Origin: an uncultured Acidobacteriota bacterium
GTDB taxonomy: Bacteria > Acidobacteriota > Terriglobia > Terriglobales > Acidobacteriaceae
Assembly: GCA_963819245.1 (NCBI GenBank)
Contig: CAWFVI010000006.1
Span: 8,155-72,154 of the forward strand
Length of the DNA stretch: 64,000 nucleotides
Reading direction: 5' to 3'
In this document: positions 1 through 64,000 of the stretch, one piece after another
Numbering within the stretch: position 1 is the stretch's first letter
Layout of the letters: the number at the start of each line of letters is the position of its first letter
Made by a program: the position numbers and the translations under genes
The notes under the pieces: model-generated
The model's input: the letters and a program-made list of their open reading frames with translations, nothing else
Database searches by the model: none
Told to the model about the DNA's origin: nothing

Positions 1-19
1 GTCTGAGTCCATCGCGAGT

Positions 20-1297
20 ATGCAGTGCAAACAACGCGCATTGAATGAGCAACTGGAACGCTTCTCGACGATTACCTCGCAACTGCTGAGTGGCGAGACG
101 GTGGACTTGTTGTGTAATGAAATCGCTTCTGCCATTACCGACGTGAGCAATTTCCGTCTCGCGGTTATCCAACTTGATAGTGGAAGTTATGGGTTGCGAG
201 TGGCAGGTGCGAGCGGACTGTCCCCCACCGCATTGGCTGAGTTGGAGAAGAAAGCACGCCGTTGGACCGCGGATGACATTAAAGACTTCTGCGCCCGCGG
301 CCGTCAGATCGGGCAGAATTCGTTTCTACTCTCGGCGTCCGAGGCCGCGAAGTACGATCCGCTAAAGAGTTCCGTCCGCTACGATCCGAACCCGTACTGG
401 AATACGGGAGATGAGCTCCTGATTCCACTAGTTTCCGCACGCGGCGGCTATCTGGGCTGCATTGGATTGGATGATCCTCGGGACGTAGAGGCGGTCAATG
501 CCTCGGAGCTATCACGAATCGAGCTTCTGGCGGCGGATCTGGCAGTGGCTCTTGAACTGAAATCGTTGCAAAGCCAGTTGATCCGCTCGGAGAAACTGGC
601 GGCACTGGGGCAGCTTGTGGCCGGGGTCGCCCACGAATTAAACAACCCGCTGACCGCAGTAATGGGCTACGGCGATCTGCTCAGCGATGATGTGCCTACC
701 GGGCCTGCGCGGGAAAAACTCAACAAACTGGTCAACGAGAGCCGGCGGATGAAGAAGATCGTTGAAAACCTGCTACGCTTCTCGCGGCAAAGTACCATGG
801 ACCGCCAGTCGGTTGACCTGGCTCCGGTGGTCAAGGACGTGCTTACCCTGCGGGAATATTACGCGCATACCCGAGGGCTGGAGATTCTCTCGGACATTCG
901 ATCCAACCTACCGCGCGTGGCAGTGGATGAGGACCAGTTCAAGCAGATTCTGCTTAACCTGGTGAACAATTCAATCGATGCCGTGGAAAATATGGAAGGT
1001 CCGAAGCGGATCACGGTGCGGGCATTTACTCGTGGAAACCGGGCGGTCGTCGAGGTCGAAGATTCCGGACCCGGATTCAAGGACTTGAATCGCGCACTCG
1101 ATCCGTTTTATACCACCAAACCCGTGGGCAAGGGCACCGGGCTGGGACTGAGCATTTGTTACGGAATCATCAAAGAGCACGATGGTGAGATCAGGCTCGC
1201 CAATCTGCAACCCCATGGCTCGCGAGTGACTGTAGAGTTGCCGCTGGGCGAAATAAAAGAATCAAGCAACGCGGCCCGAGCTGCTGAGATGAGCTGA
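20..1297 (+). CDS. Sensor histidine kinase (GAF-like sensor, HisKA, HATPase_c); frame stays open back to base 2, so it may be 5'-truncated by the window edge
   Basis: H-box 'LVAGVAHELNNPL', N-box 'LLNLVNNSIDAV', G1 'VEDSGPGF', G2 'GTGLGLSICYGII'. Confidence 0.9.
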   Translation: MQCKQRALNEQLERFSTITSQLLSGETVDLLCNEIASAITDVSNFRLAVIQLDSGSYGLRVAGASGLSPTALAELEKKARRWTADDIKDFCARGRQIGQNSFLLSASEAAKYDPLKSSVRYDPNPYWNTGDELLIPLVSARGGYLGCIGLDDPRDVEAVNASELSRIELLAADLAVALELKSLQSQLIRSEKLAALGQLVAGVAHELNNPLTAVMGYGDLLSDDVPTGPAREKLNKLVNESRRMKKIVENLLRFSRQSTMDRQSVDLAPVVKDVLTLREYYAHTRGLEILSDIRSNLPRVAVDEDQFKQILLNLVNNSIDAVENMEGPKRITVRAFTRGNRAVVEVEDSGPGFKDLNRALDPFYTTKPVGKGTGLGLSICYGIIKEHDGEIRLANLQPHGSRVTVELPLGEIKESSNAARAAEMS

Positions 1298-1300
1298 GGT

Positions 1301-1520
1301 TCAGCTCGTAGCCGGCGCTGCTTCGTTCGTGCATAGGCCTAGTTTCCTGCGCAAAATCGAGCCTATCAGCTTGGGCGTACCCTCTTGAATCTCATGGCGT
1401 CCGAGAAGAATGCCATTGGCCGGTGTCGTGATCTCGAGCACGGACACCTCAACCGTGATGCACAGTGCCGTGGCATGCAGAACAAAGCGGAATCAGGTTC
1501 TGCTCCGAGTTGCCCGGCAT
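1301..1520 (-). pseudogene. Remnant of an HNH endonuclease gene (C-terminal motif only, then a stop/frame break)
   Basis: ORF 1449..1703 ends 'NSEQNLIPLCSACHGTVHHG*' while its N-terminal two thirds are not protein-like. A second open frame (VEVSVLEITTPANG...) continues out of frame down to 1301. Confidence 0.35.
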
Positions 1521-1860
1521 AAATACGGCTGATTGCAGGCAAATTTGCACCCTCAATTTTACAAGCCTATGAAAACAGGATACATATTGGGTTCGTTTCG
1601 CAAAAACGAAAACCACCCAGAAGACTCTGGACCTCTTCATCGATTCACGTCTGCGTTGACCAAAAACCCCCCCCTGGCTCCCTTCACATGCTGAAGGTCG
1701 CATGCGGCCGACGGACTATGAATCCTCCCACTTTATCGTGGCCATTAGCCTATGCCGGTTGCGGCGGGACATATATATCGTATCACGACATATATATGTG
1801 TACGCTCGAGCAGTCGGCCCTTACCTCTACTTGCGTGGCCTGCATTTTCTTCGTAGTGTG

Positions 1861-1886
1861 CGGCGCCTTGCTACGGCAAGGCGCCG
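1861..1886 (-). terminator. GC-rich hairpin about 26 nt downstream of CDS 1913..2647 (11-bp perfect stem cggcgccttgc/gcaaggcgccg, loop tacg); no U-tract
   Basis: Read directly from sequence. Confidence 0.35.
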
Positions 1887-1912
1887 GACTCTTTAACTAC
1901 TCCAGACGAAAC

Positions 1913-2647
1913 TCAATCCTTAACCTCGGGGTCGCCCAGGATTTCTGTTTCCGGCTCGGGGAAGCTAACGCGGTTGATTGCGGTATCTCCCTTATCGTCC
2001 AGGATTTCGTTTTCCGGCCCGGGGAAGGGAGCGCGGTTGATTGCGTCATCTCCCCTATCGCCCAGGGTTTCTTCCTGCGGCAAGGGCATGGTGTCGACTT
2101 GCATTCCGGTGTCATTATGAACGCTTACGTCCAGAGCGGCCGGCGCCGGCAGTTGCTCGCCGTGCCTCATGCGATTCAACCTTTCGAGCTCGTGCAAGAA
2201 CCGGAAAAATCTTAATTGAATCGTCGCCTCGTACCGCTGGAAAAGCTTCACTAGAGGGTAAATGTGTTCGAGTCTCATCCTGGCTGGCAGCCCAGGATCA
2301 ATCTGCGGACGATGCATGGACGAGGTCCGAACAACGGTCTTATAGGTCGGTGGATCGAGTGCGCCATTGATATGCTGCGCCTCGAGACGCCTAGCACGCC
2401 GCAACCTCACCAACTCCACAGCAATGGACTCGACGAGAAACGTTTCTATCGTGCCAACAGGATTTGTTTCTTGTTCCAGCTCTTGCAATATGACGCGGTA
2501 ACCCTCGGCGTCATCGAGCTCGGTGATTCCGGCCGCCAACAAACCGTGCTTGGTGGCGTTGGTTCGGGTTGATGTCGTATTCGTTGGGCCATGGGATTTC
2601 AGTCCATTAAGGCGATTGGCTGCAATTTGTTTATCACTAGCTGACAT
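1913..2647 (-). CDS. Hypothetical protein with basic N-terminal motif and C-terminal 21-aa tandem repeats
   Basis: Strong SD 'AAGGAGA' 5 nt before the ATG at 2647. N-terminus 'MSASDKQIAANRLNGLKSHGPTNTTSTRTNATKHGL'. C-terminal repeats DRGDDAINRAPFPGPENEI / DKGDTAINRVSFPEPETEI. Confidence 0.6.
   Translation of the reverse strand: MSASDKQIAANRLNGLKSHGPTNTTSTRTNATKHGLLAAGITELDDAEGYRVILQELEQETNPVGTIETFLVESIAVELVRLRRARRLEAQHINGALDPPTYKTVVRTSSMHRPQIDPGLPARMRLEHIYPLVKLFQRYEATIQLRFFRFLHELERLNRMRHGEQLPAPAALDVSVHNDTGMQVDTMPLPQEETLGDRGDDAINRAPFPGPENEILDDKGDTAINRVSFPEPETEILGDPEVKD
1920..2085. repeat. 63-bp tandem repeat, about 2.5 copies, inside the 3' end of CDS 1913..2647
   Basis: Unit landmark 'tcg(c/t)ccagg' at 1932, 1995 and 2058 (period exactly 63). 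Confidence 0.85.
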
Positions 2648-3136
2648 AATTATCTCCTTATGGGCCAACCGTGGTTCGTCGTTGGGTCGACGGGATTTGG
2701 GCCACAGTTGATCCTGAATACGGGCAGGACGATGCAGCCGTCAATACGGCCCTCGGAAGATATCGGGCTCCTTTAAAGCTGAATCCGCCGAAAGTGGTGC
2801 GCCGCAGCCATCGCTGCCCAATTAATTGTTCGGCAGTGCCGTACCTGCCGCACCACAAGGATTTAGAGAGGAACCACTCAGGACTTACTTTGCGCCGCCA
2901 ACTCTAACTTCACCGCAATCAGAGTCGCGTCATTAACCGCTTAGAACCCGCTGGAACATCGACTACACCATACGGCACTTGGTGTCCCGAAATCAAGACA
3001 CGAGAGTACATCCCCGGGAACCTACTCACACAATGGTTCCTGAGCGATTTTCGGCTACCTGCTACCCTACCAGTTAGCAAAGTGTTCGAGGGTTTTTCCT
3101 GATCTGCGCGCAAGCCGAAGAACAGTCTCTGCGCTG

Positions 3137-3600
3137 ATTTCGCTCTTCTCATTTCTTCGCCACCCTGGCCGATTGCCCAGTTCGACGGATGGTAGTTGGA
3201 GAATGGATCCGGGAAAGACCTCCGGATCGGGAGATCGGCAAGCCCGGGGAGAATCGCGGAAAAGTAATCGCGCACCGGGACTCGCAGCTGACGGCAGCTT
3301 TCCACGACCGCGAGAAGCGCCGGAACCTTCGGTCCCGCTTGTGGGCTGCCGATGTGCAACCAATTCTTTCGACCAAGAGCTACGGGACGCATGGAGTTCT
3401 CCGCCAGGTTAGTACTTAACTCTAATTCGGGATACTCCAAGAAGCGGGTGAGCTTCTTCCACAGTGCGAGCGCGTACTGGCAGGCCTTGCTAGGTGCGCT
3501 GGAAGGCAAAGCAGCGGACTGCGCTGCTTCGATCTTGCCGCGGATATCACCAAGAAGAGGTCTCCCTGTTTCCTGACGCCGGATATGGCGCGCCGCAGTA
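3137..3600 (-). pseudogene. IS66-family transposase, C-terminal fragment only (5'-truncated remnant; boundaries approximate)
   Basis: Within ORF 2919..3827: 'SKACQYALALWKKLTRFLEYPELELSTNLAENSMRPVALGRKNWLHIGSPQAGPKVPALLAVVESCRQLRVPVRDYFSAILPGL...HPSNW', the typical IS66 C-terminal block. No DDE core and no IS66 orf1/orf2 nearby. Confidence 0.7.
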
Positions 3601-3800
3601 GTCAGCGTTTTGCGGCGAGCTTCCCAAACCCGCGCCGCCCATCTGTGTTTCCAAGGGGAATGCGGCCACGGGCAAACTACTGGACAGGGTCGCCATCCAC
3701 GCGGAGACGGATGGTTCCGGTCCCGCCCCGTGGATCGCGGCTGGGAAAGAAGTAAATCTATTAATCCAGCGCTTATACCCGCTACAAGATTCATTGGCGG

Positions 3801-3824
3801 GTAGTGGCTGAATTCAGCCACTAC
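3801..3824. repeat. Perfect 24-nt palindrome gtagtggctgaattcagccactac
   Basis: Read directly. It lies at the upstream edge of the IS66 remnant ORF. Confidence 0.9.
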
Positions 3825-4138
3825 CAATCAGAATGGGTTTAAAAGGCGCAGTGTATTTTAATATTCCACGGCACACATGCTGTGTTTCCCGGCCGGAATG
3901 ACTTTCGAAGACAAGGAGGAAACGAGTGCTCGATGTCCTCGAACGCGCACTTAGGTCAGCGAAAGAAGGTCCGAAATATTTGGGGGCAGGAAAAGCCGGA
4001 GTGACGAAATGGGCAGGAACGGAAGGTTGGAGCTTTAATTGTGGAGCTGCATCGGCGAGTGTACTGCAGAATGATCAGTTCAAGAGTGACATGGAGAGAG
4101 GCGTGAGGGGTAGGGAAAGCCTAGTTTTGAGTTGGACG

Positions 4139-6043
4139 CTAGTCCTGTCCCGCGCCAGCGGCGAATGCTCTCTCGATATTTATCACCGGAGAAAAAGCAT
4201 TCTCGGCCGGTTCGTTCTGCACAGGTACAGGTTCGGTTTGATAGGAATACTCGGGGATAATCTCTTTCATCTTCGCGCGGATAGACATCTCAGTTCCAGA
4301 GTTGGTCAACGCGATCAGATCTTCTAAATGCGCCCATAGTGCAGGCCACGGGATGATCTCAGACTGGGTTCGTTTCACTTTGCGGTTCGTGGTCCCGAAT
4401 TTTCTTTCCTTCGGATAGAACAGGTCCTCATACATCTTTTCTCCCGGACGCAGGCCGATGAACTCAATCTTTATGTCACGGGAAGACTTTCCGCACTGGC
4501 GAATCAAGGAATGCGCCAGGTCGAGTATTCGGACAGGATTGCCCATATCCAAAACCAGAATGTCGCCGTGCTGACCGAGAGTAAATGCCTGCAAAACGAG
4601 CGACACGGCCTCGGGAATCGTCATGAAAAACCTAGTGATTTCCGGGTGTGTGATGGTAATTCGCCCTTCCTTCTCGATCTGCTCCTTGAATACCGGAATC
4701 ACGCTGCCCTGCGAACCCAAAACGTTCCCAAATCGCACCGAAACGCAGCGCATGTGTTTTTTAGGCCTGGCCGCCATGATGAGTTCGCCCAGCCTTTTCG
4801 TGGCGCCCATGAAACTGGTCGGTTGAACCGCTTTGTCAGATGAAATCAAGACGAACACCTCACAGCCGCATTCCTCAGCGACGTCCAGCAAAGGTGATAA
4901 TGCGAGCGCATTGTTGTTCAGTGCAGCGCGAATGTTCAGCTCCACGAGAGGAACGTGCTTGTAAGCCGCGGCATGGAAGATCGTGTCCACCCTGGACTCA
5001 TCCAGTATCAGACGCATGCGCGAAGTGTTGGCAACGTCGGCAACCGTATACACCACGCGATCCCCATCCGGCTCTTTCGTGAGTCGAAGTTGCAAATAGA
5101 ACATTGGGGTTTCAGCCTGGTCCAGCGCAATCAGCTTGGCGGGAGAGTGACGAAGAATCTGGCGGCACAATTCGGAACCAATCGATCCGGCCGCTCCGGT
5201 TACGAGTATTACCTTCCCGACGATCTGCTCACGAACCACGTTGTTGTCGAGCTGTACGGAATCGCGGCCCAACAGGTCTTCTATGTTCACTTCACGTAAC
5301 TGGGACACCGAGACACGGCCAAGCAGCAAGTCTTCAAGTTTGGGAACAGTTCGATAACGTAAGCCCGTTTGCTCGCACAATTTGCTGATGCGCTGCATTT
5401 GGGGGCCGGTCACAGATGGAATTGCGATGAGGATTTCCTCTGCGTCGTAAGCCGATACCACAACCGAGAGCCGATCGATGGTGTTCACAACGGGTACACC
5501 ATGAATCCTCGCCCCATGTTTGAATAGGTCATCATCGACACAGGCGACTGGAATGAATTCGGAGTGTCGTATCTGTCGGATCAGTGATCCAGCCGCGTCG
5601 CCGGCTCCCACCACAATTACGCGGTAGCTCTTGTCCTGCCTTTGCCGGATGGACCTGGTGTTGCTAAATGCCAGTGCAGACAGGCGCACTCCGGCCAGCG
5701 CCGCTGCTGTTGTCATCACCTCAATCAAATAGATGGAAAACGGAAAAGCGTGTGCCCCGATGACGATACGGACGGAGACGACAAATGAGATGGTTCCCAA
5801 ACTGACAGCTTTGATGATGTCGACAACGTCGGTCACGCCACTATGGTTCCAATATCCATGGACCAGCTTGAAAATGATGAGGGCCGCAAGCCGGGATAGA
5901 ACCAACAAAGGCAGGCAAGCAAGCATCAGCCTGGGATGAGCGAGCTTAAAATCGAATCGGAGGAGCCACGCGCACAGAAATGACGCGGCTACCAAGACGA
6001 CGTGAACCAGTGCGATGATCCAAGATCTTTGTCGGAGCAACAT
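4139..6043 (-). CDS. Membrane-anchored UDP-sugar 4,6-dehydratase (CapD/PglF/WbpM family)
   Basis: N-terminal TM helices, Rossmann motifs 'VIVVGAGDAAGS' and 'VLVTGAAGSIGSELCRQIL', 'AAAYKHVP'. Confidence 0.9.
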   Translation of the reverse strand: MLLRQRSWIIALVHVVLVAASFLCAWLLRFDFKLAHPRLMLACLPLLVLSRLAALIIFKLVHGYWNHSGVTDVVDIIKAVSLGTISFVVSVRIVIGAHAFPFSIYLIEVMTTAAALAGVRLSALAFSNTRSIRQRQDKSYRVIVVGAGDAAGSLIRQIRHSEFIPVACVDDDLFKHGARIHGVPVVNTIDRLSVVVSAYDAEEILIAIPSVTGPQMQRISKLCEQTGLRYRTVPKLEDLLLGRVSVSQLREVNIEDLLGRDSVQLDNNVVREQIVGKVILVTGAAGSIGSELCRQILRHSPAKLIALDQAETPMFYLQLRLTKEPDGDRVVYTVADVANTSRMRLILDESRVDTIFHAAAYKHVPLVELNIRAALNNNALALSPLLDVAEECGCEVFVLISSDKAVQPTSFMGATKRLGELIMAARPKKHMRCVSVRFGNVLGSQGSVIPVFKEQIEKEGRITITHPEITRFFMTIPEAVSLVLQAFTLGQHGDILVLDMGNPVRILDLAHSLIRQCGKSSRDIKIEFIGLRPGEKMYEDLFYPKERKFGTTNRKVKRTQSEIIPWPALWAHLEDLIALTNSGTEMSIRAKMKEIIPEYSYQTEPVPVQNEPAENAFSPVINIERAFAAGAGQD

Positions 6044-6095
6044 ACAAACTATCTCCTGCGTGCTGATAAATCCGAATGATTAGGCCGAGGTGTGA

Positions 6096-7370
6096 CTATG
6101 AGTGCTGGGCCAACGCGGATTCAGACATTGAAATTGTCCCTGCGCGTGCGACTTCATGCTTCGTAGCTTGCGACATCACCTTCTCAACTGCCTGAACCGC
6201 GAGTGCGAGATGCTGGTCCGAGAGAGTCGGATGAACCAGAAGCATTAGACTCGTTTCTCCCAACTGTTTAGCGATGGGCAAGCGCTTATGCTTGCGTCTT
6301 TCTACGAAGGCCTTCTCCAGGTAGATCTCGCTGCAACTGCCGACGAAACACGGCACGGCTTCCGCTGCGATGGCTTGCACGATCTTGTCGCGGTACCATC
6401 CCGATTGCAGCATTTCAGGGCGAACGAAGGCGTAGTACTTGTAATAAGCATGGTGAGTACTCTGCGGTGGCACGGATATCCGCAGTCCCGGCACTCTGGA
6501 AAGGTAAGAAGTGAGCCTGTCCGCGTTTCGCTGCCGGGTTTCAACCCACTCGGGCACCTTCTTCAACTGAAGCCGCCCCATGGCAGATTGCATCTCTGTC
6601 ATCCGCCAATTGGTTCCGAAGGAATCATGTAACCAGCGGAAGCCGATCCCATGTTCCCGGTTGTAGACAGAGTTGTAGTTCTTGCCGTGATCCTTGTAGC
6701 TCCACGCACGCTCCCACACGTCGGAATGATTGGTCGTAAGCATTCCTCCCTCGCCGCCCGTTGTCATGATCTTGTCCTGGCAGAAGGAGAAGGCCGCTGC
6801 GTCTCCCATCGAGCCTACGGCGCGTCCCTTGTACATGGCACCCTGAGCCTGCGCGCAATCTTCGATCACCTTCAAATCATATTCAGACGCCAACTTCAAG
6901 ATGGGATCCATATCGGCCGGCCATCCCGCCAGGTGCACCGCGATAATAGCTTTCGTGCGCGGAGTAATTGCGGGTCGTATGGTTTCCGCGGTAAGGTTCT
7001 GGCTGTCCGGGTCTACATCGACACAGACAGGACGCGCGCCGCGCATTGCAATGCAACTCGCGGACGCAATAAAGGTGCGAGATGTGGTGATGACCTCATG
7101 TCCGCGTCCGATGCCGAGAGCCTCTAACGCCAATTCGAGCGCGACCGTTCCATTTGCTACACAAACCGCATACCTTGTGCCGATGGATTCGGCGAACTCG
7201 CGTTCGAACAGTCGGCCCTCCTCACCCGTCCAATAGTTCACTTTTCCCGAGCGAAGGATGGAAGTCGCTGCCTCGATCTCATCGTCTTCGAAATAGGGCC
7301 ACGGAGCAAATGGTGACTGTTCGACCACACACGATGGCGCAGTTTTTCGCTGAGCTGCTGCTGTGTTCAT
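6096..7370 (-). CDS. DegT/DnrJ/EryC1/StrS-family PLP-dependent sugar aminotransferase (PglE/WbpE-like)
   Basis: 'DCAQAQGAMYKGRAVGSMGDAAAFSFCQDKIMTTGGEGGML'. Confidence 0.9.
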   Translation of the reverse strand: MNTAAAQRKTAPSCVVEQSPFAPWPYFEDDEIEAATSILRSGKVNYWTGEEGRLFEREFAESIGTRYAVCVANGTVALELALEALGIGRGHEVITTSRTFIASASCIAMRGARPVCVDVDPDSQNLTAETIRPAITPRTKAIIAVHLAGWPADMDPILKLASEYDLKVIEDCAQAQGAMYKGRAVGSMGDAAAFSFCQDKIMTTGGEGGMLTTNHSDVWERAWSYKDHGKNYNSVYNREHGIGFRWLHDSFGTNWRMTEMQSAMGRLQLKKVPEWVETRQRNADRLTSYLSRVPGLRISVPPQSTHHAYYKYYAFVRPEMLQSGWYRDKIVQAIAAEAVPCFVGSCSEIYLEKAFVERRKHKRLPIAKQLGETSLMLLVHPTLSDQHLALAVQAVEKVMSQATKHEVARAGTISMSESALAQHS

Positions 7371-7406
7371 AGGATTGCTGAGGGAGGATCTGATTTGGTG
7401 TTGCGT

Positions 7407-8096
7407 TTACCGGATCGATGTACCGGCGGCGGTGGTGCTCGCGGTCCTGCGAGGATGAGCAGGCACACCGACGACGGTCGTGTCGCAGGCGACGTTCTTT
7501 GTGACCACCGCACCTGCGCCGACAATAGCGCCGGAGCCGACCTGAAGATATTGCAAAATCTGCGCCCCGGTGCCGACCAGCACGCCCTCGCCGATTACTA
7601 CGCATCCAGAAATGTTTGCTCCGGGATTCACCACGGAACCTCGGCCGATGTGCGCTTCGTGCCCCAGAGTGACGCCGAAATTTGCAAGCGCAAACGGTTC
7701 GAGGAGAATGTTGACTGTCGCGACGACTCCGGCCCCAATGAAGCACCCTTCTCCCATTTGCGCAGAGTCAAGATCGATCACCGCCGTTGGATGGATGAGC
7801 ACTGGCCATTCGACTTCCTTCAGCAACGCTGTGAGCTCGGCAGCAAGTTTCAAACGAGCTGCTGGGCTGCCTACTCCCAGCGCGAGTGCATCCACCGAAG
7901 AACGATTCTGCTCGAGCCAACTGAAATCCCCCAGCACCTGCTCACGACTGTCGCGCTCTTCCAACCGAGAGAGGTCGCTGACGACGTAGCCTAGGAAATC
8001 AAACCGTGGCTCGGACCGATTGATCCATTGCACTGCCGACGCGACCTCGCGGGCCATGCCGCCGGCACCAACGATGACGATTCGCTTGCGCTTCAT
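7407..8096 (-). CDS. Hexapeptide-repeat sugar N-acetyltransferase, NeuD/PglD family
   Basis: 'KRIVIVGAGGMAREV' N-domain followed by left-handed beta-helix repeats ('IGEGVLVGTGAQI', 'VGSGAIVGAGAVV'). The ATG shares one base with the upstream TGA. Confidence 0.85.
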   Translation of the reverse strand: MKRKRIVIVGAGGMAREVASAVQWINRSEPRFDFLGYVVSDLSRLEERDSREQVLGDFSWLEQNRSSVDALALGVGSPAARLKLAAELTALLKEVEWPVLIHPTAVIDLDSAQMGEGCFIGAGVVATVNILLEPFALANFGVTLGHEAHIGRGSVVNPGANISGCVVIGEGVLVGTGAQILQYLQVGSGAIVGAGAVVTKNVACDTTVVGVPAHPRRTASTTAAGTSIR

Positions 8097-10129
8097 CACG
8101 CGTTTCCCTGTTCACGCTCTGTGCTTATGCCCATGAATTCTGGCATAGTTGCGTGACCTGGCCTGGAGATGCCAACGCACCTCACCACCTGCCCGGCGGT
8201 CCTTGCCAGAATCTTGAGGTCCAGCCATAAGCTCCAGTGGTCCACATACCACAGGTCAAGCTCAAACTTCCTATTCCAATCCAGAGCGTTCCTGCCATTC
8301 ACCTGTGCCCATCCTGTAATTCCCGGCTTCACTTCGTGTCGGCGCATCTGTTCCGACGAGTAGCGGTTGAGGTATTGCGGCAACAATGGCCGCGGACCGA
8401 CCAAGCTCATCTCACCGCGAATCACGTTAAACAGTTCCGGCAGTTCGTCGAGGCTGGTGCTGCGCAAGAAACGTCCAAGTGGTGTCAGGCGCTGCATGTC
8501 CGGAAGCAATTGGCCATTTGCGTCACGGGCATCGGTCATGGTGCGAAACTTGAGACACGTAAAGAGTTGGCCATGCGATCCCGGCCGACGCTGCCGAAAC
8601 AGAACGGGAGAGCCTAGAGACAACCGGCCGACTACAACAATCGCCGCCAAGAGCGGGGAGAGAACAATCAGTGCCGCCATTGCCGCGAGGAGATCAAAGG
8701 CTCGTTTTGCCCTTAGACTGAGTCGTGATACTCGCCGCGAATGCTCGCCCAGCATTCCGCGATACATCTCTGCATGCGCTTGCCAAATTATATCGGGGCG
8801 GGAGCTGCACTCCATCCAGTTGCGGCCGGCATCGCCCATATTGGTGCACATCGCTCGATTGCGCAGCACCTTGCCGACGGGCTCGGTCAGAGCTTTTATG
8901 TCTCCCGCCGGTACGATTCCCAGGACGATCTTATTGAAAATTCGGTCAAAATTACCTACGCCTATCGAAACCGACAATTCACGATCGTAAAATGCTCTCC
9001 CGTTACGACCCATGGCGGCTAGTTGCTGAGGACCGGCGTGGACGAGCGTCTTCACAGCCTCGGCAATGCTGTGCGGATTCCCCGGTTCACAGACCACACC
9101 AGCGCATGATTGTTTCACCAAGTCTGCAGCATCCCCGCGAACTCCCATCAGGATCGGCTTTCCCGCGGCAAGGTAAGCCTGCGTCTTCGATGGGATCGTG
9201 ATGCGAAACAATGGATCATCTTTCAAGTGCACCACCAAAGCATCAGCGCCGGCGAGGATGCTTCCCATGGCGTGCATCGGCTGTCGAGGCAAGAACTTGA
9301 CGTTGGCGAGTCGCATCTCCTTAGCCGTACTCTCCAAGCGGCGCCGTTCGACCCCACCGCCAATGAAGAGGAACTCGGCAGCCGGTACCGCAGTTCGACA
9401 GATTTGCGCGGCGCGAAGCACGCTGTCGAGGCCCTGGGCAAGCCCCATTGTGCCCGCAAAGAGAATGCAAAAACGGTTCGTTGCGCCCAATCGCGTTACA
9501 GATCTGCAGTCGTGTTTCAAGGCCGTTTCGTCGCACCAGTTGTAGATGATGTCAATTTTGTCCGGCGGAACTCCACGGCCGACCAGTTGTTCCTTAAAGC
9601 CACGGGAAGGCACCGTGATATGGCGGGCGCGACGATATATGAACTTACACAATTTGCCCAACAGTGTGAGGGCCGCCGGGTTGGACATCATACCGGAAGC
9701 AGTGACCGTGTCAGGCCAGAGGTCTTGAATGTCGTAAACGAAAGGCGTCCTTCGAATGAATCCGATCACCGCCGCGGCAAAGCCAACAGTAATGGGCGGA
9801 TGGTAGACGTACACGACGTCCGGCTTCCGGATCAAAGCTGTCCCGATCACTGCAGCCGATAGTGCAAAACTTATGTAATTGAGAGCCCGGTGAAAGCCGC
9901 AACTGTTGTGGCTCGGATAGAGCGCTAAGCGTAACACATTGATGCCGTCGATTTGTTCTCGTACCCAGGGGCGTATCCGGTAGCCGGGGTAGACCTCCCC
10001 ACCGGGATAGTTGGGGAAACCGGTTAGCACCTCCACCTCATGGCCACGCGCGGCCAGTTCTCGGGCAAATAGCAACCCTTTGAATGTGGGCTCCGGGTCA
10101 AACCACTGCGTCAAAATAAGAATCTTCAT
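8096..10129 (-). CDS. Fusion protein: N-terminal GT4 glycosyltransferase (WbuB-like) plus C-terminal small PglC/WbaP-type phosphoglycosyltransferase (bacterial sugar transferase domain)
   Basis: N-terminus 'MKILILTQWFDPEPTFKGLLFARELAARGHEVEVLTGFPNYPGG'. C-terminus 'RAFDLLAAMAALIVLSPLL...PVLFRQRRPG...FRTM...DELPELFNVIRGEMSLVGPRP...KPGITGWAQVNGRN'. One uninterrupted frame. Confidence 0.85.
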   Translation of the reverse strand: MKILILTQWFDPEPTFKGLLFARELAARGHEVEVLTGFPNYPGGEVYPGYRIRPWVREQIDGINVLRLALYPSHNSCGFHRALNYISFALSAAVIGTALIRKPDVVYVYHPPITVGFAAAVIGFIRRTPFVYDIQDLWPDTVTASGMMSNPAALTLLGKLCKFIYRRARHITVPSRGFKEQLVGRGVPPDKIDIIYNWCDETALKHDCRSVTRLGATNRFCILFAGTMGLAQGLDSVLRAAQICRTAVPAAEFLFIGGGVERRRLESTAKEMRLANVKFLPRQPMHAMGSILAGADALVVHLKDDPLFRITIPSKTQAYLAAGKPILMGVRGDAADLVKQSCAGVVCEPGNPHSIAEAVKTLVHAGPQQLAAMGRNGRAFYDRELSVSIGVGNFDRIFNKIVLGIVPAGDIKALTEPVGKVLRNRAMCTNMGDAGRNWMECSSRPDIIWQAHAEMYRGMLGEHSRRVSRLSLRAKRAFDLLAAMAALIVLSPLLAAIVVVGRLSLGSPVLFRQRRPGSHGQLFTCLKFRTMTDARDANGQLLPDMQRLTPLGRFLRSTSLDELPELFNVIRGEMSLVGPRPLLPQYLNRYSSEQMRRHEVKPGITGWAQVNGRNALDWNRKFELDLWYVDHWSLWLDLKILARTAGQVVRCVGISRPGHATMPEFMGISTEREQGNA

Positions 10130-10193
10130 ACACTCAGTGACAATCCGAACATCACAGCACCCGGTTCGCGCATTGCGTACAAATCTACGATTC

Positions 10194-11315
10194 TTACGCC
10201 TTAAGCCACACAACCCGGTTTACGTAGTTCACATAGCTATGAATGATCCGTACTACCTTTTCAGACACATTGGGAACACTGTAATCCGGCACAATTCGCA
10301 ATGCCCGCTGTTCGCCGGTTGGCTGTGCCTCCAATACCTTCAACGCATCTAGAACGCGCTCCGGATCCAGACCGGTCATCATAACGGATCCTTCTTCCAT
10401 GCCCTCAGGACGCTCATGGGCTTCGCGGATGTTCAGCGCCCGGAAATTGAGGATCGAGGATTCTTCTGTAATCGTGCCGCTGTCCGACAGAGTTGCCCGT
10501 GCCTTCATCATCAGATGGACATAGGCGGACAAGCCGATAGGCTTTATTAATCGGATATTTTCAGAAAAACTTACCCCCTCGGCGTCAATCCGCTTCCGCG
10601 TCCGCGGATGCACGGAGACAATCACGGGCAGCCGATATTTCGAAGCCAGGCTTTCCAAGACTCTTACTAGGTTTCGAAACTGCTCCGTTGAGTCGATGTT
10701 CTCTTCGCGATGCGCGCTCACCACGAAATAGCCATCTTCGGTCACGCCAAGGTTCGCCAAGATATCGGAGCGATCAATCTTCTGGCGATAGTGCATTAGC
10801 ACCTCGTACATGGGACTGCCGGTCTTGATGACCCGGTCCGGCGCGATCCCCTCGCGCAACAGATATTCGCGAGAGATGTTGCTGTATGGCAGGTTGATGT
10901 CGCTGATGTGGTCGACAATCTTCCGATTGATCTCCTCGGGAACCCGTTCATCGAAGCACCGGTTTCCAGCTTCCATGTGGAAGATGGGGATTTTTCTTCG
11001 CTTGGCTGCCAGCGCTGCGAGGCAACTGTTCGTGTCACCGAGAACCAGCACCGCGTCCGGTTGCACCTCGGCGAGCGCATCATCGGATTTTGTAATCACC
11101 AGACCAATTGTCTCGGCTGCATTCTTCCCCGCTGCTTCTAGAAAGTAATCGGGGCGCCGGATCTCCAGATCGTCAAAGAAAACCTGATTCAGTTCATGGT
11201 CGTAGTTCTGACCGGTGTGGATGAGTACGTGTTCCGTATGCCGGTCGAGTGCTGCGATCACCCGCGACAGCCGGATGATTTCTGGCCGCGTGCCCAGAAT
11301 CGTTGCCACCTTCAT
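10194..11315 (-). CDS. fnlC: UDP-N-acetylglucosamine 2-epimerase family (non-hydrolysing WecB family; FnlC/Cap5G-type by context)
   Basis: '[20 protein letters not shown]...HTGQNYD'. Immediately downstream of the FnlA/FnlB-like genes. Confidence 0.8.
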
Positions 11316-12463
11316 GCGTTCTCCAATGACAGAGACGGGCTTTGCTCCTCAAAATCGACGCGGAGATAGTAGGTATCCGGGCGATTCGGATCGAACATCT
11401 CACTCGACCAGAACAGAGTCACCATTTCGCCCGTGCCCACGTTTGTGATCGAGTGTGTGAATCCGGGTGGAATGTCAATCACCTTGTAGGCACTGCCGCT
11501 CACGAAATACTCTTCGACCGGACCACCTTCAACCGCCCTCATCCGGACCACGCCTTCTCCTTCCACTACGAAGAACTTCTCAGTCTTACTGTGGTGATAG
11601 TGGTTTCCTCGTGTTACTCCGGGCTTGGTTCTCGAAACGAAGATCTGACCAAAGTGCTTCTCTTTGATGAATTCCGCCAGGCTGCCGCGGGCATCGGACT
11701 TAATATCCAGGTTGTATGGTCGTGCCGCTGCCGGAACGTAGGAGAGATAGGTCGCATAAAGTGCGCGGTTGAACCAATCCGCAAAGTTCGGCGTAATCAT
11801 CGTAGCTCTCATCTCGTGGAAGGCCTGGATTCTCCCTGCAAGATCTCCGAGTCGAACGTGGTAGCTTGGAATCTCCTTACCAGCCTCCCTTGCGGTACAC
11901 AGCCCATCGATCTCCGCCAGGAACGCCGCCACTACATCATCCACATAGCTCAGTTCCACCTCGCGGGCGGGATCAGATATGGTAATCGGCAGATCGTTCG
12001 CGATGTTGTGGCAAAAGGTTGCCACAACTGAGTTGTAGTTGGGACGGCACCACTTCCCGAACAGGTTTTTCAGGCGGTAGATTCGAACGCAGGCTCCGGT
12101 CTCTCGGGCAAATTGTCGCAACGCTTTCTCTGCCTTCGCCTTGCTAGCCCCATAGGGATTCGCCACTTCAGCCTGGATCGAGGAACTGAAGACGATCTTG
12201 GGAGCACGTCCACCTTCCCGCAAGATTTGGCATAACTGCTCCGTGAGTTCCGCGTTCCCTCTATCGAAATCGATCGGATCTTGGGGCCGGTTGACGCCGG
12301 CCAGATGAAAGATAACATCGGTCCCAAGCAGACAATTCCTCAGATCCTCGGCCGAATCCTCTCGACCAAGAATCGTGGTCTCGCAGTCTTTGCGCTCAAG
12401 CAGGTGGGCCGCCAGATTGCGGCCCAGGAACCCGCGTCCGCCGGTGATGAGAATTCTGATCAC
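11312..12463 (-). CDS. fnlB: CapF/FnlB-type bifunctional reductase/epimerase (N-terminal SDR, C-terminal cupin)
   Basis: '[16 protein letters not shown]' SDR motif and C-terminal cupin '[21 protein letters not shown]'. Likely GTG start at 12463 in a GTGA overlap with the upstream stop. Confidence 0.8.
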
Positions 12464-13497
12464 ACCAGCACCGCCTTGCCCTTCATGGCATCCTGCACGC
12501 ACTCCAGTTTCAACAGCAGGTTCATCATCGCATCCACGTCCAGCAACTCCGTGTTGTGGGAGTTGTAGTCCGCGGCTTCGGATACTTCGGTTTTCCCTTT
12601 GCTGAAAAAGCTCGAGTAATTCAGATCCCGCGCGTCGGCTGGCACCCGGTAGTAATGGCCAAGATCCTCGGCCTGGGCCATCTCTTCACGGTTCAGGAGA
12701 GTTTCATACAGTTTCTCCCCGTGCCGTGTACCGATGACCCGGATCTCGTTCTTTGCTTCCAGAAGTCTGAGCATGGCTTGCGCCAGCGTGCAGATTGTTG
12801 CCGACGGAGCCTTCTGCACGAAAATGTCTCCCGGCGCGCCGCGCGTGAATGCATACAACACCAGCTCCACTGCCCCCTCAATGGTCATCATGAAGCGGGT
12901 CATATTGGGATCGGTCACGGTTAGAGGCTCCCCGGCCAAGATCTGATTCAGAAATAGCGGAATCACCGATCCCCGGGATGCCATTACATTTCCATACCGC
13001 GTCCCGCAGAATATGGTGGAGCTCTCTCCATACATTCGCGCCTTGGCCACCATGCACTTCTCCATCAATGCCTTTGACATCCCCATCGCGTTCACGGGAT
13101 ATACCGCCTTGTCCGTGCTCAATACGATCACCCTGCTGACATCGGAGGCAACCGCTGCTTTCATCACGTTCTCAGCGCCCAGCGTGTTTGTCTGCACGGC
13201 CTCGAGGGGGAAGAACTCACAGGATGGAACCTGCTTCAGCGCCGCCGCATGAAACACAAAGTCCACGCCGCGCATAGCATGCAAAACGCTGTCGTAGTTC
13301 CTCACATCGCCGAGGTAAAACTTCACCGCAGCGTTCTTAAGCCGGCCGCGCATATCGTCCTGCTTCTTCTCATCCCGGCTGAAAATCCGGATCTCGCCAA
13401 AGCCAACCTTGCCAGCCATGTCGACCACGGCATTGCCGAAGGTTCCGGTTCCACCGGTGATCAAGAGAGTCTTCCCGACAAATGTGTTTGCGTTCAT
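12460..13497 (-). CDS. fnlA: CapE/FnlA-type UDP-GlcNAc 4,6-dehydratase/5-epimerase
   Basis: 'FVGKTLLITGGTGTFGNAVV', 'AAALKQVP', 'STDKAVYPVNAMGMSKAL'. SD-like AAGGCAGGA precedes the ATG at 13497. Confidence 0.85.
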   Translation of the reverse strand: MNANTFVGKTLLITGGTGTFGNAVVDMAGKVGFGEIRIFSRDEKKQDDMRGRLKNAAVKFYLGDVRNYDSVLHAMRGVDFVFHAAALKQVPSCEFFPLEAVQTNTLGAENVMKAAVASDVSRVIVLSTDKAVYPVNAMGMSKALMEKCMVAKARMYGESSTIFCGTRYGNVMASRGSVIPLFLNQILAGEPLTVTDPNMTRFMMTIEGAVELVLYAFTRGAPGDIFVQKAPSATICTLAQAMLRLLEAKNEIRVIGTRHGEKLYETLLNREEMAQAEDLGHYYRVPADARDLNYSSFFSKGKTEVSEAADYNSHNTELLDVDAMMNLLLKLECVQDAMKGKAVLV

Positions 13498-13540
13498 TTC
13501 TGATCCTGCCTTCTTTCTGCCATACAACCTCGGATCCGGC

Positions 13541-16237
13541 TCACTTCCCCGTCGTGATCGCAGTTAGCTTCACTGTTCCTGGCCCCGCCGCCCTCAGCAG
13601 CAATCTGTTTTCTCCTGCTTTTAGCTGCGGCCCATGATTGGCAGACACGCTCCGTAGCAAAACGCCGTTAGCGTCGAAGACACGAATCGGCCCGTCACTC
13701 CAATACTCGGCATAATTTCCCGTCGTCATCTCTCCCGGAATCGCGATTGTCGCGCTTCCGGTTGAAAGCTGAACTTGCTTCAACCCGCTCTCCCGCTCTT
13801 CCAGAGCTTCCACAAGGCTGACCCGGCATCGCAGTCCACTACCTGCCGCATAACGCATCCAGCGCAGATTGAGCGCAACCACATTCCCATAATTGAAGCT
13901 GTACATCGCCGCCTTAAACAGATAGTTCGAAGGAGCCGGCCGGAACTCAGCGAGCGTTCGGCTGGTTCCAGGCTCAGGGAGAAGAACCGTCTTTGTGCCC
14001 CTGAAATCCAGATCAACGTAATAGTCGCGATAAATTTTGTTGCCGGTTTCCAGTTGGAGATTCAGAACAGGACTCTCACCTGAAGCTTGCGTCGGCCCCT
14101 CGACGTCCAGTCGCACAGCCAGTGCACGATGCTTTGTCAGGTCGAGCGCTTTGCCGGTAGTTCGGTCACTCGCCCCGACCATGAACACGCTGCCTTGATC
14201 CTGCGCCGCCTTACTTAGCTCGACGCGCTGAGTTAGGGCGCCTGGCATCGCATCCTTACTGCTGGGTGGTGGGATTTCAACCGGCAGTTGGCTATTTAGC
14301 AGCATAATGTTTGCCGGGTCGCCAGGGTTCGCGAGTTCCGGCGTCACTTGCAGGCGGAATTTCAGCGGCTGCTCTTCGAACTCGTTCTTCAGCGTGATTT
14401 CGCCCGGTGTGGCCGCGCGTTGCGCGTCATAACGAATCGGATGAAACTCTCCGCGCCGAGTCATGTGCCACTCGCCCTGCGTTAACTGTTGGCGCACTGC
14501 CTTCGGCACCGCGCCGCTTAACCGCAACTGCTCATACTCGCGGAGCAGTTCCAGCATCTCGCCGCTGCGGCCATTGGCTTTGAGCGCACTCAGGTTTGTT
14601 TCAAGAGAAACGGCCGAGTCCAGCGCCAGCATCCGTACCGCGTAGTATTCCAATTCGTCGGGTGTGGTCGCGGGGTGATCCGGCGTATCTTGGAGGAATC
14701 CCAGCCAGCCCAGTTCCGCAGGCAAGAAATTGTCGTGGTAGAAGCGGCGGGAATCGGCAATCTTGTGATAGTCGAGATGCTGCTTCACCGCCACCGCAGA
14801 GTAATCGTCGCAGGTGCCGCGGGTGAAGATATGCCACGACCAGTCCGTCACGCCTGAACCCTGCACTAGTAGGTCGCGTTTCGACCGCGCCCAGATCTGT
14901 AACTGTTGCACGCCTGTCCAGTACCAGGCTGGCCCGTCCGCGCTATTCGTTTCCCCGCCGTCGAAATAAATCATGTCGAAGCCTACGCGGTTGATCAGCC
15001 CAGATATGCGATTTGAAATGGTACCGGCGAGCGGCGAGCGGGGATTCGCCAGGTACTCGCCATCCCGCTCGGCCAGATGTTCGATCTTCGCGCCGGCCTT
15101 GTGCGGCCCGGAGGTCGTACCGGCAAACCCACGCTGGCACTGCAGAAACTTCGCACCGTCTACCCGGCCGCAGTGAATAAGCTCATTGTCGATTACGACG
15201 TCGGATGAGTTTCCTTGCATCGAAGAGCCCATTGCCGACGTCGCTTGCAGTTCTGTCTGTTTTTCGTTCACATCCGCCCCAAGCGCGGTCTCGCCGTCCT
15301 TGAGCAACCCAGGATCCGGCTTCGGCGTGACCAACGGATCGTTCTTTCCCACGAGGCTGGTCAACATGTGCATGCCGACTTTGAGTCCGGCCGCGTGGCA
15401 TTTGTCGATCACTGATTTGAGGCCTGCCTCTCCATGGGGAAAGCTCTTAAGATTGATCGGATAGGAGCCTAGCGACGCGGACCAAGTACCGGAGTAGATG
15501 AGAATGTAACGAAAGCCACCCATTTTCGAGTAGCGGATCGTTTCGTCGGAATTGGCTTCGGTCAGATCAGTGAAGAGATAGCTAGTCCGTGCGTCCGCCG
15601 AAAGCTTGGCCCAAGTACCGCCGATCGTCGGGGAGGGAAGCTGGAAATCATGCTCGACCTTCTGCACTACATCCAAGAACCCTGGCGTAGGTACTGCGAT
15701 TAGCGCAACGCGTTGCCCTTGTATGGAGAATTCTGGATAAACAGAAGCCGATACGACTTGACCCGTGATCCTGGAATCCACCTGTTGGCTCAATCCCATC
15801 AGACATATGGAAAAGTCGTCGTTCCATCGAACGCCGAGCAATCCGCCCGCATTTGCCAGAGAAGTGCTGAGCTGCATGAGCCTGACCTCCTCGATGCCGT
15901 TCCCTTGCACTTGCGTCAACTCGACCACGAGATAGTCTGCCGACGTAGTGATCCGGTAGTCCGCAGATATGCCCGAGGTCCCGAAAGTGACATGGAACAG
16001 CGCACCTTGCTTCTCAATCGCGGAGGCTGGGAAAATTTGGCCACTTTTCCGGACTGCGGAGAACGGCAGTCTCTCTGGCTGCAGTTGCTCCTTTCCGTTT
16101 TGTTTGTCAATCAGACTGCTTGCCGTGCCATCCGCCCCGATCACGAGTCGCGATACGCCGGTTTCGAACACAAAGGTTTCCGCGCGTGCAGCGTTCACTG
16201 CCGCAAAAGCCAGCGCCAACGCCAGAATCAGCTTCAT
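13541..16237 (-). CDS. Large secreted protein of unknown function; central region has TIM-barrel glycosidase-like motifs (distant clan GH-D/GH36-like pattern), C-terminal beta-rich region
   Basis: Signal peptide 'MKLILALALAFAAVNAARA'. Motifs 'GGFRYILIYSGTW', 'GLKSVIDKCHAAGLKVGMHM', 'GFDMIYFDGGE'. Confidence 0.8.
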   Translation of the reverse strand: MKLILALALAFAAVNAARAETFVFETGVSRLVIGADGTASSLIDKQNGKEQLQPERLPFSAVRKSGQIFPASAIEKQGALFHVTFGTSGISADYRITTSADYLVVELTQVQGNGIEEVRLMQLSTSLANAGGLLGVRWNDDFSICLMGLSQQVDSRITGQVVSASVYPEFSIQGQRVALIAVPTPGFLDVVQKVEHDFQLPSPTIGGTWAKLSADARTSYLFTDLTEANSDETIRYSKMGGFRYILIYSGTWSASLGSYPINLKSFPHGEAGLKSVIDKCHAAGLKVGMHMLTSLVGKNDPLVTPKPDPGLLKDGETALGADVNEKQTELQATSAMGSSMQGNSSDVVIDNELIHCGRVDGAKFLQCQRGFAGTTSGPHKAGAKIEHLAERDGEYLANPRSPLAGTISNRISGLINRVGFDMIYFDGGETNSADGPAWYWTGVQQLQIWARSKRDLLVQGSGVTDWSWHIFTRGTCDDYSAVAVKQHLDYHKIADSRRFYHDNFLPAELGWLGFLQDTPDHPATTPDELEYYAVRMLALDSAVSLETNLSALKANGRSGEMLELLREYEQLRLSGAVPKAVRQQLTQGEWHMTRRGEFHPIRYDAQRAATPGEITLKNEFEEQPLKFRLQVTPELANPGDPANIMLLNSQLPVEIPPPSSKDAMPGALTQRVELSKAAQDQGSVFMVGASDRTTGKALDLTKHRALAVRLDVEGPTQASGESPVLNLQLETGNKIYRDYYVDLDFRGTKTVLLPEPGTSRTLAEFRPAPSNYLFKAAMYSFNYGNVVALNLRWMRYAAGSGLRCRVSLVEALEERESGLKQVQLSTGSATIAIPGEMTTGNYAEYWSDGPIRVFDANGVLLRSVSANHGPQLKAGENRLLLRAAGPGTVKLTAITTGK

Positions 16238-16452
16238 ATCGGTAACTGTTGCCGTAGTGCGTCTCACTACCATCAATGGAAGTTCAAACAGCCGACACTA
16301 GGGTTTCCCGCCATTTCCGAGTTTCTTATCCTTGGTCTTGGCGAACCCGTCTTCGTCGAACGCTAACTGTTACAGAGGTCGGAGCTTGGGGGGTGATTGA
16401 ATGCCGATGCGAAAACCGGAGCTGATCTCAGACCGATCGGTCCAACAACGTT

Positions 16453-17571
16453 TTACCGTGCCAGTGAACTCTCCAGGAAAGCTTCTCTAGAAACTGTAGA
16501 TGACCGTTTCACTATCCAGTGCTTCATGGGAGTTTCAAACCAGCGAAAACTAAGAAGACTCAGGCCAATTACGATCAGGAGATATACGACGAAAAACTCT
16601 CCAATTTGGTCCAGATGAGCTCGTTCGACGAAGTGCCAGACGGGAATATGGAGCAAGTACATTGCGTAACTTGATTCACCAAGCACGACGAGAACAGGGT
16701 GTGAGAAGATGCGTTCCAACGTTCTGTTGCCGCCGCTAGCAAAGCTGATGATTGAAAGAGCAAAAATCGGAATTAAGAGGCCGTCGTGGATGACGCCAAA
16801 TGGAATGGACACGGCATAATGAACCACAAGGCCAAACAAACAGATCGATAGGCATATCAAGGGCACGCAGCACTGCTGGAGAGTTTGGCGGGAATCTTCA
16901 TCCGCCATGGTGTTCGTATGCCAACGAGCCAGAAGGATTCCTGCGACGAATTCCGGAATATGGAAAAGTGGGTTGTACATCAGCCCTTCACGACCGATAT
17001 TGAATCTCGGACCGACAAGAGGGACCGTTATTGCTACGATGTAACAAGCTCCAATGAGAAGCAGGGCAGCACGGCTCGAAAAATGCCACAACCAGAATGC
17101 GATGAAGGGAAATATCAAATAAAACACCGTTTCAACTGCCAACGACCAGTTAGGATTATCGATACCGCGGAGCCTTAATACCCAGGATTGAAGCATTGCG
17201 AGGTTTCCGAGAAATGTGACGGTAGTCTTAGTTATCGCATCAGTGATTCCATACATTGAAATGCGAGTGGCCAAGAGATTAGGCAAGTCCAGAATCAGCG
17301 TGAGAACAAACAGGGGGTAAATGCGGGCGAACCGTGTGAGCCAAAATCGCTTTCGATCTAGAGTTGCGCCCTTCGACAAGTAAACAACCGCCAGTATATA
17401 GCCGGAAAGCGTGAAAAAAAAGCTCACGGAGGTGAAACCAAGACTTATAAATTTCGCGACTGGCGGATAATTTACTCGCAACGCAAAGGGAATCGTATGA
17501 TAGAGGATGACAAATAGTGCTGCGAAAAACCGCAAGGACGTAAGAGGGAGTATTTTTTGATCAGCTTGCAT
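16453..17571 (-). CDS. Acyltransferase family 3 membrane protein (polysaccharide O-acetyltransferase type)
   Basis: 'LTSLRFFAALFVILYHT', about 10 TM segments. Confidence 0.85.
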   Translation of the reverse strand: MQADQKILPLTSLRFFAALFVILYHTIPFALRVNYPPVAKFISLGFTSVSFFFTLSGYILAVVYLSKGATLDRKRFWLTRFARIYPLFVLTLILDLPNLLATRISMYGITDAITKTTVTFLGNLAMLQSWVLRLRGIDNPNWSLAVETVFYLIFPFIAFWLWHFSSRAALLLIGACYIVAITVPLVGPRFNIGREGLMYNPLFHIPEFVAGILLARWHTNTMADEDSRQTLQQCCVPLICLSICLFGLVVHYAVSIPFGVIHDGLLIPIFALSIISFASGGNRTLERIFSHPVLVVLGESSYAMYLLHIPVWHFVERAHLDQIGEFFVVYLLIVIGLSLLSFRWFETPMKHWIVKRSSTVSREAFLESSLAR

Positions 17572-17636
17572 GATGGGTTCACCGAGCTTTGAATTCAGCT
17601 CCGCTTTATCGGCTAATGATTACCCAAGCTATCGTG

Positions 17637-18890
17637 CTAGCGGGCTTTAAAAGTGGCTGAGTCTTTGGAGACATCAAGGTTAAGCGCGGCCTCAAACGTC
17701 GCAAGATGCTGACGTACTGCCTCTTCCACGGAGAACCGCCGGCCGTATTGCTGAGCGCCAGCCAAATAGACTGCATATGTTTGCTGGTCCATATCGACGC
17801 ACTTCTGGAGCGCAGTAACCCATCCTGCGCGGTCGCTCAAGGAGATATCGAAACCAGCCTGCAGCTCAAATAGTCCTGTCCATGGCGTGGCGTCGCTGAG
17901 CACGACCGGCGTGCCGTTGACGAACGATTCCACTGCCGCGTGACAGAAGTTCTCGCCCCTTGTCGGCAGGACGAAGAAATGATGGTCGTGCAGCACTTGC
18001 GGTACGGCGGAATGGTCCAGTGACCCCCGGTATTCAACCTTGACGTTACCCGGAAGTTGCGTCAGCAGTGTTTTGCACCTTCCCCAGTAGGCCTCATCAC
18101 TTTCCGCCACAGGACCAAAAAGGTTGAGTTGGACTTCCCCTCGGATCTTCTGCAGAAGCTCAAGCAGGAAGTGCAGGTTCTTCATTTCGCTCATCCTTGC
18201 GATGAACGTGAGCTTCACCGACCCCGATTCCTTTGCCACGTGCGGAGCCGTCGAAGCAATCGCGTCGCTTATTTCGTAGGCAACATAGATGGAGTCGGGG
18301 TTAAGTCGCCGCGCCGGCGCTGCGCGCAATAAATCCGGTTTCTCGCGAGGAGTAGAAACTTTCCACAGTAAATCGTCATATAGGCCTAGCTGCTTCGCCG
18401 CTTGCCGGTAAACGACTTTCTTTGTCCCTTTGATTTTCATCGCCTCCGGAGAGAATTCTCCCCGCGGTGCCAGCAGAATTGGAGTACTCCCAAACGCGCC
18501 CCGGCGGCGGAGCCGCACTGCCATTCGCGTGAACGTATCTTGAAACGAGTTCAGGCTGATCACATCCGGCCGCACCTCTCGAAAGGCGCGGCGAAGAACT
18601 GCTGGCCTGATCGAAGAACAATACAGGACCCGCGCACTTCCAACTCGGTACCACTTGTTCGGCGTCAGGCCAGGATAGCTCTGGGTATCCGTGGCATCTC
18701 TATCTCGTGTAACCACGTAGAAATCAAAGTGTGTGTTGAGACCGTTGACCATGTTCGCGATCGAGCGGATAGGCCCACCACATTTGTATCCAGGAAGATA
18801 GTAGGGAGCGCAAACAAGCACGCGTTTACGACCCTCGAAACTGTTCGCCGGTGCCAAAGCCTCCGTGATAGGTTCAATCAGCACCGACAT
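17637..18890 (-). CDS. Glycosyltransferase family 4
   Basis: 'VLVCAPYYLPGYKCGGPIRSI' N-domain, 'FFVLPTRGENFCHAAVESFVNGTPVVLSD' C-domain. Confidence 0.85.
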   Translation of the reverse strand: MSVLIEPITEALAPANSFEGRKRVLVCAPYYLPGYKCGGPIRSIANMVNGLNTHFDFYVVTRDRDATDTQSYPGLTPNKWYRVGSARVLYCSSIRPAVLRRAFREVRPDVISLNSFQDTFTRMAVRLRRRGAFGSTPILLAPRGEFSPEAMKIKGTKKVVYRQAAKQLGLYDDLLWKVSTPREKPDLLRAAPARRLNPDSIYVAYEISDAIASTAPHVAKESGSVKLTFIARMSEMKNLHFLLELLQKIRGEVQLNLFGPVAESDEAYWGRCKTLLTQLPGNVKVEYRGSLDHSAVPQVLHDHHFFVLPTRGENFCHAAVESFVNGTPVVLSDATPWTGLFELQAGFDISLSDRAGWVTALQKCVDMDQQTYAVYLAGAQQYGRRFSVEEAVRQHLATFEAALNLDVSKDSATFKAR

Positions 18891-20083
18891 GAAATGCTAT
18901 TCCTCTCCAGCGTGGCTTGGATAAACTCGTCCAGTACTCGCTCGCGGCTGTAATCGCGGTGGATCTGATCGTGCAGCTGCGATGGAGCGTGCTCCGGCAG
19001 CTTGCCTGCCAGGTATCGGCCAAGTAAGTCAGCGATGTCCCCGATCACCGCTGATCGCGCCAGCCAAGACGAATCAAATTTACGAATCAGCTCGGGAATC
19101 GCTCCCACCGGCGTTGCCAGTACCGGCCGCCCCGCCGAGAGCGCCTCCAGGGCTATCAACCCGAAACATTCCAGTTCTGCCGTCGGTAGGACGAAAGCGT
19201 CACATGCGGCGTAAGCGAGCGGCAGGTCCTGGTCCCCCACGCGTCCCATAAAGGTCACGAAGTTGTCCATCTCAAGCGCCCTTGCCTGCGCTTGCAACTT
19301 ACTCCGCAGCGGTCCGGTTCCACCGATAACCAGATGAAATTTGAATCCCTCGCCACGCAGCCGATGGCTCGCGTCGAGCAATCGGTCCAGTCCCATTCGC
19401 GGCGCCAATCGCCGCAACGTAAACAGCACGGGCAGATCCGTCGGCCATCCTAGTTGCGCTTTCGCATGCTCTCGATCCTCCACCGGAACGAAGCGTGAAG
19501 TGTCCACCCAACCTGGTATCAACTGCACTGTCCTGGCAAGTTCCTTTCCATGTATCGTGCAGATGCGGTCGATGGTGTACTGCGAAAGGGCTGTAATCAC
19601 GCGCGAGCGGGACAAACACTCGGCTTCCATTCGGTTGATCATCCACAGTCCTGCCGGGGCGGTCATCCTCCGGACTAAGCCGGAGTTCCTCCAAACAATG
19701 GCCATCTCCATCCGGGCGGGGGAATGGATGGTGTAGCAGGAATGGACGGAATCACCGTAGAAATCGAGCGCCGCCAAGTAAGGCAGCGGGACATGTCCAT
19801 GGACCGCGTGCACTTGCGGCAGATGCCGCGCGAGTACATCAGTGACGGCCTTCTGGTGGCTAGAGCCACGGGCCGGATTCCAAGGCGCCACCTTCGACGG
19901 AACATACCTTAGAAGATGAACTCCATCTCTCAGTTCGTGTTCGGGCAGCGAAGGCGCCCCTGGGGCTAAAATCCACGTGTCCTCTCCACAATGTGCAAGC
20001 TCAGCAGCTTCATCAAACGCGACTCTTGCCGAGCCCGTAGGCCGATCGCAAAAATGGCCATTCGCAGCAATTAGGACTTTCAT
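18878..20083 (-). CDS. Glycosyltransferase family 4
   Basis: 'AFVLPTAELECFGLIALEALSAGRPVLATPVGAIPELI'. 13-nt overlap with the next gene. Confidence 0.85.
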   Translation of the reverse strand: MKVLIAANGHFCDRPTGSARVAFDEAAELAHCGEDTWILAPGAPSLPEHELRDGVHLLRYVPSKVAPWNPARGSSHQKAVTDVLARHLPQVHAVHGHVPLPYLAALDFYGDSVHSCYTIHSPARMEMAIVWRNSGLVRRMTAPAGLWMINRMEAECLSRSRVITALSQYTIDRICTIHGKELARTVQLIPGWVDTSRFVPVEDREHAKAQLGWPTDLPVLFTLRRLAPRMGLDRLLDASHRLRGEGFKFHLVIGGTGPLRSKLQAQARALEMDNFVTFMGRVGDQDLPLAYAACDAFVLPTAELECFGLIALEALSAGRPVLATPVGAIPELIRKFDSSWLARSAVIGDIADLLGRYLAGKLPEHAPSQLHDQIHRDYSRERVLDEFIQATLERNSISCRC

Positions 20084-21606
20084 TGAGTGACCACGACTGG
20101 CACGAGACGGGCAGCTGGCGTCATAGAAAAACTTCGTCGACCATAAACCAACCTTGATAGAAGCAGAAAAACGACTGCGTTTTGGACAGCTCCACTAATC
20201 AGCCCCACTGTATCGTGTTCGACATTAGTGAGCGGCATGAGCATCAGAACATAGAAAAAAACATCTCTTTCCGAAAGGCCTCCACCTATGATGTTCATAT
20301 AAATCTGCAGGCATGCTCCCCAGAGAAACATGCCGATCAGGACACCCTTAGTGCCGCCGATAATATACATGTCGGCTATGCCCGGCACGTTTGTGGAACT
20401 AATCCCACCGATACCCATGGCCCAGCTCATGCGCTGTCCCTTATTGAGAATTGGCTTGTCCGGCCATAAGACACGGGGGACAAATGGATAGACGGGTGCC
20501 ATCCATACAGTTTCGTCACCATTCAAGAGCGAGGGATTAGGCAATTGCAAGACATTACGAACAAGGGTTAAGACAGACAACCTTGACCCGAAATTCTGAA
20601 AACCGTTTTGAAGGGCCTGTCCCGAACCATCATATTTGGAGAAAACATCTTCCACCGACTTGTTCAAGGTAGCGATCAGACCGCTCTCTGTGTTTACTTG
20701 CGCAGAATAACCCGCATTCAAATTTGCGCGGTACGCATCCACGAATGGGTAGATCAGCATGAACACCACCGGAATCGCCCATAGCAGGCGCGGGAATCGG
20801 CCCTGTGTAATCCCCAACAAAATCGCCAAGAAGAATAGAGGCATCAGCACTTCCATCTTCATTCCCGAGATCAGGCCGAAACCTATGTCCAAGATGAACG
20901 AAGTTCCAAATATCAGTCGCATCGCGATTGATTTCGATCGCTTCCCGAGAACTTCAATCCCGGAGATCAGCATAGCCATGGCCAACATCCTGGAGGCCAT
21001 TTCAAGTGATTCTGCAGCAGAGATGGAAGTGTCATATCGCAAAGTAGCGGCCGCGTATGCGGTGATCCCAAGTTTCCACATGACAACATTACTGATCGTT
21101 CCCAACGCAAGCATCGCGATTGACGCCAGAAGAATTCGCGAGGATCCACAGGGAAGTGTGGGAGAAAACGTCAGCCTACAGGGCTTCATCAGCATCCAAG
21201 ACGATAGCCAGAACATGCAAAACCCCAGCAACACGTAGGACATCGCATTGGTATAGGATGAATCTATCCGATCAGCCCCAGTTGCAAATCTCCAAAACGG
21301 GATAACAACAAATTCCATTGTTGCCACGATTGTCATGAACGCGGGTGCGCTACACCACTGTGCATTGTGCAGATCATTCTTGAAGAGAAACGCAGCTGCT
21401 AAGACAAAAAACCAGAGTGCCATTGTTCCGAAGGCGATGAAGTCAGGAGCACCGTCGTTCAAGACCACATGTATCGACCAGAGCGATGCCGGAACCCCTA
21501 TCACCACGATCAGCAGCGCCGGCCATGGGAGGGGATCAAGTCTCGTAGCTTCGCGCAGATTTATTCGCATATCGGCTAATCTAAGGCGCATTAACGCCAC
21601 TCCCAC
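20080..21606 (-). CDS. Polytopic membrane protein, Wzy-type repeat-unit polymerase candidate
   Basis: More than 10 predicted TM helices, no soluble-enzyme motifs, positioned between Wzx and the GTs. AT-rich relative to its neighbours. Confidence 0.6.
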   Translation of the reverse strand: MGVALMRLRLADMRINLREATRLDPLPWPALLIVVIGVPASLWSIHVVLNDGAPDFIAFGTMALWFFVLAAAFLFKNDLHNAQWCSAPAFMTIVATMEFVVIPFWRFATGADRIDSSYTNAMSYVLLGFCMFWLSSWMLMKPCRLTFSPTLPCGSSRILLASIAMLALGTISNVVMWKLGITAYAAATLRYDTSISAAESLEMASRMLAMAMLISGIEVLGKRSKSIAMRLIFGTSFILDIGFGLISGMKMEVLMPLFFLAILLGITQGRFPRLLWAIPVVFMLIYPFVDAYRANLNAGYSAQVNTESGLIATLNKSVEDVFSKYDGSGQALQNGFQNFGSRLSVLTLVRNVLQLPNPSLLNGDETVWMAPVYPFVPRVLWPDKPILNKGQRMSWAMGIGGISSTNVPGIADMYIIGGTKGVLIGMFLWGACLQIYMNIIGGGLSERDVFFYVLMLMPLTNVEHDTVGLISGAVQNAVVFLLLSRLVYGRRSFSMTPAARLVPVVVTQ

Positions 21607-21641
21607 GACTGCCCCTCATTTCGTTCTCGGGATGGACCCCA

Positions 21642-22997
21642 TTACGTAGCGTTTTGACATGAGGTTTCGCGAATGGGTTCTAAACTGAGTTCGCCGCCTA
21701 CCAGCAACGTCCGGAGGCTAAGTCCAAGCTGGTTGTGCGCCAGCACCAGCATCAAGAGGAAGCTCGTCGTATACGCAATCGACGAAATGATTGCGGCTCC
21801 GATATATCCATAACGCGGAACCAGCAAGTAGAGACCGATTGCCGTCACGACCATGCTCACACCTTCGGCAATCGAAGGCAGCCCAGGTCTACCCAGCGCA
21901 CTCGATCCGTTGTAGAGCACCTGGTTGAGACCGATCATGACAGCGCCAGGCAATAGAATTCGGCAGGCTAGAATTGAACCTTCGAATGCAGGGCCGAAAA
22001 CGAGACGAATCAGGAATGGCGCAAGTGCGTAGAGCGCGCTCGAACAGAGCAGCAACCAGGTCAACGATGCACGAAAAGAGATCCCAATCGTCTTCTTGGC
22101 ATCGCCGCTATTTTGACCCGCTCCTCGCGAAAACGTCACAATTCCGGCAGCTTGTGGAAACACAGTGACCGCCGTCGAGAGCGTCACGGCTACCGCATAA
22201 AAGCCCAACTGCCGCGGCGGAACGAACAAGGAGAGCGCCATCTGGTCAATCCGCTGGTTGAAGTAGTTGGTTAGGTTCGTGGCCTGGGTCCGACACCCAA
22301 AGTCGATAAGGCGCGGGATTATCGACGCATTCCATTTCAGCCTTGGCCTCAGGATGCTCCACATCATGACTGAACCTAGTGCCAGCGCCGTGACGTATCC
22401 CGCGAGGGTGAAAAATACAACTGCGCTGAGGGTTCCCTGATCCCTGAAGTACAGCCCCGCCAGCCCGGCAGCGTAGGTTAACGGCGCGACCACCCGGATG
22501 AGATTGAAACGCAGCAGGTCTCGTTCACCCTGAAACAGATTGCCTGTATACACACCTAGAATCAATGCCGGCGTGAGCAGTACGAAGATGATTCCCAAGT
22601 GCTGGACCGCGGGAGAATATTTCGCCAGTGCAAAAGGAATGACCGCCAAACCGATAATGACGGAGAGAACGCTCTGGATCAACCCGATGGTCGTGGCCCC
22701 GGTCGCAATCTCGGAAATTGTGAACGAACGGCGTCCCACGTTGAACGCGACTGCTTGATTGATCCCAAGGGAAAGCAGGGTGGCAATTCCCGTGGGCCAG
22801 ATGACCACGGCTGCGTACTCGCCTCGCCCCACCGGTCCCAGCATCCTCGCCGACAAGATGCCCGTCAAGATCCCCAGCCCAAGAATGAGACTCTGCCCCA
22901 GCATCGTCGAGGCATAAGTTTTCACGAATTCTTCACGCTTGCCGATGGCCGGAAGCTGATACGGTATGGTCTCAGAGGTGGACATCGACTCCCTCAT
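21642..22997 (-). CDS. wzx: Wzx-type oligosaccharide flippase (MOP superfamily polysaccharide biosynthesis protein)
   Basis: About 12-14 TM helices, typical length and position. Confidence 0.75.
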   Translation of the reverse strand: MRESMSTSETIPYQLPAIGKREEFVKTYASTMLGQSLILGLGILTGILSARMLGPVGRGEYAAVVIWPTGIATLLSLGINQAVAFNVGRRSFTISEIATGATTIGLIQSVLSVIIGLAVIPFALAKYSPAVQHLGIIFVLLTPALILGVYTGNLFQGERDLLRFNLIRVVAPLTYAAGLAGLYFRDQGTLSAVVFFTLAGYVTALALGSVMMWSILRPRLKWNASIIPRLIDFGCRTQATNLTNYFNQRIDQMALSLFVPPRQLGFYAVAVTLSTAVTVFPQAAGIVTFSRGAGQNSGDAKKTIGISFRASLTWLLLCSSALYALAPFLIRLVFGPAFEGSILACRILLPGAVMIGLNQVLYNGSSALGRPGLPSIAEGVSMVVTAIGLYLLVPRYGYIGAAIISSIAYTTSFLLMLVLAHNQLGLSLRTLLVGGELSLEPIRETSCQNAT

Positions 22998-23090
22998 AGG
23001 ATTTCCAGTGAGGTGCTATCAGAGGAATAGGTTGGCAAGTCTGATTAGATTTGATCTTATGAATCAGGAAGACCGCAAACAGTCTGCTGC

Positions 23091-24140
23091 TTAGTGAGTT
23101 GCTATCGCATAGATGGAAGCTGACGACGCTGAGGCCAGGATCGAGGAGCCGTTGCTAAAGATCGCTTTGAGCTTATCCGTCGGCACGTACACCACATCCC
23201 TAGCCTGCAGTTGCACATCGGCGCTTTTCCCCCGGACGATCTTCTTGTAGGACAGTGGAATATCCACTACTGAACCCTGATCATTCCGACGCAAAAGGTG
23301 AATAGTGCCGGTGTTCGCTGCAATGGCCGTCCCATTCGCCAGCGAGATAGCCTGCAGCACGTTAAGCGTGCCTTCCTCCTGCATCACATACCCTCCAGGC
23401 CGATTCACCGCACCTAACACGTATACGATGCCGGCCTGCTTCACGAGCACGATGTCACCGGGATTTACCATTACCGTGTTGACCGCGTGCGGATCAGTTG
23501 CACGAGAATAGTCCACAAGAATCGGTTCTGCACTGGCACTAGCGCGCGTAATCTGCACATGGTTGCCCGCGGTCAACGTGGCTCCGCCGGCAAACGCCAA
23601 AACATCCACCAAGCTTCGTGGTACCAACAAAGGATATCTGCCGGGGCTGGCCACTTCTCCAATGATGGTCACTTGGGGCACTGTGTATTCCAACACAGTC
23701 AGGTTCACCTGGGGATCATTGAGGATCTGATTCTTCAAAAGCGCATTCCCGATCTGAACCCGAGCTTCAGAGACGGTCTCCCCAGCGACGTGCATCGTTC
23801 CCAGAATAGGTAAGGAGAGATCGCCGTGCTGGTCTATGCGAAAAGTTCCCACGAGGTCAGGATCATCGAGAACATTCAAGCTCAGCAGGAATCCTGGAGC
23901 CAGCGTCAATTTTGCAAAATCCTCGGGCACCACCATCAGCCCGGAGCTGCGCATCGCGGCAGCAGCGTCCGACCGATCCTGGCTGGTGACTTTAGAAGGG
24001 ACGGAGCTCATGGTGGAGCCGCCGGAGGCCGGCTGCATCGCGATTTGAGCAACACTTCGGTGCGCAAGCGGAGCCAGAAGCGCAACCACGACCAGCCCTG
24101 CAAAGGAGAATTTATGTTTCACATAGTGTCGTCTATTCAT
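23091..24140 (-). CDS. wza: Polysaccharide export protein (Wza/Poly_export + SLBB domains)
   Basis: 'FRIDQHGDLSLPILGTMHVAGETVSEARVQI', SLBB-like 'VTIIGEVASPGRYPL' and 'VYVLGAVNRPGGYVM'. The ATG at 24140 overlaps the wzc end by 8 nt. Confidence 0.85.
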   Translation of the reverse strand: MNRRHYVKHKFSFAGLVVVALLAPLAHRSVAQIAMQPASGGSTMSSVPSKVTSQDRSDAAAAMRSSGLMVVPEDFAKLTLAPGFLLSLNVLDDPDLVGTFRIDQHGDLSLPILGTMHVAGETVSEARVQIGNALLKNQILNDPQVNLTVLEYTVPQVTIIGEVASPGRYPLLVPRSLVDVLAFAGGATLTAGNHVQITRASASAEPILVDYSRATDPHAVNTVMVNPGDIVLVKQAGIVYVLGAVNRPGGYVMQEEGTLNVLQAISLANGTAIAANTGTIHLLRRNDQGSVVDIPLSYKKIVRGKSADVQLQARDVVYVPTDKLKAIFSNGSSILASASSASIYAIATH

Positions 24141-26469
24141 AGTATGAGCCGTAGTATTCGTATCCGTAGCCGCCCGACTTAGCGTCAATGCCATTCAGCA
24201 CGAAACCAATCACCGGCATTCGGTTGCGCTCGATTAATTCAGCAGCGCGAGCCAGCATTGGTCTGGTGACGGCACCGGCCCGCGCGACCCAGATGACGAC
24301 GTCCACTTTGCTGGAGATCGAGACGGCATCGGTTACCAACAGAGCTGGAGGACTATCCATCAGGACAATGTCATAGCGAGACTGAAGATCTTGCAACAAC
24401 TCGTCGAAAGCAGTCGATCCCAAGATCTCCGAAGGCATGGGTGGATGCGGACCTGCCGGCAGCACGTCCAGCGTAGAGACATGGGTTCCCCTGATAATTG
24501 CCTCGTCGCTCGTCATTGTGCCAGCCAGCACATTGCTAAGTCCGGCTTTATTGGAGACTTCCATCATGTGCTTCATACGTGGCCTGCGCATGTCGCACTC
24601 CACGATGATTACCTTCTTGTCATGCTGCGCGAAAGCGATGGCGAGATTTGTTGTGATCGTCGTCTTACCTTCCCCAGGAATGCAGCTAGTTACGAGAATG
24701 GTCTTGGGACCGCCACCGGCCCGGGAGAGCATAATTGAAGTGCGCAGCGCGCGGAATGCCTCCGATGCGCCGGATTTGGGTTCGGTCAGCATCCAGACTG
24801 CGGCTGAAGTGGGGGAGGGCAGTTCTTCCCGCTTAACTTTGTCCTGCAGAAGGAGTGTTCCATAGGTTCTGACGGGATCCCCAAACCTCGGGATCAGACC
24901 GATCACAGGCTTTCGGGTGACTTCCTCCGCCTGCACGATGTTGGTCACCGTCCGGTCGAGATTGTCTGCGGTAAACGCAGCCGCGAAACCCAGAAGGAGC
25001 CCAAACAGTGTTCCCAACGCCAGGTTCATCAAAGGTTTCGGGCGAATTGGAACCGATTGCGATCGCGCCGGATCTACAACCGTGATATTCGTGGCTTTGA
25101 TGCCCGCGGAAACATTTGCTTCCTGCAGCTTGGTGTAAAGATCCTCGTATAGTTTTTTGCGGGAGAAGGCTTCCTGGCTCAGGACCGCAAACTGAACCGC
25201 CTTCTCATTGAGTTTGCCGGCCGCCGTCTGCTGCTGATCGAACCGTTGGCGGAGCGTGTCTTCTGTGTGCTGTGCCAATTGAAAGTCCACTTGCGCACGC
25301 TTGGTGATTGCGCCCAGTTCGTCGCGGATTTGCTCATCCAGCGCCTGTATCTGCGTTTGCATTTCCTTAAGATGACGATTATTCGCGCCGTAGCTCGTCG
25401 CCGCCTCGGCAATGCTGATCTTCAGTTGGCCCTGCTGCTGCCGCAGCTGTCCCAGGAGCGAAAGTCCACCGCTCTGCGTGAGCACCATCGAGTCACTCTG
25501 CATTGCCAGGGGATCCTTTCCAATTCCTAGAACCACATCGGCATTGCCTGTTTGCGCAAAGCGATAGATCGCTTCTTTCTCGATGCGATTCGCCTCAGCC
25601 ACGGTCAACTCGGCGTTGAGTGCGTCGAGCTTCTGAATCACGACGCTATGGATCTCTCCGCCCTCACCTGCCGAATGGTCCCTAAGCCCCGCCGGCGCCG
25701 TCACATTCAAGCTGATGATTCCAGTTTCCTTTTCAAAGTCGGTGAGCTTCTTTTCCGAGTCTTCCACGTTGGCCTTCAGGTCTGACAATTGCTTGGTTAA
25801 CCAGTCCGAGGCCTCGGTGCTGGCGTCATAGTGGGATTGAAGATATTGATTCTTGTAACTCTCGATCAAGGCATTCGCAATCTGCTCTGCCAGCTTCGGA
25901 TCGTGACTCTCGTAGCTGACCTGAATCAAACGGGTCCCACGGATTGGCTCTACTTTTAAATGCTCTTGGAAAATCCTCAGCAACTGCGTGCGAGTCTGGG
26001 GCGCATTTTCTAGCGGCAATCCCTGCTCGGAACTCAGCCCGTGAGCTGCACTTCCCTTTATGGCGAACTCCGGCCGTGAAATTAGATTGAGCCGCTTAAT
26101 CACAGCCAGGGCCAGGGAGTCGCCTTGGAGAATCGCGGTCTCAGTCTGAAGATCCGTGAGAAGGCTATCTGCACCCGCACTCAATTGCTGAGATAGAGCG
26201 TCATCGAGTCCTAAATCCAAAGAACCGGAACTGCTCTTGTTCAACTCGATCGTTGCCGTGGACGCATAGGTCGGCCTCATCATCATCGTCAAGATGCCGA
26301 CCAACAATACACACATCACGATTGAGCCAATAATCCAATACCGCCGCTGCGTCAACACTCGCATGAGATGGTGCAAGCCATAGGAATTGGCCGAGCTATG
26401 ATGAGCGGATGTCACCATGGAACTTGTCAAAGTCTCGCTTCTTGCATCGACTATTAAGTGGTTACTCAA
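24133..26469 (-). CDS. wzc: Polysaccharide co-polymerase / BY-kinase (Wzc/GumC-type tyrosine autokinase)
   Basis: Wzz-like periplasmic coiled-coil region, P-loop 'VTSCIPGEGKTTITTNLA', Walker B 'YDIVLMDSPP', C-terminal Tyr cluster 'GGYGYEYYGSYYE*'. Confidence 0.9.
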   Translation of the reverse strand: MSNHLIVDARSETLTSSMVTSAHHSSANSYGLHHLMRVLTQRRYWIIGSIVMCVLLVGILTMMMRPTYASTATIELNKSSSGSLDLGLDDALSQQLSAGADSLLTDLQTETAILQGDSLALAVIKRLNLISRPEFAIKGSAAHGLSSEQGLPLENAPQTRTQLLRIFQEHLKVEPIRGTRLIQVSYESHDPKLAEQIANALIESYKNQYLQSHYDASTEASDWLTKQLSDLKANVEDSEKKLTDFEKETGIISLNVTAPAGLRDHSAGEGGEIHSVVIQKLDALNAELTVAEANRIEKEAIYRFAQTGNADVVLGIGKDPLAMQSDSMVLTQSGGLSLLGQLRQQQGQLKISIAEAATSYGANNRHLKEMQTQIQALDEQIRDELGAITKRAQVDFQLAQHTEDTLRQRFDQQQTAAGKLNEKAVQFAVLSQEAFSRKKLYEDLYTKLQEANVSAGIKATNITVVDPARSQSVPIRPKPLMNLALGTLFGLLLGFAAAFTADNLDRTVTNIVQAEEVTRKPVIGLIPRFGDPVRTYGTLLLQDKVKREELPSPTSAAVWMLTEPKSGASEAFRALRTSIMLSRAGGGPKTILVTSCIPGEGKTTITTNLAIAFAQHDKKVIIVECDMRRPRMKHMMEVSNKAGLSNVLAGTMTSDEAIIRGTHVSTLDVLPAGPHPPMPSEILGSTAFDELLQDLQSRYDIVLMDSPPALLVTDAVSISSKVDVVIWVARAGAVTRPMLARAAELIERNRMPVIGFVLNGIDAKSGGYGYEYYGSYYE

Positions 26470-26660
26470 TTGGTGTCCTCAAAAGTGAAGATGCGCCATG
26501 ACGCTGGGGAATATTTGATAAGGTCGTCGTCACTGGCAACGCCCTACGGTGAGGTTGGTGATCACCATGTTATCGGTCACAGATCCCTAAGTAACTCTTG
26601 CCGAGGACCGAGTTCGTTCTCCAGCGGCAGAACCTACGGCCCGCGTAATCGACCGCCCGC

Positions 26661-27296
26661 TTATGGCGCAGTCGACAAAGCAGGTTCAGGTACAAGCGCT
26701 TTCATCCAGAAGTCGCTATAAGCAGCAATTGCCTCATCGGTGTTTGCGTAGGGCATGTCGTCGCTGGTCAGCACCTGTTGCAGGCCCTGGTGAGCGGCAA
26801 CTGAAGCGGCCAAGCCCAGGGTGGCAACTCCGGGCTCGAGGTTACGGATCAACCCCTTGGATACACATCTCGCCAAATATTCGTGGACCGGGTCAAAGAG
26901 AGGCACGAGATGCTTGCGTAATATCCGTTCCGCACCGTTTTCCAGTTCAAACAAGCTTAGGTACAGCAGTCGAAGCATCTCGGGTTGATGCTGAACGGTT
27001 TCGACGAGCATCGCGACAATGCCTGGAATGGCGGTTCGAGGATTCTCGTCGCTTTCGAGCCTTGCTCGCAGTTCCTTGCTGATTCGCAGACGGCGCAAGC
27101 GGGATTCGGTTGCGGCCCAGAATAGGTCCCGTTTTCGCGGGAAGTGACGGAATACTGTAACCTCGCTAACCCCCGCCAGTCGGGCGATCTCATGGGTACT
27201 GCTGGCAGCGAAACCCTGCCGCGAGAATAGCTGCACGGCCGCTTCAACGATGCGGTTCGCGGTGCCATTCGTGGTTTGGACTTTTAAAACGGTCAT
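26661..27296 (-). CDS. TetR-family transcriptional regulator
   Basis: 'IVEAAVQLFSRQGFAASSTHEIARLAGVSEVTVFRHFPRKRDLF'. Confidence 0.85.
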   Translation of the reverse strand: MTVLKVQTTNGTANRIVEAAVQLFSRQGFAASSTHEIARLAGVSEVTVFRHFPRKRDLFWAATESRLRRLRISKELRARLESDENPRTAIPGIVAMLVETVQHQPEMLRLLYLSLFELENGAERILRKHLVPLFDPVHEYLARCVSKGLIRNLEPGVATLGLAASVAAHQGLQQVLTSDDMPYANTDEAIAAYSDFWMKALVPEPALSTAP

Positions 27297-27354
27297 GAGG
27301 CGCTGTCTTGATTTGGAGGGAGATTCGACAGGGGACAAAAGAAGATAATCGGTA

Positions 27355-27921
27355 CTAAACAAGTTCGACGGCGTCGGCGTCCAGCTCAACAGCTACGCTT
27401 TGCTGAATGAGATCCACCGTGAGCACGACCCGCAGACTGTTGGCGTTTCGAATCAGCGTGCCTTCCAGCCCTTGCAGCGCTCCTCGGTTGATCCGCACCC
27501 TCCGGCCGATTGCGAGACCACGATAAGGCTCAAATTTCTGCAAGTGCAAACCAGAGCGCAAAGTCTCGATCTCGAAATCAGATAGCTGTGCAGGTTCGCT
27601 CTTGGGGCCGACAAACGATAAGACCCCGGGCACGTCCAGTACTCGAATGCGTTCGCTTCGCGGGATGTTCACGAACACATAGCTGGGAAATAAGGGAAGC
27701 TCAACTTGGACCTTGCAACCGTTCTTCCAGCGATGAACGCTTCGGAACAGTGGGAGAAAGCAATCCACACGCCGGTGTGCCAGATGCTCGCTAACCCGCT
27801 TCTCATGTCTTGGACTCGTATAGATAGCGTACCAGCGGGGAGGGCGCTCGGCTGCCCGACACGGCGGAGGCAAGAAGCTCGCAGTCGTCGCTGAAGTGCT
27901 GGCGTTGATTAGTTGAGACAA
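27355..27921 (-). CDS. NusG-paralog transcription antiterminator (RfaH/UpxY-like), start codon uncertain (TTG at 27921)
   Basis: NGN domain 'WYAIYTSPRHEKRVSEHL...LPLFPSYVFVNI', KOW 'GRRVRINRGALQGLEGTLI'. Confidence 0.8.
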   Translation of the reverse strand: MSQLINASTSATTASFLPPPCRAAERPPRWYAIYTSPRHEKRVSEHLAHRRVDCFLPLFRSVHRWKNGCKVQVELPLFPSYVFVNIPRSERIRVLDVPGVLSFVGPKSEPAQLSDFEIETLRSGLHLQKFEPYRGLAIGRRVRINRGALQGLEGTLIRNANSLRVVLTVDLIQQSVAVELDADAVELV

Positions 27922-28739
27922 GGCTTCGCCCCCGTCGCTTAGATAGCGCTAGTTTTGATTTGAAATGTTTGTTGGTGCTCGCGGTCGATGCTGGAGACCG
28001 CTTACCTCAACCGCGAGTTGATACAGCTGCGGTGTAAGTAGGCGACTACACTCTTCGCCGCGATTCCTGGATGCATGGCGGGTGCCAATTCGGTATTTTC
28101 GCCAACTGGCTTTTTCTCAAGTGTTTAGCCGTGCCAATCCGGGAATCGGCGATGAGCAGCGTCTCAAAACGAGAGCCGCTCAGGAAATAAGACTCGGCAA
28201 TGTCTCAACCCGACCGATCGTCGACCGTGAAGCTCCCGCTTCAATCTTGTGCGAGGCCCGTCAAGCTTTTCAGCTGGCGTGATGATGAGAGCCATAGGCG
28301 GAGCTGAGGTCAGAATAGAGTCCTGGTGTGGCGAACGTATCTGCAGAACCAGGTAGTCCGCTGCCTTAGCGTCTCAAAGCGAGAGAAACTTCCGGCGATT
28401 TAATCCGCCCGTCTCATTCGTGATCAGCGAATGACGTTCGGTTGACCGCGACAAACCTGGGTTCGACAGCAGACTAAATTTTATTCGGGCGAGACGAAAG
28501 AAGCGACAAGTCGTGTAAGTGTCGAACTCTTCGTGTTTTATCGAACGATGCCTGCGTATGAATTGCAATCTAAGGTGCTAGTTCCTCGGCTACTAGTGTC
28601 GAGTACCTGCTTCAAGTTAGTCTCGGCGATTAAAGTGCTCTAATGCAGCGGGGCTCCGCGTGTGACTTTGGTCCGTCCATTCTTGTTGGTTGGGTGGATT
28701 GGCTGTTCGCGAATCAAGCTTGAGCACCGGGAGGAAAGG

Positions 28740-29378
28740 GTGCGTAACCGTTATAAGAAATCCTGTATCTGTATTGCCTTCGTGCTGCTGTCGGCGCTCG
28801 CGCTGCTAGCGCAGTCCGATCGCATGGAAGTTAAACGGGGAGACGACCTGCAACTGAAGCTGAGCGATCGTAGCCGCCCGCTACTTACAGCGGCATTGGT
28901 CGAAGCTCCGGCGTTCGGCAACGTTAGCAACGACTCCGAACTTCCGGACGCCCCCAGTTCTACCAAGCCCGACGCGTCAACCGCAGGCCCGGCCGCTTCC
29001 CCGGTTGTTAAGCGGCAGTCTCACGGCGCGCCACCGGCCGCCTCGGGTGGCCCACTCGCGGTCGATCGCGCAGTGGCAGACCGAAACTACCTGGCGCTTA
29101 CCGGCGGGATGTTCGGCGCAAGTATTGCCAATGCGGAATTGACCATCCGCTGCTTGCAGCAACACCCTTCCTGCAACGATGTGCCACCCTCCTTACAGAG
29201 CCGGGCAGCCCTCTACGGAATCGGAATTCCCGTCGACTTTGGGGTTGCGTATCTGACCTACCACATGAAGAAGAAACACAGCCGGATTTGGTACGTCCCC
29301 GCTGCGGCTGTAACCGGCGCCAACATATTTTTTGCCTACCGCGCTTATCACTGGGGGCAGGAGCGTTCTATACCGTGA
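28740..29378 (+). CDS. Hypothetical secreted/membrane protein
   Basis: SD 'GGGAGGAAAG' before the GTG at 28740, signal peptide 'KKSCICIAFVLLSALALLAQS', 'LPDAPSS' motif, two C-terminal hydrophobic helices. Confidence 0.6.
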   Translation: MRNRYKKSCICIAFVLLSALALLAQSDRMEVKRGDDLQLKLSDRSRPLLTAALVEAPAFGNVSNDSELPDAPSSTKPDASTAGPAASPVVKRQSHGAPPAASGGPLAVDRAVADRNYLALTGGMFGASIANAELTIRCLQQHPSCNDVPPSLQSRAALYGIGIPVDFGVAYLTYHMKKKHSRIWYVPAAAVTGANIFFAYRAYHWGQERSIP

Positions 29379-29864
29379 TTTCGCAGCTCTCCGTCTGCGA
29401 AGCAAACCGAGAGATCTATCGCGAACTGGAGATGCTCTTGATCTGGTAGCGATCGCAGATCCGGTTCGCGGTGTCCCAAAGAGAGTCAAACTCGCTCAGG
29501 CGCGGAACCACAAAACGCAAAGTCAGCTCCCGCAGGATGTTTTCCAGCAGGCAACCGAGTTGAGCCATGGGAGACATGTTTCTTGTGGGGCCCGGGCTTG
29601 CAACCGGGCTGCCGCATTACATGGGAGTAGGTTCTCTCCCACGTGCTCTGCGTTCTTCGTCACCGTTGATACAACCGTCGAGCAGACGCGATCTTTGAAA
29701 TTCATTCCGTACCTATCGTTGGATTCAGTTATAGCCGATTGGGAAGCGGCGAGGTTGTCACTTAATTGTTAAACGATTGTCCCGAAGTTTCGACGGTTCT
29801 ATCGGCGGAAGGCCTCTACGAGCAAGACTCGGAGCGGGAAACTACTCTTTCCGGCGCACCGGAT

Positions 29865-31447
29865 TCAACGCGCGGCGACCACGTCATAAGGCCGCATCAT
29901 TTCATTGTCCTCGTGCTCGAGGATGTGGCAATGCCAGACGTAACGGCCGACAAAACCTTCAAAACGCACAATGATCCGCGTGACCATTCCGGGATCGGCC
30001 CGCACCGTGTCTTTCCAACCCGCCTCGTTCGGATCGGGCGGCACTGGCGAGCCTGTGTACTTCAGGATGCCCTCGTTTTTATAGAAGAAAGGTTCGAAGC
30101 GACGGCGGTCGAGGATCTGAAATCGAACCAGGTGCAGGTGGATCGGATGAGAGTCATCGGTCAGATTAATCAGGTTCCAGATTTCCACGGAGTTCAGGAC
30201 GGGATCCTCGGTGACCGGCATATTCCAATGAGCGCGATTGAGCAGCATCGTGACTGGATTCTGAGCGCGGTCATCGATTTCGACGAGCGACAGCATGCGC
30301 GTCTTTGTGGATTCGGATTCCGGAATCCTTGGCACGGGTTGCAGCACCGAAGGCAGCGAACTGGTGTCTTTGACCTTGCTCCGCGAAACTCGAAATTGCA
30401 TGACCGTGAAGGCATCGTTCTTAACCACGATCTGCTCTCCTGCATGGCCGGCGAAGTCCACGATCAGGTCCGCACGCTCGCTGGGCGCAAGCAGCACGTG
30501 ATCGAGCGCAACCGGTGCAGGCAGCAATCCCTGATGCGTGCCGATCTGATGAAAGGTTTGTCCGTTCGAAAGTGAAAGGTGAAAGAATCTGCCGTTGGCC
30601 GCGTTGAGAACCCGAAAACGATATCTGCGCGGCTCGACTCCGAGATAGGGAAACAGCTTCCCGTTCACTAAAATCGCGTCGCCAAAATATTCGGGGATCC
30701 ATGGCGCTTTGGGATCCGGTGAGACCGGATAGTAAAGCTGGCTCTGTTCGTCGAACATGCGATCGTAGATCACCAGCGGAATCTCGTACCGGTCCTTCGG
30801 CAGATTCAAAGAGTCCTCGACCGCGTCTCGAATCAGGAACACGCCGAACAAGCCAGCGGCGACATTGAGCCGGTTGATTCCGAGAGCGTGATCGTGATAC
30901 CAAAGCATGGCCGCATCCTGATTGTTTGGATAGTAATAGATCGCGGATTTCCCCGGCACATACCAGTTCTCCGGATATCCATCGCTCTCGGGAGGGCCTT
31001 CGCGCCGTGCAGATGAATTACGGTCCGGACGTCAGGCTTGTCAGCCTCGGAGCCATGGATGTTGTGGTCAATCGGCAGAAAGTGCGCTGGCGGCAGCCCG
31101 TTGCCCCATTCCACGAAAAGCCCTTGACCACTTCGCGTTTCCAAGGTCGGCCCCGGAGAGATCGAATCGAAGCCTCAGAGCCGCGTTGGTTTCATATCCC
31201 GATGCACTTGGCTTTCGATCTGCCGCATTGTAAAGCGATAGTAGGGAAGTCTGATGGCTGGGTCCGCCGGACTTGGGCGGTTCGCGGTAGTCATTACGAG
31301 GTTGGGTGTTGGAAGCCGATCCACAAATGGGGTAAGCAAGCTGGGGTTGAGTAGTGGCCGTACCGGAGGCGTGTGTCGCGCGCAGGGATTGGGGAAGCAT
31401 TAGAGCCGCACTCATTGCCGCAGAAACGTTCTTCGTGTGATGGACAC
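29865..31447 (-). pseudogene. Multicopper oxidase (CotA/bilirubin-oxidase-like, Tat-exported) inactivated by several lesions
   Basis: Cu motifs 'VIHLHGA', 'MLWYHDHA', 'HPIHLHLV', 'WHCHILEHEDNEMM'. Tat motif 'SITRRTFLRQ' after SD GAGGGAGAAG. In-frame stops at 31412-31414 and 31400-31402. TGA replaces the Trp in 'TRL*GFDSISPGPTLE' at 31175-31177. Frameshift at about 30997-31003 right after HLHGA. Confidence 0.85.
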
Positions 31448-31602
31448 CGCTGGCTTCTCCCTCACGAGGGTCTAGTCTGTCCCAACAACCTGACCAATGA
31501 AAACAGGCATGCGAAGAACGATTTTCGCATGCCCGCTTCTGTTCCAGCTAATTCAAAACCTGCATCAGTCCAGAAAGATCTCGCGGGTGATGCCCAGCTT
31601 TG

Positions 31603-33192
31603 CTATCGAGCCGGTTCGCCCGTGTTCGGATCGAGGAACAATCGGCCATCGCTTCGGTTGTGTTCGAAGTCGAACATTTGGCTGATTGAGCTTGCAATTC
31701 CATCGAAGGATCCCTGGCCAATGCGCTGCCCGCCGAGCCAGTTATCCTCGATGAATCGGATGACCGAAGTTTGATCGGTTACGGTGTTATCCACGAAGTT
31801 CTCTTTCGACCAGGGAGAGATCACCAACAGAGGCAACCTTGGGCCGTACCCGCAACGACCGAGTGCGTGCGTGTTGCTGGAGTTGATGCCGGGTAGAGAG
31901 TTCGCGGCCGTACCACAAGCGTTAGGTCCCGTGAGAGCGTCGGCTGGCCCAGTGGAGGTGTTGACGATCGGACCCATCTGGTGGTCATACCATCCGTCGG
32001 AGTCGTCGTACATAATGACGACAGCGGTGCTGTCCCAGTCTTTCTGTTCTTGCAGGAAGTTGATGAGTTTGACAAGGAAGTGCTGTTCATCGATCGGGTC
32101 CGAGTAACCAGCATGGCCGTCCTGATAAGCCGGTGCCTTCAAGAAATTCACCGCGGGGAAATTGCCTGCCTTGACGGCATCGAAAAAGTCGTCGATGTCG
32201 TACTGGTGGTTCGCCTGACCGTCATGTCCGATTTCAGCGATTGATTTCGGTCGCGTGTGTTGCGGATTGCCGGTGGAGGCATAGTAGCCGAAAAGTGAGT
32301 GGTGCGGAATGTAGTCGTTCGTTGTTCCCGCAAGGCCGGTCGAGCTTCGTGCGCAACCGGTGGTGCCATTGGGATTCTTGATATTCAGGTTGAAGCCGCC
32401 CATGAACCCTCCCCACGTCACGCCCGCAGCGTTCAGCAGGTCACCAATGTTTGTTCCACCCATTTGGGCTTGGTCGCGAGTCGGGTTGGAGCAAACATCT
32501 CCAAGGGGATCCGCGTCGCCGATCAAGGTAAGCGAGCCATCGCTGCCGCCGTTTACCTCGTCGCTAGTACCGTTCAAGGTCTTGGTGACCCCGTTGGTCT
32601 GGCCCGAAACAAAGTTCACCACCCCTGGACTCGAAGGACCGAAGGTTGTGCCGTAGGAGTTGTCGCTCATCGAGAAAGCCTGGGCGTAGTTCCACAGGGC
32701 GGTCGTCGTGTTGCCGTCGAAATAACCCATTGGCTCGTTGTTATTGCCACCGGTAAAGGTGGGGAACAGATCCATGAGTCCGGCATCGAAAGCTTGCTGT
32801 TCGGCGGTGTAATCGTGGTCCTGATCGGTGGTCACGGCTTGTGATCGGTCGAGACGGAACGGATTCGAGGCCGCACTGCCGTTCGCTGGATTCAAGTTAG
32901 GATTGAAATTCAGCAACGCGTTGTTGAGGCCGTTCACAGTGGGCGTTCCAGGCTTAGCGTGGAAGTGTGGTTCTCCCTTAGGGTTTAACGCGGTTGGGTA
33001 GGTTCCGAAATAGTGGTCAAAGGAAACATTCTCGTTGAAAAGGATAACGATGTGCTTGATCGGCATTTTCTGCCCAGGCGCCTGCGAAGCGCCAAATGCG
33101 GGGGAAACACTTGGTCCCAGGGCGGTGGTCAATGCGGTCAGTAAGGCCAGCATTTTCCTGGGGGTAGCTGATGCTCTGATGCGGTCGAACAT
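31603..33192 (-). CDS. Phosphoesterase-family protein (non-haemolytic phospholipase C / acid phosphatase AcpA family), secreted
   Basis: 'IKHIVILFNENVSFDHYFGTYP', 'YIPHHSLFGYY', 'GYGPRLPLLVISPW'. SD GGAGGA before the ATG at 33192. Confidence 0.85.
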   Translation of the reverse strand: MFDRIRASATPRKMLALLTALTTALGPSVSPAFGASQAPGQKMPIKHIVILFNENVSFDHYFGTYPTALNPKGEPHFHAKPGTPTVNGLNNALLNFNPNLNPANGSAASNPFRLDRSQAVTTDQDHDYTAEQQAFDAGLMDLFPTFTGGNNNEPMGYFDGNTTTALWNYAQAFSMSDNSYGTTFGPSSPGVVNFVSGQTNGVTKTLNGTSDEVNGGSDGSLTLIGDADPLGDVCSNPTRDQAQMGGTNIGDLLNAAGVTWGGFMGGFNLNIKNPNGTTGCARSSTGLAGTTNDYIPHHSLFGYYASTGNPQHTRPKSIAEIGHDGQANHQYDIDDFFDAVKAGNFPAVNFLKAPAYQDGHAGYSDPIDEQHFLVKLINFLQEQKDWDSTAVVIMYDDSDGWYDHQMGPIVNTSTGPADALTGPNACGTAANSLPGINSSNTHALGRCGYGPRLPLLVISPWSKENFVDNTVTDQTSVIRFIEDNWLGGQRIGQGSFDGIASSISQMFDFEHNRSDGRLFLDPNTGEPAR

Positions 33193-33288
33193 ATTTCTCC
33201 TCCGTCCTCCGGCCAACACCGCTATTAAAGGGTTGTTGCCAGGGAATAGGAAGGCTAGCTGGTCCGTGTTTCGCGAGCATGACACGAT

Positions 33289-33305
33289 TGTTAAAGCTTT
33301 GTGAA
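33289..33305 (-). promoter_or_regulatory. Candidate Pho-box-like direct repeat TTCACA-N5-TTAACA about 100 nt upstream of the phosphoesterase gene
   Basis: The minus strand reads TTCACAaagctTTAACA (11-bp periodicity). Confidence 0.25.
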
Positions 33306-33575
33306 TTTGAAATCGCGATTTTGCAGAACGAAGAGCGTGCGAGGACGATGGGAACTCAGCGATGCCTAAGGAGAGCGAATCGAGCCCTTCGTTCGACCCA
33401 AGCGACGGGCTAATAGGCAAGGTCGTCCAGCCACATCAGCCCGTCACCGACGCTTCGGCCGTGGTTTTTTCGCGAGAGTAGGAGCATATCGCCGCCGCGT
33501 CGACAACTTCCTGGGCTTTCATCTCGCCCTCTTGGCGCGGTTGCTGAAACACCTCAGCGGCGCAAAATGCTAGTC

Positions 33576-33944
33576 TCAGCGAGGGTCGCGCGACGCGATC
33601 GCCACCAATTCCCCAGACGGTGCTCCACCGCTTTTGCGGGCAGGGTTATGACCACTTTGGAGCTGTGCGTCTTTCACGCGGACCTTCTCGGTGTCCCGAG
33701 CCGTCGACACAGACGTGACCGTCTGTTGATACCGGTGAGTCGCGACTAGTAGTTCAGACGAGTGCACGACCGCTGCTGCCTGAGCGGGATGAACGACCGC
33801 CGCGTTTGGCGCAGGGTCATACCAGTCCGGATTGACGTCCTGCTGGCCATAGGCCGGGAGCAGCAATATCGTAAACATCGCGCCAGATAGCATTGCCATG
33901 GATGCCAGGACTCTGCACCGTCCGATACTTTTTGATCCGTTCAT
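33576..33944 (-). CDS. Small secreted hypothetical protein
   Basis: SD GGAGGTG 5 nt before the ATG at 33944. Signal peptide 'RVLASMAMLSGAMFTILLLPAYG'. Confidence 0.55.
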   Translation of the reverse strand: MNGSKSIGRCRVLASMAMLSGAMFTILLLPAYGQQDVNPDWYDPAPNAAVVHPAQAAAVVHSSELLVATHRYQQTVTSVSTARDTEKVRVKDAQLQSGHNPARKSGGAPSGELVAIASRDPR

Positions 33945-34142
33945 GAAATCACCTCCGTGATGAATTGAATTCGACTCGTGGCAGCCGCGACGGTAAGAAA
34001 TCATGGATGCGATCTTGCACCTGATTGCCGGTGGCGTCCATGGAGACAGTCTGAATTGTTCTGAAGCAATCTGAAGATTGAATGAGATCCTCGTCCATGA
34101 GGCCATCAGGACGGGCGCTAGGCGAGTCTCCAGCTGCCGCGA

Positions 34143-34616
34143 TTAACTTTCAGACTTCGTTCGGTGTTCGGGGCGAGCCTTCGGGGTTCCTCGGGGATTT
34201 TCTGGATCCAACCCGGCCGCGGTCATGATGGCGCGTCCCAGTTCTTCGGGGGAGACGACAAATCCTTCGGCTGGCACCTGGCTACTGGCATCTTCTTCGG
34301 CGGTGGGGGCGACGAAGCGATAGCCTCGGCCGACTACGGTCTGCAGGTACTGCGGCTCGCCGGCATCGTCCGCCAGGGCGCGGCGGATCTTGCGGATGGC
34401 GGTATTGATTCCCTGTTCGACGTCGACGAACACATCTTTGCTCCAGAGTTCGGTGGAGATCTGCTCGCGCGTGACCAGTTGCCCCCTCTTCTCGACCAGA
34501 AACATCAGCAATTGCAGCGGCAGGCCCTCCAGCCGAACCGGGATGCCACGGCGGCAGAGCTGAAAGCGACCGTAATCCAGCTGGAAATCGTCGAAGCGAA
34601 CCTTCTTCTCCTGCAC
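34143..34616 (-). CDS. Stand-alone winged-helix (OmpR/PhoB/CadC-type Trans_reg_C) DNA-binding protein
   Basis: 'VRFDDFQLDYGRFQLCRRGIPVRLEGLPLQLLMFLVEKRGQLVTREQI...LQTVVGRGYRFV'. Confidence 0.8.
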   Translation of the reverse strand: MQEKKVRFDDFQLDYGRFQLCRRGIPVRLEGLPLQLLMFLVEKRGQLVTREQISTELWSKDVFVDVEQGINTAIRKIRRALADDAGEPQYLQTVVGRGYRFVAPTAEEDASSQVPAEGFVVSPEELGRAIMTAAGLDPENPRGTPKARPEHRTKSES

Positions 34617-34978
34617 GGCACAACTCCTATGTCACTTGCACACGACTAGAGCGGTTTCACTGCAAACTGGAGACGCGGCAAGCCGCCTCTCTACGGGTTC
34701 AGAAATTCTGTTCTGCCGGGTTGGCTGTGTCAAGCCCTGTCTTAACGACAAAAAAGGCCAACCCAGCTGCGGCCTCGGTCCTTGTTCCGTTTTTGTAACA
34801 GGAGGGCAGATTGGTCCCTCAGGCACTCTCTATGTGTTAACAAGAGGTTGCGGAAACGGCCTTGGCATCGAAATTTAGCGGGGAGGCCATCCCGCGGGCA
34901 CTATCGAAATGCGCGCAGGAAATGCGCAAAAGGAGGCACCGCGTGGGCACGATCGCAGCCGGTTCCACTTCAAGAGCA

Positions 34979-36370
34979 ATGTCAGCTTTACCTCGAGGAA
35001 TCAGAGTGCTTAGAGAAAGGGTACTGATCGTCGAGGAGGAGAAAGAGACTCGCGGAGTACTGCGCGATTATCTTGAGGACAAAGGATACGAAATCGCGAC
35101 CGCCCCGACCTGCTCCGTTACCGAACAAATCTGGCGTACTGCCCGGCCCGATATCGCAATCCTTGATTACACTCTGCCCGACGGAGACGCGGTTGGGCTC
35201 GTACCTCGTCTGAAGGCCATTGACGCGTCTATTCCCATTATTATTCTGACCGGATACGGTTCGATCGACCTGGCAGCTGAAGCAGTTAAGCTGGGAGCTG
35301 AGCTTTTCTTGCCTAAGCCCGCGGATTTGTCCACGCTTTGCGCGCTGATCCAACGTACTCTGGAGAACCAGCGAAACCACCGTCAGCACCTGGCGGAAAA
35401 GACCAGGAATAGCCGCGGGACTGTAGATCCGTTCGTCGGTAAAAGCGACACTATCCGAAGACTTGCTGAACTGGCTCACAAAGCAGCGTTGAGTGATACC
35501 CCCGCCTTGATTCAAGGGGAAGCCGGAACCGGCAAGGGAACGATGGCGCGGTGGTTACATGGCAACGGACCCAGAGCTTCGGAGCCTTTCGTGGATCTGA
35601 ATTGTGGTGAACTCCCGGGGGACCTCCTGGAGAGCGAGTTGTTCGGAGGCGAACGCAACGCTCTTGGCGACGCTTTGCCGAGTAAGGCCGGTCTGCTGGA
35701 AATCGCACATAGGGGAACGGTTTTTTTCGATGAGATCGAAAGTGTAGATTTCCATGTTCAGCCCAGACTCCTGAAGGTCGTGGATGACAAACAGTTTCGC
35801 AGGCTGGGGGAAGTTTGTGATCGTAGGGTGGATATTCGCTTGATCGCAGCCACCCGGCAAGTGATGGCGCCGGTGCTGCTTCGCAAACAGTTTCGTGGCG
35901 ATCTGTACGATCGCATGAGCTGGATTTCGCTTTCAGTTCCACCTCTGCGAGAGCGCGTCGAAGACATACCGATTCTGAGCGCCCATATCCTCGGCGAGTT
36001 GACTGCCGATATTAGGACAGAGGCCCTGGAACTTGGCGGGGTTGCGGTGCGAGCCCTGCAGGGGTATTCCTGGCCAGGAAACATTCGGGAACTCAGAAAC
36101 GTTCTGGAACGGGTTGTGCTCGTCACTGGAAAGGACGCTTTGGCCGATCAGGACTTTCGTCTTGATGTACAGATCGAGCAGTACCTTTCAGGCATTGGTC
36201 AATTCAGAACTCTAGAGGAGATGGAGCGTAATTACATTCAGCAGGTGCTCTGCAAAGAACGAGGTCGAGTCCAATCAGCCGCCAGGAAGCTTGGCATCCC
36301 GCGGAGTTCTCTCTACCACAAACTAAAACAGTACAAAGCGGATCAGTCCGGGCTGCAGTCGGTTTCGTAG
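34979..36370 (+). CDS. NtrC-family response regulator (REC + AAA+ sigma54-interaction domain + Fis-type HTH) with a degenerate GAFTGA loop
   Basis: REC 'DIAILDYTLPDGD', Walker A 'GEAGTGKG', Walker B 'GTVFFDEIE', 'SWPGNIRELRNVLER', HTH 'AARKLGIPRSSLYHKLK'. The loop reads 'ESELFGGERNALGDA'. Confidence 0.85.
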   Translation: MSALPRGIRVLRERVLIVEEEKETRGVLRDYLEDKGYEIATAPTCSVTEQIWRTARPDIAILDYTLPDGDAVGLVPRLKAIDASIPIIILTGYGSIDLAAEAVKLGAELFLPKPADLSTLCALIQRTLENQRNHRQHLAEKTRNSRGTVDPFVGKSDTIRRLAELAHKAALSDTPALIQGEAGTGKGTMARWLHGNGPRASEPFVDLNCGELPGDLLESELFGGERNALGDALPSKAGLLEIAHRGTVFFDEIESVDFHVQPRLLKVVDDKQFRRLGEVCDRRVDIRLIAATRQVMAPVLLRKQFRGDLYDRMSWISLSVPPLRERVEDIPILSAHILGELTADIRTEALELGGVAVRALQGYSWPGNIRELRNVLERVVLVTGKDALADQDFRLDVQIEQYLSGIGQFRTLEEMERNYIQQVLCKERGRVQSAARKLGIPRSSLYHKLKQYKADQSGLQSVS

Positions 36371-36433
36371 CGCACACAACCGAGAACCATATCGCAGGGG
36401 TCACGTCAGACGAACCCGACACTCGCCGATCAA

Positions 36434-36601
36434 CTATTGCCCGATCGAGCTCGCAACGGCCGAGAATACATTGTTCGAACTGCCCCCGATTAACCGTACC
36501 GTTCCAACCACTAGAACCAGAATTACTGCCAGCATCACAGCGTACTCCGCGATGTCCTGGCCCTGTTCGTCAGACCATAGCCTTTTCATTAACTTAGCCA
36601 T
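36434..36601 (-). CDS. flp: Flp-family type IVb prepilin (55 aa; below the ORF-track length cutoff)
   Basis: SD GGAGG, then MAKLMKRLWSDEQG/QDIAEYAVMLAVILVLVVGTVRLIGGSSNNVFSAVASSIGQ*. Canonical G/XXXXEY processing motif plus hydrophobic helix. Confidence 0.8.
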   Translation of the reverse strand: MAKLMKRLWSDEQGQDIAEYAVMLAVILVLVVGTVRLIGGSSNNVFSAVASSIGQ

Positions 36602-36739
36602 ACTACCTCCAGTATTGGTGTTACAGTGCGACTATGATGCGCGGACGGGACGTGCTTGTCAATTCATAGTTGTATCCCCGGTTACGAATTTATGCGGCCT
36701 GTCAGCGTTTGTCGCGCAAGCCATTTAGAATAATCGGCG

Positions 36740-37663
36740 ATGCGCCTTGTGCTCGAGTTCGACAACGTTACGAAAGAGTATCGTAGTTTTGCCAGTAAAC
36801 GTCGCCTTCGCGCACTGGACGGCTTCAGTTTGACCGTGGAGGCGGGAGAGATTTTCGGCTTCCTGGGACCAAACGGCGCAGGCAAGACCACCGCAATTCA
36901 CCTCGCGATGGGTTTTATGCGGCCGACGAGCGGTACCGGTCGTCTGCTAGGAGAGCGCTTTGGTCATCCCGGCACCCGCCGCCGCGTAGGCTTTCTCGCC
37001 GAGAGCGTCGCTCTCTACCACCGCCGAGCGGAACGGCTCGTGCGTTTTTACGGGGCGCTCAACGGGATGAGTGGAAAGCATCTTCAGGACCGGGCGCGAC
37101 AGGTTCTGGAAATCGTGGGACTGCAGGATCACGCGAACCGCAACGCGGGTAAGTTCTCCCGAGGCATGCTCCAGCGCGTCGGGTTGGCCCAGGCGATAGT
37201 GAATGATCCTGAATTGCTCATTCTGGACGAACCTACCTCGGCCTTGGATCCATTGTCGCGAGTCGTGGTTCGCGAGTTGCTGCTCAATGCCCGCAACGCC
37301 GGCAAGACTGTCTTTCTTAGTTCCCATTTGCTATCTGAAGTGGAACTAGTGTGTGATCGTGTCGCGGTGTTGCATCGGGGCAGACTGGCACGCATGGGGC
37401 GGACAACAGATCTTCTTCAAGCCGGCGATCAGACTGAAATTGTAGTTCGCGCCATCGCCGTAACCCAGTTCGAAGGCGCCGTGGCCCGGGATGGAGTTGT
37501 GAGCTTTTCCGTGCCCGCTCCCAACCAACGCGAAGCATTGGAAAAAGTCTGGAACCTGGGAGGCGAGGTGGTAAGCGTAAATCCGCTGCGGCGCTCGTTG
37601 GAGGAGATTTTCCTGGAAGTAACCGCCGATCCGCAATCTACCGCTTCGAAAGGCGTTCAGTGA
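36740..37663 (+). CDS. ABC transporter ATP-binding protein (ABC-2 type)
   Basis: Walker A 'GPNGAGKTT', signature 'FSRGMLQRVGLA', Walker B 'LLILDEPTSALD'. Confidence 0.9.
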   Translation: MRLVLEFDNVTKEYRSFASKRRLRALDGFSLTVEAGEIFGFLGPNGAGKTTAIHLAMGFMRPTSGTGRLLGERFGHPGTRRRVGFLAESVALYHRRAERLVRFYGALNGMSGKHLQDRARQVLEIVGLQDHANRNAGKFSRGMLQRVGLAQAIVNDPELLILDEPTSALDPLSRVVVRELLLNARNAGKTVFLSSHLLSEVELVCDRVAVLHRGRLARMGRTTDLLQAGDQTEIVVRAIAVTQFEGAVARDGVVSFSVPAPNQREALEKVWNLGGEVVSVNPLRRSLEEIFLEVTADPQSTASKGVQ

Positions 37664-38370
37664 AGCCCGTTCTGCTGATCGCCATCAATTTCGCCCGCGA
37701 ACAGCGTTGGCCCATGCTTACTCTGTTGCTGTGGGTCCTGCTGCTCGCGTTTCTCGGGCTGGTTTCCGACATTCACCGCCAACGCGACGATCTGCTCTTC
37801 GTTTTCAAGCTGGACGCTGTATATGTCTCGGCGTTCAGCATATTCTTCGGCGGTTCAGCTATCTACAACGAGCGCAGGTCCCGTCGGATTCTAGCCGTAC
37901 TCTCGAAGGCCGTGGGACGCCAGCAGTATCTTTCTGGACTTGTGCTTGGCGTAACCATTGCGTGCGCGGTCTATTGCTTCGCCCTCGGTATGACCGGAAG
38001 CTGGACAGTCGGAGCGGCAGGATTTCCTATCTCGCACGTTTGGTTCCTCATGGTTTGCCTGCTCGCCGCCTGCGCGTTAGCTGGAACGGTAGCTCTGATG
38101 TTTTCTACGTTTCTGAACCCTTTCTTCGCAGCCGGCGCCACCGCGATGGTCCTGGGCCTTCCCGCTCTAGCTGGCCAATTCCTGGGGCCGCACTGGGGAT
38201 ACGTCATACCGGTGTGGGAACTCGGCGCCACGGTAGTCAATTCTTCTTTTGAATCGCCGGGAACAGCTTCCTGGTTTCCGATCCTATTGGCGGGAGTAGA
38301 GACCCTGGCATTCTGGCTGCTGTCTGCCCGTATCTTTGCCTATGTGGATATCGCCGTCGCGGTGGAGTGA
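37660..38370 (+). CDS. ABC-2-type transporter permease (6 TM)
   Basis: 4-nt overlap with the ATPase gene; polytopic hydrophobic protein. Confidence 0.7.
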   Translation: MKPVLLIAINFAREQRWPMLTLLLWVLLLAFLGLVSDIHRQRDDLLFVFKLDAVYVSAFSIFFGGSAIYNERRSRRILAVLSKAVGRQQYLSGLVLGVTIACAVYCFALGMTGSWTVGAAGFPISHVWFLMVCLLAACALAGTVALMFSTFLNPFFAAGATAMVLGLPALAGQFLGPHWGYVIPVWELGATVVNSSFESPGTASWFPILLAGVETLAFWLLSARIFAYVDIAVAVE

Positions 38371-38488
38371 ATGACAGGGCGACTCTCAGGCTACGAGTGG
38401 GAAGGTATGGCTTCAACCATGTCGTATGGGCTGCACAAACTCTCGGCTTCTAGGCGCTGAGGGGTTGAGCTCGCGACAATTTGAAGCT

Positions 38489-39955
38489 CTAACGCGCCCA
38501 CTCAGCCGCGGTGCGCGCGGCATAGTCGAGAAGTCGTCCGGGGAGCACACCAAGATAAATGGTTGCGGCCAAGCTGATAGCAAGCGCAGTTCCAAGTCCG
38601 AGCGGAATCGGTGACACCGGCACTTCCTCTCGCGCTTCGCGCATGTACATCACGACGATCAGCCGCAGATAATAGTAAGAAGCCACCGCGCTGTTGAGAA
38701 CGCCAATAATCACCAGCCCGACCAGATTGGCTTGCAGCGCCGCACTGAATACGTAAAACTTGGCGAAAAAACCACCGGTAATTGGAATACCGATCAAGGA
38801 CAAAAGAAAAATCGTCAGAATCGCCGCCAGCAACGGGCTGCGCCGTCCAAGTCCCTCATAATCTTCCAGCGTAACGTAACGTTCGCCCTCGCCAGCGATA
38901 TGGCTGATCACAGCAAAAGCCCCGACGTTCATCGCTGCGTAGGTGGCCGTGTAAAACATCGCGGCTGGAATGCCATTGTTGGGCAAAGCCGCATATGCAA
39001 CCAGCAAGTATCCGGCGTGAGCAATGGAAGAGTACGCCAGCAACCGCTTCACGTTGTCCTGCACGAGGGCGCCGAGGTTGCCCACGGTCATCGACAGGGC
39101 GGCCGCGACCCAAATCAACCAGAGCCGCCCCGGAGCGTCAGCTTCAAACATGATCCGCAGCAACACCGCGAACACCGCCGCCTTGGGAGCGGTGGACATG
39201 AATCCGACTACGGGCGCGGGTGCACCTTCATACACGTCGGGCGTCCACACGTGGAACGGAGCTGCCGCCACTTTAAAGCCCAGGCCCACGAACATGAACG
39301 CAACTCCGACATAGGCCAGGATTGGAATGTCCCCGGAGCGGAGCGCATCTCCGATTACGCTGATGCTCGTCGAACCGGTGGCTCCGAACATCAGCGCGAC
39401 TCCATAGAGAAAAAACGCGGTCGCAAACGAGCCGAGCAGGAAGTACTTGACCGAAGATTCGCTGCTGATCGCGGCGCGCCGTCGAAATCCAGCCAGAATG
39501 TAAGTGGAGATCGACGAGATTTCCAGCGCGATAAAGATCAGAACAAGTTCCACCGCAGACGACATCAAGCTCATGCCGACCGCGCCGAACAAGACTAACG
39601 CGTAGTATTCGCCCGCGCGAATCCGTTGCACTTGCATGTACTCGTAAGAGGTCAGGATTACAACCGCGGTAACGGCCGCAACCAGAAAGTGGAAGAAGAC
39701 GCTGAAACTGTCCACCCGCACCATGTTCCAGAAGCCCAGGCCCGGATATTGCGACTGGAACAACGTTGCCACCAGCGTTGCCAATGAGCCAACCAGCGCA
39801 ATGGTTCCCAGCGTCCTTTGACTACCACGCTCGTCCATCACAGGATCGAGCACCATCACGATCATGCCAAAAACCGTCAGCACAATTTCTGGCAAGATCC
39901 GCACATAGTCGGCTGCCTGGGGAATCACTTGCACGAGGTCGTTGGCGTTGTTCAC
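38489..39955 (-). CDS. nuoN: NADH-quinone oxidoreductase subunit N
   Basis: Antiporter-like 14-TM subunit; ATGA overlap with nuoM. Confidence 0.9.
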   Translation of the reverse strand: MNNANDLVQVIPQAADYVRILPEIVLTVFGMIVMVLDPVMDERGSQRTLGTIALVGSLATLVATLFQSQYPGLGFWNMVRVDSFSVFFHFLVAAVTAVVILTSYEYMQVQRIRAGEYYALVLFGAVGMSLMSSAVELVLIFIALEISSISTYILAGFRRRAAISSESSVKYFLLGSFATAFFLYGVALMFGATGSTSISVIGDALRSGDIPILAYVGVAFMFVGLGFKVAAAPFHVWTPDVYEGAPAPVVGFMSTAPKAAVFAVLLRIMFEADAPGRLWLIWVAAALSMTVGNLGALVQDNVKRLLAYSSIAHAGYLLVAYAALPNNGIPAAMFYTATYAAMNVGAFAVISHIAGEGERYVTLEDYEGLGRRSPLLAAILTIFLLSLIGIPITGGFFAKFYVFSAALQANLVGLVIIGVLNSAVASYYYLRLIVVMYMREAREEVPVSPIPLGLGTALAISLAATIYLGVLPGRLLDYAARTAAEWAR

Positions 39956-41466
39956 CGGCCGACCACCTTGCCGACCAGTTGCGCGAACGGTGCCAGTGCC
40001 GTTTGTACGGCGGGATCAATCGAGTTTAGCCAGAGCAGCGGCGCCACGCCCATCACCAGAGCGGCGGCCGCCGCGGGCCAGAGCGCAGCGCGTTCACGTC
40101 CGCTCAGATCGGGCAACGACAGGTTGATCGGGTGCGTAACTTTGCCGTAGAAGACCCGTTGATACATCCAGAGCAAATAACAGGCGCTCCAGATGACGCC
40201 CGTTGCACCCAGAATGCCGTAAACTGCGCGATCGCGGAAAGCGCCGCTGAGCACCAGGAACTCGCCCACGAAGCCGTTGAGCAGAGGCAATCCCACGGAC
40301 GCGAGCACGATGAACAGAAAAAATGTAGCGTAGACCGGCATGGGAGTGGCGAGACCGCCAAATTCGGCAATCTCGTAAGTATGGCGCCGCTCGTAAAGAA
40401 TTCCCGCCAGCATGAACAGCGCTCCTGTGGAAACGCCATGCGCCAGCATGACGAAGGTCGCGCCATCCAGTCCTGCCTGGGTGAAGCTGAAAATTCCCAG
40501 CACAACAAAGCCGAGGTGGCTGATCGAAGAGTACGCGATCAGCTTCTTCATATTCGGTTGCACCATCGCGACCAGCGCGCCATAGACGATGCCGATCAGC
40601 GCCAGCACCATGATCCACGAAGCATTGCTCCGCGACTGCTCAGGGAACAGGCCGAGATTGAAGCGAAACATGCCATATGTGCCCATCTTGAGCAGAACGC
40701 CGGCCAGCAGAACCGAACCCGCCGTGGGCGCTTCTACGTGCGCGTCAGGCAGCCACGTATGGACCGGGAAAACTGGAACTTTCACCGCGAACGCGATGAA
40801 GAATCCCAGAAAAAGCCAGAGCGCCGCGCCAGAAAAATTCTCGACCTGGCCATTGTGGATTGCCGTCTGGATGCTGACGAAATCGAACGTTCCAGTTTTC
40901 GCGTAGAGCCACAGGATCGCCGCCAGCATAAACATCGAAGCGACCATGGTATACAAGAAGAACTTGACCGCCGCATACACGCGGCGTCCGTGCCCGTAAA
41001 TGCCGATCAGCAAAGCCATCGGAATCAACGTAGCTTCCCAGAAGAAGTAAAAAAGAAATAAATCAAGCGCGACGAAGACGCCGATCAGCGCCGTCTGGAG
41101 AACTAACAGCAGAATGAAAAATTCCTTCACTCTTTCATGAATCGACTTCCACGAGATGAGCACGCAGAGCGGCGTCAAGAACGTGGTCAGAACCACCAGC
41201 CACATGGAAACACCATCTACTCCCATGTGGTAATGGATATTCGGATTCGAGATCCACTGATTGTTAACCTCGTATTGAAACGCGGTTTGTCCTCGCTGAA
41301 AATGCACCGGCAGGTGCAAGGAAAGAACAAAATCGAGCAACGAGACCACGAGAGCAAACAGACGAATATCCCGGTCGCGCCGCGGAAACAGCAGCAGCAA
41401 AAGCGCACCCGCCAGCGGAATGAACGTGACCAGCGTAAGTATCGAGTTGTCCAGCGCGGTGCTCAT
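39952..41466 (-). CDS. nuoM: NADH-quinone oxidoreductase subunit M
   Basis: 'HTWLPDAHVEAPTAGSVLLAGVLLKMG'; ATGA overlap with nuoL. Confidence 0.9.
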   Translation of the reverse strand: MSTALDNSILTLVTFIPLAGALLLLLFPRRDRDIRLFALVVSLLDFVLSLHLPVHFQRGQTAFQYEVNNQWISNPNIHYHMGVDGVSMWLVVLTTFLTPLCVLISWKSIHERVKEFFILLLVLQTALIGVFVALDLFLFYFFWEATLIPMALLIGIYGHGRRVYAAVKFFLYTMVASMFMLAAILWLYAKTGTFDFVSIQTAIHNGQVENFSGAALWLFLGFFIAFAVKVPVFPVHTWLPDAHVEAPTAGSVLLAGVLLKMGTYGMFRFNLGLFPEQSRSNASWIMVLALIGIVYGALVAMVQPNMKKLIAYSSISHLGFVVLGIFSFTQAGLDGATFVMLAHGVSTGALFMLAGILYERRHTYEIAEFGGLATPMPVYATFFLFIVLASVGLPLLNGFVGEFLVLSGAFRDRAVYGILGATGVIWSACYLLWMYQRVFYGKVTHPINLSLPDLSGRERAALWPAAAAALVMGVAPLLWLNSIDPAVQTALAPFAQLVGKVVGR

Positions 41467-43478
41467 CGTGTTCCCGTCCAGACCATGTACGCGATCACGA
41501 CCGCCGCTCCCGCGGCGATCCATCCGGCATAAGAGCGAAGATTACCCGACTGCATATGGCGCACAGCGTCGGAAACCTCGCGTGCTCCCTCGGCGCTGTT
41601 GTCCAGGGTCGCATCGATGACGTCCTGATCGATGCCATGCCAGAGAATCCGAGTCGAGCCATCGATGAGAGGCTTCACGAAGACAGCTGCATAAATCTCG
41701 TCCACGTAATATTTGTGCACGACGACTTCGTAGAGACCACCTAACGCGTGAGCAATTTCCTGCGGCAACTGCGGCCGCTTCTGGTACAAGAGCCAAGCCA
41801 GAAAGAGTCCCGAGGCAGCAGCAAGAACTGAAATGCTCTCGAGGAGTCCTTCCGAAGCACCGTGCTCTTTCTGCTCCGACACCGGAGTCGCTGTGCCCAC
41901 TTCCTCAAGCGAATTTGCGGTCACGCCGGCGTGAAGCACCGGAGAGAGAAACTTGTCGAAACGTTCTCCGCCAGCCCAACCACCACAAATCGAAAGCAAC
42001 GCCAAAATCACGAGAGGTATGAGCATGATCGTCGGGCTCTCATGAATACCGCCATGCCCGTGTGGCGCGGGCGCACCCGCCCGCGAACCGCTGACGGCGT
42101 GAACGTGGTCGTCGCCATGAGCAGTCACGGTTTCGCCTCGGTACTCGCCGAAGAACGTCAGGAACCAGAGCCGGAACATATAAAAAGAAGTCAAGAAAGC
42201 CGTGAACACGCCGATCGCCCAGAACACCCAGCTCCCATGCTCGCCCGAGAATGCCTTCCACAGGATCGCGTCCTTGCTGAAGAATCCCGCGAATGGAGGG
42301 AATCCCGCGATGGCAAAAGTTGCCGCTGTCATCGTCCAGAACGTCCAAGGAATGTAATGCCGCAACCCGCCCATGCGGCGCATGTCCTGCTCGCCGCCGA
42401 TGGCATGGATCACCGAACCCGCCGCGAGAAACAGCAGCCCTTTGAAGAACGCATGAGTCATCAGATGGAAAATTCCCGCGGAATACGCGGCTACGCCACA
42501 AGCTAGAAACATGTAGCCGAGCTGTGAAATCGTAGAGTAGGCCAGAACTTTCTTGATGTCAGTCTGGCAAACGCCAATCGTCGCGGCGAACAAAGCCGTC
42601 AACGTTCCGACGATCGCAACCACCATCAAAGCTTGCGGTGCACGATCGAAAACCGCATGCGACCGCACGACCATATAGACCCCGGCGGTCACCATGGTCG
42701 CTGCGTGGATGAGCGCGGAAACCGGCGTCGGGCCTTCCATTGCGTCCGGCAACCAAACATAAAGCGGAAGCTGCGCCGACTTTCCGGCACCTCCCACCAT
42801 CAGCAGCAGGCCGATCGCAGTCAACAAACCGGCGCCAGCGGTTTCTGCAGGCATGCCGGATACGATTCGAAACACCGGCTCAAAACTCAGCGAGCCAAAA
42901 TGTTTGATCATCAGGAACAGCGCGATCAAGAATCCGAAGTCACCAATGCGATTGACGATGAATGCCTTTTTGCCGGCGGAGGCCGCGGAATCCTTCGTGA
43001 ACCAGAATCCGATCAGCAGATAAGACGCCAGCCCCACCCCTTCCCATCCGACAAACATCAGGAGGTAGTTGCTGGCCAGAATCAGCGTGAGCATGAAGAA
43101 CATGAAAAGATTGAGGTACGAGAAAAACCGGTAGAACCCACCCTCTTCCCACATATAACCGACCGAATAAATGTGAATGAGGAAGCCGACCCCAGTGACC
43201 ACCAGTAGCATTACTAACGAAAGTTGATCGAGGTAAAACGCGAAGTCCGCCTGAAAATCGCCAGCGCGTATCCACGACGCCAGCCTCTCCACATGAGGCA
43301 GCGTCAAAGAAGAATACTGGCTGACAATCCACAGCGCCATCGCAAACGCGGCGCCGCAAAATCCAAGCGCAATTGCCGATACGGTCTGACGCGAAAAGCG
43401 CTTCCCGAACAGACCATTAATGGCAGCGCCCACCAGAGGCAGCACCGGAATCAGCCAGAGATAAAGATTCGGCGTCAT
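41463..43478 (-). CDS. nuoL: NADH-quinone oxidoreductase subunit L
   Basis: '[28 protein letters not shown]'; 671 aa with C-terminal lateral-helix region. Confidence 0.92.
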
Positions 43479-43777
43479 AGTTTAAGCAGGTTTACCCGAT
43501 CCACGTTAAGAGTCTCTCGCGTGCGGTACACGGCAATAATGATCGCCAGCCCCACTGTCGCTTCCGCCGCTGCCACCACCATCACAAAGAACACAAAAAC
43601 TTGTCCGCTGAGCGCGTGCCATTGCGCTGCGAATGCAACGAAAGACAAATTCACACCATTGAGCATCAGCTCAATCGACATGAAAATGGTGATGATGTTG
43701 CGCTTGATCAGAAACCCGGTCACGCCACAGGCGAACAGGATGCCGCTAAGCACAAGGTAATAAGAAAGCGGTACCAT
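43475..43777 (-). CDS. nuoK: NADH-quinone oxidoreductase subunit K
   Basis: 100 aa, 3 TM, '[16 protein letters not shown]'. Confidence 0.9.
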
Positions 43778-44313
43778 CAGCCCTCCCTCTTGTCGGGTTG
43801 GCTGGATGCTTCTCGCACCGACGCCGGATGGCTCGCCAGGACTACTGCGCCCAGAATCGCGATCAACACAAGGACCGACGTTACTTCAAATGGAAGTAGG
43901 AAATCATGAAAGAGCAGCCATCCGATTACCTTAGGCGGACCAGGGAGTGCGCCGACTGCCACGTTTCCCGTACCTGAGCGTTCAAGCAGTACCCACGCAA
44001 CCAGCACACTGCCAATGAGCATTCCGGGAATCCCAAACAGCATCGCCACCCGGCTGCCTTTGCTTCGGTCTTCTACGCCAGCGTTCAACAACATGATCAC
44101 GAAGACGAACAGCACCATAATCGCTCCGGCGTAGACAATCACCTGCACGGCCGCGACAAACTCCGCGCCCAACAGCAGATACTCGACCGCGAGCGAACCC
44201 ATGACCACGACCAGCGACAACGCGCTGTTGATGGGGTGCCGCTGCACCAGCAGATTGACCGCGCCGGCAACGCACACCAAGCCAAACATCGAAAATACAA
44301 GCAAATGAAGCAT
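43777..44313 (-). CDS. nuoJ: NADH-quinone oxidoreductase subunit J
   Basis: '[51 protein letters not shown]'. Confidence 0.9.
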
Positions 44314-44328
44314 CGTTTAATTCTTGCG

Positions 44329-45369
44329 CTACGATCTCAATGCCACGATCAAAGCCGTGATTACCAGGTTCGCAATGGCCAGCGGCAGCAGAAACTTCCA
44401 CCCGAACGCCATCAACTGGTCGTAGCGAAACCGCGGCAACGTGCCGCGCACCCATATATAAAGGAACAGAAACGTGAATATCTTGGCCGCAAACCAGAAC
44501 ACTGGCAGGATCGCTTGCACAATGGGCGGTCCGAAGCGATGCGGCCCATGCCATCCGCCCAGGAAAAGCAAAGTTGCCAGACATGCCACTGTAATCATGT
44601 TGGCGTACTCCGCCATGAAGAACATCGCGAATTTCATGGCGCTGTACTCGGTGTGGTATCCGGCGACCAGTTCGGTTTCCGCCTCCGGCAAATCGAACGG
44701 AATTCGATTGGTTTCGGCGTACGCAGCCATCAGATAGATGAAGAACGCGACGAACTGTCCCTGGAAAATGTTCCAGCGCGGGATGAATCCCCAAAATGTT
44801 CCGCTCTGCGCATCGACGATATCTCGTAAACTGAAACTACCCGCCATAATCAGTACGCCGACCAGCGAAAGGCCGAGTGAGATTTCGTAACTCACCATCT
44901 GCGCGCTGGCGCGCAATCCGCCCAGCAGCGAATATTTGCTGTTCGACGACCAGCCAGCCAGTGCAACGCCGTACACGCCTAACGAAGTGATGCCCAGCAC
45001 AATCAGCAGGCCGATGTTTACATCGACGATCTCGAGCGGCGTGTGGATTCCGAACACCGTAATCCAGTTGCCGACGGGAATGAGCGAGATCGAGGTTAGC
45101 GCGAAAATCAACGCGATCATCGGCGCCGCAATGTACAGCGGCTTGTACACGTGCGGCGGTAACAGATCCTCTTTGAAAATGAACTTGACTCCGTCCGCCA
45201 GCGGCTGCAGCAGGCCAAACGGGCCCACCCGCGTGGGGCCCCAGCGATTCTGAATGTGGCCCACAACCTTGCGCTCCAGCCACACCGTGTACGCGACAGC
45301 CGTAAGCAACACGCCGAGTGCGATCACAATCTTAATGACGGAAACGAGAATGAATACGCTTAGGCTCAA
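44329..45369 (-). CDS. nuoH: NADH-quinone oxidoreductase subunit H
   Basis: 'ERKVVGHIQNRWGPTRVGPFGLLQPLADG', 'GWSSNSKYSLLGGLRA', 'ETNRIPFDLPEAE'. Confidence 0.92.
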   Translation of the reverse strand: MSLSVFILVSVIKIVIALGVLLTAVAYTVWLERKVVGHIQNRWGPTRVGPFGLLQPLADGVKFIFKEDLLPPHVYKPLYIAAPMIALIFALTSISLIPVGNWITVFGIHTPLEIVDVNIGLLIVLGITSLGVYGVALAGWSSNSKYSLLGGLRASAQMVSYEISLGLSLVGVLIMAGSFSLRDIVDAQSGTFWGFIPRWNIFQGQFVAFFIYLMAAYAETNRIPFDLPEAETELVAGYHTEYSAMKFAMFFMAEYANMITVACLATLLFLGGWHGPHRFGPPIVQAILPVFWFAAKIFTFLFLYIWVRGTLPRFRYDQLMAFGWKFLLPLAIANLVITALIVALRS

Positions 45370-45462
45370 AAAGATCTTTCTTGAGAATTGTTACTTGCGT
45401 AATCCCAGGAGGCATCGGCCACGAAGGATATGCCGCATTCTGACACAGCTGCTTAATTGATA

Positions 45463-45515
45463 CTCCTCGCCCGGTCCTTTGCGGCTAAAGCCACTCGGGA
45501 TGATAGCGCGAGGAG
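45463..45515. repeat. Imperfect inverted repeat in the nuoG-nuoH spacer (arms ctcctcgc / gcgaggag enclosing a 'tcatcccgag'-type REP-like core)
   Basis: Read directly. Confidence 0.6.
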
Positions 45516-45525
45516 AGTTGGTAGT

Positions 45526-47889
45526 TCAGTCGGCGGCAACCTCTGCCTCGGCCGGCTGCTTGTGACGATTCTCAATTACCGAATTCAAAGTGCGGGAGTA
45601 ACGGCCCAATGTGCCCGAGCTGAAAAGACTATCCTGTGCGGGCACGATCAACTCCGGATTATGCAGAGCCCCAGGTCCGCTTCCGGACAAAGTCGTGTGC
45701 TGGTCGTTGCCGGCCAGGATATTCATCCGGGAGACATCGTAGCCGGGCACCAGTCGCTGAATCTCGTCCAGAATGGCCATGGGATCGAATGGGCTCATCT
45801 TCGGTTCGAGCCCGTTGGCTTCAAGCCATACCGCGTGCCGGTCTGCTTCGCCGGATTGCGCGCCGCGCGATTGTCCCATGTCTGTGCCGACTCCTCGCCC
45901 AAACGGGACCAACCGCTGAACTTCGAAACCCATCGCACCCGCAATACGGACGATCATCTCGAAATCAGATTTTGTGCCGGTGACCTCGCCCGCCTTCTTT
46001 ACCAACTGCAGGTCGCCGCACGTATTGGTGAACGTTCCTGACTTCTCGTAAGCATTGGCGGCAGGTAACACCACGTCGGCAATCACGGCCGTCTCGGTCA
46101 AGAACATGTCTTGCACCACCACGAAACTGTTCGAAAAGGCAAAGGGATCGATACCGAACTGTTCGACCGGATTTGCACCAACAACGTAAAAGGCCTTCAA
46201 CTGACCGGCTTTCGCGCTTTCGACCATCTCCGGCAGAGTCAAGCCAGGTGTTTGTGGGACGCTGTCCCACTCTTCGTGAAACTTGCCCTTATCCGAAACC
46301 CGCTGATAGCCCGGAAGCAGGTCGGGATAGAGGCCCATGTCGGCAGCGCCGCGCGAGTTGGAGTAGTCACTCAAGCAAACGACTTTCGCACCTCGGATAC
46401 CCGAGGCGAACTCCACAACCGAAGTAATGTCCCTGCCCCGGATCTCCGATCCAAAAATTATGACGAGGTTTGGTTCGCCGCGCAGTTTGTCACGCAAGGC
46501 GATCCAGGAATCGCGGCCGGTTTCTGCGCTCACAATTGCTTGTACAACCGCGTCGTCGCCCGCGAGAAACGCAGCCAGTTGTCCTTCTGATCCGGCCGGA
46601 ATCTGGACGAAGCTGGTCGCTTGCCGACGCAATTTAATAGGCTGCGAATTGATCACGTACAATCTTGCCCGATGCAGCCGGACATTATTCCGAATCTGCC
46701 ACGCGAGCAATGGATGCTGCTCAGTGGGATCGTTGCCGATCAGCAAAATCGCGGGGGAATTAAAAACCTCCCTCATGGTGGCGGTTGATTCCGGCTTTCT
46801 CGCGAGCGCTGCAGCCAGAGCCGGGAAGTCCGCAGTGCGATGGTGGTCGATGTTATTCGTTCCCAGCACCACGCGAGCGAACTTTTGCAGCAGGTAATTC
46901 TCTTCATTAGTGGTGCGGTTAGATCCGAAAGCCCCGATCGCTTGTCCCCCGGCCTGGTCGCAGATCTCCCTGAATCGTTTCCCGATCAACTCGAACGCTT
47001 CTTCCCATGTTGACGCAGTCAATCGTCCGTTCTTGCGGATCAACGGCTGCGTCAGGCGATCTTCGTGATGCGCAAAATCGAAAGCGTAACGTCCCTTGAT
47101 GCAAAGAAAGTCGCCATTGATGCCGCTCTTGTCGCGATTGTCCCCGCGCACAATCTCCATGCCGGTATCGGATCGGCGCACGCCCAGCGTCGTTTTGCAG
47201 CCGTCGGCACAGTGGGTGCAAGTCGTGCCTACGTGCTTCATCTCCCAGGGGCGCGTCTTGTAGCGATACGCGCCCGAAGTCAGCGCGCCCACGGGGCATA
47301 TGTCGATGCACATACCGCACTCTTCGCATTCGAGATGATCATCCTGATTGGGCGCGATGATTGAGCTCACGCCTCGGTTCTGCACGCCCAGAGCCCACAC
47401 ATCCATGCCCTCGCCACAGACCCGCACGCAGCGGTAGCACAAGATGCAACGCGGTCTGTCGAAGAAAACCACCGGTGACCACTGTTGCTCTTCCTTATGA
47501 TTCTTGGCGTCGATGTATTTCGATTCGGCGGCACCATAGGAGAAAGTCATATCCTGCAGTTCGCATTCGCCGCCCGCATCGCAAACCGGACAGTCGAGCG
47601 GATGATTGCCCAGCAGCAATTCAACCATGCCCTTGCGCGCCTGATGAATCTCCGGCGTGTCGGTCGAAACGATCATGCCCTCGCTGATCACCGTAGTGCA
47701 CGCGGTCTGCAGCTTGGGCATTTTTTCGACCTTGACCAGGCACATGCGGCAAGCGCCCTGCAATGAAAGATTAGGGTAGTAGCAGAATGAGGGCACCTCG
47801 ATGCCTACGCTCTTGCAAGCCTCAATGAGCAGGGTCCCGGCGGGAGCGGTGACCTTCTTGCCGTCCACCGTAATGTTTACGTCAGCCAT
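45526..47889 (-). CDS. nuoG: NADH-quinone oxidoreductase subunit G
   Basis: 'CYYPNLSLQGACRMC', 'HPLDCPVCDAGGECELQ', 'CILCYRCVRVC', 'CEECGMCIDICPVGAL', molybdopterin-oxidoreductase-like C-terminal part. Confidence 0.92.
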   Translation of the reverse strand: MADVNITVDGKKVTAPAGTLLIEACKSVGIEVPSFCYYPNLSLQGACRMCLVKVEKMPKLQTACTTVISEGMIVSTDTPEIHQARKGMVELLLGNHPLDCPVCDAGGECELQDMTFSYGAAESKYIDAKNHKEEQQWSPVVFFDRPRCILCYRCVRVCGEGMDVWALGVQNRGVSSIIAPNQDDHLECEECGMCIDICPVGALTSGAYRYKTRPWEMKHVGTTCTHCADGCKTTLGVRRSDTGMEIVRGDNRDKSGINGDFLCIKGRYAFDFAHHEDRLTQPLIRKNGRLTASTWEEAFELIGKRFREICDQAGGQAIGAFGSNRTTNEENYLLQKFARVVLGTNNIDHHRTADFPALAAALARKPESTATMREVFNSPAILLIGNDPTEQHPLLAWQIRNNVRLHRARLYVINSQPIKLRRQATSFVQIPAGSEGQLAAFLAGDDAVVQAIVSAETGRDSWIALRDKLRGEPNLVIIFGSEIRGRDITSVVEFASGIRGAKVVCLSDYSNSRGAADMGLYPDLLPGYQRVSDKGKFHEEWDSVPQTPGLTLPEMVESAKAGQLKAFYVVGANPVEQFGIDPFAFSNSFVVVQDMFLTETAVIADVVLPAANAYEKSGTFTNTCGDLQLVKKAGEVTGTKSDFEMIVRIAGAMGFEVQRLVPFGRGVGTDMGQSRGAQSGEADRHAVWLEANGLEPKMSPFDPMAILDEIQRLVPGYDVSRMNILAGNDQHTTLSGSGPGALHNPELIVPAQDSLFSSGTLGRYSRTLNSVIENRHKQPAEAEVAAD

Positions 47890-47894
47890 AAAAT

Positions 47895-47973
47895 CGTCGT
47901 TGGTCGTTCGTCGTCAGTCGTTGGCAGACGCATCGGTGTCGGCTGCGTGAGCCAACGACCAACGGCTAACGAC
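47895..47973. repeat. REP-like element filling the nuoF-nuoG spacer: GTCGTTGG twice forward, CCAACGAC once reverse; 9-bp stem 47917-47925/47951-47959
   Basis: Read directly. Confidence 0.7.
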
Positions 47974-49293
47974 TTAAGCCATTACCGCTGCTGGCTCACC
48001 CACGCCCACCTTCTCAAACGGACACGGCCTGCCTTCCAAATGATCTTCAAATTCCTTGCGGAATTTCTTCACGATGGAAATCGTCGGCATGGCCGCCGCG
48101 TCGCCCAGCGGACAGAAGGTGCGTCCCAGCATGTTTTCCGAAAGGTACTGAATGTTATCGATGTCTTTCTTAACTCCGCCACCGGCGTGAAATCGCGTCA
48201 ATGTTTTCTTCAACCAGTCCGTGCCTTCGCGGCAGGGGATGCACCATCCGCAACTCTCGTGCTGATAAAACTTCATGATCCGCAAAGCAAATTTCACCAT
48301 GCAGGTGGTGTCGTCCACGACGACGACGCCGCCTGAGCCGAGCATCGTTCCCGCTTTCATCATTGAATCAAAGTCCATGGAGACATCGATTTCGCCAGTT
48401 GTCAAGACTGGGCAACTGGAGCCGCCCGGAACCACAGCCTTCAAAGCGCGGCCATTCGAAATGCCACCACCCACTTCATAGATCATTCTTTTGAGGTTGT
48501 AGCCCATGGGCAACTCATATACCCCAGGCCGATTCAAGTGCCCGCTCAAACAGAACAGGCGCGTCCCGCCATTCTTGGGCGGCCCGAGCTTAGCAAACCA
48601 ATCTGCGCCGCCCAGCAGGATGTGGGGCACGCTCGCCAGCGTCTCTGCATTATTAATGACCGTCGGTCCGCCCCACAGCCCGACCACAGCCGGGAAGGGA
48701 GGCCGGATTCGGGGGATGCCGCGCTTGCCCTCGAGCGATTCCATCAGTGCCGACTCTTCGCCTACTTCATACGCCCCCGCACCGCCATGCCAGTAGACTT
48801 CGAAATCATAGCCGCTGCCGAAAATGTTCTTGCCCAGAAATCCCCGCGCGTAGGCATCCTTGATCGCCTTCTGCATGATCTCCAGTAAATATCGGTACTC
48901 GCCGCGGATGTAGATGTATCCAGCGTGCGAGCCCGTAGCAATTCCCGCGATCACCACACCTTCAATCACCGCGTGTGGGTCGTGCTCAAAAATCAGACGG
49001 TCTTTACAGGTGCCCGGCTCGCTCTCATCGCCATTACACAAAATGTATTTCGGCTTCGAGGATTGCTTGGGCACGAACGACCACTTCATCCCAGTGTTGA
49101 ATCCCGCTCCGCCGCGACCGCGCAGACCGGAATCCTTCACCAGATTGACGATGGCATCCGGCTGCATCCCCAGCGCTTTCTGGACGGCTTTGTAGCCGTC
49201 GAGCTCCAAGTAGCGATCGATATCAGTCGCACCCCTGCCAAAGCGTTTGGAGACGACTTTCACTTCGTCGGGATGGGAAACCAAGTCAGCCAT
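47974..49293 (-). CDS. nuoF: NADH-quinone oxidoreductase subunit F
   Basis: 'GLRGRGGAGFNTGMKW', 'NGDESEPGTCKDR', 'ESCGWCIPCREG'. Confidence 0.93.
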   Translation of the reverse strand: MADLVSHPDEVKVVSKRFGRGATDIDRYLELDGYKAVQKALGMQPDAIVNLVKDSGLRGRGGAGFNTGMKWSFVPKQSSKPKYILCNGDESEPGTCKDRLIFEHDPHAVIEGVVIAGIATGSHAGYIYIRGEYRYLLEIMQKAIKDAYARGFLGKNIFGSGYDFEVYWHGGAGAYEVGEESALMESLEGKRGIPRIRPPFPAVVGLWGGPTVINNAETLASVPHILLGGADWFAKLGPPKNGGTRLFCLSGHLNRPGVYELPMGYNLKRMIYEVGGGISNGRALKAVVPGGSSCPVLTTGEIDVSMDFDSMMKAGTMLGSGGVVVVDDTTCMVKFALRIMKFYQHESCGWCIPCREGTDWLKKTLTRFHAGGGVKKDIDNIQYLSENMLGRTFCPLGDAAAMPTISIVKKFRKEFEDHLEGRPCPFEKVGVGEPAAVMA

Positions 49294-49298
49294 GTTAG

Positions 49299-49330
49299 TG
49301 AGTCATTGACTCAATGAGTCATTGACTCAA
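49299..49330. repeat. Perfect tandem duplication of a 16-nt unit tgagtcattgactcaa, each containing the palindrome TGAGTCA-T-TGACTCA; spans the nuoE stop and the nuoE-nuoF spacer
   Basis: Copies at 49299-49314 and 49315-49330, identical. Confidence 0.9.
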
Positions 49331-49827
49331 TTCTTTCTATATCCGTCCAGAACCCTGTCGATCTTCTCCGCGGTCAAGTTCTCGTGGAAGTCATAATTCA
49401 CTTGCACAGCCGGAGCCCAACTGCATGCCCCGATGCATTCGACCTCCTCGAGCGAGAACATGCCGTCCGGCGTCGTGCCTTTGTGTCCGATGCCCAACCT
49501 CGCCTTGCAGTGATCGAGAAGCTCTTCACCACCGCGCAGCATGCACGCAATGTTCGTACAAACCTGCACATTGAATTTGCCGCGAGGCTTGGTCGTGAGC
49601 ATGGAGTAGTAGCTGATTACGTTGCTTACCTCGAGATCGGTCAAATCCAGCCGCTGCGCAATCTCATGAATTACGTCATGGTTTAGATAGCCGACTTCGT
49701 CCTGCGCATAAAGAAGCGTCGGCACGAGCACAGACCGCTTCGTCGGATAATGCGTCAGCATATCCGCGAAACGCGCCTCGAATTGGTCCGAAAACTTCAT
49801 AGCGTAGGAATTAATATCGATTGTCAT
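49327..49827 (-). CDS. nuoE: NADH-quinone oxidoreductase subunit E
   Basis: 2Fe-2S ligands 'VQVCTNIACMLRG' and 'VECIGACSWAP'. Confidence 0.92.
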   Translation of the reverse strand: MTIDINSYAMKFSDQFEARFADMLTHYPTKRSVLVPTLLYAQDEVGYLNHDVIHEIAQRLDLTDLEVSNVISYYSMLTTKPRGKFNVQVCTNIACMLRGGEELLDHCKARLGIGHKGTTPDGMFSLEEVECIGACSWAPAVQVNYDFHENLTAEKIDRVLDGYRKN

Positions 49828-49902
49828 TCCGAGCGGAGCGAGGAATCTGGGTTTGCGCCGGTGCTGGCGAGAACCTAGATCCCTCGCTTTGCTCGGGATG
49901 AC
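49823..49902. repeat. 80-nt REP/MITE-like imperfect inverted repeat in the nuoD-nuoE spacer (gtcattccgagcggagcgaggaatct ... agatccctcgctttgctcgggatgac)
   Basis: 26-nt arms, about 22/26 complementary; the left arm overlaps the nuoE start codon. Confidence 0.75.
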
Positions 49903-49966
49903 AAGTTTAGAGTTCCTTCCCTCGTGCCCTTAATTGGGTAGCGCCTTTTCTAATCCCGATCATTGT

Positions 49967-51172
49967 CTACCGGTCAATTTCCCCTAGTACAATATCGATC
50001 GATCCGATCGCCGCCACTACATCAGCGAGCAATCTTCCTTCGCACATCTTCGGAAGCAGTTGCAGATTCGCCAGGCAAGCCGCCCGCATGTGCACACGAT
50101 ACGGCTTAGCCGTGCCGTCGCTCACCACGTAATACCCCATTTCGCCACGCGGCGATTCCACGGCTTGATAAACCTCGCCCGCCGGAACCGCAAAGCCCTC
50201 GGTAATGATCTTGAAGTGATAGATGAGCGCTTCCATTTGCGTCTTCATCTTTTCGCGGTCCGGCAACACAACCTTCGGCGCATCCGCTTTGATCGGACCT
50301 TCCGGCATACCGTCGAGCGCCTGCTGCACGATCGCGATCGATTCACGCAGTTCCTGAACCCGACAAATGTATCGGGCGAACACATCGCCGTCCTGCGCCA
50401 CCGGCACTTTGAACTTGAAGTTCTCATAGCCTGAGTACGGCATATCCCGCCGCAGATCGAAGTCGACACCGCTGCCCCGCAAGGTAGGTCCGCTCGCGCC
50501 CAGTGCGATGGCATCTTCCGCCGTAATCCGCGCCACGCCTTTGGTCCGCATCGTCCAGATGGGGTTTCCTGTCAGCAGGTTTTCGTACTCATCCACCTTG
50601 GAAGGGAAGCGATTAGCGAAATCGCGCACCCGGTCAAAGAATCCCAGCGGCGGTTCGAGAGCCACGCCGCCGATGCGGAAATACGACGTCATCATGCGCT
50701 GGCCGCTGACCGCCTCGAACAAACGCAAAACATCCTCACGCTCGCGGAAGCAGTAAAGAAAAACGGTGAGCGCCCCAATGTCCATGGCGTGCGTACCCAG
50801 CCAGACGAGGTGCGAGTTGATGCGGGTCAACTCATTCATCATCACCCGCAGCCATTGCGCCTTAGGAGGGATCTCCAGCCCGAGCAGTTTCTCGACCGCC
50901 AACGCATAGCAGAGGTTGTTGGTCATGGGGCAGAGGTAATCGATGCGGTCGGTAAGCGGCACTACCTGCTGGTAAAACTTCGCTTCGCAAGTTTTCTCGA
51001 TCCCGGTGTGCAGATACCCGATGTCGGGCATGAGCCGCACCACGGTTTCGCCGTCGATCTCAAGAATCAGCCGCAACACTCCGTGCGTGGACGGGTGCTG
51101 CGGTCCCATGTTCAGGATCATCGTCCGATCCTGGCCGGGCTCAAGCACGGGCGTGGATGTCATGTGGGCCAT
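49967..51172 (-). CDS. nuoD: NADH-quinone oxidoreductase subunit D
   Basis: 'MILNMGPQHPSTHGVLRL', C-terminal 'IGSIDIVLGEIDR'. Confidence 0.92.
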   Translation of the reverse strand: MAHMTSTPVLEPGQDRTMILNMGPQHPSTHGVLRLILEIDGETVVRLMPDIGYLHTGIEKTCEAKFYQQVVPLTDRIDYLCPMTNNLCYALAVEKLLGLEIPPKAQWLRVMMNELTRINSHLVWLGTHAMDIGALTVFLYCFREREDVLRLFEAVSGQRMMTSYFRIGGVALEPPLGFFDRVRDFANRFPSKVDEYENLLTGNPIWTMRTKGVARITAEDAIALGASGPTLRGSGVDFDLRRDMPYSGYENFKFKVPVAQDGDVFARYICRVQELRESIAIVQQALDGMPEGPIKADAPKVVLPDREKMKTQMEALIYHFKIITEGFAVPAGEVYQAVESPRGEMGYYVVSDGTAKPYRVHMRAACLANLQLLPKMCEGRLLADVVAAIGSIDIVLGEIDR

Positions 51173-51180
51173 AGCGAAGT

Positions 51181-51678
51181 TTAACGGTAGCCCTCCACGG
51201 GATAATCTTTGCGCAGGGGATGGCCCTCCCAATCTTCCGGCATCTGAATACGCCGTAGATAAGGATGCCCGGTAAAGCGAATTCCGAACAGGTCGAAAAC
51301 CTCGCGCTCGAAATAATTCGCCGACGGCCAAACCGAGGTTACCGATTCCACCACCGGGCTGTCGCTGTCCAGCCGCACCTTCAGCCTGACCCGTTCCTTA
51401 TTGGGAATCGACAGCAATTCGTACACCACCTCGAACCGCGGCTGCGAGGGATACCAATCCACACAGGTCACATCGGAGAGATAGTTAAAGGGACAGCTCG
51501 GATCGTCCCGCAGGATCACGCAAGCCTCTCGGATCGATGATCGCTCGATGTAGATGGTCATCTCATCCCGGTCAAACTTCGCTCCCTCGACCGCAGCCGA
51601 GTTCCACGAACGCAGTCTCACCACTGCGGGGTGGTCTTTCAGAGCCTCAAGGTCGGTGATGGCGGGGATCAGCGGCAT
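51181..51678 (-). CDS. nuoC: NADH-quinone oxidoreductase subunit C
   Basis: 'WPSANYFEREVFDLFGIRFTGHP', 'PLRKDYP'. Its ATG shares a base with the nuoA TAA. Confidence 0.92.
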   Translation of the reverse strand: MPLIPAITDLEALKDHPAVVRLRSWNSAAVEGAKFDRDEMTIYIERSSIREACVILRDDPSCPFNYLSDVTCVDWYPSQPRFEVVYELLSIPNKERVRLKVRLDSDSPVVESVTSVWPSANYFEREVFDLFGIRFTGHPYLRRIQMPEDWEGHPLRKDYPVEGYR

Positions 51679-52073
51679 TAAACCTCGCCCCTCCGCGTCG
51701 AAACCGTACCCCAGTCCAGCACACCCTTTTTCAAGATATAGAAGTAACCCACCAGAACGATGCCGATATACACCAGCATCTCCCAGAAACCAAACATCTT
51801 AAGCTGCGGCAGGATCACCGCCCAGGGATACAGGAAGACCGCTTCCACGTCGAACAGAATAAAGAGCATAGCCACCAGATAGAACTTCACGGAAAAACGC
51901 TCCCGCGCGTCTCCCACCGGGGTCATGCCGCATTCATAAGGGGATAGCTTGGCCAGCGTAGGCCGGCGGTAGCCAATAAACCAGGAAAGCAACACGATGG
52001 CAGAAGCCAGCCCACCTGCTACGATGAGGTGAATCAATAAAGGCAGGTAGCGAGCGAAGTAATTGTCGGGCAT
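51678..52073 (-). CDS. nuoA: NADH-quinone oxidoreductase subunit A
   Basis: 'YECGMTPVGDARERFSVKFYLVAMLFILFDVEAVFLYPW'. Confidence 0.9.
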   Translation of the reverse strand: MPDNYFARYLPLLIHLIVAGGLASAIVLLSWFIGYRRPTLAKLSPYECGMTPVGDARERFSVKFYLVAMLFILFDVEAVFLYPWAVILPQLKMFGFWEMLVYIGIVLVGYFYILKKGVLDWGTVSTRRGEV

Positions 52074-52260
52074 AGAAGAGCTATATATAATTCGCAGCCA
52101 AGCATTAACTAAACATTCTAGAGTAGATTTCGCGGGTGGCAGTGTCAAGCGACGGCGCCACTTTGTGACGATCTTTTGACATGCTTAGGCAACACGTTTG
52201 CAGATTTCTGCCGATGATTCGGTAGGATGGGTTAAATAGGATCGCAAAAATAGATTTCAC

Positions 52261-52851
52261 ATGATTTTTGGTTTCAATACCGACGTGAAGCACGAAGACA
52301 CGGTTTACCACGTGCAAAGCGAGGCGCGGGAGAACGAGTTGCTGCTGCAGACTCAGGTCTTCGTCCGGGGACGCTGCATCGGCAAGCGTGCCACTTCCTA
52401 CGCCGATAAAGCAGCCGAGTCTGGTTTCACCGACCAGCAAAAAGAGCAGATCCTGCGCGACCAGCATCGTCTCGTCCTTGACTCGATCCGTGATGGCCGA
52501 GTGGAGGGCGTGCTCGACAAAAGTGTCACGCCCGAAGTGCTGGCTGCTATCAAAGAGCTCGATGTGCTATGGCTCAATGCCGGCTCGGTGCACGCGGATC
52601 GCAATCTGACCCTGCGACTGCGCGTCACCGAAGGAGGCGCCGCTGTCCAGGGAGCGCGGCTGACGGTTCGCTTCGCTCGCCCAGGCTCCGCTCCGTTTTA
52701 CACCCAGGTGGTCACCGGTTCCGATGGCGATGCCGAGATGAAGATCGATGTCGACGAATCCTCGCTCCCGGATTCCGCGGTGCTGGTGCAAGCCAGCTAC
52801 TCCGGCCGCACCGCAACCCGCAAGTTCCAGTTGCGCAAAGTCGAAGCGTAG
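52261..52851 (+). CDS. Hypothetical protein (C-terminal beta-sandwich-like segment)
   Basis: ORF divergent from nuoA; no motif recognised. Confidence 0.55.
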   Translation: MIFGFNTDVKHEDTVYHVQSEARENELLLQTQVFVRGRCIGKRATSYADKAAESGFTDQQKEQILRDQHRLVLDSIRDGRVEGVLDKSVTPEVLAAIKELDVLWLNAGSVHADRNLTLRLRVTEGGAAVQGARLTVRFARPGSAPFYTQVVTGSDGDAEMKIDVDESSLPDSAVLVQASYSGRTATRKFQLRKVEA

Positions 52852-52945
52852 CTTACATCGGGAAAGCCGCCCCCGGCTGTCCAGTCGAGCGAAGCTCGAC
52901 GCTCACTTGCCGCCAGCCTGCGCTTACTGCGAAAATCCAGATAAC

Positions 52946-53146
52946 ATGAAACTGCAGATCAATGGCGAGGCTCGCGATTTCGATTCTCCCCTCACACTCG
53001 CTGGCCTCGTAGATCACCTGGGAATGAAAGCAGATCGAGTTGCCGTCGAACTAAACCGCAGTATTGTCGCCCGCGACCAGTGGCCCGAAACGAACCTGGC
53101 GGAAGGGGATCGCTTGGAGATCGTCCACTTTGTCGGCGGGGGATAA
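52946..53146 (+). CDS. thiS: ThiS/MoaD-family sulfur-carrier protein (66 aa, C-terminal GG)
   Basis: 'MKLQINGEARDF...DRVAVELNRSIVARDQW...LAEGDRLEIVHFVGGG*'. Confidence 0.85.
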   Translation: MKLQINGEARDFDSPLTLAGLVDHLGMKADRVAVELNRSIVARDQWPETNLAEGDRLEIVHFVGGG

Positions 53147-53215
53147 AACATCAAGGCTGTTAGATTCCGTTCGATGGAACTCGTCTAGTTACCCCCTCTT
53201 CGCCGAAATCCACAG

Positions 53216-53243
53216 TTGACAGCAGCCCGTCCATGCCTACAAT
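53216..53243 (+). promoter_or_regulatory. Sigma70-type promoter: TTGACA, 16-nt spacer, TACAAT
   Basis: -35 at 53216-53221 and -10 at 53238-53243, 50 nt upstream of the MerR-family gene. Confidence 0.65.
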
Positions 53244-53278
53244 GTTTCAAACATTTGGCTTCGTAATTGTTTGAAACA
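53243..53278. promoter_or_regulatory. Two copies of the 11-bp palindrome TGTTT(C/G)AAACA, centres 25 bp apart, overlapping and just downstream of the -10 box: candidate operator
   Basis: tgtttcaaaca at 53243-53253 and its exact reverse complement tgtttgaaaca at 53268-53278. Confidence 0.55.
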
Positions 53279-53292
53279 TTTTCCGACTTGGC

Positions 53293-53763
53293 ATGCAGCA
53301 ACTATTCACATCCTGCGACGTGGTATCGCTGACCGGCATCACGCCCAGGCAACTGCAGTGGTGGGACGAGCGCCGCATTGTGGTGCCAGCGCGCGAGGGA
53401 CGTCGCCGTGTGTATTCCATGGAAGACCTCGCCGAGGTCGCCGTAATCTGCGAGTTGCGCCACCGCGGATTTTCGTTGCAGCGGGTACGCAAGGTTATGC
53501 GTTTCCTGCAGCGGGAGTTCGGCAAGCGCCTCGCTGAGACCGTCAGCGGCGCATCCGAATACCACCTGCTCACCGACGGCAAGACTCTGTATCTTGAAAC
53601 TTCGCCGCGTCAGATTGTGGACATTTTGAAAAATGCGCGCCAGCCCATGCTCACGATTTGTCTGAGCGACACCGTGCGCCAGGTGCGCGCCGAAATACGC
53701 GCCAAGAAAAGCAACGGTACGAGTACCTTTCGTTCATTGCGCAAAGTAAGGCAGGCTTCATAA
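53293..53763 (+). CDS. MerR-family transcriptional regulator
   Basis: 'FTSCDVVSLTGITPRQLQWWDERRIVVPAREGRRRVYSMEDLAEVAVICELRHRGFSLQRV'. Confidence 0.8.
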   Translation: MQQLFTSCDVVSLTGITPRQLQWWDERRIVVPAREGRRRVYSMEDLAEVAVICELRHRGFSLQRVRKVMRFLQREFGKRLAETVSGASEYHLLTDGKTLYLETSPRQIVDILKNARQPMLTICLSDTVRQVRAEIRAKKSNGTSTFRSLRKVRQAS

Positions 53764-53822
53764 GCAGGGAAGTTTGGTTCCACATAGTGGCCCCACATTG
53801 CTTGGCCGAAGAAGGAGGCGAC

Positions 53823-54086
53823 ATGGTTGCAGAACTCGACGTCCTAAGCCAATGGATCCCCGAACAGATGCTTCCCGGCACCATCTTCGTGCTGGAGAAT
53901 GCCGGCCGCGTCGGAGAAAAAGACGACCCCTACTGGGCTGTCCTTTCCTGTCCTGAATGCGGCACTCTGGGCCTGATCACGCGCAAGCAGCTCGCCGGCC
54001 TGCTACCCGTAATTTGCGGCTCCAACCAGTGCCCGGCACAGTTCTTCATCAACGATAGCCAGGTCGTAAGCCGAAAACCGTTCTAG
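53823..54086 (+). CDS. Small hypothetical protein with a 4-Cys zinc-ribbon-like pattern
   Basis: SD GAAGGAGG before the ATG; 'CPECG...(23 aa)...CGSNQC'. Confidence 0.6.
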   Translation: MVAELDVLSQWIPEQMLPGTIFVLENAGRVGEKDDPYWAVLSCPECGTLGLITRKQLAGLLPVICGSNQCPAQFFINDSQVVSRKPF

Positions 54087-54097
54087 CTGTTGTGTGG

Positions 54098-54117
54098 CGC
54101 GGGCGCCCTCGCCCGCG
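54098..54117. terminator. GC-rich hairpin (cgcgggcg-ccct-cgcccgcg) between convergent genes; bidirectional terminator or REP-like element
   Basis: 8-bp perfect stem read directly; no clear U-tract. Confidence 0.4.
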
Positions 54118-54160
54118 TGGGTCAACGAGGATCTGTGAAGAAGACAGCGGTGCCCCGGAT

Positions 54161-55348
54161 CTAAGTTTTCACTCGATCCAACAACACGGGTACCTGCTCG
54201 ACAATCTCGATGTCGAACCCTTCAAGCGCCGGCACCTTTCGGGGATGGTTCGTGAGCAGCCTGATGCGCCGTAGGTTCAAATCCGAAAGAATCTGCGCTC
54301 CAATGCCGATCTCGCGCTGCGTCTTGCGCTCGCTCTCTGGTAGCGATGGAAGGCGCTTGTCGCGGTGGAAGGTGAGCATCTTGCGCTCTCCGATGCTCTC
54401 GACCGAGAAGCCCTTCGAAGTTTGATGCAAATAGATCAGAGCGCCCCGGCCTTCGCGCGCAATGGCCTGCATCGAGCCTTCAATGGTTGCATGACAATCG
54501 CAAGCCGTCGATCCGAATACGTCGCCCATCACGCAATGGGAGTGCATGCGGACCAGCACCGGCTCGCTGCTTTCGATATCGCCGCGCGCGTCCCCTTTAA
54601 CCAATGCGACGTGAGATTCGCCGCCGTCGACTTCACTCTCATAGGCAATCAGGCGAAACTCTCCGTGACGGGTGCCAATCAGCGCTTCTCCGACCCGGTG
54701 CACGTAGCGTTCATGCTGCATGCGGTAGCGGATGAGTTCGGCCACGGTCAGCATTTTCATGCTGTGGGTTTTGCAGAACTCAATGAGGTCGGGAACCCGC
54801 GCCATGGTTCCATCATCGCGCATGATCTCGCAGATCACTCCCGCTGGAATCAGTCCCGCCATGCGGGCTAAATCGACCGAAGCCTCGGTTTGGCCGGCGC
54901 GCACCAGCACTCCACCTTTGCGAGCCTGCAGCGGGAAGACATGTCCGGGACGCGCCAGATCCGAAGGGCGCGTGGCGGGATCGATCGCAACCTTGATCGT
55001 GCGGGCGCGATCATAAGCTGAAATTCCGGTGGTCACTCCCTCGCGGGCATCAATCGCTTCGCAAAAGGCGGTCCCATAGTTCGACGTGTTCTCTGCGGTC
55101 ATGGGACCGATATGCAAATGGTCCAAGCGCTCTTCGGTCATGGCCAGGCACACCAATCCGCGACCGTACTTGGCCATGAAGTTGATCAGTTCGGGAGTAA
55201 CTTTCTCGGCGGCGAGTGTCAGATCGCCCTCGTTCTCGCGATCCTCGTCATCCACTACGACCACCATGCGGCCGGAGCGGACCTCCTCGATGGCGGTCGG
55301 AACGTCGGTAAATGCCGATTGCGGCACCATAACAACCGATTGTAACAA
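54161..55348 (-). CDS. ribBA: Bifunctional 3,4-dihydroxy-2-butanone-4-phosphate synthase / GTP cyclohydrolase II
   Basis: '[14 protein letters not shown]', '[19 protein letters not shown]'. Start is either TTG at 55348 (SD GAAGG) or ATG at 55330. Confidence 0.92.
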
Positions 55349-55420
55349 ATAGACCTTCAGGGAATTGTCAGAGATTTGTCATCTCTCACGCCGGCGGCAA
55401 ATGCCTTCTTTGCTCTCTAA

Positions 55421-55532
55421 CTCCGCGAACTCTGTGGCCGTCCTCAGCGGTCTCTGCGTTGTAAGGTTTGGCCTTTGAACGCAAGATCTTAAATCGCGGA
55501 GATCGCTGAGACGGGCCGCAGAGTTCGCGGAG
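55421..55532. repeat. 112-nt imperfect long inverted repeat (19-nt arms ctccgcgaactctgtggcc / ggccgcagagttcgcggag plus inner complementary segments)
   Basis: Arms complementary with one G-U equivalent position. Lies between the DUF4126 stop and the ribBA start. Confidence 0.75.
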
Positions 55533-55541
55533 AGCAGTTCG

Positions 55542-56162
55542 CTACTTTGCCAGTTCGTGCTCGGCTCCCCGGAAAAGTGCCCGGAGCGAGCGCACCACCC
55601 AGTGGGCCAGCACCACAATGATGATGAGCAGCAGGCTGACGATCGCGATCGCGCCATACGGATGCTGCGTAGCAAACCAGGTAAGGAAGATGGCGAGCCC
55701 ATCTTCTCCCAGGCTTAAGGCCATATTCGAGAATGGCTCCGGCGAGGGCGTGACCGCCGCCCGGACAGCAGTCTTACCTCCATGCGCGGCGAGAGCGATG
55801 GCGCCACCGGCAACAGTGGCGATCAGTTGCTCCGAGGGTGAAAGGCTCGCGGTAGCCCGGTAGGCCAGCAGGGCAGCGACAGGAATACGAATGAAGGTAT
55901 GGAGCGCGTTCCAGATCAGGTCAAAGGCAGGAATCTTGTCGGCAAAGAATTCGATGGCAAACAGTGCGCCACTGGCTGCGATCACCAACCAACTCGAAAG
56001 TAATTGCAGCGAAGGCGGCAGCGGCAGCACTCCCGCGTGCGCCAGTAGTCCGAGCGTGGCTACGGTAGCGTAAACGTTGAGTCCGGCGGCGAAGCTGGCG
56101 GCTGTCACCAAAGCCACGAGTTCACTTGCCGGAATGCTCGTGATGGTCAGGGGAGACGCCAA
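55542..56162 (-). CDS. DUF4126-family integral membrane protein
   Basis: 'FAAGLNVYATVATLGLL...FAIEFFADKIPAFDLIWNALHTFIRIP'. Confidence 0.7.
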   Translation of the reverse strand: MASPLTITSIPASELVALVTAASFAAGLNVYATVATLGLLAHAGVLPLPPSLQLLSSWLVIAASGALFAIEFFADKIPAFDLIWNALHTFIRIPVAALLAYRATASLSPSEQLIATVAGGAIALAAHGGKTAVRAAVTPSPEPFSNMALSLGEDGLAIFLTWFATQHPYGAIAIVSLLLIIIVVLAHWVVRSLRALFRGAEHELAK

Positions 56163-56254
56163 CGAAACCTCTGTGATCTGGCTCTTGCGAAGTGTTCAGG
56201 ACAAGACAAACGGCCGCCGCTCGGGCGACCCTCGGGATTCTGGTTCATGCTTAA

Positions 56255-56482
56255 TTAAAGAGTGGATTCGATCTCGAATCCCCAAGCCTCAAGCAGGGGC
56301 TCTGGGATGTACTTCGAATTCTTGTTGCGCCGAGCCCATTCTCGCAGCCGGGTGGAACGCAGGTACTGGTCCGGCGAAAGCTTATATTCGCGAACCACTT
56401 GCTCGAATTCGGTGATAGTAGGAGTAATGGGGCCGATCGGCTCCGGTTTCCCCCAGTTAGGATTTCCGCGTCGCTTAGCCAT
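56255..56482 (-). CDS. Small hypothetical protein (75 aa, basic N-terminus)
   Basis: ORF with a GAGG about 11 nt upstream; no motif recognised. Confidence 0.45.
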   Translation of the reverse strand: MAKRRGNPNWGKPEPIGPITPTITEFEQVVREYKLSPDQYLRSTRLREWARRNKNSKYIPEPLLEAWGFEIESTL

Positions 56483-56822
56483 AAATATAACGCCTCGTGC
56501 GTGAGATAAACTTACACCAGTAAAAAGTTAGATTCCTCCGACAAGAAGAGGGATTCACCCCGTCCAGCGGACATATAGCACTTCGGTCCGTACTGTTGAA
56601 CCGTCGGGCTAACTGGAAGACTCTGATTCTATGGGTTTTCTTGGCAAAAGTCAACAGAAATCGAACAATCTTCCAAAAACTATATGCCCCTCCTCCTAGA
56701 AGGGGAGTCGTGGCAAAATTCCGTCCAAGTGTCTGGTGATTCGGACTCAAGATTGAAGCCCGGGAGGTAATGTCTTTCGGTAATTAACAGCAAATAAAAG
56801 GCCTTGGTCACCCGCAATTGGC

Positions 56823-57932
56823 CTACTTGAATGCAGCCGTGGCCACGGCTACCAGGGAATCCGCGCAGCCATAATAAAGGAACCATTGGTCGTGAAAGTA
56901 CACCAGGCCCTCGGCAAAGGTGGTTCCGGCGGCATACTGACCGGTTTTCTCGTAGGGCATCACCGGCTTCAGGACCGGCTGTTCGGTCTGCTGTACCAGT
57001 CGGGCAGGATCGTTCTTGTCGAAAAGCGCCTCGCCCGCGGCATAGGCGTTGGGGCCTAAACCCGGGTCCCCGTCTTTGACGGCGTTTTTGCCGTTGTAGA
57101 GGACGACGATCCCGTTTGAGGTCAGAACTGGCGGCGGCCCGGTTTCTGGAAACGTGCTGTCAAAATGCCCGGGCCGAGGACCCAACAATTCGACGGGTGC
57201 GCCCTTTACATCCTCCACCGGACTCCAGTGGATCAGGTCGGTTGAAGTGGCCAGATGGATAGCGCCTTCGCCCCAATACATCCAGTATTTTCCATTGATC
57301 TTGGCCGCGATCAGACGCCCTTTGTCGAAATGCGTCACGATTCCCGCCGACTTGTATTTCAGCTCGGCGTACTTGCCATTTGCCGCCGTTGCGAAGGCTG
57401 TCCCGTGCTTCGTCCAATGCGCCAGGTCGGGCGACGTTGCCATGCCCACCGAATACGTCTTTCGGTTCCATTGGGTATAGGTGAGAACATAGGTGCCATC
57501 TTCTGCCTCGACAATGCGCGGATCTTCGACGCCACCCGGCCATTCGCGAGACTTTTGGGCATCGTCAGCTGCGTAAAACACGGGATCAGCTCGTCGCACA
57601 AAGGAAATACCGTCCTTGCTCTCGGCCAAGCCGAGCCGCGAGGTGTGTCCCCCGATTGCCATTGTCCCGGAGTCGTCCTCGGCTCGATAAAGGACATACA
57701 CATTTCCATCGCGTGCGATTGCGGCGGGATTAAAGGTGTGCAGCGCTTCCCAATGCACCGGTTTCTTAAGTATTGGATCGGGAAAGATTGATTCGGGCCG
57801 TGGAGCAATGACCGGATTCCCGCTCGCAGGTCGGGTAAAAGGACCGATCGCCCATTTCTGGGCCTCCTGCGCTTGCAAGGCGACGGTAGAAAATAGCAAC
57901 GCTGCCAGCCAGAGCGTTCGTCCTGCCTTCAT
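56823..57932 (-). CDS. Glycoside hydrolase family 130-like protein (beta-mannoside phosphorylase/hydrolase fold), with signal peptide
   Basis: 'HTFNPAAIARDGNVYVLYRAED', 'SRLGLAESKDGISF', 'GGVEDPRIVEAEDGTYVLTYT'. Signal 'MKAGRTLWLAALLFSTVALQA'. Confidence 0.75.
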   Translation of the reverse strand: MKAGRTLWLAALLFSTVALQAQEAQKWAIGPFTRPASGNPVIAPRPESIFPDPILKKPVHWEALHTFNPAAIARDGNVYVLYRAEDDSGTMAIGGHTSRLGLAESKDGISFVRRADPVFYAADDAQKSREWPGGVEDPRIVEAEDGTYVLTYTQWNRKTYSVGMATSPDLAHWTKHGTAFATAANGKYAELKYKSAGIVTHFDKGRLIAAKINGKYWMYWGEGAIHLATSTDLIHWSPVEDVKGAPVELLGPRPGHFDSTFPETGPPPVLTSNGIVVLYNGKNAVKDGDPGLGPNAYAAGEALFDKNDPARLVQQTEQPVLKPVMPYEKTGQYAAGTTFAEGLVYFHDQWFLYYGCADSLVAVATAAFK

Positions 57933-58109
57933 GCGAACTAGTATATTCGTTCGCGAACCGATGCTAATTAGGCCGAGTGGGATGGGTATTGGCAAATCCA
58001 TTCCTCATTAAGGACCCCACATCTCAGGTTACCGCCGTAACCCGGTCACAACCCCGATTCGTTGACCGGCAACCGGCGCCAACCTACATTTCATTAAGGA
58101 GGAAGCATC

Positions 58110-58271
58110 GTGAAGGATATCTATGAAGTACTCCGAAAGAAGCAAGCCGAGCAGGCTCAGTTAGGCAAGCAGATCGAAGCCCTGCAGACCGCCGCTGAGC
58201 AGCTTCGCAGCGTAGCCCATTTACTCAATGAAGAAGAAGCCCACGGAGAGGGATCTGCCATTGGCGGCTGA
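58110..58271 (+). CDS. Possible small coiled-coil protein (53 aa, GTG start; below the ORF-track cutoff)
   Basis: SD AAGGAGGAAG 6 nt before the GTG; VKDIYEVLRKKQAEQAQLGKQIEALQTAAEQLRSVAHLLNEEEAHGEGSAIGG*. Confidence 0.45.
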   Translation: MKDIYEVLRKKQAEQAQLGKQIEALQTAAEQLRSVAHLLNEEEAHGEGSAIGG

Positions 58272-58296
58272 AGTTCTTTAACGGAGTTTGTTAGCG

Positions 58297-59442
58297 ATGA
58301 GTCTGCAAGCGCTGGTTCTGTGTTCTGACGACAAGATCATACGGGTGCTGCGGCGCGTCCTCAGCGACCTGGAGATTGGCGTTGAACTGTGTACCGATGC
58401 GGATTCGTCTGTCCGCAAATTGACCCGGCGGAGATTTGAAGCGGTCGTGGTTGATTGCAACGACGAGGACATGGCGGCGCAAGTGCTCAAGAGTGTCCGC
58501 TCCGCTCCATGCAACAAGCGCTCCATCGCCGTGGCGATGATTGATGGACAAAAGGCTGTGCGCAGCGCTTTCGCCTTGGGCGCGCATTTCGTTCTCTACA
58601 AACCCATCTTCGCGGAACGTGCGCGAACCAGTTTTCGCGCTGCCCGCGCATTAATGAAGTGCGAACGTCGCCGCAACACGCGGGTCACAGTGCAGATTCC
58701 CGTAGTCTTGGTTAACGAGAGTGGAGCAGGCCAGAGAAAGGCGGTCACCTCTGATATTAGTCAGGGAGGTATGTCGGTGAAGCTCTCGCGTCGTGCCCGG
58801 AAATCCGATTCCATGCGGGTGAAATTTACGTTGCCCGGAACCGACGATAGCGTCGAGTGTGCCGCGGAAACGGCGTGGGACAGCGGCGGAGCGCAGGCGG
58901 GCATTCGCTTTGTGAATCTGTCTCCGGAGCAGCGGGAACGTCTGAAGTCGTGGTTGGGACGGCATTCCCCGGAGATGGAGCCAGATGATCCCCCGGTTCC
59001 TTGCAAACTGACCGACCTAAGCTCGGGTGGTTGCTATCTGGAGATGGCCGCGCCCCTTCCCGTCAATACGAGAGTCCTTCTGACCATGCGGATTCCGAAA
59101 TTCGAGAGCCGAGCGGAAGGCGTGGTGCGCGTGATGCACCCGGAGATTGGTATGGGAGTGGAGTTCACGAGGACAACCAAGCAGCAGCGCGAGCATTTAG
59201 AAGAGTTCATCAAGGTCCTTACCAATAGCAAAGGCGTTGAGCCCGAACTCCTGGTGGAACCCGAAGGAATGAACGATGCCGAAGCAGGCATTTCCCAGCA
59301 AACAGTCTTGGAGGAGATGGAAGACCCCTTGCTAGAACTCTTTCAGGGAAACAAGGAATTCACCACTGAAAATTTCTTTGCGGAACTTCGCAGGCAGAGA
59401 AATTCCATTCCGCTCAAGACCAAGGCTGCCGCTGCCGTTTAG
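58297..59442 (+). CDS. REC (receiver)-PilZ-PilZ protein, putative c-di-GMP effector
   Basis: REC 'VLCSDD', 'AVVVDCND', 'FVLYKP'. PilZ-1 'RRRNTR...DISQGG'. PilZ-2 'DLSSGG' without a clear RxxxR. Confidence 0.8.
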   Translation: MSLQALVLCSDDKIIRVLRRVLSDLEIGVELCTDADSSVRKLTRRRFEAVVVDCNDEDMAAQVLKSVRSAPCNKRSIAVAMIDGQKAVRSAFALGAHFVLYKPIFAERARTSFRAARALMKCERRRNTRVTVQIPVVLVNESGAGQRKAVTSDISQGGMSVKLSRRARKSDSMRVKFTLPGTDDSVECAAETAWDSGGAQAGIRFVNLSPEQRERLKSWLGRHSPEMEPDDPPVPCKLTDLSSGGCYLEMAAPLPVNTRVLLTMRIPKFESRAEGVVRVMHPEIGMGVEFTRTTKQQREHLEEFIKVLTNSKGVEPELLVEPEGMNDAEAGISQQTVLEEMEDPLLELFQGNKEFTTENFFAELRRQRNSIPLKTKAAAAV

Positions 59443-59550
59443 GAGTACTCTTTCGCAGTTTCGGTTTGTGATTCCACACTCACCCGCATTGCTCTATACC
59501 AACATTTCTTGAACAGGCCACGATTGACAAAAACGTGACCGAATTTTTAC

Positions 59551-59588
59551 GGCTCCATGACAACCTTGGAGCCGTTTCCTTTTTATCT
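59551..59588 (+). terminator. Intrinsic terminator: ggctcca-N9-tggagcc followed by gtttcctttttatctt
   Basis: 7-bp stem plus T-rich tail, 109 nt after the PilZ gene stop. Confidence 0.6.
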
Positions 59589-59707
59589 TCGAATTGTCAC
59601 TGCACCGGCACACCTGGCTTTAACTGCTGCTGACATGTGCGATGTCGGGAGGTTGTGGTCGGCACAAGCCGGAGGAGAAGTGTGCCCGAACAGTCGAGGA
59701 GACGGAT

Positions 59708-61057
59708 ATGCGAATTGCGGTTGCGAAAAGGATTGGCACGCAGTTGTTGTTAGGGGCAGCGCTGTTGGCGGCGGCCCGGCCCGCGCATGCTATTCCTGCT
59801 TTCGCCCGCAAGTACGGTCTTCCGTGTTCCGCCTGTCACGAAGCGTGGCCCATGCTAAACAATTTTGGCCAAACCTTCAAAGACAACGGGTATCAGTTGG
59901 GCAACGACCGGGACGCTCCGATCTATCAGCAACCGGCTTACTGGCCCATCATGTTTCGCGTGACGCCGCAGTGGCACAGGGAGAGCAACAACCGCGGAGC
60001 GGTGGATAAGGTTCCGGGCGACGCTAGCAGCGGTCTCGTGGAGTCAGCAGTTACCCAATCGGGTTTCGACACTAGCGCAATTGACATAGTCACAGCAGGT
60101 ACGCTGTCCAGAAACATCTCATTCTTCGTGCAGCCGTTCATCGGCAACGGAGGCGCTGCTCTAGAAGAAGCATGGGTACGCTTCGACAATCTTGTCCGAT
60201 CGCGCTGGCTAAACGTCAAGATGGGAAAGTTTGAACTGGATGAGCCGATTTCACAAGAGCGCGGTCTGACACTCAACAATACTGGGGGCATTTACTACAA
60301 TTATTTTTTTACCCCGCCTGGCGATAATAACTTTTTCACCGGCATTGGCAACTTGCAACTCGGGGCCGAGGTATCGGGACACTCTGACAACGATTACACT
60401 CGCTACTCCGTCGCCGTGGTTAGCAACAACAATGGTGCGACCGGCTTGCAGGCAAGCCAAGCCTACAACGTCTATACCAATTTCAATCAAGCCTTCGAAG
60501 TGGCGGGGCTGGGCTTGCAGCGGATCGGCGTCTACAGTTACGTCGGCCAATCCCCGACCTTCTACCAGACCAGCGGAGGCAACCCAATCCCTGGGACGGG
60601 CATGGGGAATCGCGGCTTTTATCGCGCGGGTGCGTACGGGCAGTGGTACGTGGGAAAGTTTGATTTTGAAACCTTTTACGAGCACGGACACGACAACGTT
60701 TTCCTTGGCAATGCAGTTCCCGCAAATCAACCCTCAAAGTTGCCGGCCGGTGCCGCCGGTCCATCCTGGAATGGTGGGTTCGTGGAAGCGCATTACGACT
60801 ACAATCCTCGGCTCATCTTGATCGGCAAATATGAACTGGTCCGAATGTCACAGCAGGCGAATCCCAGCATTCGCGCCAACGCCGGGAATCTGGACACTTG
60901 GACTGTTGGTTATCGGTGGTATCCGATCATGAACCCTCGGGCTGGCTTAGCCTGGGTGCAGGAATATTCACGCATCGTCAATGCTGGACCGCCGACGCTT
61001 TCCGGCAAGGACGACATTAATAACAGCTTCCTGATGGGATTCGATTTTGATTTTTGA
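59708..61057 (+). CDS. Outer-membrane beta-barrel protein with a single N-terminal CXXCH haem motif (fused monohaem cytochrome-porin, Cyc2/Cyt572-like architecture)
   Basis: SD GAGGAGA. Signal 'LLLGAALLAAARPAHA'. Mature N-terminus 'IPAFARKYGLPCSACHEAWPMLNNFG'. Alternating-pattern strands with aromatic girdles. C-terminal 'FLMGFDFDF*'. Confidence 0.75.
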   Translation: MRIAVAKRIGTQLLLGAALLAAARPAHAIPAFARKYGLPCSACHEAWPMLNNFGQTFKDNGYQLGNDRDAPIYQQPAYWPIMFRVTPQWHRESNNRGAVDKVPGDASSGLVESAVTQSGFDTSAIDIVTAGTLSRNISFFVQPFIGNGGAALEEAWVRFDNLVRSRWLNVKMGKFELDEPISQERGLTLNNTGGIYYNYFFTPPGDNNFFTGIGNLQLGAEVSGHSDNDYTRYSVAVVSNNNGATGLQASQAYNVYTNFNQAFEVAGLGLQRIGVYSYVGQSPTFYQTSGGNPIPGTGMGNRGFYRAGAYGQWYVGKFDFETFYEHGHDNVFLGNAVPANQPSKLPAGAAGPSWNGGFVEAHYDYNPRLILIGKYELVRMSQQANPSIRANAGNLDTWTVGYRWYPIMNPRAGLAWVQEYSRIVNAGPPTLSGKDDINNSFLMGFDFDF

Positions 61058-61076
61058 GGCGAGAGGAGAACGGTTC

Positions 61077-61871
61077 ATGCGCATCAAGATCAGTTTGGCC
61101 GGCAGCGCGGTCTTCTTTGTCCTCCTGTCGAGTCTGACCACAGTCGCGCAGCAGACCCGCGTCGGCAATCTGGTAGGCAATGCCAACCACGGCAAGGCAT
61201 TGTACCAGCGCTATTGCATTTTCTGCCACGGTCAGTATGGCGACGGAAACGGAGAGAGCGCACCTTATCTCGATCCTAAGCCTCGCGACTTCACCAAGGC
61301 CACGTTCAAGTGTCGATCCACGCCGAGCGGCAGTCTGCCTTTGGATAGCGACCTCTATGACACGATCAGCCGAGGCATCCATGCCAGCGGAATGCCTTCC
61401 TGGAAGCCTCTGTTGCGCCAGGAGCGGGTCGACCTGGTCGCGTACATCAAGACGTTTTCTCCGCGATTTCAGGAGGAGAAACCGGCCGCCCCGTTGGTGA
61501 TACCTCCTGAACCTCCGACTTCGCCGGAGAGCGTGAAGCGCGGTGCAGAACTTTTCCAAAGCATGAACTGCTGGCTTTGCCATGGTAAACAAGGACGGGG
61601 AAACGGTCCGTCTGCCTCTTCGCTCACGGACAGTAAAGGCTATCCGATCACACCTTTCGATTTCACTAGCGGAACCCGGTTCAAGTGTGGAGAGTCGGAC
61701 CAGGCGATATTTCGTGATTTGATGACGGGCCTTGATGGCACTCCCATGCCCTCTTTTGCCGATGCTTTGAAGCCAGACCAGGTATGGGATATCGCGCATT
61801 ACATCGACGCGCTTCGTACGGCTAAAGGGATACCGGTCGAAGCACCGGCCGAGCCGAAAGTCGAGCCCTAG
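61077..61871 (+). CDS. Periplasmic dihaem c-type cytochrome (two class-I domains, c4-like)
   Basis: Signal peptide. 'CIFCHGQYGDGNG...GMPSW' and 'CWLCHGKQGRGNG...GTPMPSF'. 19-nt gap after the upstream gene. Confidence 0.85.
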   Translation: MRIKISLAGSAVFFVLLSSLTTVAQQTRVGNLVGNANHGKALYQRYCIFCHGQYGDGNGESAPYLDPKPRDFTKATFKCRSTPSGSLPLDSDLYDTISRGIHASGMPSWKPLLRQERVDLVAYIKTFSPRFQEEKPAAPLVIPPEPPTSPESVKRGAELFQSMNCWLCHGKQGRGNGPSASSLTDSKGYPITPFDFTSGTRFKCGESDQAIFRDLMTGLDGTPMPSFADALKPDQVWDIAHYIDALRTAKGIPVEAPAEPKVEP

Positions 61872-61983
61872 GCGGACTGAGATTCATGCAACACACAGAT
61901 CCAGCGTCCGACATCTGACGCAATCGGTTGTACTTGAAGTATTCAACGGCTTTCGCAAGCGAGTAAAAAGAAAGCAGGTGTCT

Positions 61984-62715
61984 ATGAGAACCAAATACGT
62001 CCTGGTCGCGATAATTGCAGCATTTGTTTTATCCCTGGCCGCTCACCTTCCTGCAGGCGCCGCAGATGCGGCGGCCGTCGGATCGGTCAAAGGTACTGCC
62101 AAGTTTGAAGGCTCAGCGCTGAAGCCCACTCGCATCGACATGTCATCCGATCCTAACTGTGCGAAGGCGCACCCCACGCCCGCTACAACTGAGGATCTTG
62201 TGATTGGTGCGAATGGCGGCCTGGAAAACGTTGTCGTTTATGTTGCCGACGGTTTGGGAGATAAAACTTTTGAACCGCCGCAACAGCCTGCGGTGATCGA
62301 GCAGAAAGGCTGCCAATACAAACCGCACGTACTCGCATTGCAAACCAATCAGAAGCTCGATGTCGTCAACGATGACGCGACCACGCACAACATCCATCCC
62401 ATGCCCAACAACAACCGGGAGTGGAACAAGACCCAGCCCCACGGAATGCCGGTGGAAGAATCGTTCCCACGGGAAGAGATCGCTATTCCCGTCAAGTGCA
62501 ATGTGCATCCGTGGATGCGGGGCTATATCGCGGTATTCAAACATCCGTATTTTATGGTGACGGACAAAGACGGTAACTTCGATCTGAAGGATCTTCCGCC
62601 AGGCACCTACACGATCAAGGCATGGCAGGAGAAACTCGGTACCCAGAGCCAGAAGATTACGATCGGGGCGGGCGAAATCAAGACTGTCGACTTCGTGTTC
62701 AAGTCGGGTTCATAA
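61984..62715 (+). CDS. Secreted cupredoxin-like protein with candidate type-1 Cu ligands, plus a C-terminal CarboxypepD_reg-like beta-sandwich segment
   Basis: Signal 'VLVAIIAAFVLSLAAHLPAGA'. 'THNIHP' His. 'KCNVHPWM' (C-x2-H-x2-M, amicyanin-type loop). 'DGNFDLKDLPPGTYTIKAW'. Confidence 0.75.
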   Translation: MRTKYVLVAIIAAFVLSLAAHLPAGAADAAAVGSVKGTAKFEGSALKPTRIDMSSDPNCAKAHPTPATTEDLVIGANGGLENVVVYVADGLGDKTFEPPQQPAVIEQKGCQYKPHVLALQTNQKLDVVNDDATTHNIHPMPNNNREWNKTQPHGMPVEESFPREEIAIPVKCNVHPWMRGYIAVFKHPYFMVTDKDGNFDLKDLPPGTYTIKAWQEKLGTQSQKITIGAGEIKTVDFVFKSGS

Positions 62716-62724
62716 CGCGCTGTC

Positions 62725-63780
62725 TCATCCCTTGCGACGGGGGATGTGCAGGGAGCACACGCATCGCCGACAGATCGGGTTTGTAGCAACATCGAGGTTT
62801 GCTCGAAACTTCAGCGCTTCGGGACCATTCACGATCTCGTGCAGCGTGTGATTGTGAATATTCCCGAGCGATGGATGGAAGAAGCAGGGGCGCACCTCGC
62901 CCGATGCCTCGATTACGGCGGAGACCCAAGGGGCATTGCAGAGTGGCGCGATGTTCTGTGCCTGGCCAAGGTGGGCGCGAAAGTGGTGCACGATTCGGCG
63001 CAGCTTGCTGGCTGATTCGACCACAAACCCGGAGTCTAAATCGAGGCTGTGTTCGCTGATGAGGCGCTCAATTTCTGCGTTCAGATCCTCGACTTCGTCG
63101 GCATTCAGCGCAACCCGGTCTTGGTGTTCGGGTGTCCAGCCCACTGTGCGGTTGAATGCGTCCGAGGTAAGATCCGCTGCGAGAAAAGAAATCGAGTTCA
63201 AGCCGATTTCCTTCGCCGACTGCACTGTGCAGCAAAGCGTGCGGTGATTCGCTTTCTGTATAGTGCAGCGCGCTCGCACCTGCATATCCGGACGGACTTT
63301 TCGCAACGCTGCAACTCCGGCGGTTATTCGTTCAAAAGTGTGGGGCACACGCCGTATGTGGTCATGCACCGCGGGCGGCCCGTCGAGCGAAACGATGACA
63401 TCGTCGATAGTCGCAGCGATGGATTCAGCGTGAGATTCCAACAACAGCCCAGCGGTAAGCATCGTCACGCGAATTCCCTCGGCTCGAATCGTTCGTGCCA
63501 AAGAACTCAACTCACCGTTCATTTGTGGCTCGCCGCCGGTAAACACTATCCAGCGCACACCCATTTCACGAAGCGAAGCCAGTTGTCGCTCAAGATCCGT
63601 CGGCGTGATTTCTCTGGGTTCACGAATCCGCCAGATGTCACACATCACGCAACGGCAGTTGCACTGATTATGGGGAGAAATGACGACGACAGGCATAGTG
63701 CTTATCTGATGCGCAGAGAGGCCGAGGGCATCGGCGCCCGCCGATTCAAAAGGGGCCGAAATGGATACGAGGCCATTCAT
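62725..63780 (-). CDS. Radical SAM protein with a C-terminal SPASM-like Cys-rich domain
   Basis: 'SPHNQCNCRCVMCDIW' (CX3CX2C), 'VFTGGEPQM'. C-terminal 'CNAPW...RPCFF...CRRCVCSL'. Confidence 0.85.
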   Translation of the reverse strand: MNGLVSISAPFESAGADALGLSAHQISTMPVVVISPHNQCNCRCVMCDIWRIREPREITPTDLERQLASLREMGVRWIVFTGGEPQMNGELSSLARTIRAEGIRVTMLTAGLLLESHAESIAATIDDVIVSLDGPPAVHDHIRRVPHTFERITAGVAALRKVRPDMQVRARCTIQKANHRTLCCTVQSAKEIGLNSISFLAADLTSDAFNRTVGWTPEHQDRVALNADEVEDLNAEIERLISEHSLDLDSGFVVESASKLRRIVHHFRAHLGQAQNIAPLCNAPWVSAVIEASGEVRPCFFHPSLGNIHNHTLHEIVNGPEALKFRANLDVATNPICRRCVCSLHIPRRKG

Positions 63781-63792
63781 CAGAGTTGCTAT

Positions 63793-64000
63793 TCAAGCCG
63801 GCGGCCCTGCACGCCGAAATTCCAGCAAGATGTGGTCGGCAAGCGTGCGAATGCCGGGGCAGCGCCCCAAGAATGAATCGGCTCGCACACTCAAGCCGAA
63901 TAAGCCTGGAAACTGATTCGCCCACGTTTCGAGATAACTGGGTGGGACAAAAACGCCTATTCCTTTAACGGATTTGAGCTGAAATTCGGGAGCGAAAGTT
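63793..64000 (-). CDS. 3' end of an unidentified CDS running off the window (last 68 codons), 12 nt upstream of the radical SAM gene
   Basis: Hand translation: ...TFAPEFQLKSVKGIGVFVPPSYLETWANQFPGLFGLSVRADSFLGRCPGIRTLADHILLEFRRAGPPA*. Not in the ORF track because it has no in-window start. Confidence 0.5.
   Translation of the reverse strand, partial: TFAPEFQLKSVKGIGVFVPPSYLETWANQFPGLFGLSVRADSFLGRCPGIRTLADHILLEFRRAGPPA

Follow-up and report, generated by a model that had tools for sequence, protein, structure and literature searches.

A Cyc2-type cytochrome-porin gene linked to dihaem cytochrome c and cupredoxin genes in an uncultured Acidobacteriota bacterium

Background

Fused cytochrome-porins of the Cyc2 type are the closest described counterparts of the locus considered here. 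The Cyc2 proteins of Acidithiobacillus ferrooxidans and Mariprofundus ferrooxydans (Cyc2PV-1), and Cyt572 of Leptospirillum, carry a signal peptide followed early by a single CXXCH haem-binding motif, and their hosts are iron oxidisers. The family is defined by the signature AXPXFAR[Q/K][T/Y]...CXXCH...PXL, of which the AXPXFAR[Q/K][T/Y] portion is stated to be unique to Cyc2, together with a signal peptide, a single CXXCH, a length of at least 365 amino acids and a barrel of about 16 strands resembling OprO/OprP; OprP is the published structural homologue of the Mariprofundus PV-1 protein (Keffer et al. 2021, PMC8406198). The Acidithiobacillus rus operon has the order cyc2-cyc1-cup-coxBACD (PMC10654088), with rus at its end. 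MtoAB, PioAB and MtrCAB also move electrons across the outer membrane via a barrel-associated haem protein, but there a separate decahaem cytochrome sits in a 26-strand barrel, whereas the protein described below would carry a single haem fused to a small barrel.

The earlier note on this DNA held that such a module is not a textbook feature of the Acidobacteriota. The statement is just, although earlier surveys with FeGenie predicted Acidobacteriota MAGs to be iron oxidisers, mostly through cyc2 (PMC13594681). The gene has thus been predicted in the phylum before, and the genes described here add a well-supported new instance of it.

The three-gene locus

The window, by which is meant the whole 64-kb stretch of DNA that was analysed, does contain the three co-directional genes that had been reported from it. 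They lie in the order G1-G2-G3:

59708..61057, + strand: G1, open reading frame for a Cyc2-family fused monohaem cytochrome-porin (predicted), 449 aa
61077..61871, + strand: G2, predicted periplasmic dihaem class I cytochrome c, 264 aa, with signal peptide
61978..62715, + strand: G3, predicted secreted type-1 cupredoxin nested in a CarboxypepD_reg-like beta-sandwich, 245 aa from GTG

The G1 stop codon and the G2 start are separated by 19 nt. The second gap, put at about 110 nt in the earlier note, is 106-112 nt, depending on whether G3 begins at GTG 61978 or at ATG 61984; the latter is likelier because it is conserved in all 67 aligned sequences. A scan for terminators between the genes detected none, and these short gaps without a detectable intergenic terminator would fit a single transcript. 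G1 is preceded by a GGAGA Shine-Dalgarno sequence 6 nt 5' of its ATG, and its start at 59708 is preferred over the ATG at 59642 because nearly all homologues are 446-450 aa long. No multihaem cytochrome is encoded in the window.

G1, a Cyc2-family cytochrome-porin

The features of G1 that bear on its classification are the following:

59708..59791, + strand: signal peptide, residues 1-28, cleavage at AHA|I, read directly from the sequence
59789..59857, + strand: putative haem-binding signature, residues 28-50, AIPAFARKY-GLP-CSACH-EAW-PML, matching the published Cyc2 motif
59948..61054, + strand: predicted beta-barrel porin domain, residues 81-449, with the GFDFDF end, from DSSP on the model and Foldseek

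AlphaFold2 places a helix over residues 2-21, and the hydrophobic leaders of all 25 aligned members stop just short of the motif. As had been noted, G1 has one CXXCH only, close to the mature N-terminus: CSACH (residues 40-44), some 12 residues in. Directly upstream of it stands AIPAFARKY, an exact instance of AXPXFAR[Q/K][T/Y], and four residues past it is the PXL element (H44-E-A-W-P48-M-L50). At 449 aa the protein also exceeds the published minimum length. In an alignment of 25 members that are 28-53% identical, P30, F32, C40, C43, H44 and P48 are invariant, and A33, R34 and L50 are at least 90% conserved. Homologues are abundant (more than 3858, with 2729 cluster representatives at 50% identity). 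Among the 158 of at least 365 aa, exactly one CXXCH is present in 157, the exact published motif in 141 and a loose form of it in 155, so that chance does not account for the single CXXCH or the motif. The CXXCH, whose conservation the earlier note had made a test of its reading, is thus retained family-wide along with the Cyc2-defining motif. G1 itself has no sequence match in Pfam, NCBIfam or PDB, and a tblastn search of plasmids gave no match.

The remainder of G1 is confidently predicted to fold as a porin barrel, in line with the proposal of a C-terminal barrel ending in Phe. The AlphaFold2 model (pLDDT 82, pTM 0.80) has 17-18 strand segments by DSSP, from residues 81 to 448, as against the 16 reported for PV-1 Cyc2. 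In Foldseek searches the model matches BpsOmp38 (1.4e-12), OprP (2o4v, the second-best PDB match, 2.6e-12), PorB/OmpF-type porins and many 16-strand porins. Confidence is low in the haem domain of the model, where pLDDT falls below 50 at residues 20-30 and 39-49. It is the C-terminal aromatic beta-signal that points to an outer-membrane location: G1 ends in GFDFDF, and F, Y or W is the last residue of 142 of the 158 homologues. The sole conserved His or Met outside the CXXCH is H225 (nt 60380-60382), present in 96% of 97 diverse members, and this barrel histidine is a candidate second haem ligand. To our knowledge, a barrel ligand of this kind has not been described in Cyc2.

By the published motif and length criteria, and by its predicted porin fold, G1 would belong to the Cyc2 family. 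It shares with the characterised members the signal peptide, the early single CXXCH, the AXPXFAR[Q/K][T/Y] and PXL motifs, an OprP-like porin barrel of about 370 aa and the C-terminal aromatic residue. It differs from them in that it is known from sequence and model, and in its hosts, soil Acidobacteriota that are regarded as heterotrophs.

G2, a dihaem cytochrome c

G2 has the two haem motifs (C47/C50/H51 and C165/C168/H169) and the downstream methionines that had been recognised in it, M106 in 'GMPSW' and M224 in 'PMPSF'. The two haem motifs and M106 do not vary among 72 orthologues, nor do a further two cysteines, C79 and C204, and M224 is 99% conserved. Pfam finds Cytochrome_CBB3 and Cytochrom_C, and the pattern of conserved residues marks G2 as a putative His/Met dihaem class I cytochrome c. 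The more specific description of it as c4-like was rejected: among its PDB matches at E up to 0.01 there is no c4 cytochrome or Cyc1 chain, and the closest solved relative is a Kuenenia protein (PDB 6h5l chain B, E 6.9e-56).

G3, a nested cupredoxin

The product of G3 carries the His...Cys-x2-His-x2-Met pattern on which its reading as a secreted cupredoxin was based, and the residues concerned (H137, C174, H177 and M180) show 99-100% conservation across 67 sequences. No Pfam cupredoxin model matches G3 at E up to 0.01; its one Pfam match is CarboxypepD_reg, at residues 192-240. A profile built from the G3 family matches the cupredoxin domain of Cu nitrite reductase 9cck (9.4e-7) and blue copper protein 5fc9 (1.8e-5), as well as amicyanin, pseudoazurin and plastocyanin, and homologues of G3 are named 'plastocyanin' by JGI. 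With the profile and hhalign the domain can be delimited:

62275..62535, + strand: predicted cupredoxin domain of G3, about residues 100-186

Aligned with amicyanin by hhalign (88.8% probability), H137, C174, H177 and M180 fall on the amicyanin His...Cys-x2-His-x2-Met, residues which we take to be its copper ligands H53/C92/H95/M98. The motifs 'HN(I/V)H' and 'C..HP(W/F)M(R/K)G' also match amicyanin. G3 would thus be an amicyanin-like type-1 cupredoxin with putative copper ligands in canonical order and spacing. It is not the plain cupredoxin first supposed: the predicted domain lies inside another beta-sandwich, of the CarboxypepD_reg type, and, unlike amicyanin or plastocyanin, G3 has further conserved residues, C61, C112, H117 and H140, which suggest a disulfide or a second site. 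The AlphaFold2 model is unreliable over residues 132-182, where pLDDT is below 50.

The rus operon and the present trio share a common logic: a monohaem porin for the outer membrane, a cytochrome c with two haems, and a cupredoxin. G2 and G3 are to be seen as analogues of Cyc1 and rusticyanin and not as their orthologues. The nearest solved chain to G2 is not a c4, and G3 differs from rusticyanin in its amicyanin-like ligand spacing and its nesting. No rusticyanin or AcoP chain occurs among the PDB matches of the G3 profile at E up to 10, and a separate rusticyanin gene is absent.

Conservation of the trio and its linkage to oxidase genes

Of 80 related Acidobacteriota loci, in which Cyc2 identity reaches down to 50%, 77 have the three genes together. 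The linkage survives at 30-35% Cyc2 identity despite shuffled gene order, the cultured Anaeromyxobacter diazotrophicus included, so that the trio has been kept together through rearrangements across phyla. Directly after the trio, 40 of the 80 loci have coxB, and 38 of these 40 have coxA too; many go on with coxC and coxD, and sometimes with ctaB (haem o synthase). The cox order in these relatives is colinear with the Acidithiobacillus rus operon, and their cupredoxin occupies the cup/AcoP position, between the cytochrome and coxB. The oxidase operon to which the trio is joined, in these 40 loci and in Anaeromyxobacter, is one for an aa3-type cytochrome c oxidase. The one CoxB examined, that of locus L071, has the CuA site CTQLCGLGHYNM, from which it follows that this oxidase should be fed by cytochrome c or a cupredoxin and is not a quinol oxidase. 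No consistent link to an unrelated pathway emerged from these neighbourhoods.

The clade to which the window belongs, with Cyc2 at least 69% identical, departs from this arrangement. The earlier note saw no terminal oxidase adjacent to the trio; there is in fact no cox gene anywhere in the 64-kb window, none of the clade's loci has an oxidase closer than 8 kb to the trio, and the coxBACD of the rus operon is to that extent missing. Where others have the oxidase, the trio of this clade faces a radical-SAM cluster, which begins in the window with a convergent gene:

62725..63780, - strand: downstream neighbour, radical SAM/SPASM protein (Pfam Radical_SAM and SPASM)

The cluster continues with a methyltransferase gene, the start of which is visible in the window at 63811-63999, and three B12-binding radical SAM genes. 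It is found in 22 of the 80 loci, all of the window's clade, and is regarded as genomic context of the trio, at most a candidate part of the module.

A proposed electron pathway and its alternatives

The sequence, model and linkage data support the earlier reading of the trio as a Cyc2-type redox module. On balance, it probably encodes a conduit in which electrons, most likely taken from Fe(II), travel from the outer membrane across the periplasm and on to a terminal oxidase. G1 would form a porin barrel in the outer membrane, its short N-terminal domain bearing the single c-type haem. At this haem a reductant in solution, most likely Fe2+, would be oxidised on entering or touching the pore, and the electron would pass to the soluble dihaem cytochrome G2, to the blue-copper protein G3, or to both. 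These carriers would deliver it to a CuA-containing aa3-type cytochrome c oxidase encoded elsewhere in the host genome; in many relatives the corresponding oxidase would be the one encoded directly downstream of the trio. We infer the position of G1 in the outer membrane, the loading of the haem and copper sites, the order of the carriers, the direction of flow and Fe(II) as the substrate.

The same architecture could serve a role other than energy-yielding iron oxidation, acting on other reductants outside the cell or in the periplasm, such as reduced humic quinones, Mn(II) or Cu(I), or removing Fe2+ protectively, with its electrons drained to oxygen, against Fenton chemistry. The hosts are abundant soil and peat heterotrophs, carbon-fixation or reverse-electron-flow genes are absent from the neighbourhood, a catalase gene adjoins the homologue in a Gemmatimonadaceae genome, and additional functions are allowed for Cyc2 homologues in organisms not known as iron oxidisers (Keffer et al. 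2021, PMC8406198). All validated Cyc2 members nonetheless act on Fe(II), and a small single-haem porin is thought to require a small dissolved substrate such as Fe2+ (PMC8406198). Half of the relatives, moreover, have the trio tightly joined to an oxidase operon of its own, which suggests respiration and not mere protection, and we regard a role of this other kind as rather unlikely. It is less probable still, in our estimation, that all three proteins lack a shared redox function, G1 being an ordinary porin that happens to contain a CXXCH and G3 a copper chaperone or a structural CarboxypepD_reg protein in oxidase assembly. Such a reading could draw on the single Pfam match of G3 and its poor structural model, and on the presence of SCO1/SenC, an oxidase assembly factor, in the Anaeromyxobacter cluster; it is made very improbable by a haem motif that is essentially invariant among members only 28-35% identical, by a G3 ligand set that aligns residue for residue with amicyanin, and by the persistence of the trio through rearrangement.

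Between these two in likelihood, though improbable, is a conduit running outward, in which metabolic electrons would pass through G2 or G3 and then the haem of G1, with Fe(III) or humic substances outside the cell as their acceptors. Mtr and other porin-cytochrome systems can carry electrons either way, and Anaeromyxobacter, which carries a homologue, is associated with Fe(III) reduction. Another carrier, Ca. Acidoferrum, whose trio is of the cox-linked version, has been proposed as an Fe(III) reducer (PMC7980381). The lack of an adjacent oxidase in the window's clade could be read in the same way. Against outward flow, relatives link the three genes to a CuA-type oxidase and not to quinol dehydrogenases or multihaem cytochromes, the latter being absent from the window as well. 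Furthermore, blue copper proteins and His/Met class I cytochromes, the classes to which G2 and G3 are assigned, typically have high potentials and donate to oxidases or to enzymes of denitrification.

If the conduit is indeed one for inward flow from Fe(II), common soil bacteria may draw electrons from dissolved iron. A broader proposal, which we hold only tentatively and consider possible short of probable, is that abundant Acidobacteriota of soil and peat (Terriglobales, Ca. Acidoferrales and relatives) oxidise Fe(II) under aerobic or microaerobic conditions without having been recognised as doing so. Their pathway would resemble that of the rus operon and be assembled from non-orthologous parts, namely a porin-cytochrome of the Cyc2 family, a dihaem cytochrome of the Kuenenia type and a cupredoxin set within a CarboxypepD_reg-like domain. 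The window's clade would have separated the trio from its oxidase, and may then feed another acceptor or serve a purpose tied to the B12/radical-SAM cluster.

The upstream region and other neighbouring genes

Complex I genes lie in the window 7 kb from the trio and are taken to be a coincidental housekeeping operon. Immediately upstream of the trio are the following:

58288..59442, + strand: upstream neighbour, two PilZ domains and a degenerate receiver domain (Pfam PilZ 1.6e-27)
59443..59707, + strand: G1 upstream region, with hairpin, U-tract, repeats and GGAGA at about 59697

The Response_reg match of the PilZ protein falls below the Pfam cut-off. The protein is a possible regulator of the trio, but the link is weak: the gene is kept in this position only in loci L001 and L003. 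A Response_reg and PilZ gene lies near the module in the distant locus L086 too.

The upstream region had been described as terminator-bounded. An automatic scan upstream of G1 finds no terminator, and overall counts of consensus promoters and terminators are not above chance; a strong hairpin does exist at 59549-59575 (dG -16.2 kcal/mol, z -5.2), followed by a U-tract that runs to 59590. The hairpin sits within a conserved region of about 190 nt shared with L001 and L003. TGACAA / GTGAC / TTGTCAC repeats occur 5' of G1 at 59525, 59535, 59558 and 59594, and their offsets, about -184, -173, -150 and -114, stay constant across the window and L001-L004. Locus L005 keeps them in part, with copies at -172 and -112.

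Gene organization

The module lies in the window as three open reading frames on the plus strand (59708-62715), co-directional as the earlier note described them, with gaps of 19 and 106 nt where that note gave 19 and about 110.

59708-61057, plus strand: G1, the Cyc2-type cytochrome-porin, 449 aa, with a GGAGA ribosome-binding site 6 nt 5' of its ATG
61077-61871, plus strand: G2, the dihaem cytochrome c, 264 aa, with a signal peptide and two CXXCH motifs, starting 19 nt past the G1 stop
61978-62715, plus strand: G3, the cupredoxin, starting 106 nt past G2, with an alternative ATG at 61984

A G1 start at the upstream ATG 59642 is unlikely, since nearly all homologues are 446-450 aa in length. 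For G3, ATG 61984 is kept in 67 of 67 aligned sequences and is more likely than 61978 to be the true start. Across all 64 kb of the window, no credible ORF other than G1 and G2 bears a CXXCH motif. No structured RNA was supported in the G2-G3 spacer or in the region past G3, where folding z-scores are near 0.

The cytochrome-porin G1

The signal peptide, single CXXCH and terminal Phe on which the earlier note built its proposal are all present: G1 opens with a hydrophobic leader ending AHA/I, followed by IPAFARKYGLPCSACHEAWPML with its CSACH, and closes with GFDFDF. No family in Pfam or NCBIfam matches G1, PDB searches with the single sequence and with a profile returned no related solved structure, and tblastn found no homologue on plasmids. 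Word-indexed searching places it in a family of more than 3858 clusters at 90% identity, whose named top matches to G1 are MAGs of Terriglobales or Ca. Sulfotelmatobacter; at 50% identity, and with E <=1e-3, the family comprises 2729 representatives. A search for a bridge to validated Cyc2 proteins, queried with a distant family member, matched only metagenomic proteins and Anaeromyxobacter.

An operational definition of Cyc2 has been provided by Keffer et al. (mBio 2021, PMC8406198): a signal peptide with a single CXXCH, the sequence AXPXFAR[Q/K][T/Y] just upstream of the CXXCH (stated to be unique to Cyc2), PXL four residues after the CXXCH, no fewer than 365 aa in all, and a structure predicted to be a porin. 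The G1 sequence A-I-P-A-F-A-R-K-Y / GLP / C-S-A-C-H / EAW / P-M-L is a complete match to this motif set. Among 25 full-length members that are 28-53% identical to G1, residues P30, F32, C40, C43, H44 and P48 are invariant, and A33, R34 and L50 nearly so. The CXXCH, whose conservation had been proposed as a check on the assignment, occurs exactly once in 157 of the 158 homologues that reach 365 aa; of the same 158, an exact match to the published Cyc2 pattern is seen in 141 and an aromatic last residue in 142.

The barrel that the earlier note expected is likewise borne out by modelling. An AlphaFold2 model built on the alignment of the 25 full-length members (mean pLDDT 82, pTM 0.80) contains 17-18 beta-strand segments that run continuously from residue 81 to 448; its haem domain is of low confidence, as expected because it was modelled without cofactor. 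Foldseek comparison of the model with the PDB retrieves outer-membrane porins with E down to 1e-12, among which OprP (2O4V) ranks second; OprP/OprO are also the structural homologues reported for Cyc2PV-1, the Cyc2 of Mariprofundus ferrooxydans PV-1 (PMC8406198). It is on these sequence and fold criteria, namely motif, length and modelled barrel, that G1 is placed in the Cyc2 family. Outside the CXXCH, the sole conserved His or Met is H225 (96% of 97 diverse members), which sits in a conserved barrel strand, Q-x-G-x-E-x-x-G-H. We propose H225 as a putative distal haem ligand, or part of a metal site, of G1.

The predicted periplasmic carriers

G2 matches the Pfam families Cytochrome_CBB3 and Cytochrom_C. 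Both of its CXXCH motifs and the downstream M106 are invariant among 72 orthologues, M224 is conserved in 99% of them, and each haem domain has an extra invariant Cys (C79 and C204, at ~61311 and ~61686) within an F-K-C motif. The closest solved relative is PDB 6H5L chain B (E 6.9e-56), a "conserved hypothetical cytochrome" deposited with the HAO-like protein of Kuenenia stuttgartiensis; the HAO identity of the entry was confirmed, and chain B is presumably the redox partner of that protein. No c4 or Cyc1 chain appears among the PDB matches; G2 is a dihaem cytochrome, as the earlier note has it, but is not specifically c4-like.

The secreted cupredoxin proposed for G3 is also present in its ligand pattern, but within a protein whose second domain the earlier note had missed. 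The sole Pfam match of G3 is CarboxypepD_reg (residues 192-240), and JGI names its homologues "plastocyanin". When a profile of 34 orthologues was searched against the PDB, the best matches were the C-terminal cupredoxin domain of copper nitrite reductase (9CCK, 9.4e-7) and a Nitrosopumilus blue copper protein (5FC9, 1.8e-5), followed by amicyanins (about 5e-3) and, more weakly, by pseudoazurin and plastocyanin. Alignment to amicyanin by hhalign (88.8% probability) sets THNIH on PHNVH and CNVHPWMRG on CTPHPFMRG, so that H137, C174, H177 and M180, each 99-100% conserved, fall on the His...Cys-x2-His-x2-Met residues of amicyanin. These we take to be its copper ligands H53, C92, H95 and M98. The cupredoxin spans approximately residues 100-186 and has pieces of a CarboxypepD_reg-like sandwich on both flanks; it is therefore a nested domain. 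The AlphaFold2 model, from a shallow alignment, is poor over this segment (pLDDT 64 overall and <50 at residues 132-182), which leaves profile comparison as the support for the predicted cupredoxin fold. Beyond the ligands, G3 conserves a Cys pair (C61, C112) and two histidines (H117, H140); these, like the extra Cys of G2, might form disulfides or a further metal site.

Related loci and two architectures

When one genome per GTDB species was scanned with an alignment of 8 sequences, at least 599 pattern matches came up, of which at least 565 encode a G1 relative. The neighbourhood counts that follow rest on the best 80 of these at least 565 loci, nearly all of them from Acidobacteriota MAGs, among them MAGs of soil, peat, palsa and fen, Ca. 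Sulfotelmatobacter, Ca. Solibacter and Ca. Acidoferrum. L001 encodes a Cyc2 that is 94% identical to G1, and at 77 of these 80 loci cyc2 is accompanied by orthologues of both G2 and G3.

Clustering of the ORFs separates two architectures. In type A, which includes the window (Cyc2 at least 69% identical), the trio faces a convergent radical-SAM cluster, and the upstream gene is usually a small OmpR-type winged-helix protein; a PilZ protein takes that place in the window, L001 and L003. No oxidase was found within 8 kb of a type A trio, nor anywhere in the 64-kb window, in agreement with the earlier note. In type B, with Cyc2 at 50-57% identity, the genes after the trio match COX2, COX1, COX3 and COX4_pro, and a haem o synthase gene (TIGR01473, above cut-off) often comes next. 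Of the best 80 loci, coxB is present in 40 and accompanied by coxA in 38. The CoxB of the type B locus L071 keeps the CuA site CTQLCGLGHYNM, and its oxidase thus takes electrons from cytochrome c or a cupredoxin. The type B order of cyc2, dihaem cytochrome, cupredoxin and coxB-coxA-coxC-coxD (sometimes with ctaB) is that of the Acidithiobacillus rus operon, cyc2-cyc1-cup/AcoP-coxBACD-rus (PMC10654088); G2 and G3 are analogues, not orthologues, of Acidithiobacillus Cyc1 and rusticyanin/AcoP.

The linkage extends to loci whose Cyc2 is only 30-35% identical: metagenomic L085 (cupredoxin, G3-like, cyc2, dihaem, G3-like), L086 (coxA-coxC-coxD-coxB, cyc2, dihaem, G3-like) and L087 (two G3-like genes, cyc2, dihaem). 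In the cultured Anaeromyxobacter diazotrophicus, whose cluster occupies 371-389 kb of BJTG01000003.1, the opposite strand upstream bears a G3-like gene and SCO1; next come genes for cox subunits III, IV, II, I and III, and after them one for a cytochrome c, then cyc2 and the dihaem cytochrome gene. Across these loci, identity is 46-54% for the G2 orthologues and 28-43% for those of G3, so G2 is better conserved than Cyc2 itself. A Gemmatimonadaceae genome combines cyc2 with a G2 homologue that had not been called as a gene and with a cupredoxin of the plain Copper-bind type. Neighbourhoods, which had been put forward as a further check, thus tie the homologues consistently to aerobic respiratory electron transfer and not to an unrelated pathway.

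Two genes with no family assignment accompany the cox-linked module in 25-28 type B loci (L032-L080) and are absent from the window. They encode proteins of ~437 aa (weak SH3_3 match) and ~308 aa (e.g., L044:2632-3945 and L042:6565-7491, both minus strand), and are usually divergent upstream; in L032-L037 they lie between cyc2 and the dihaem gene. In L042, L071, L073, L076 and L077, a typical acidobacterial operon (Cyc2 50-54%) is found on contigs binned as Ca. Dormiibacterota or Gemmatimonadales, which may reflect mis-binning or lateral transfer.

Proposed electron route

The cofactor motifs with their conservation, the modelled barrel fold and the gene linkage are the observations from which we infer a route: where each protein sits, which cofactors it loads, in which order and direction the carriers pass electrons, and what the substrate is. 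G1 would be an outer-membrane porin with its N-terminal haem domain at the periplasmic side of the barrel, the haem perhaps ligated by H225; Fe2+ or another small reductant would reach the haem via the pore, and the electron would pass in the periplasm to G2 and/or G3, and from these carriers to a CuA-type aa3 oxidase.

The same conduit may instead serve non-energetic removal of Fe2+, or the oxidation of other reductants, and Keffer et al. explicitly leave room for other Cyc2 functions in organisms not known to oxidise iron (PMC8406198). Electron flow outward, to Fe(III) or humics, is conceivable, as Ca. Acidoferrum has been named a putative Fe(III) reducer (PMC7980381), but the carriers belong to high-potential types and it is an oxidase to which the genes are linked. 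Invariant haem and copper ligands make a non-redox function of the trio very unlikely.

Ecological context and novelty

Acidobacteriota rank among the most abundant bacteria where soils are acidic, in peat and in thawing permafrost. In these habitats the retention of carbon and phosphorus is controlled by Fe(II)/Fe(III) cycling, and iron oxidation is usually credited to Gallionellaceae, other specialists, or chemistry. Should the module function in the way its architecture suggests, ordinary soil heterotrophs of many species could take electrons from dissolved Fe(II); at least 565 relatives occur in a collection with one genome per species.

Surveys based on FeGenie, the source of Cyc2/Cyt572 HMMs, already predict Acidobacteriota MAGs to be iron oxidisers, mostly via cyc2 (PMC13594681), and Cyc2 has also been reported in MAGs of five phyla from Antarctic soils. 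A search of the accessible literature library found no description of the conserved trio, of the rus-like trio-cox fusion in Acidobacteriota and Anaeromyxobacter, or of the nested cupredoxin partner, and nothing on Cyc2 with Sulfotelmatobacter or Terriglobia; the name "Ca. Acidiferrum" in a Ferrovaceae paper of 2026 is unrelated. Overall, the trio is well supported as a Cyc2-type system with some variant features in an ecologically important lineage, and is not categorically new. The trio, with or without cox, gives a precise practical marker to use in place of cyc2 alone. Anaeromyxobacter diazotrophicus offers a culturable carrier for tests, and mutagenesis could be directed at C40/C43/H44 and H225 of G1 and at H137/C174/H177/M180 of G3.

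Upstream region and neighbouring genes

The following features flank the trio.

38489-51331, minus strand: complex I (nuo) operon (genes about 38.5-52 kb), ~7 kb upstream of the trio, with three antiporter-like subunits (488, 523 and 671 aa), NuoH, NuoG, NuoF and NuoD
54161-55348, minus strand: bifunctional RibBA gene, between the nuo operon and the cytochrome genes
56823-58001, minus strand: GH130 family protein (best NCBIfam match, sub-threshold, beta-1,2-mannosidase)
58288-59442, plus strand: PilZ protein directly 5' of G1, with a degenerate receiver domain followed by two PilZ domains (TIGR02266-type)
59520-59600: repeated TGACAA / GTGAC elements and an inverted TTGTCAC, upstream of G1
59549-59575: strong hairpin, with a U-tract to 59590
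62725-63999, minus strand: radical-SAM cluster, convergent to the trio and made up, across the loci, of one radical SAM/SPASM gene, one class I methyltransferase gene and as many as three radical SAM genes of the B12-binding kind

The upstream region had been called terminator-bounded. A scan for consensus promoters and terminators was not above chance and recovered no terminator upstream of G1, although the strong hairpin with its U-tract (59549-59590) is present. The repeats are fixed at about -184, -173, -150 and -114 from the start codon, offsets common to the window and L001-L004, and partly to L005, despite different upstream genes. The loop of the hairpin is itself one of the elements, and in L003 the loop sequence is kept while the stem is not maintained. 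The region looks more like a candidate protein-binding site than an RNA structure.

The PilZ protein was considered as a dedicated regulator and rejected, being conserved upstream in L001 and L003 only; the distant L086 also has a Response_reg+PilZ gene, two genes away from the module. Complex I was likewise rejected as part of the module, no evidence for it having been found at the window's own locus; its genes look like ordinary housekeeping context, and GH130 and RibBA look like ordinary housekeeping or glycan-use genes. The radical-SAM cluster adjoins the trio in 22 of the best 80 loci, all of the window's clade (L003-L024, L045), and the best sub-threshold NCBIfam matches of its B12-binding genes are BchE, HpnJ, HpnR and RiPP C-methyltransferases. 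L007 has the cluster upstream of cyc2 and in the same direction, and its linkage to cyc2 has therefore survived a rearrangement.
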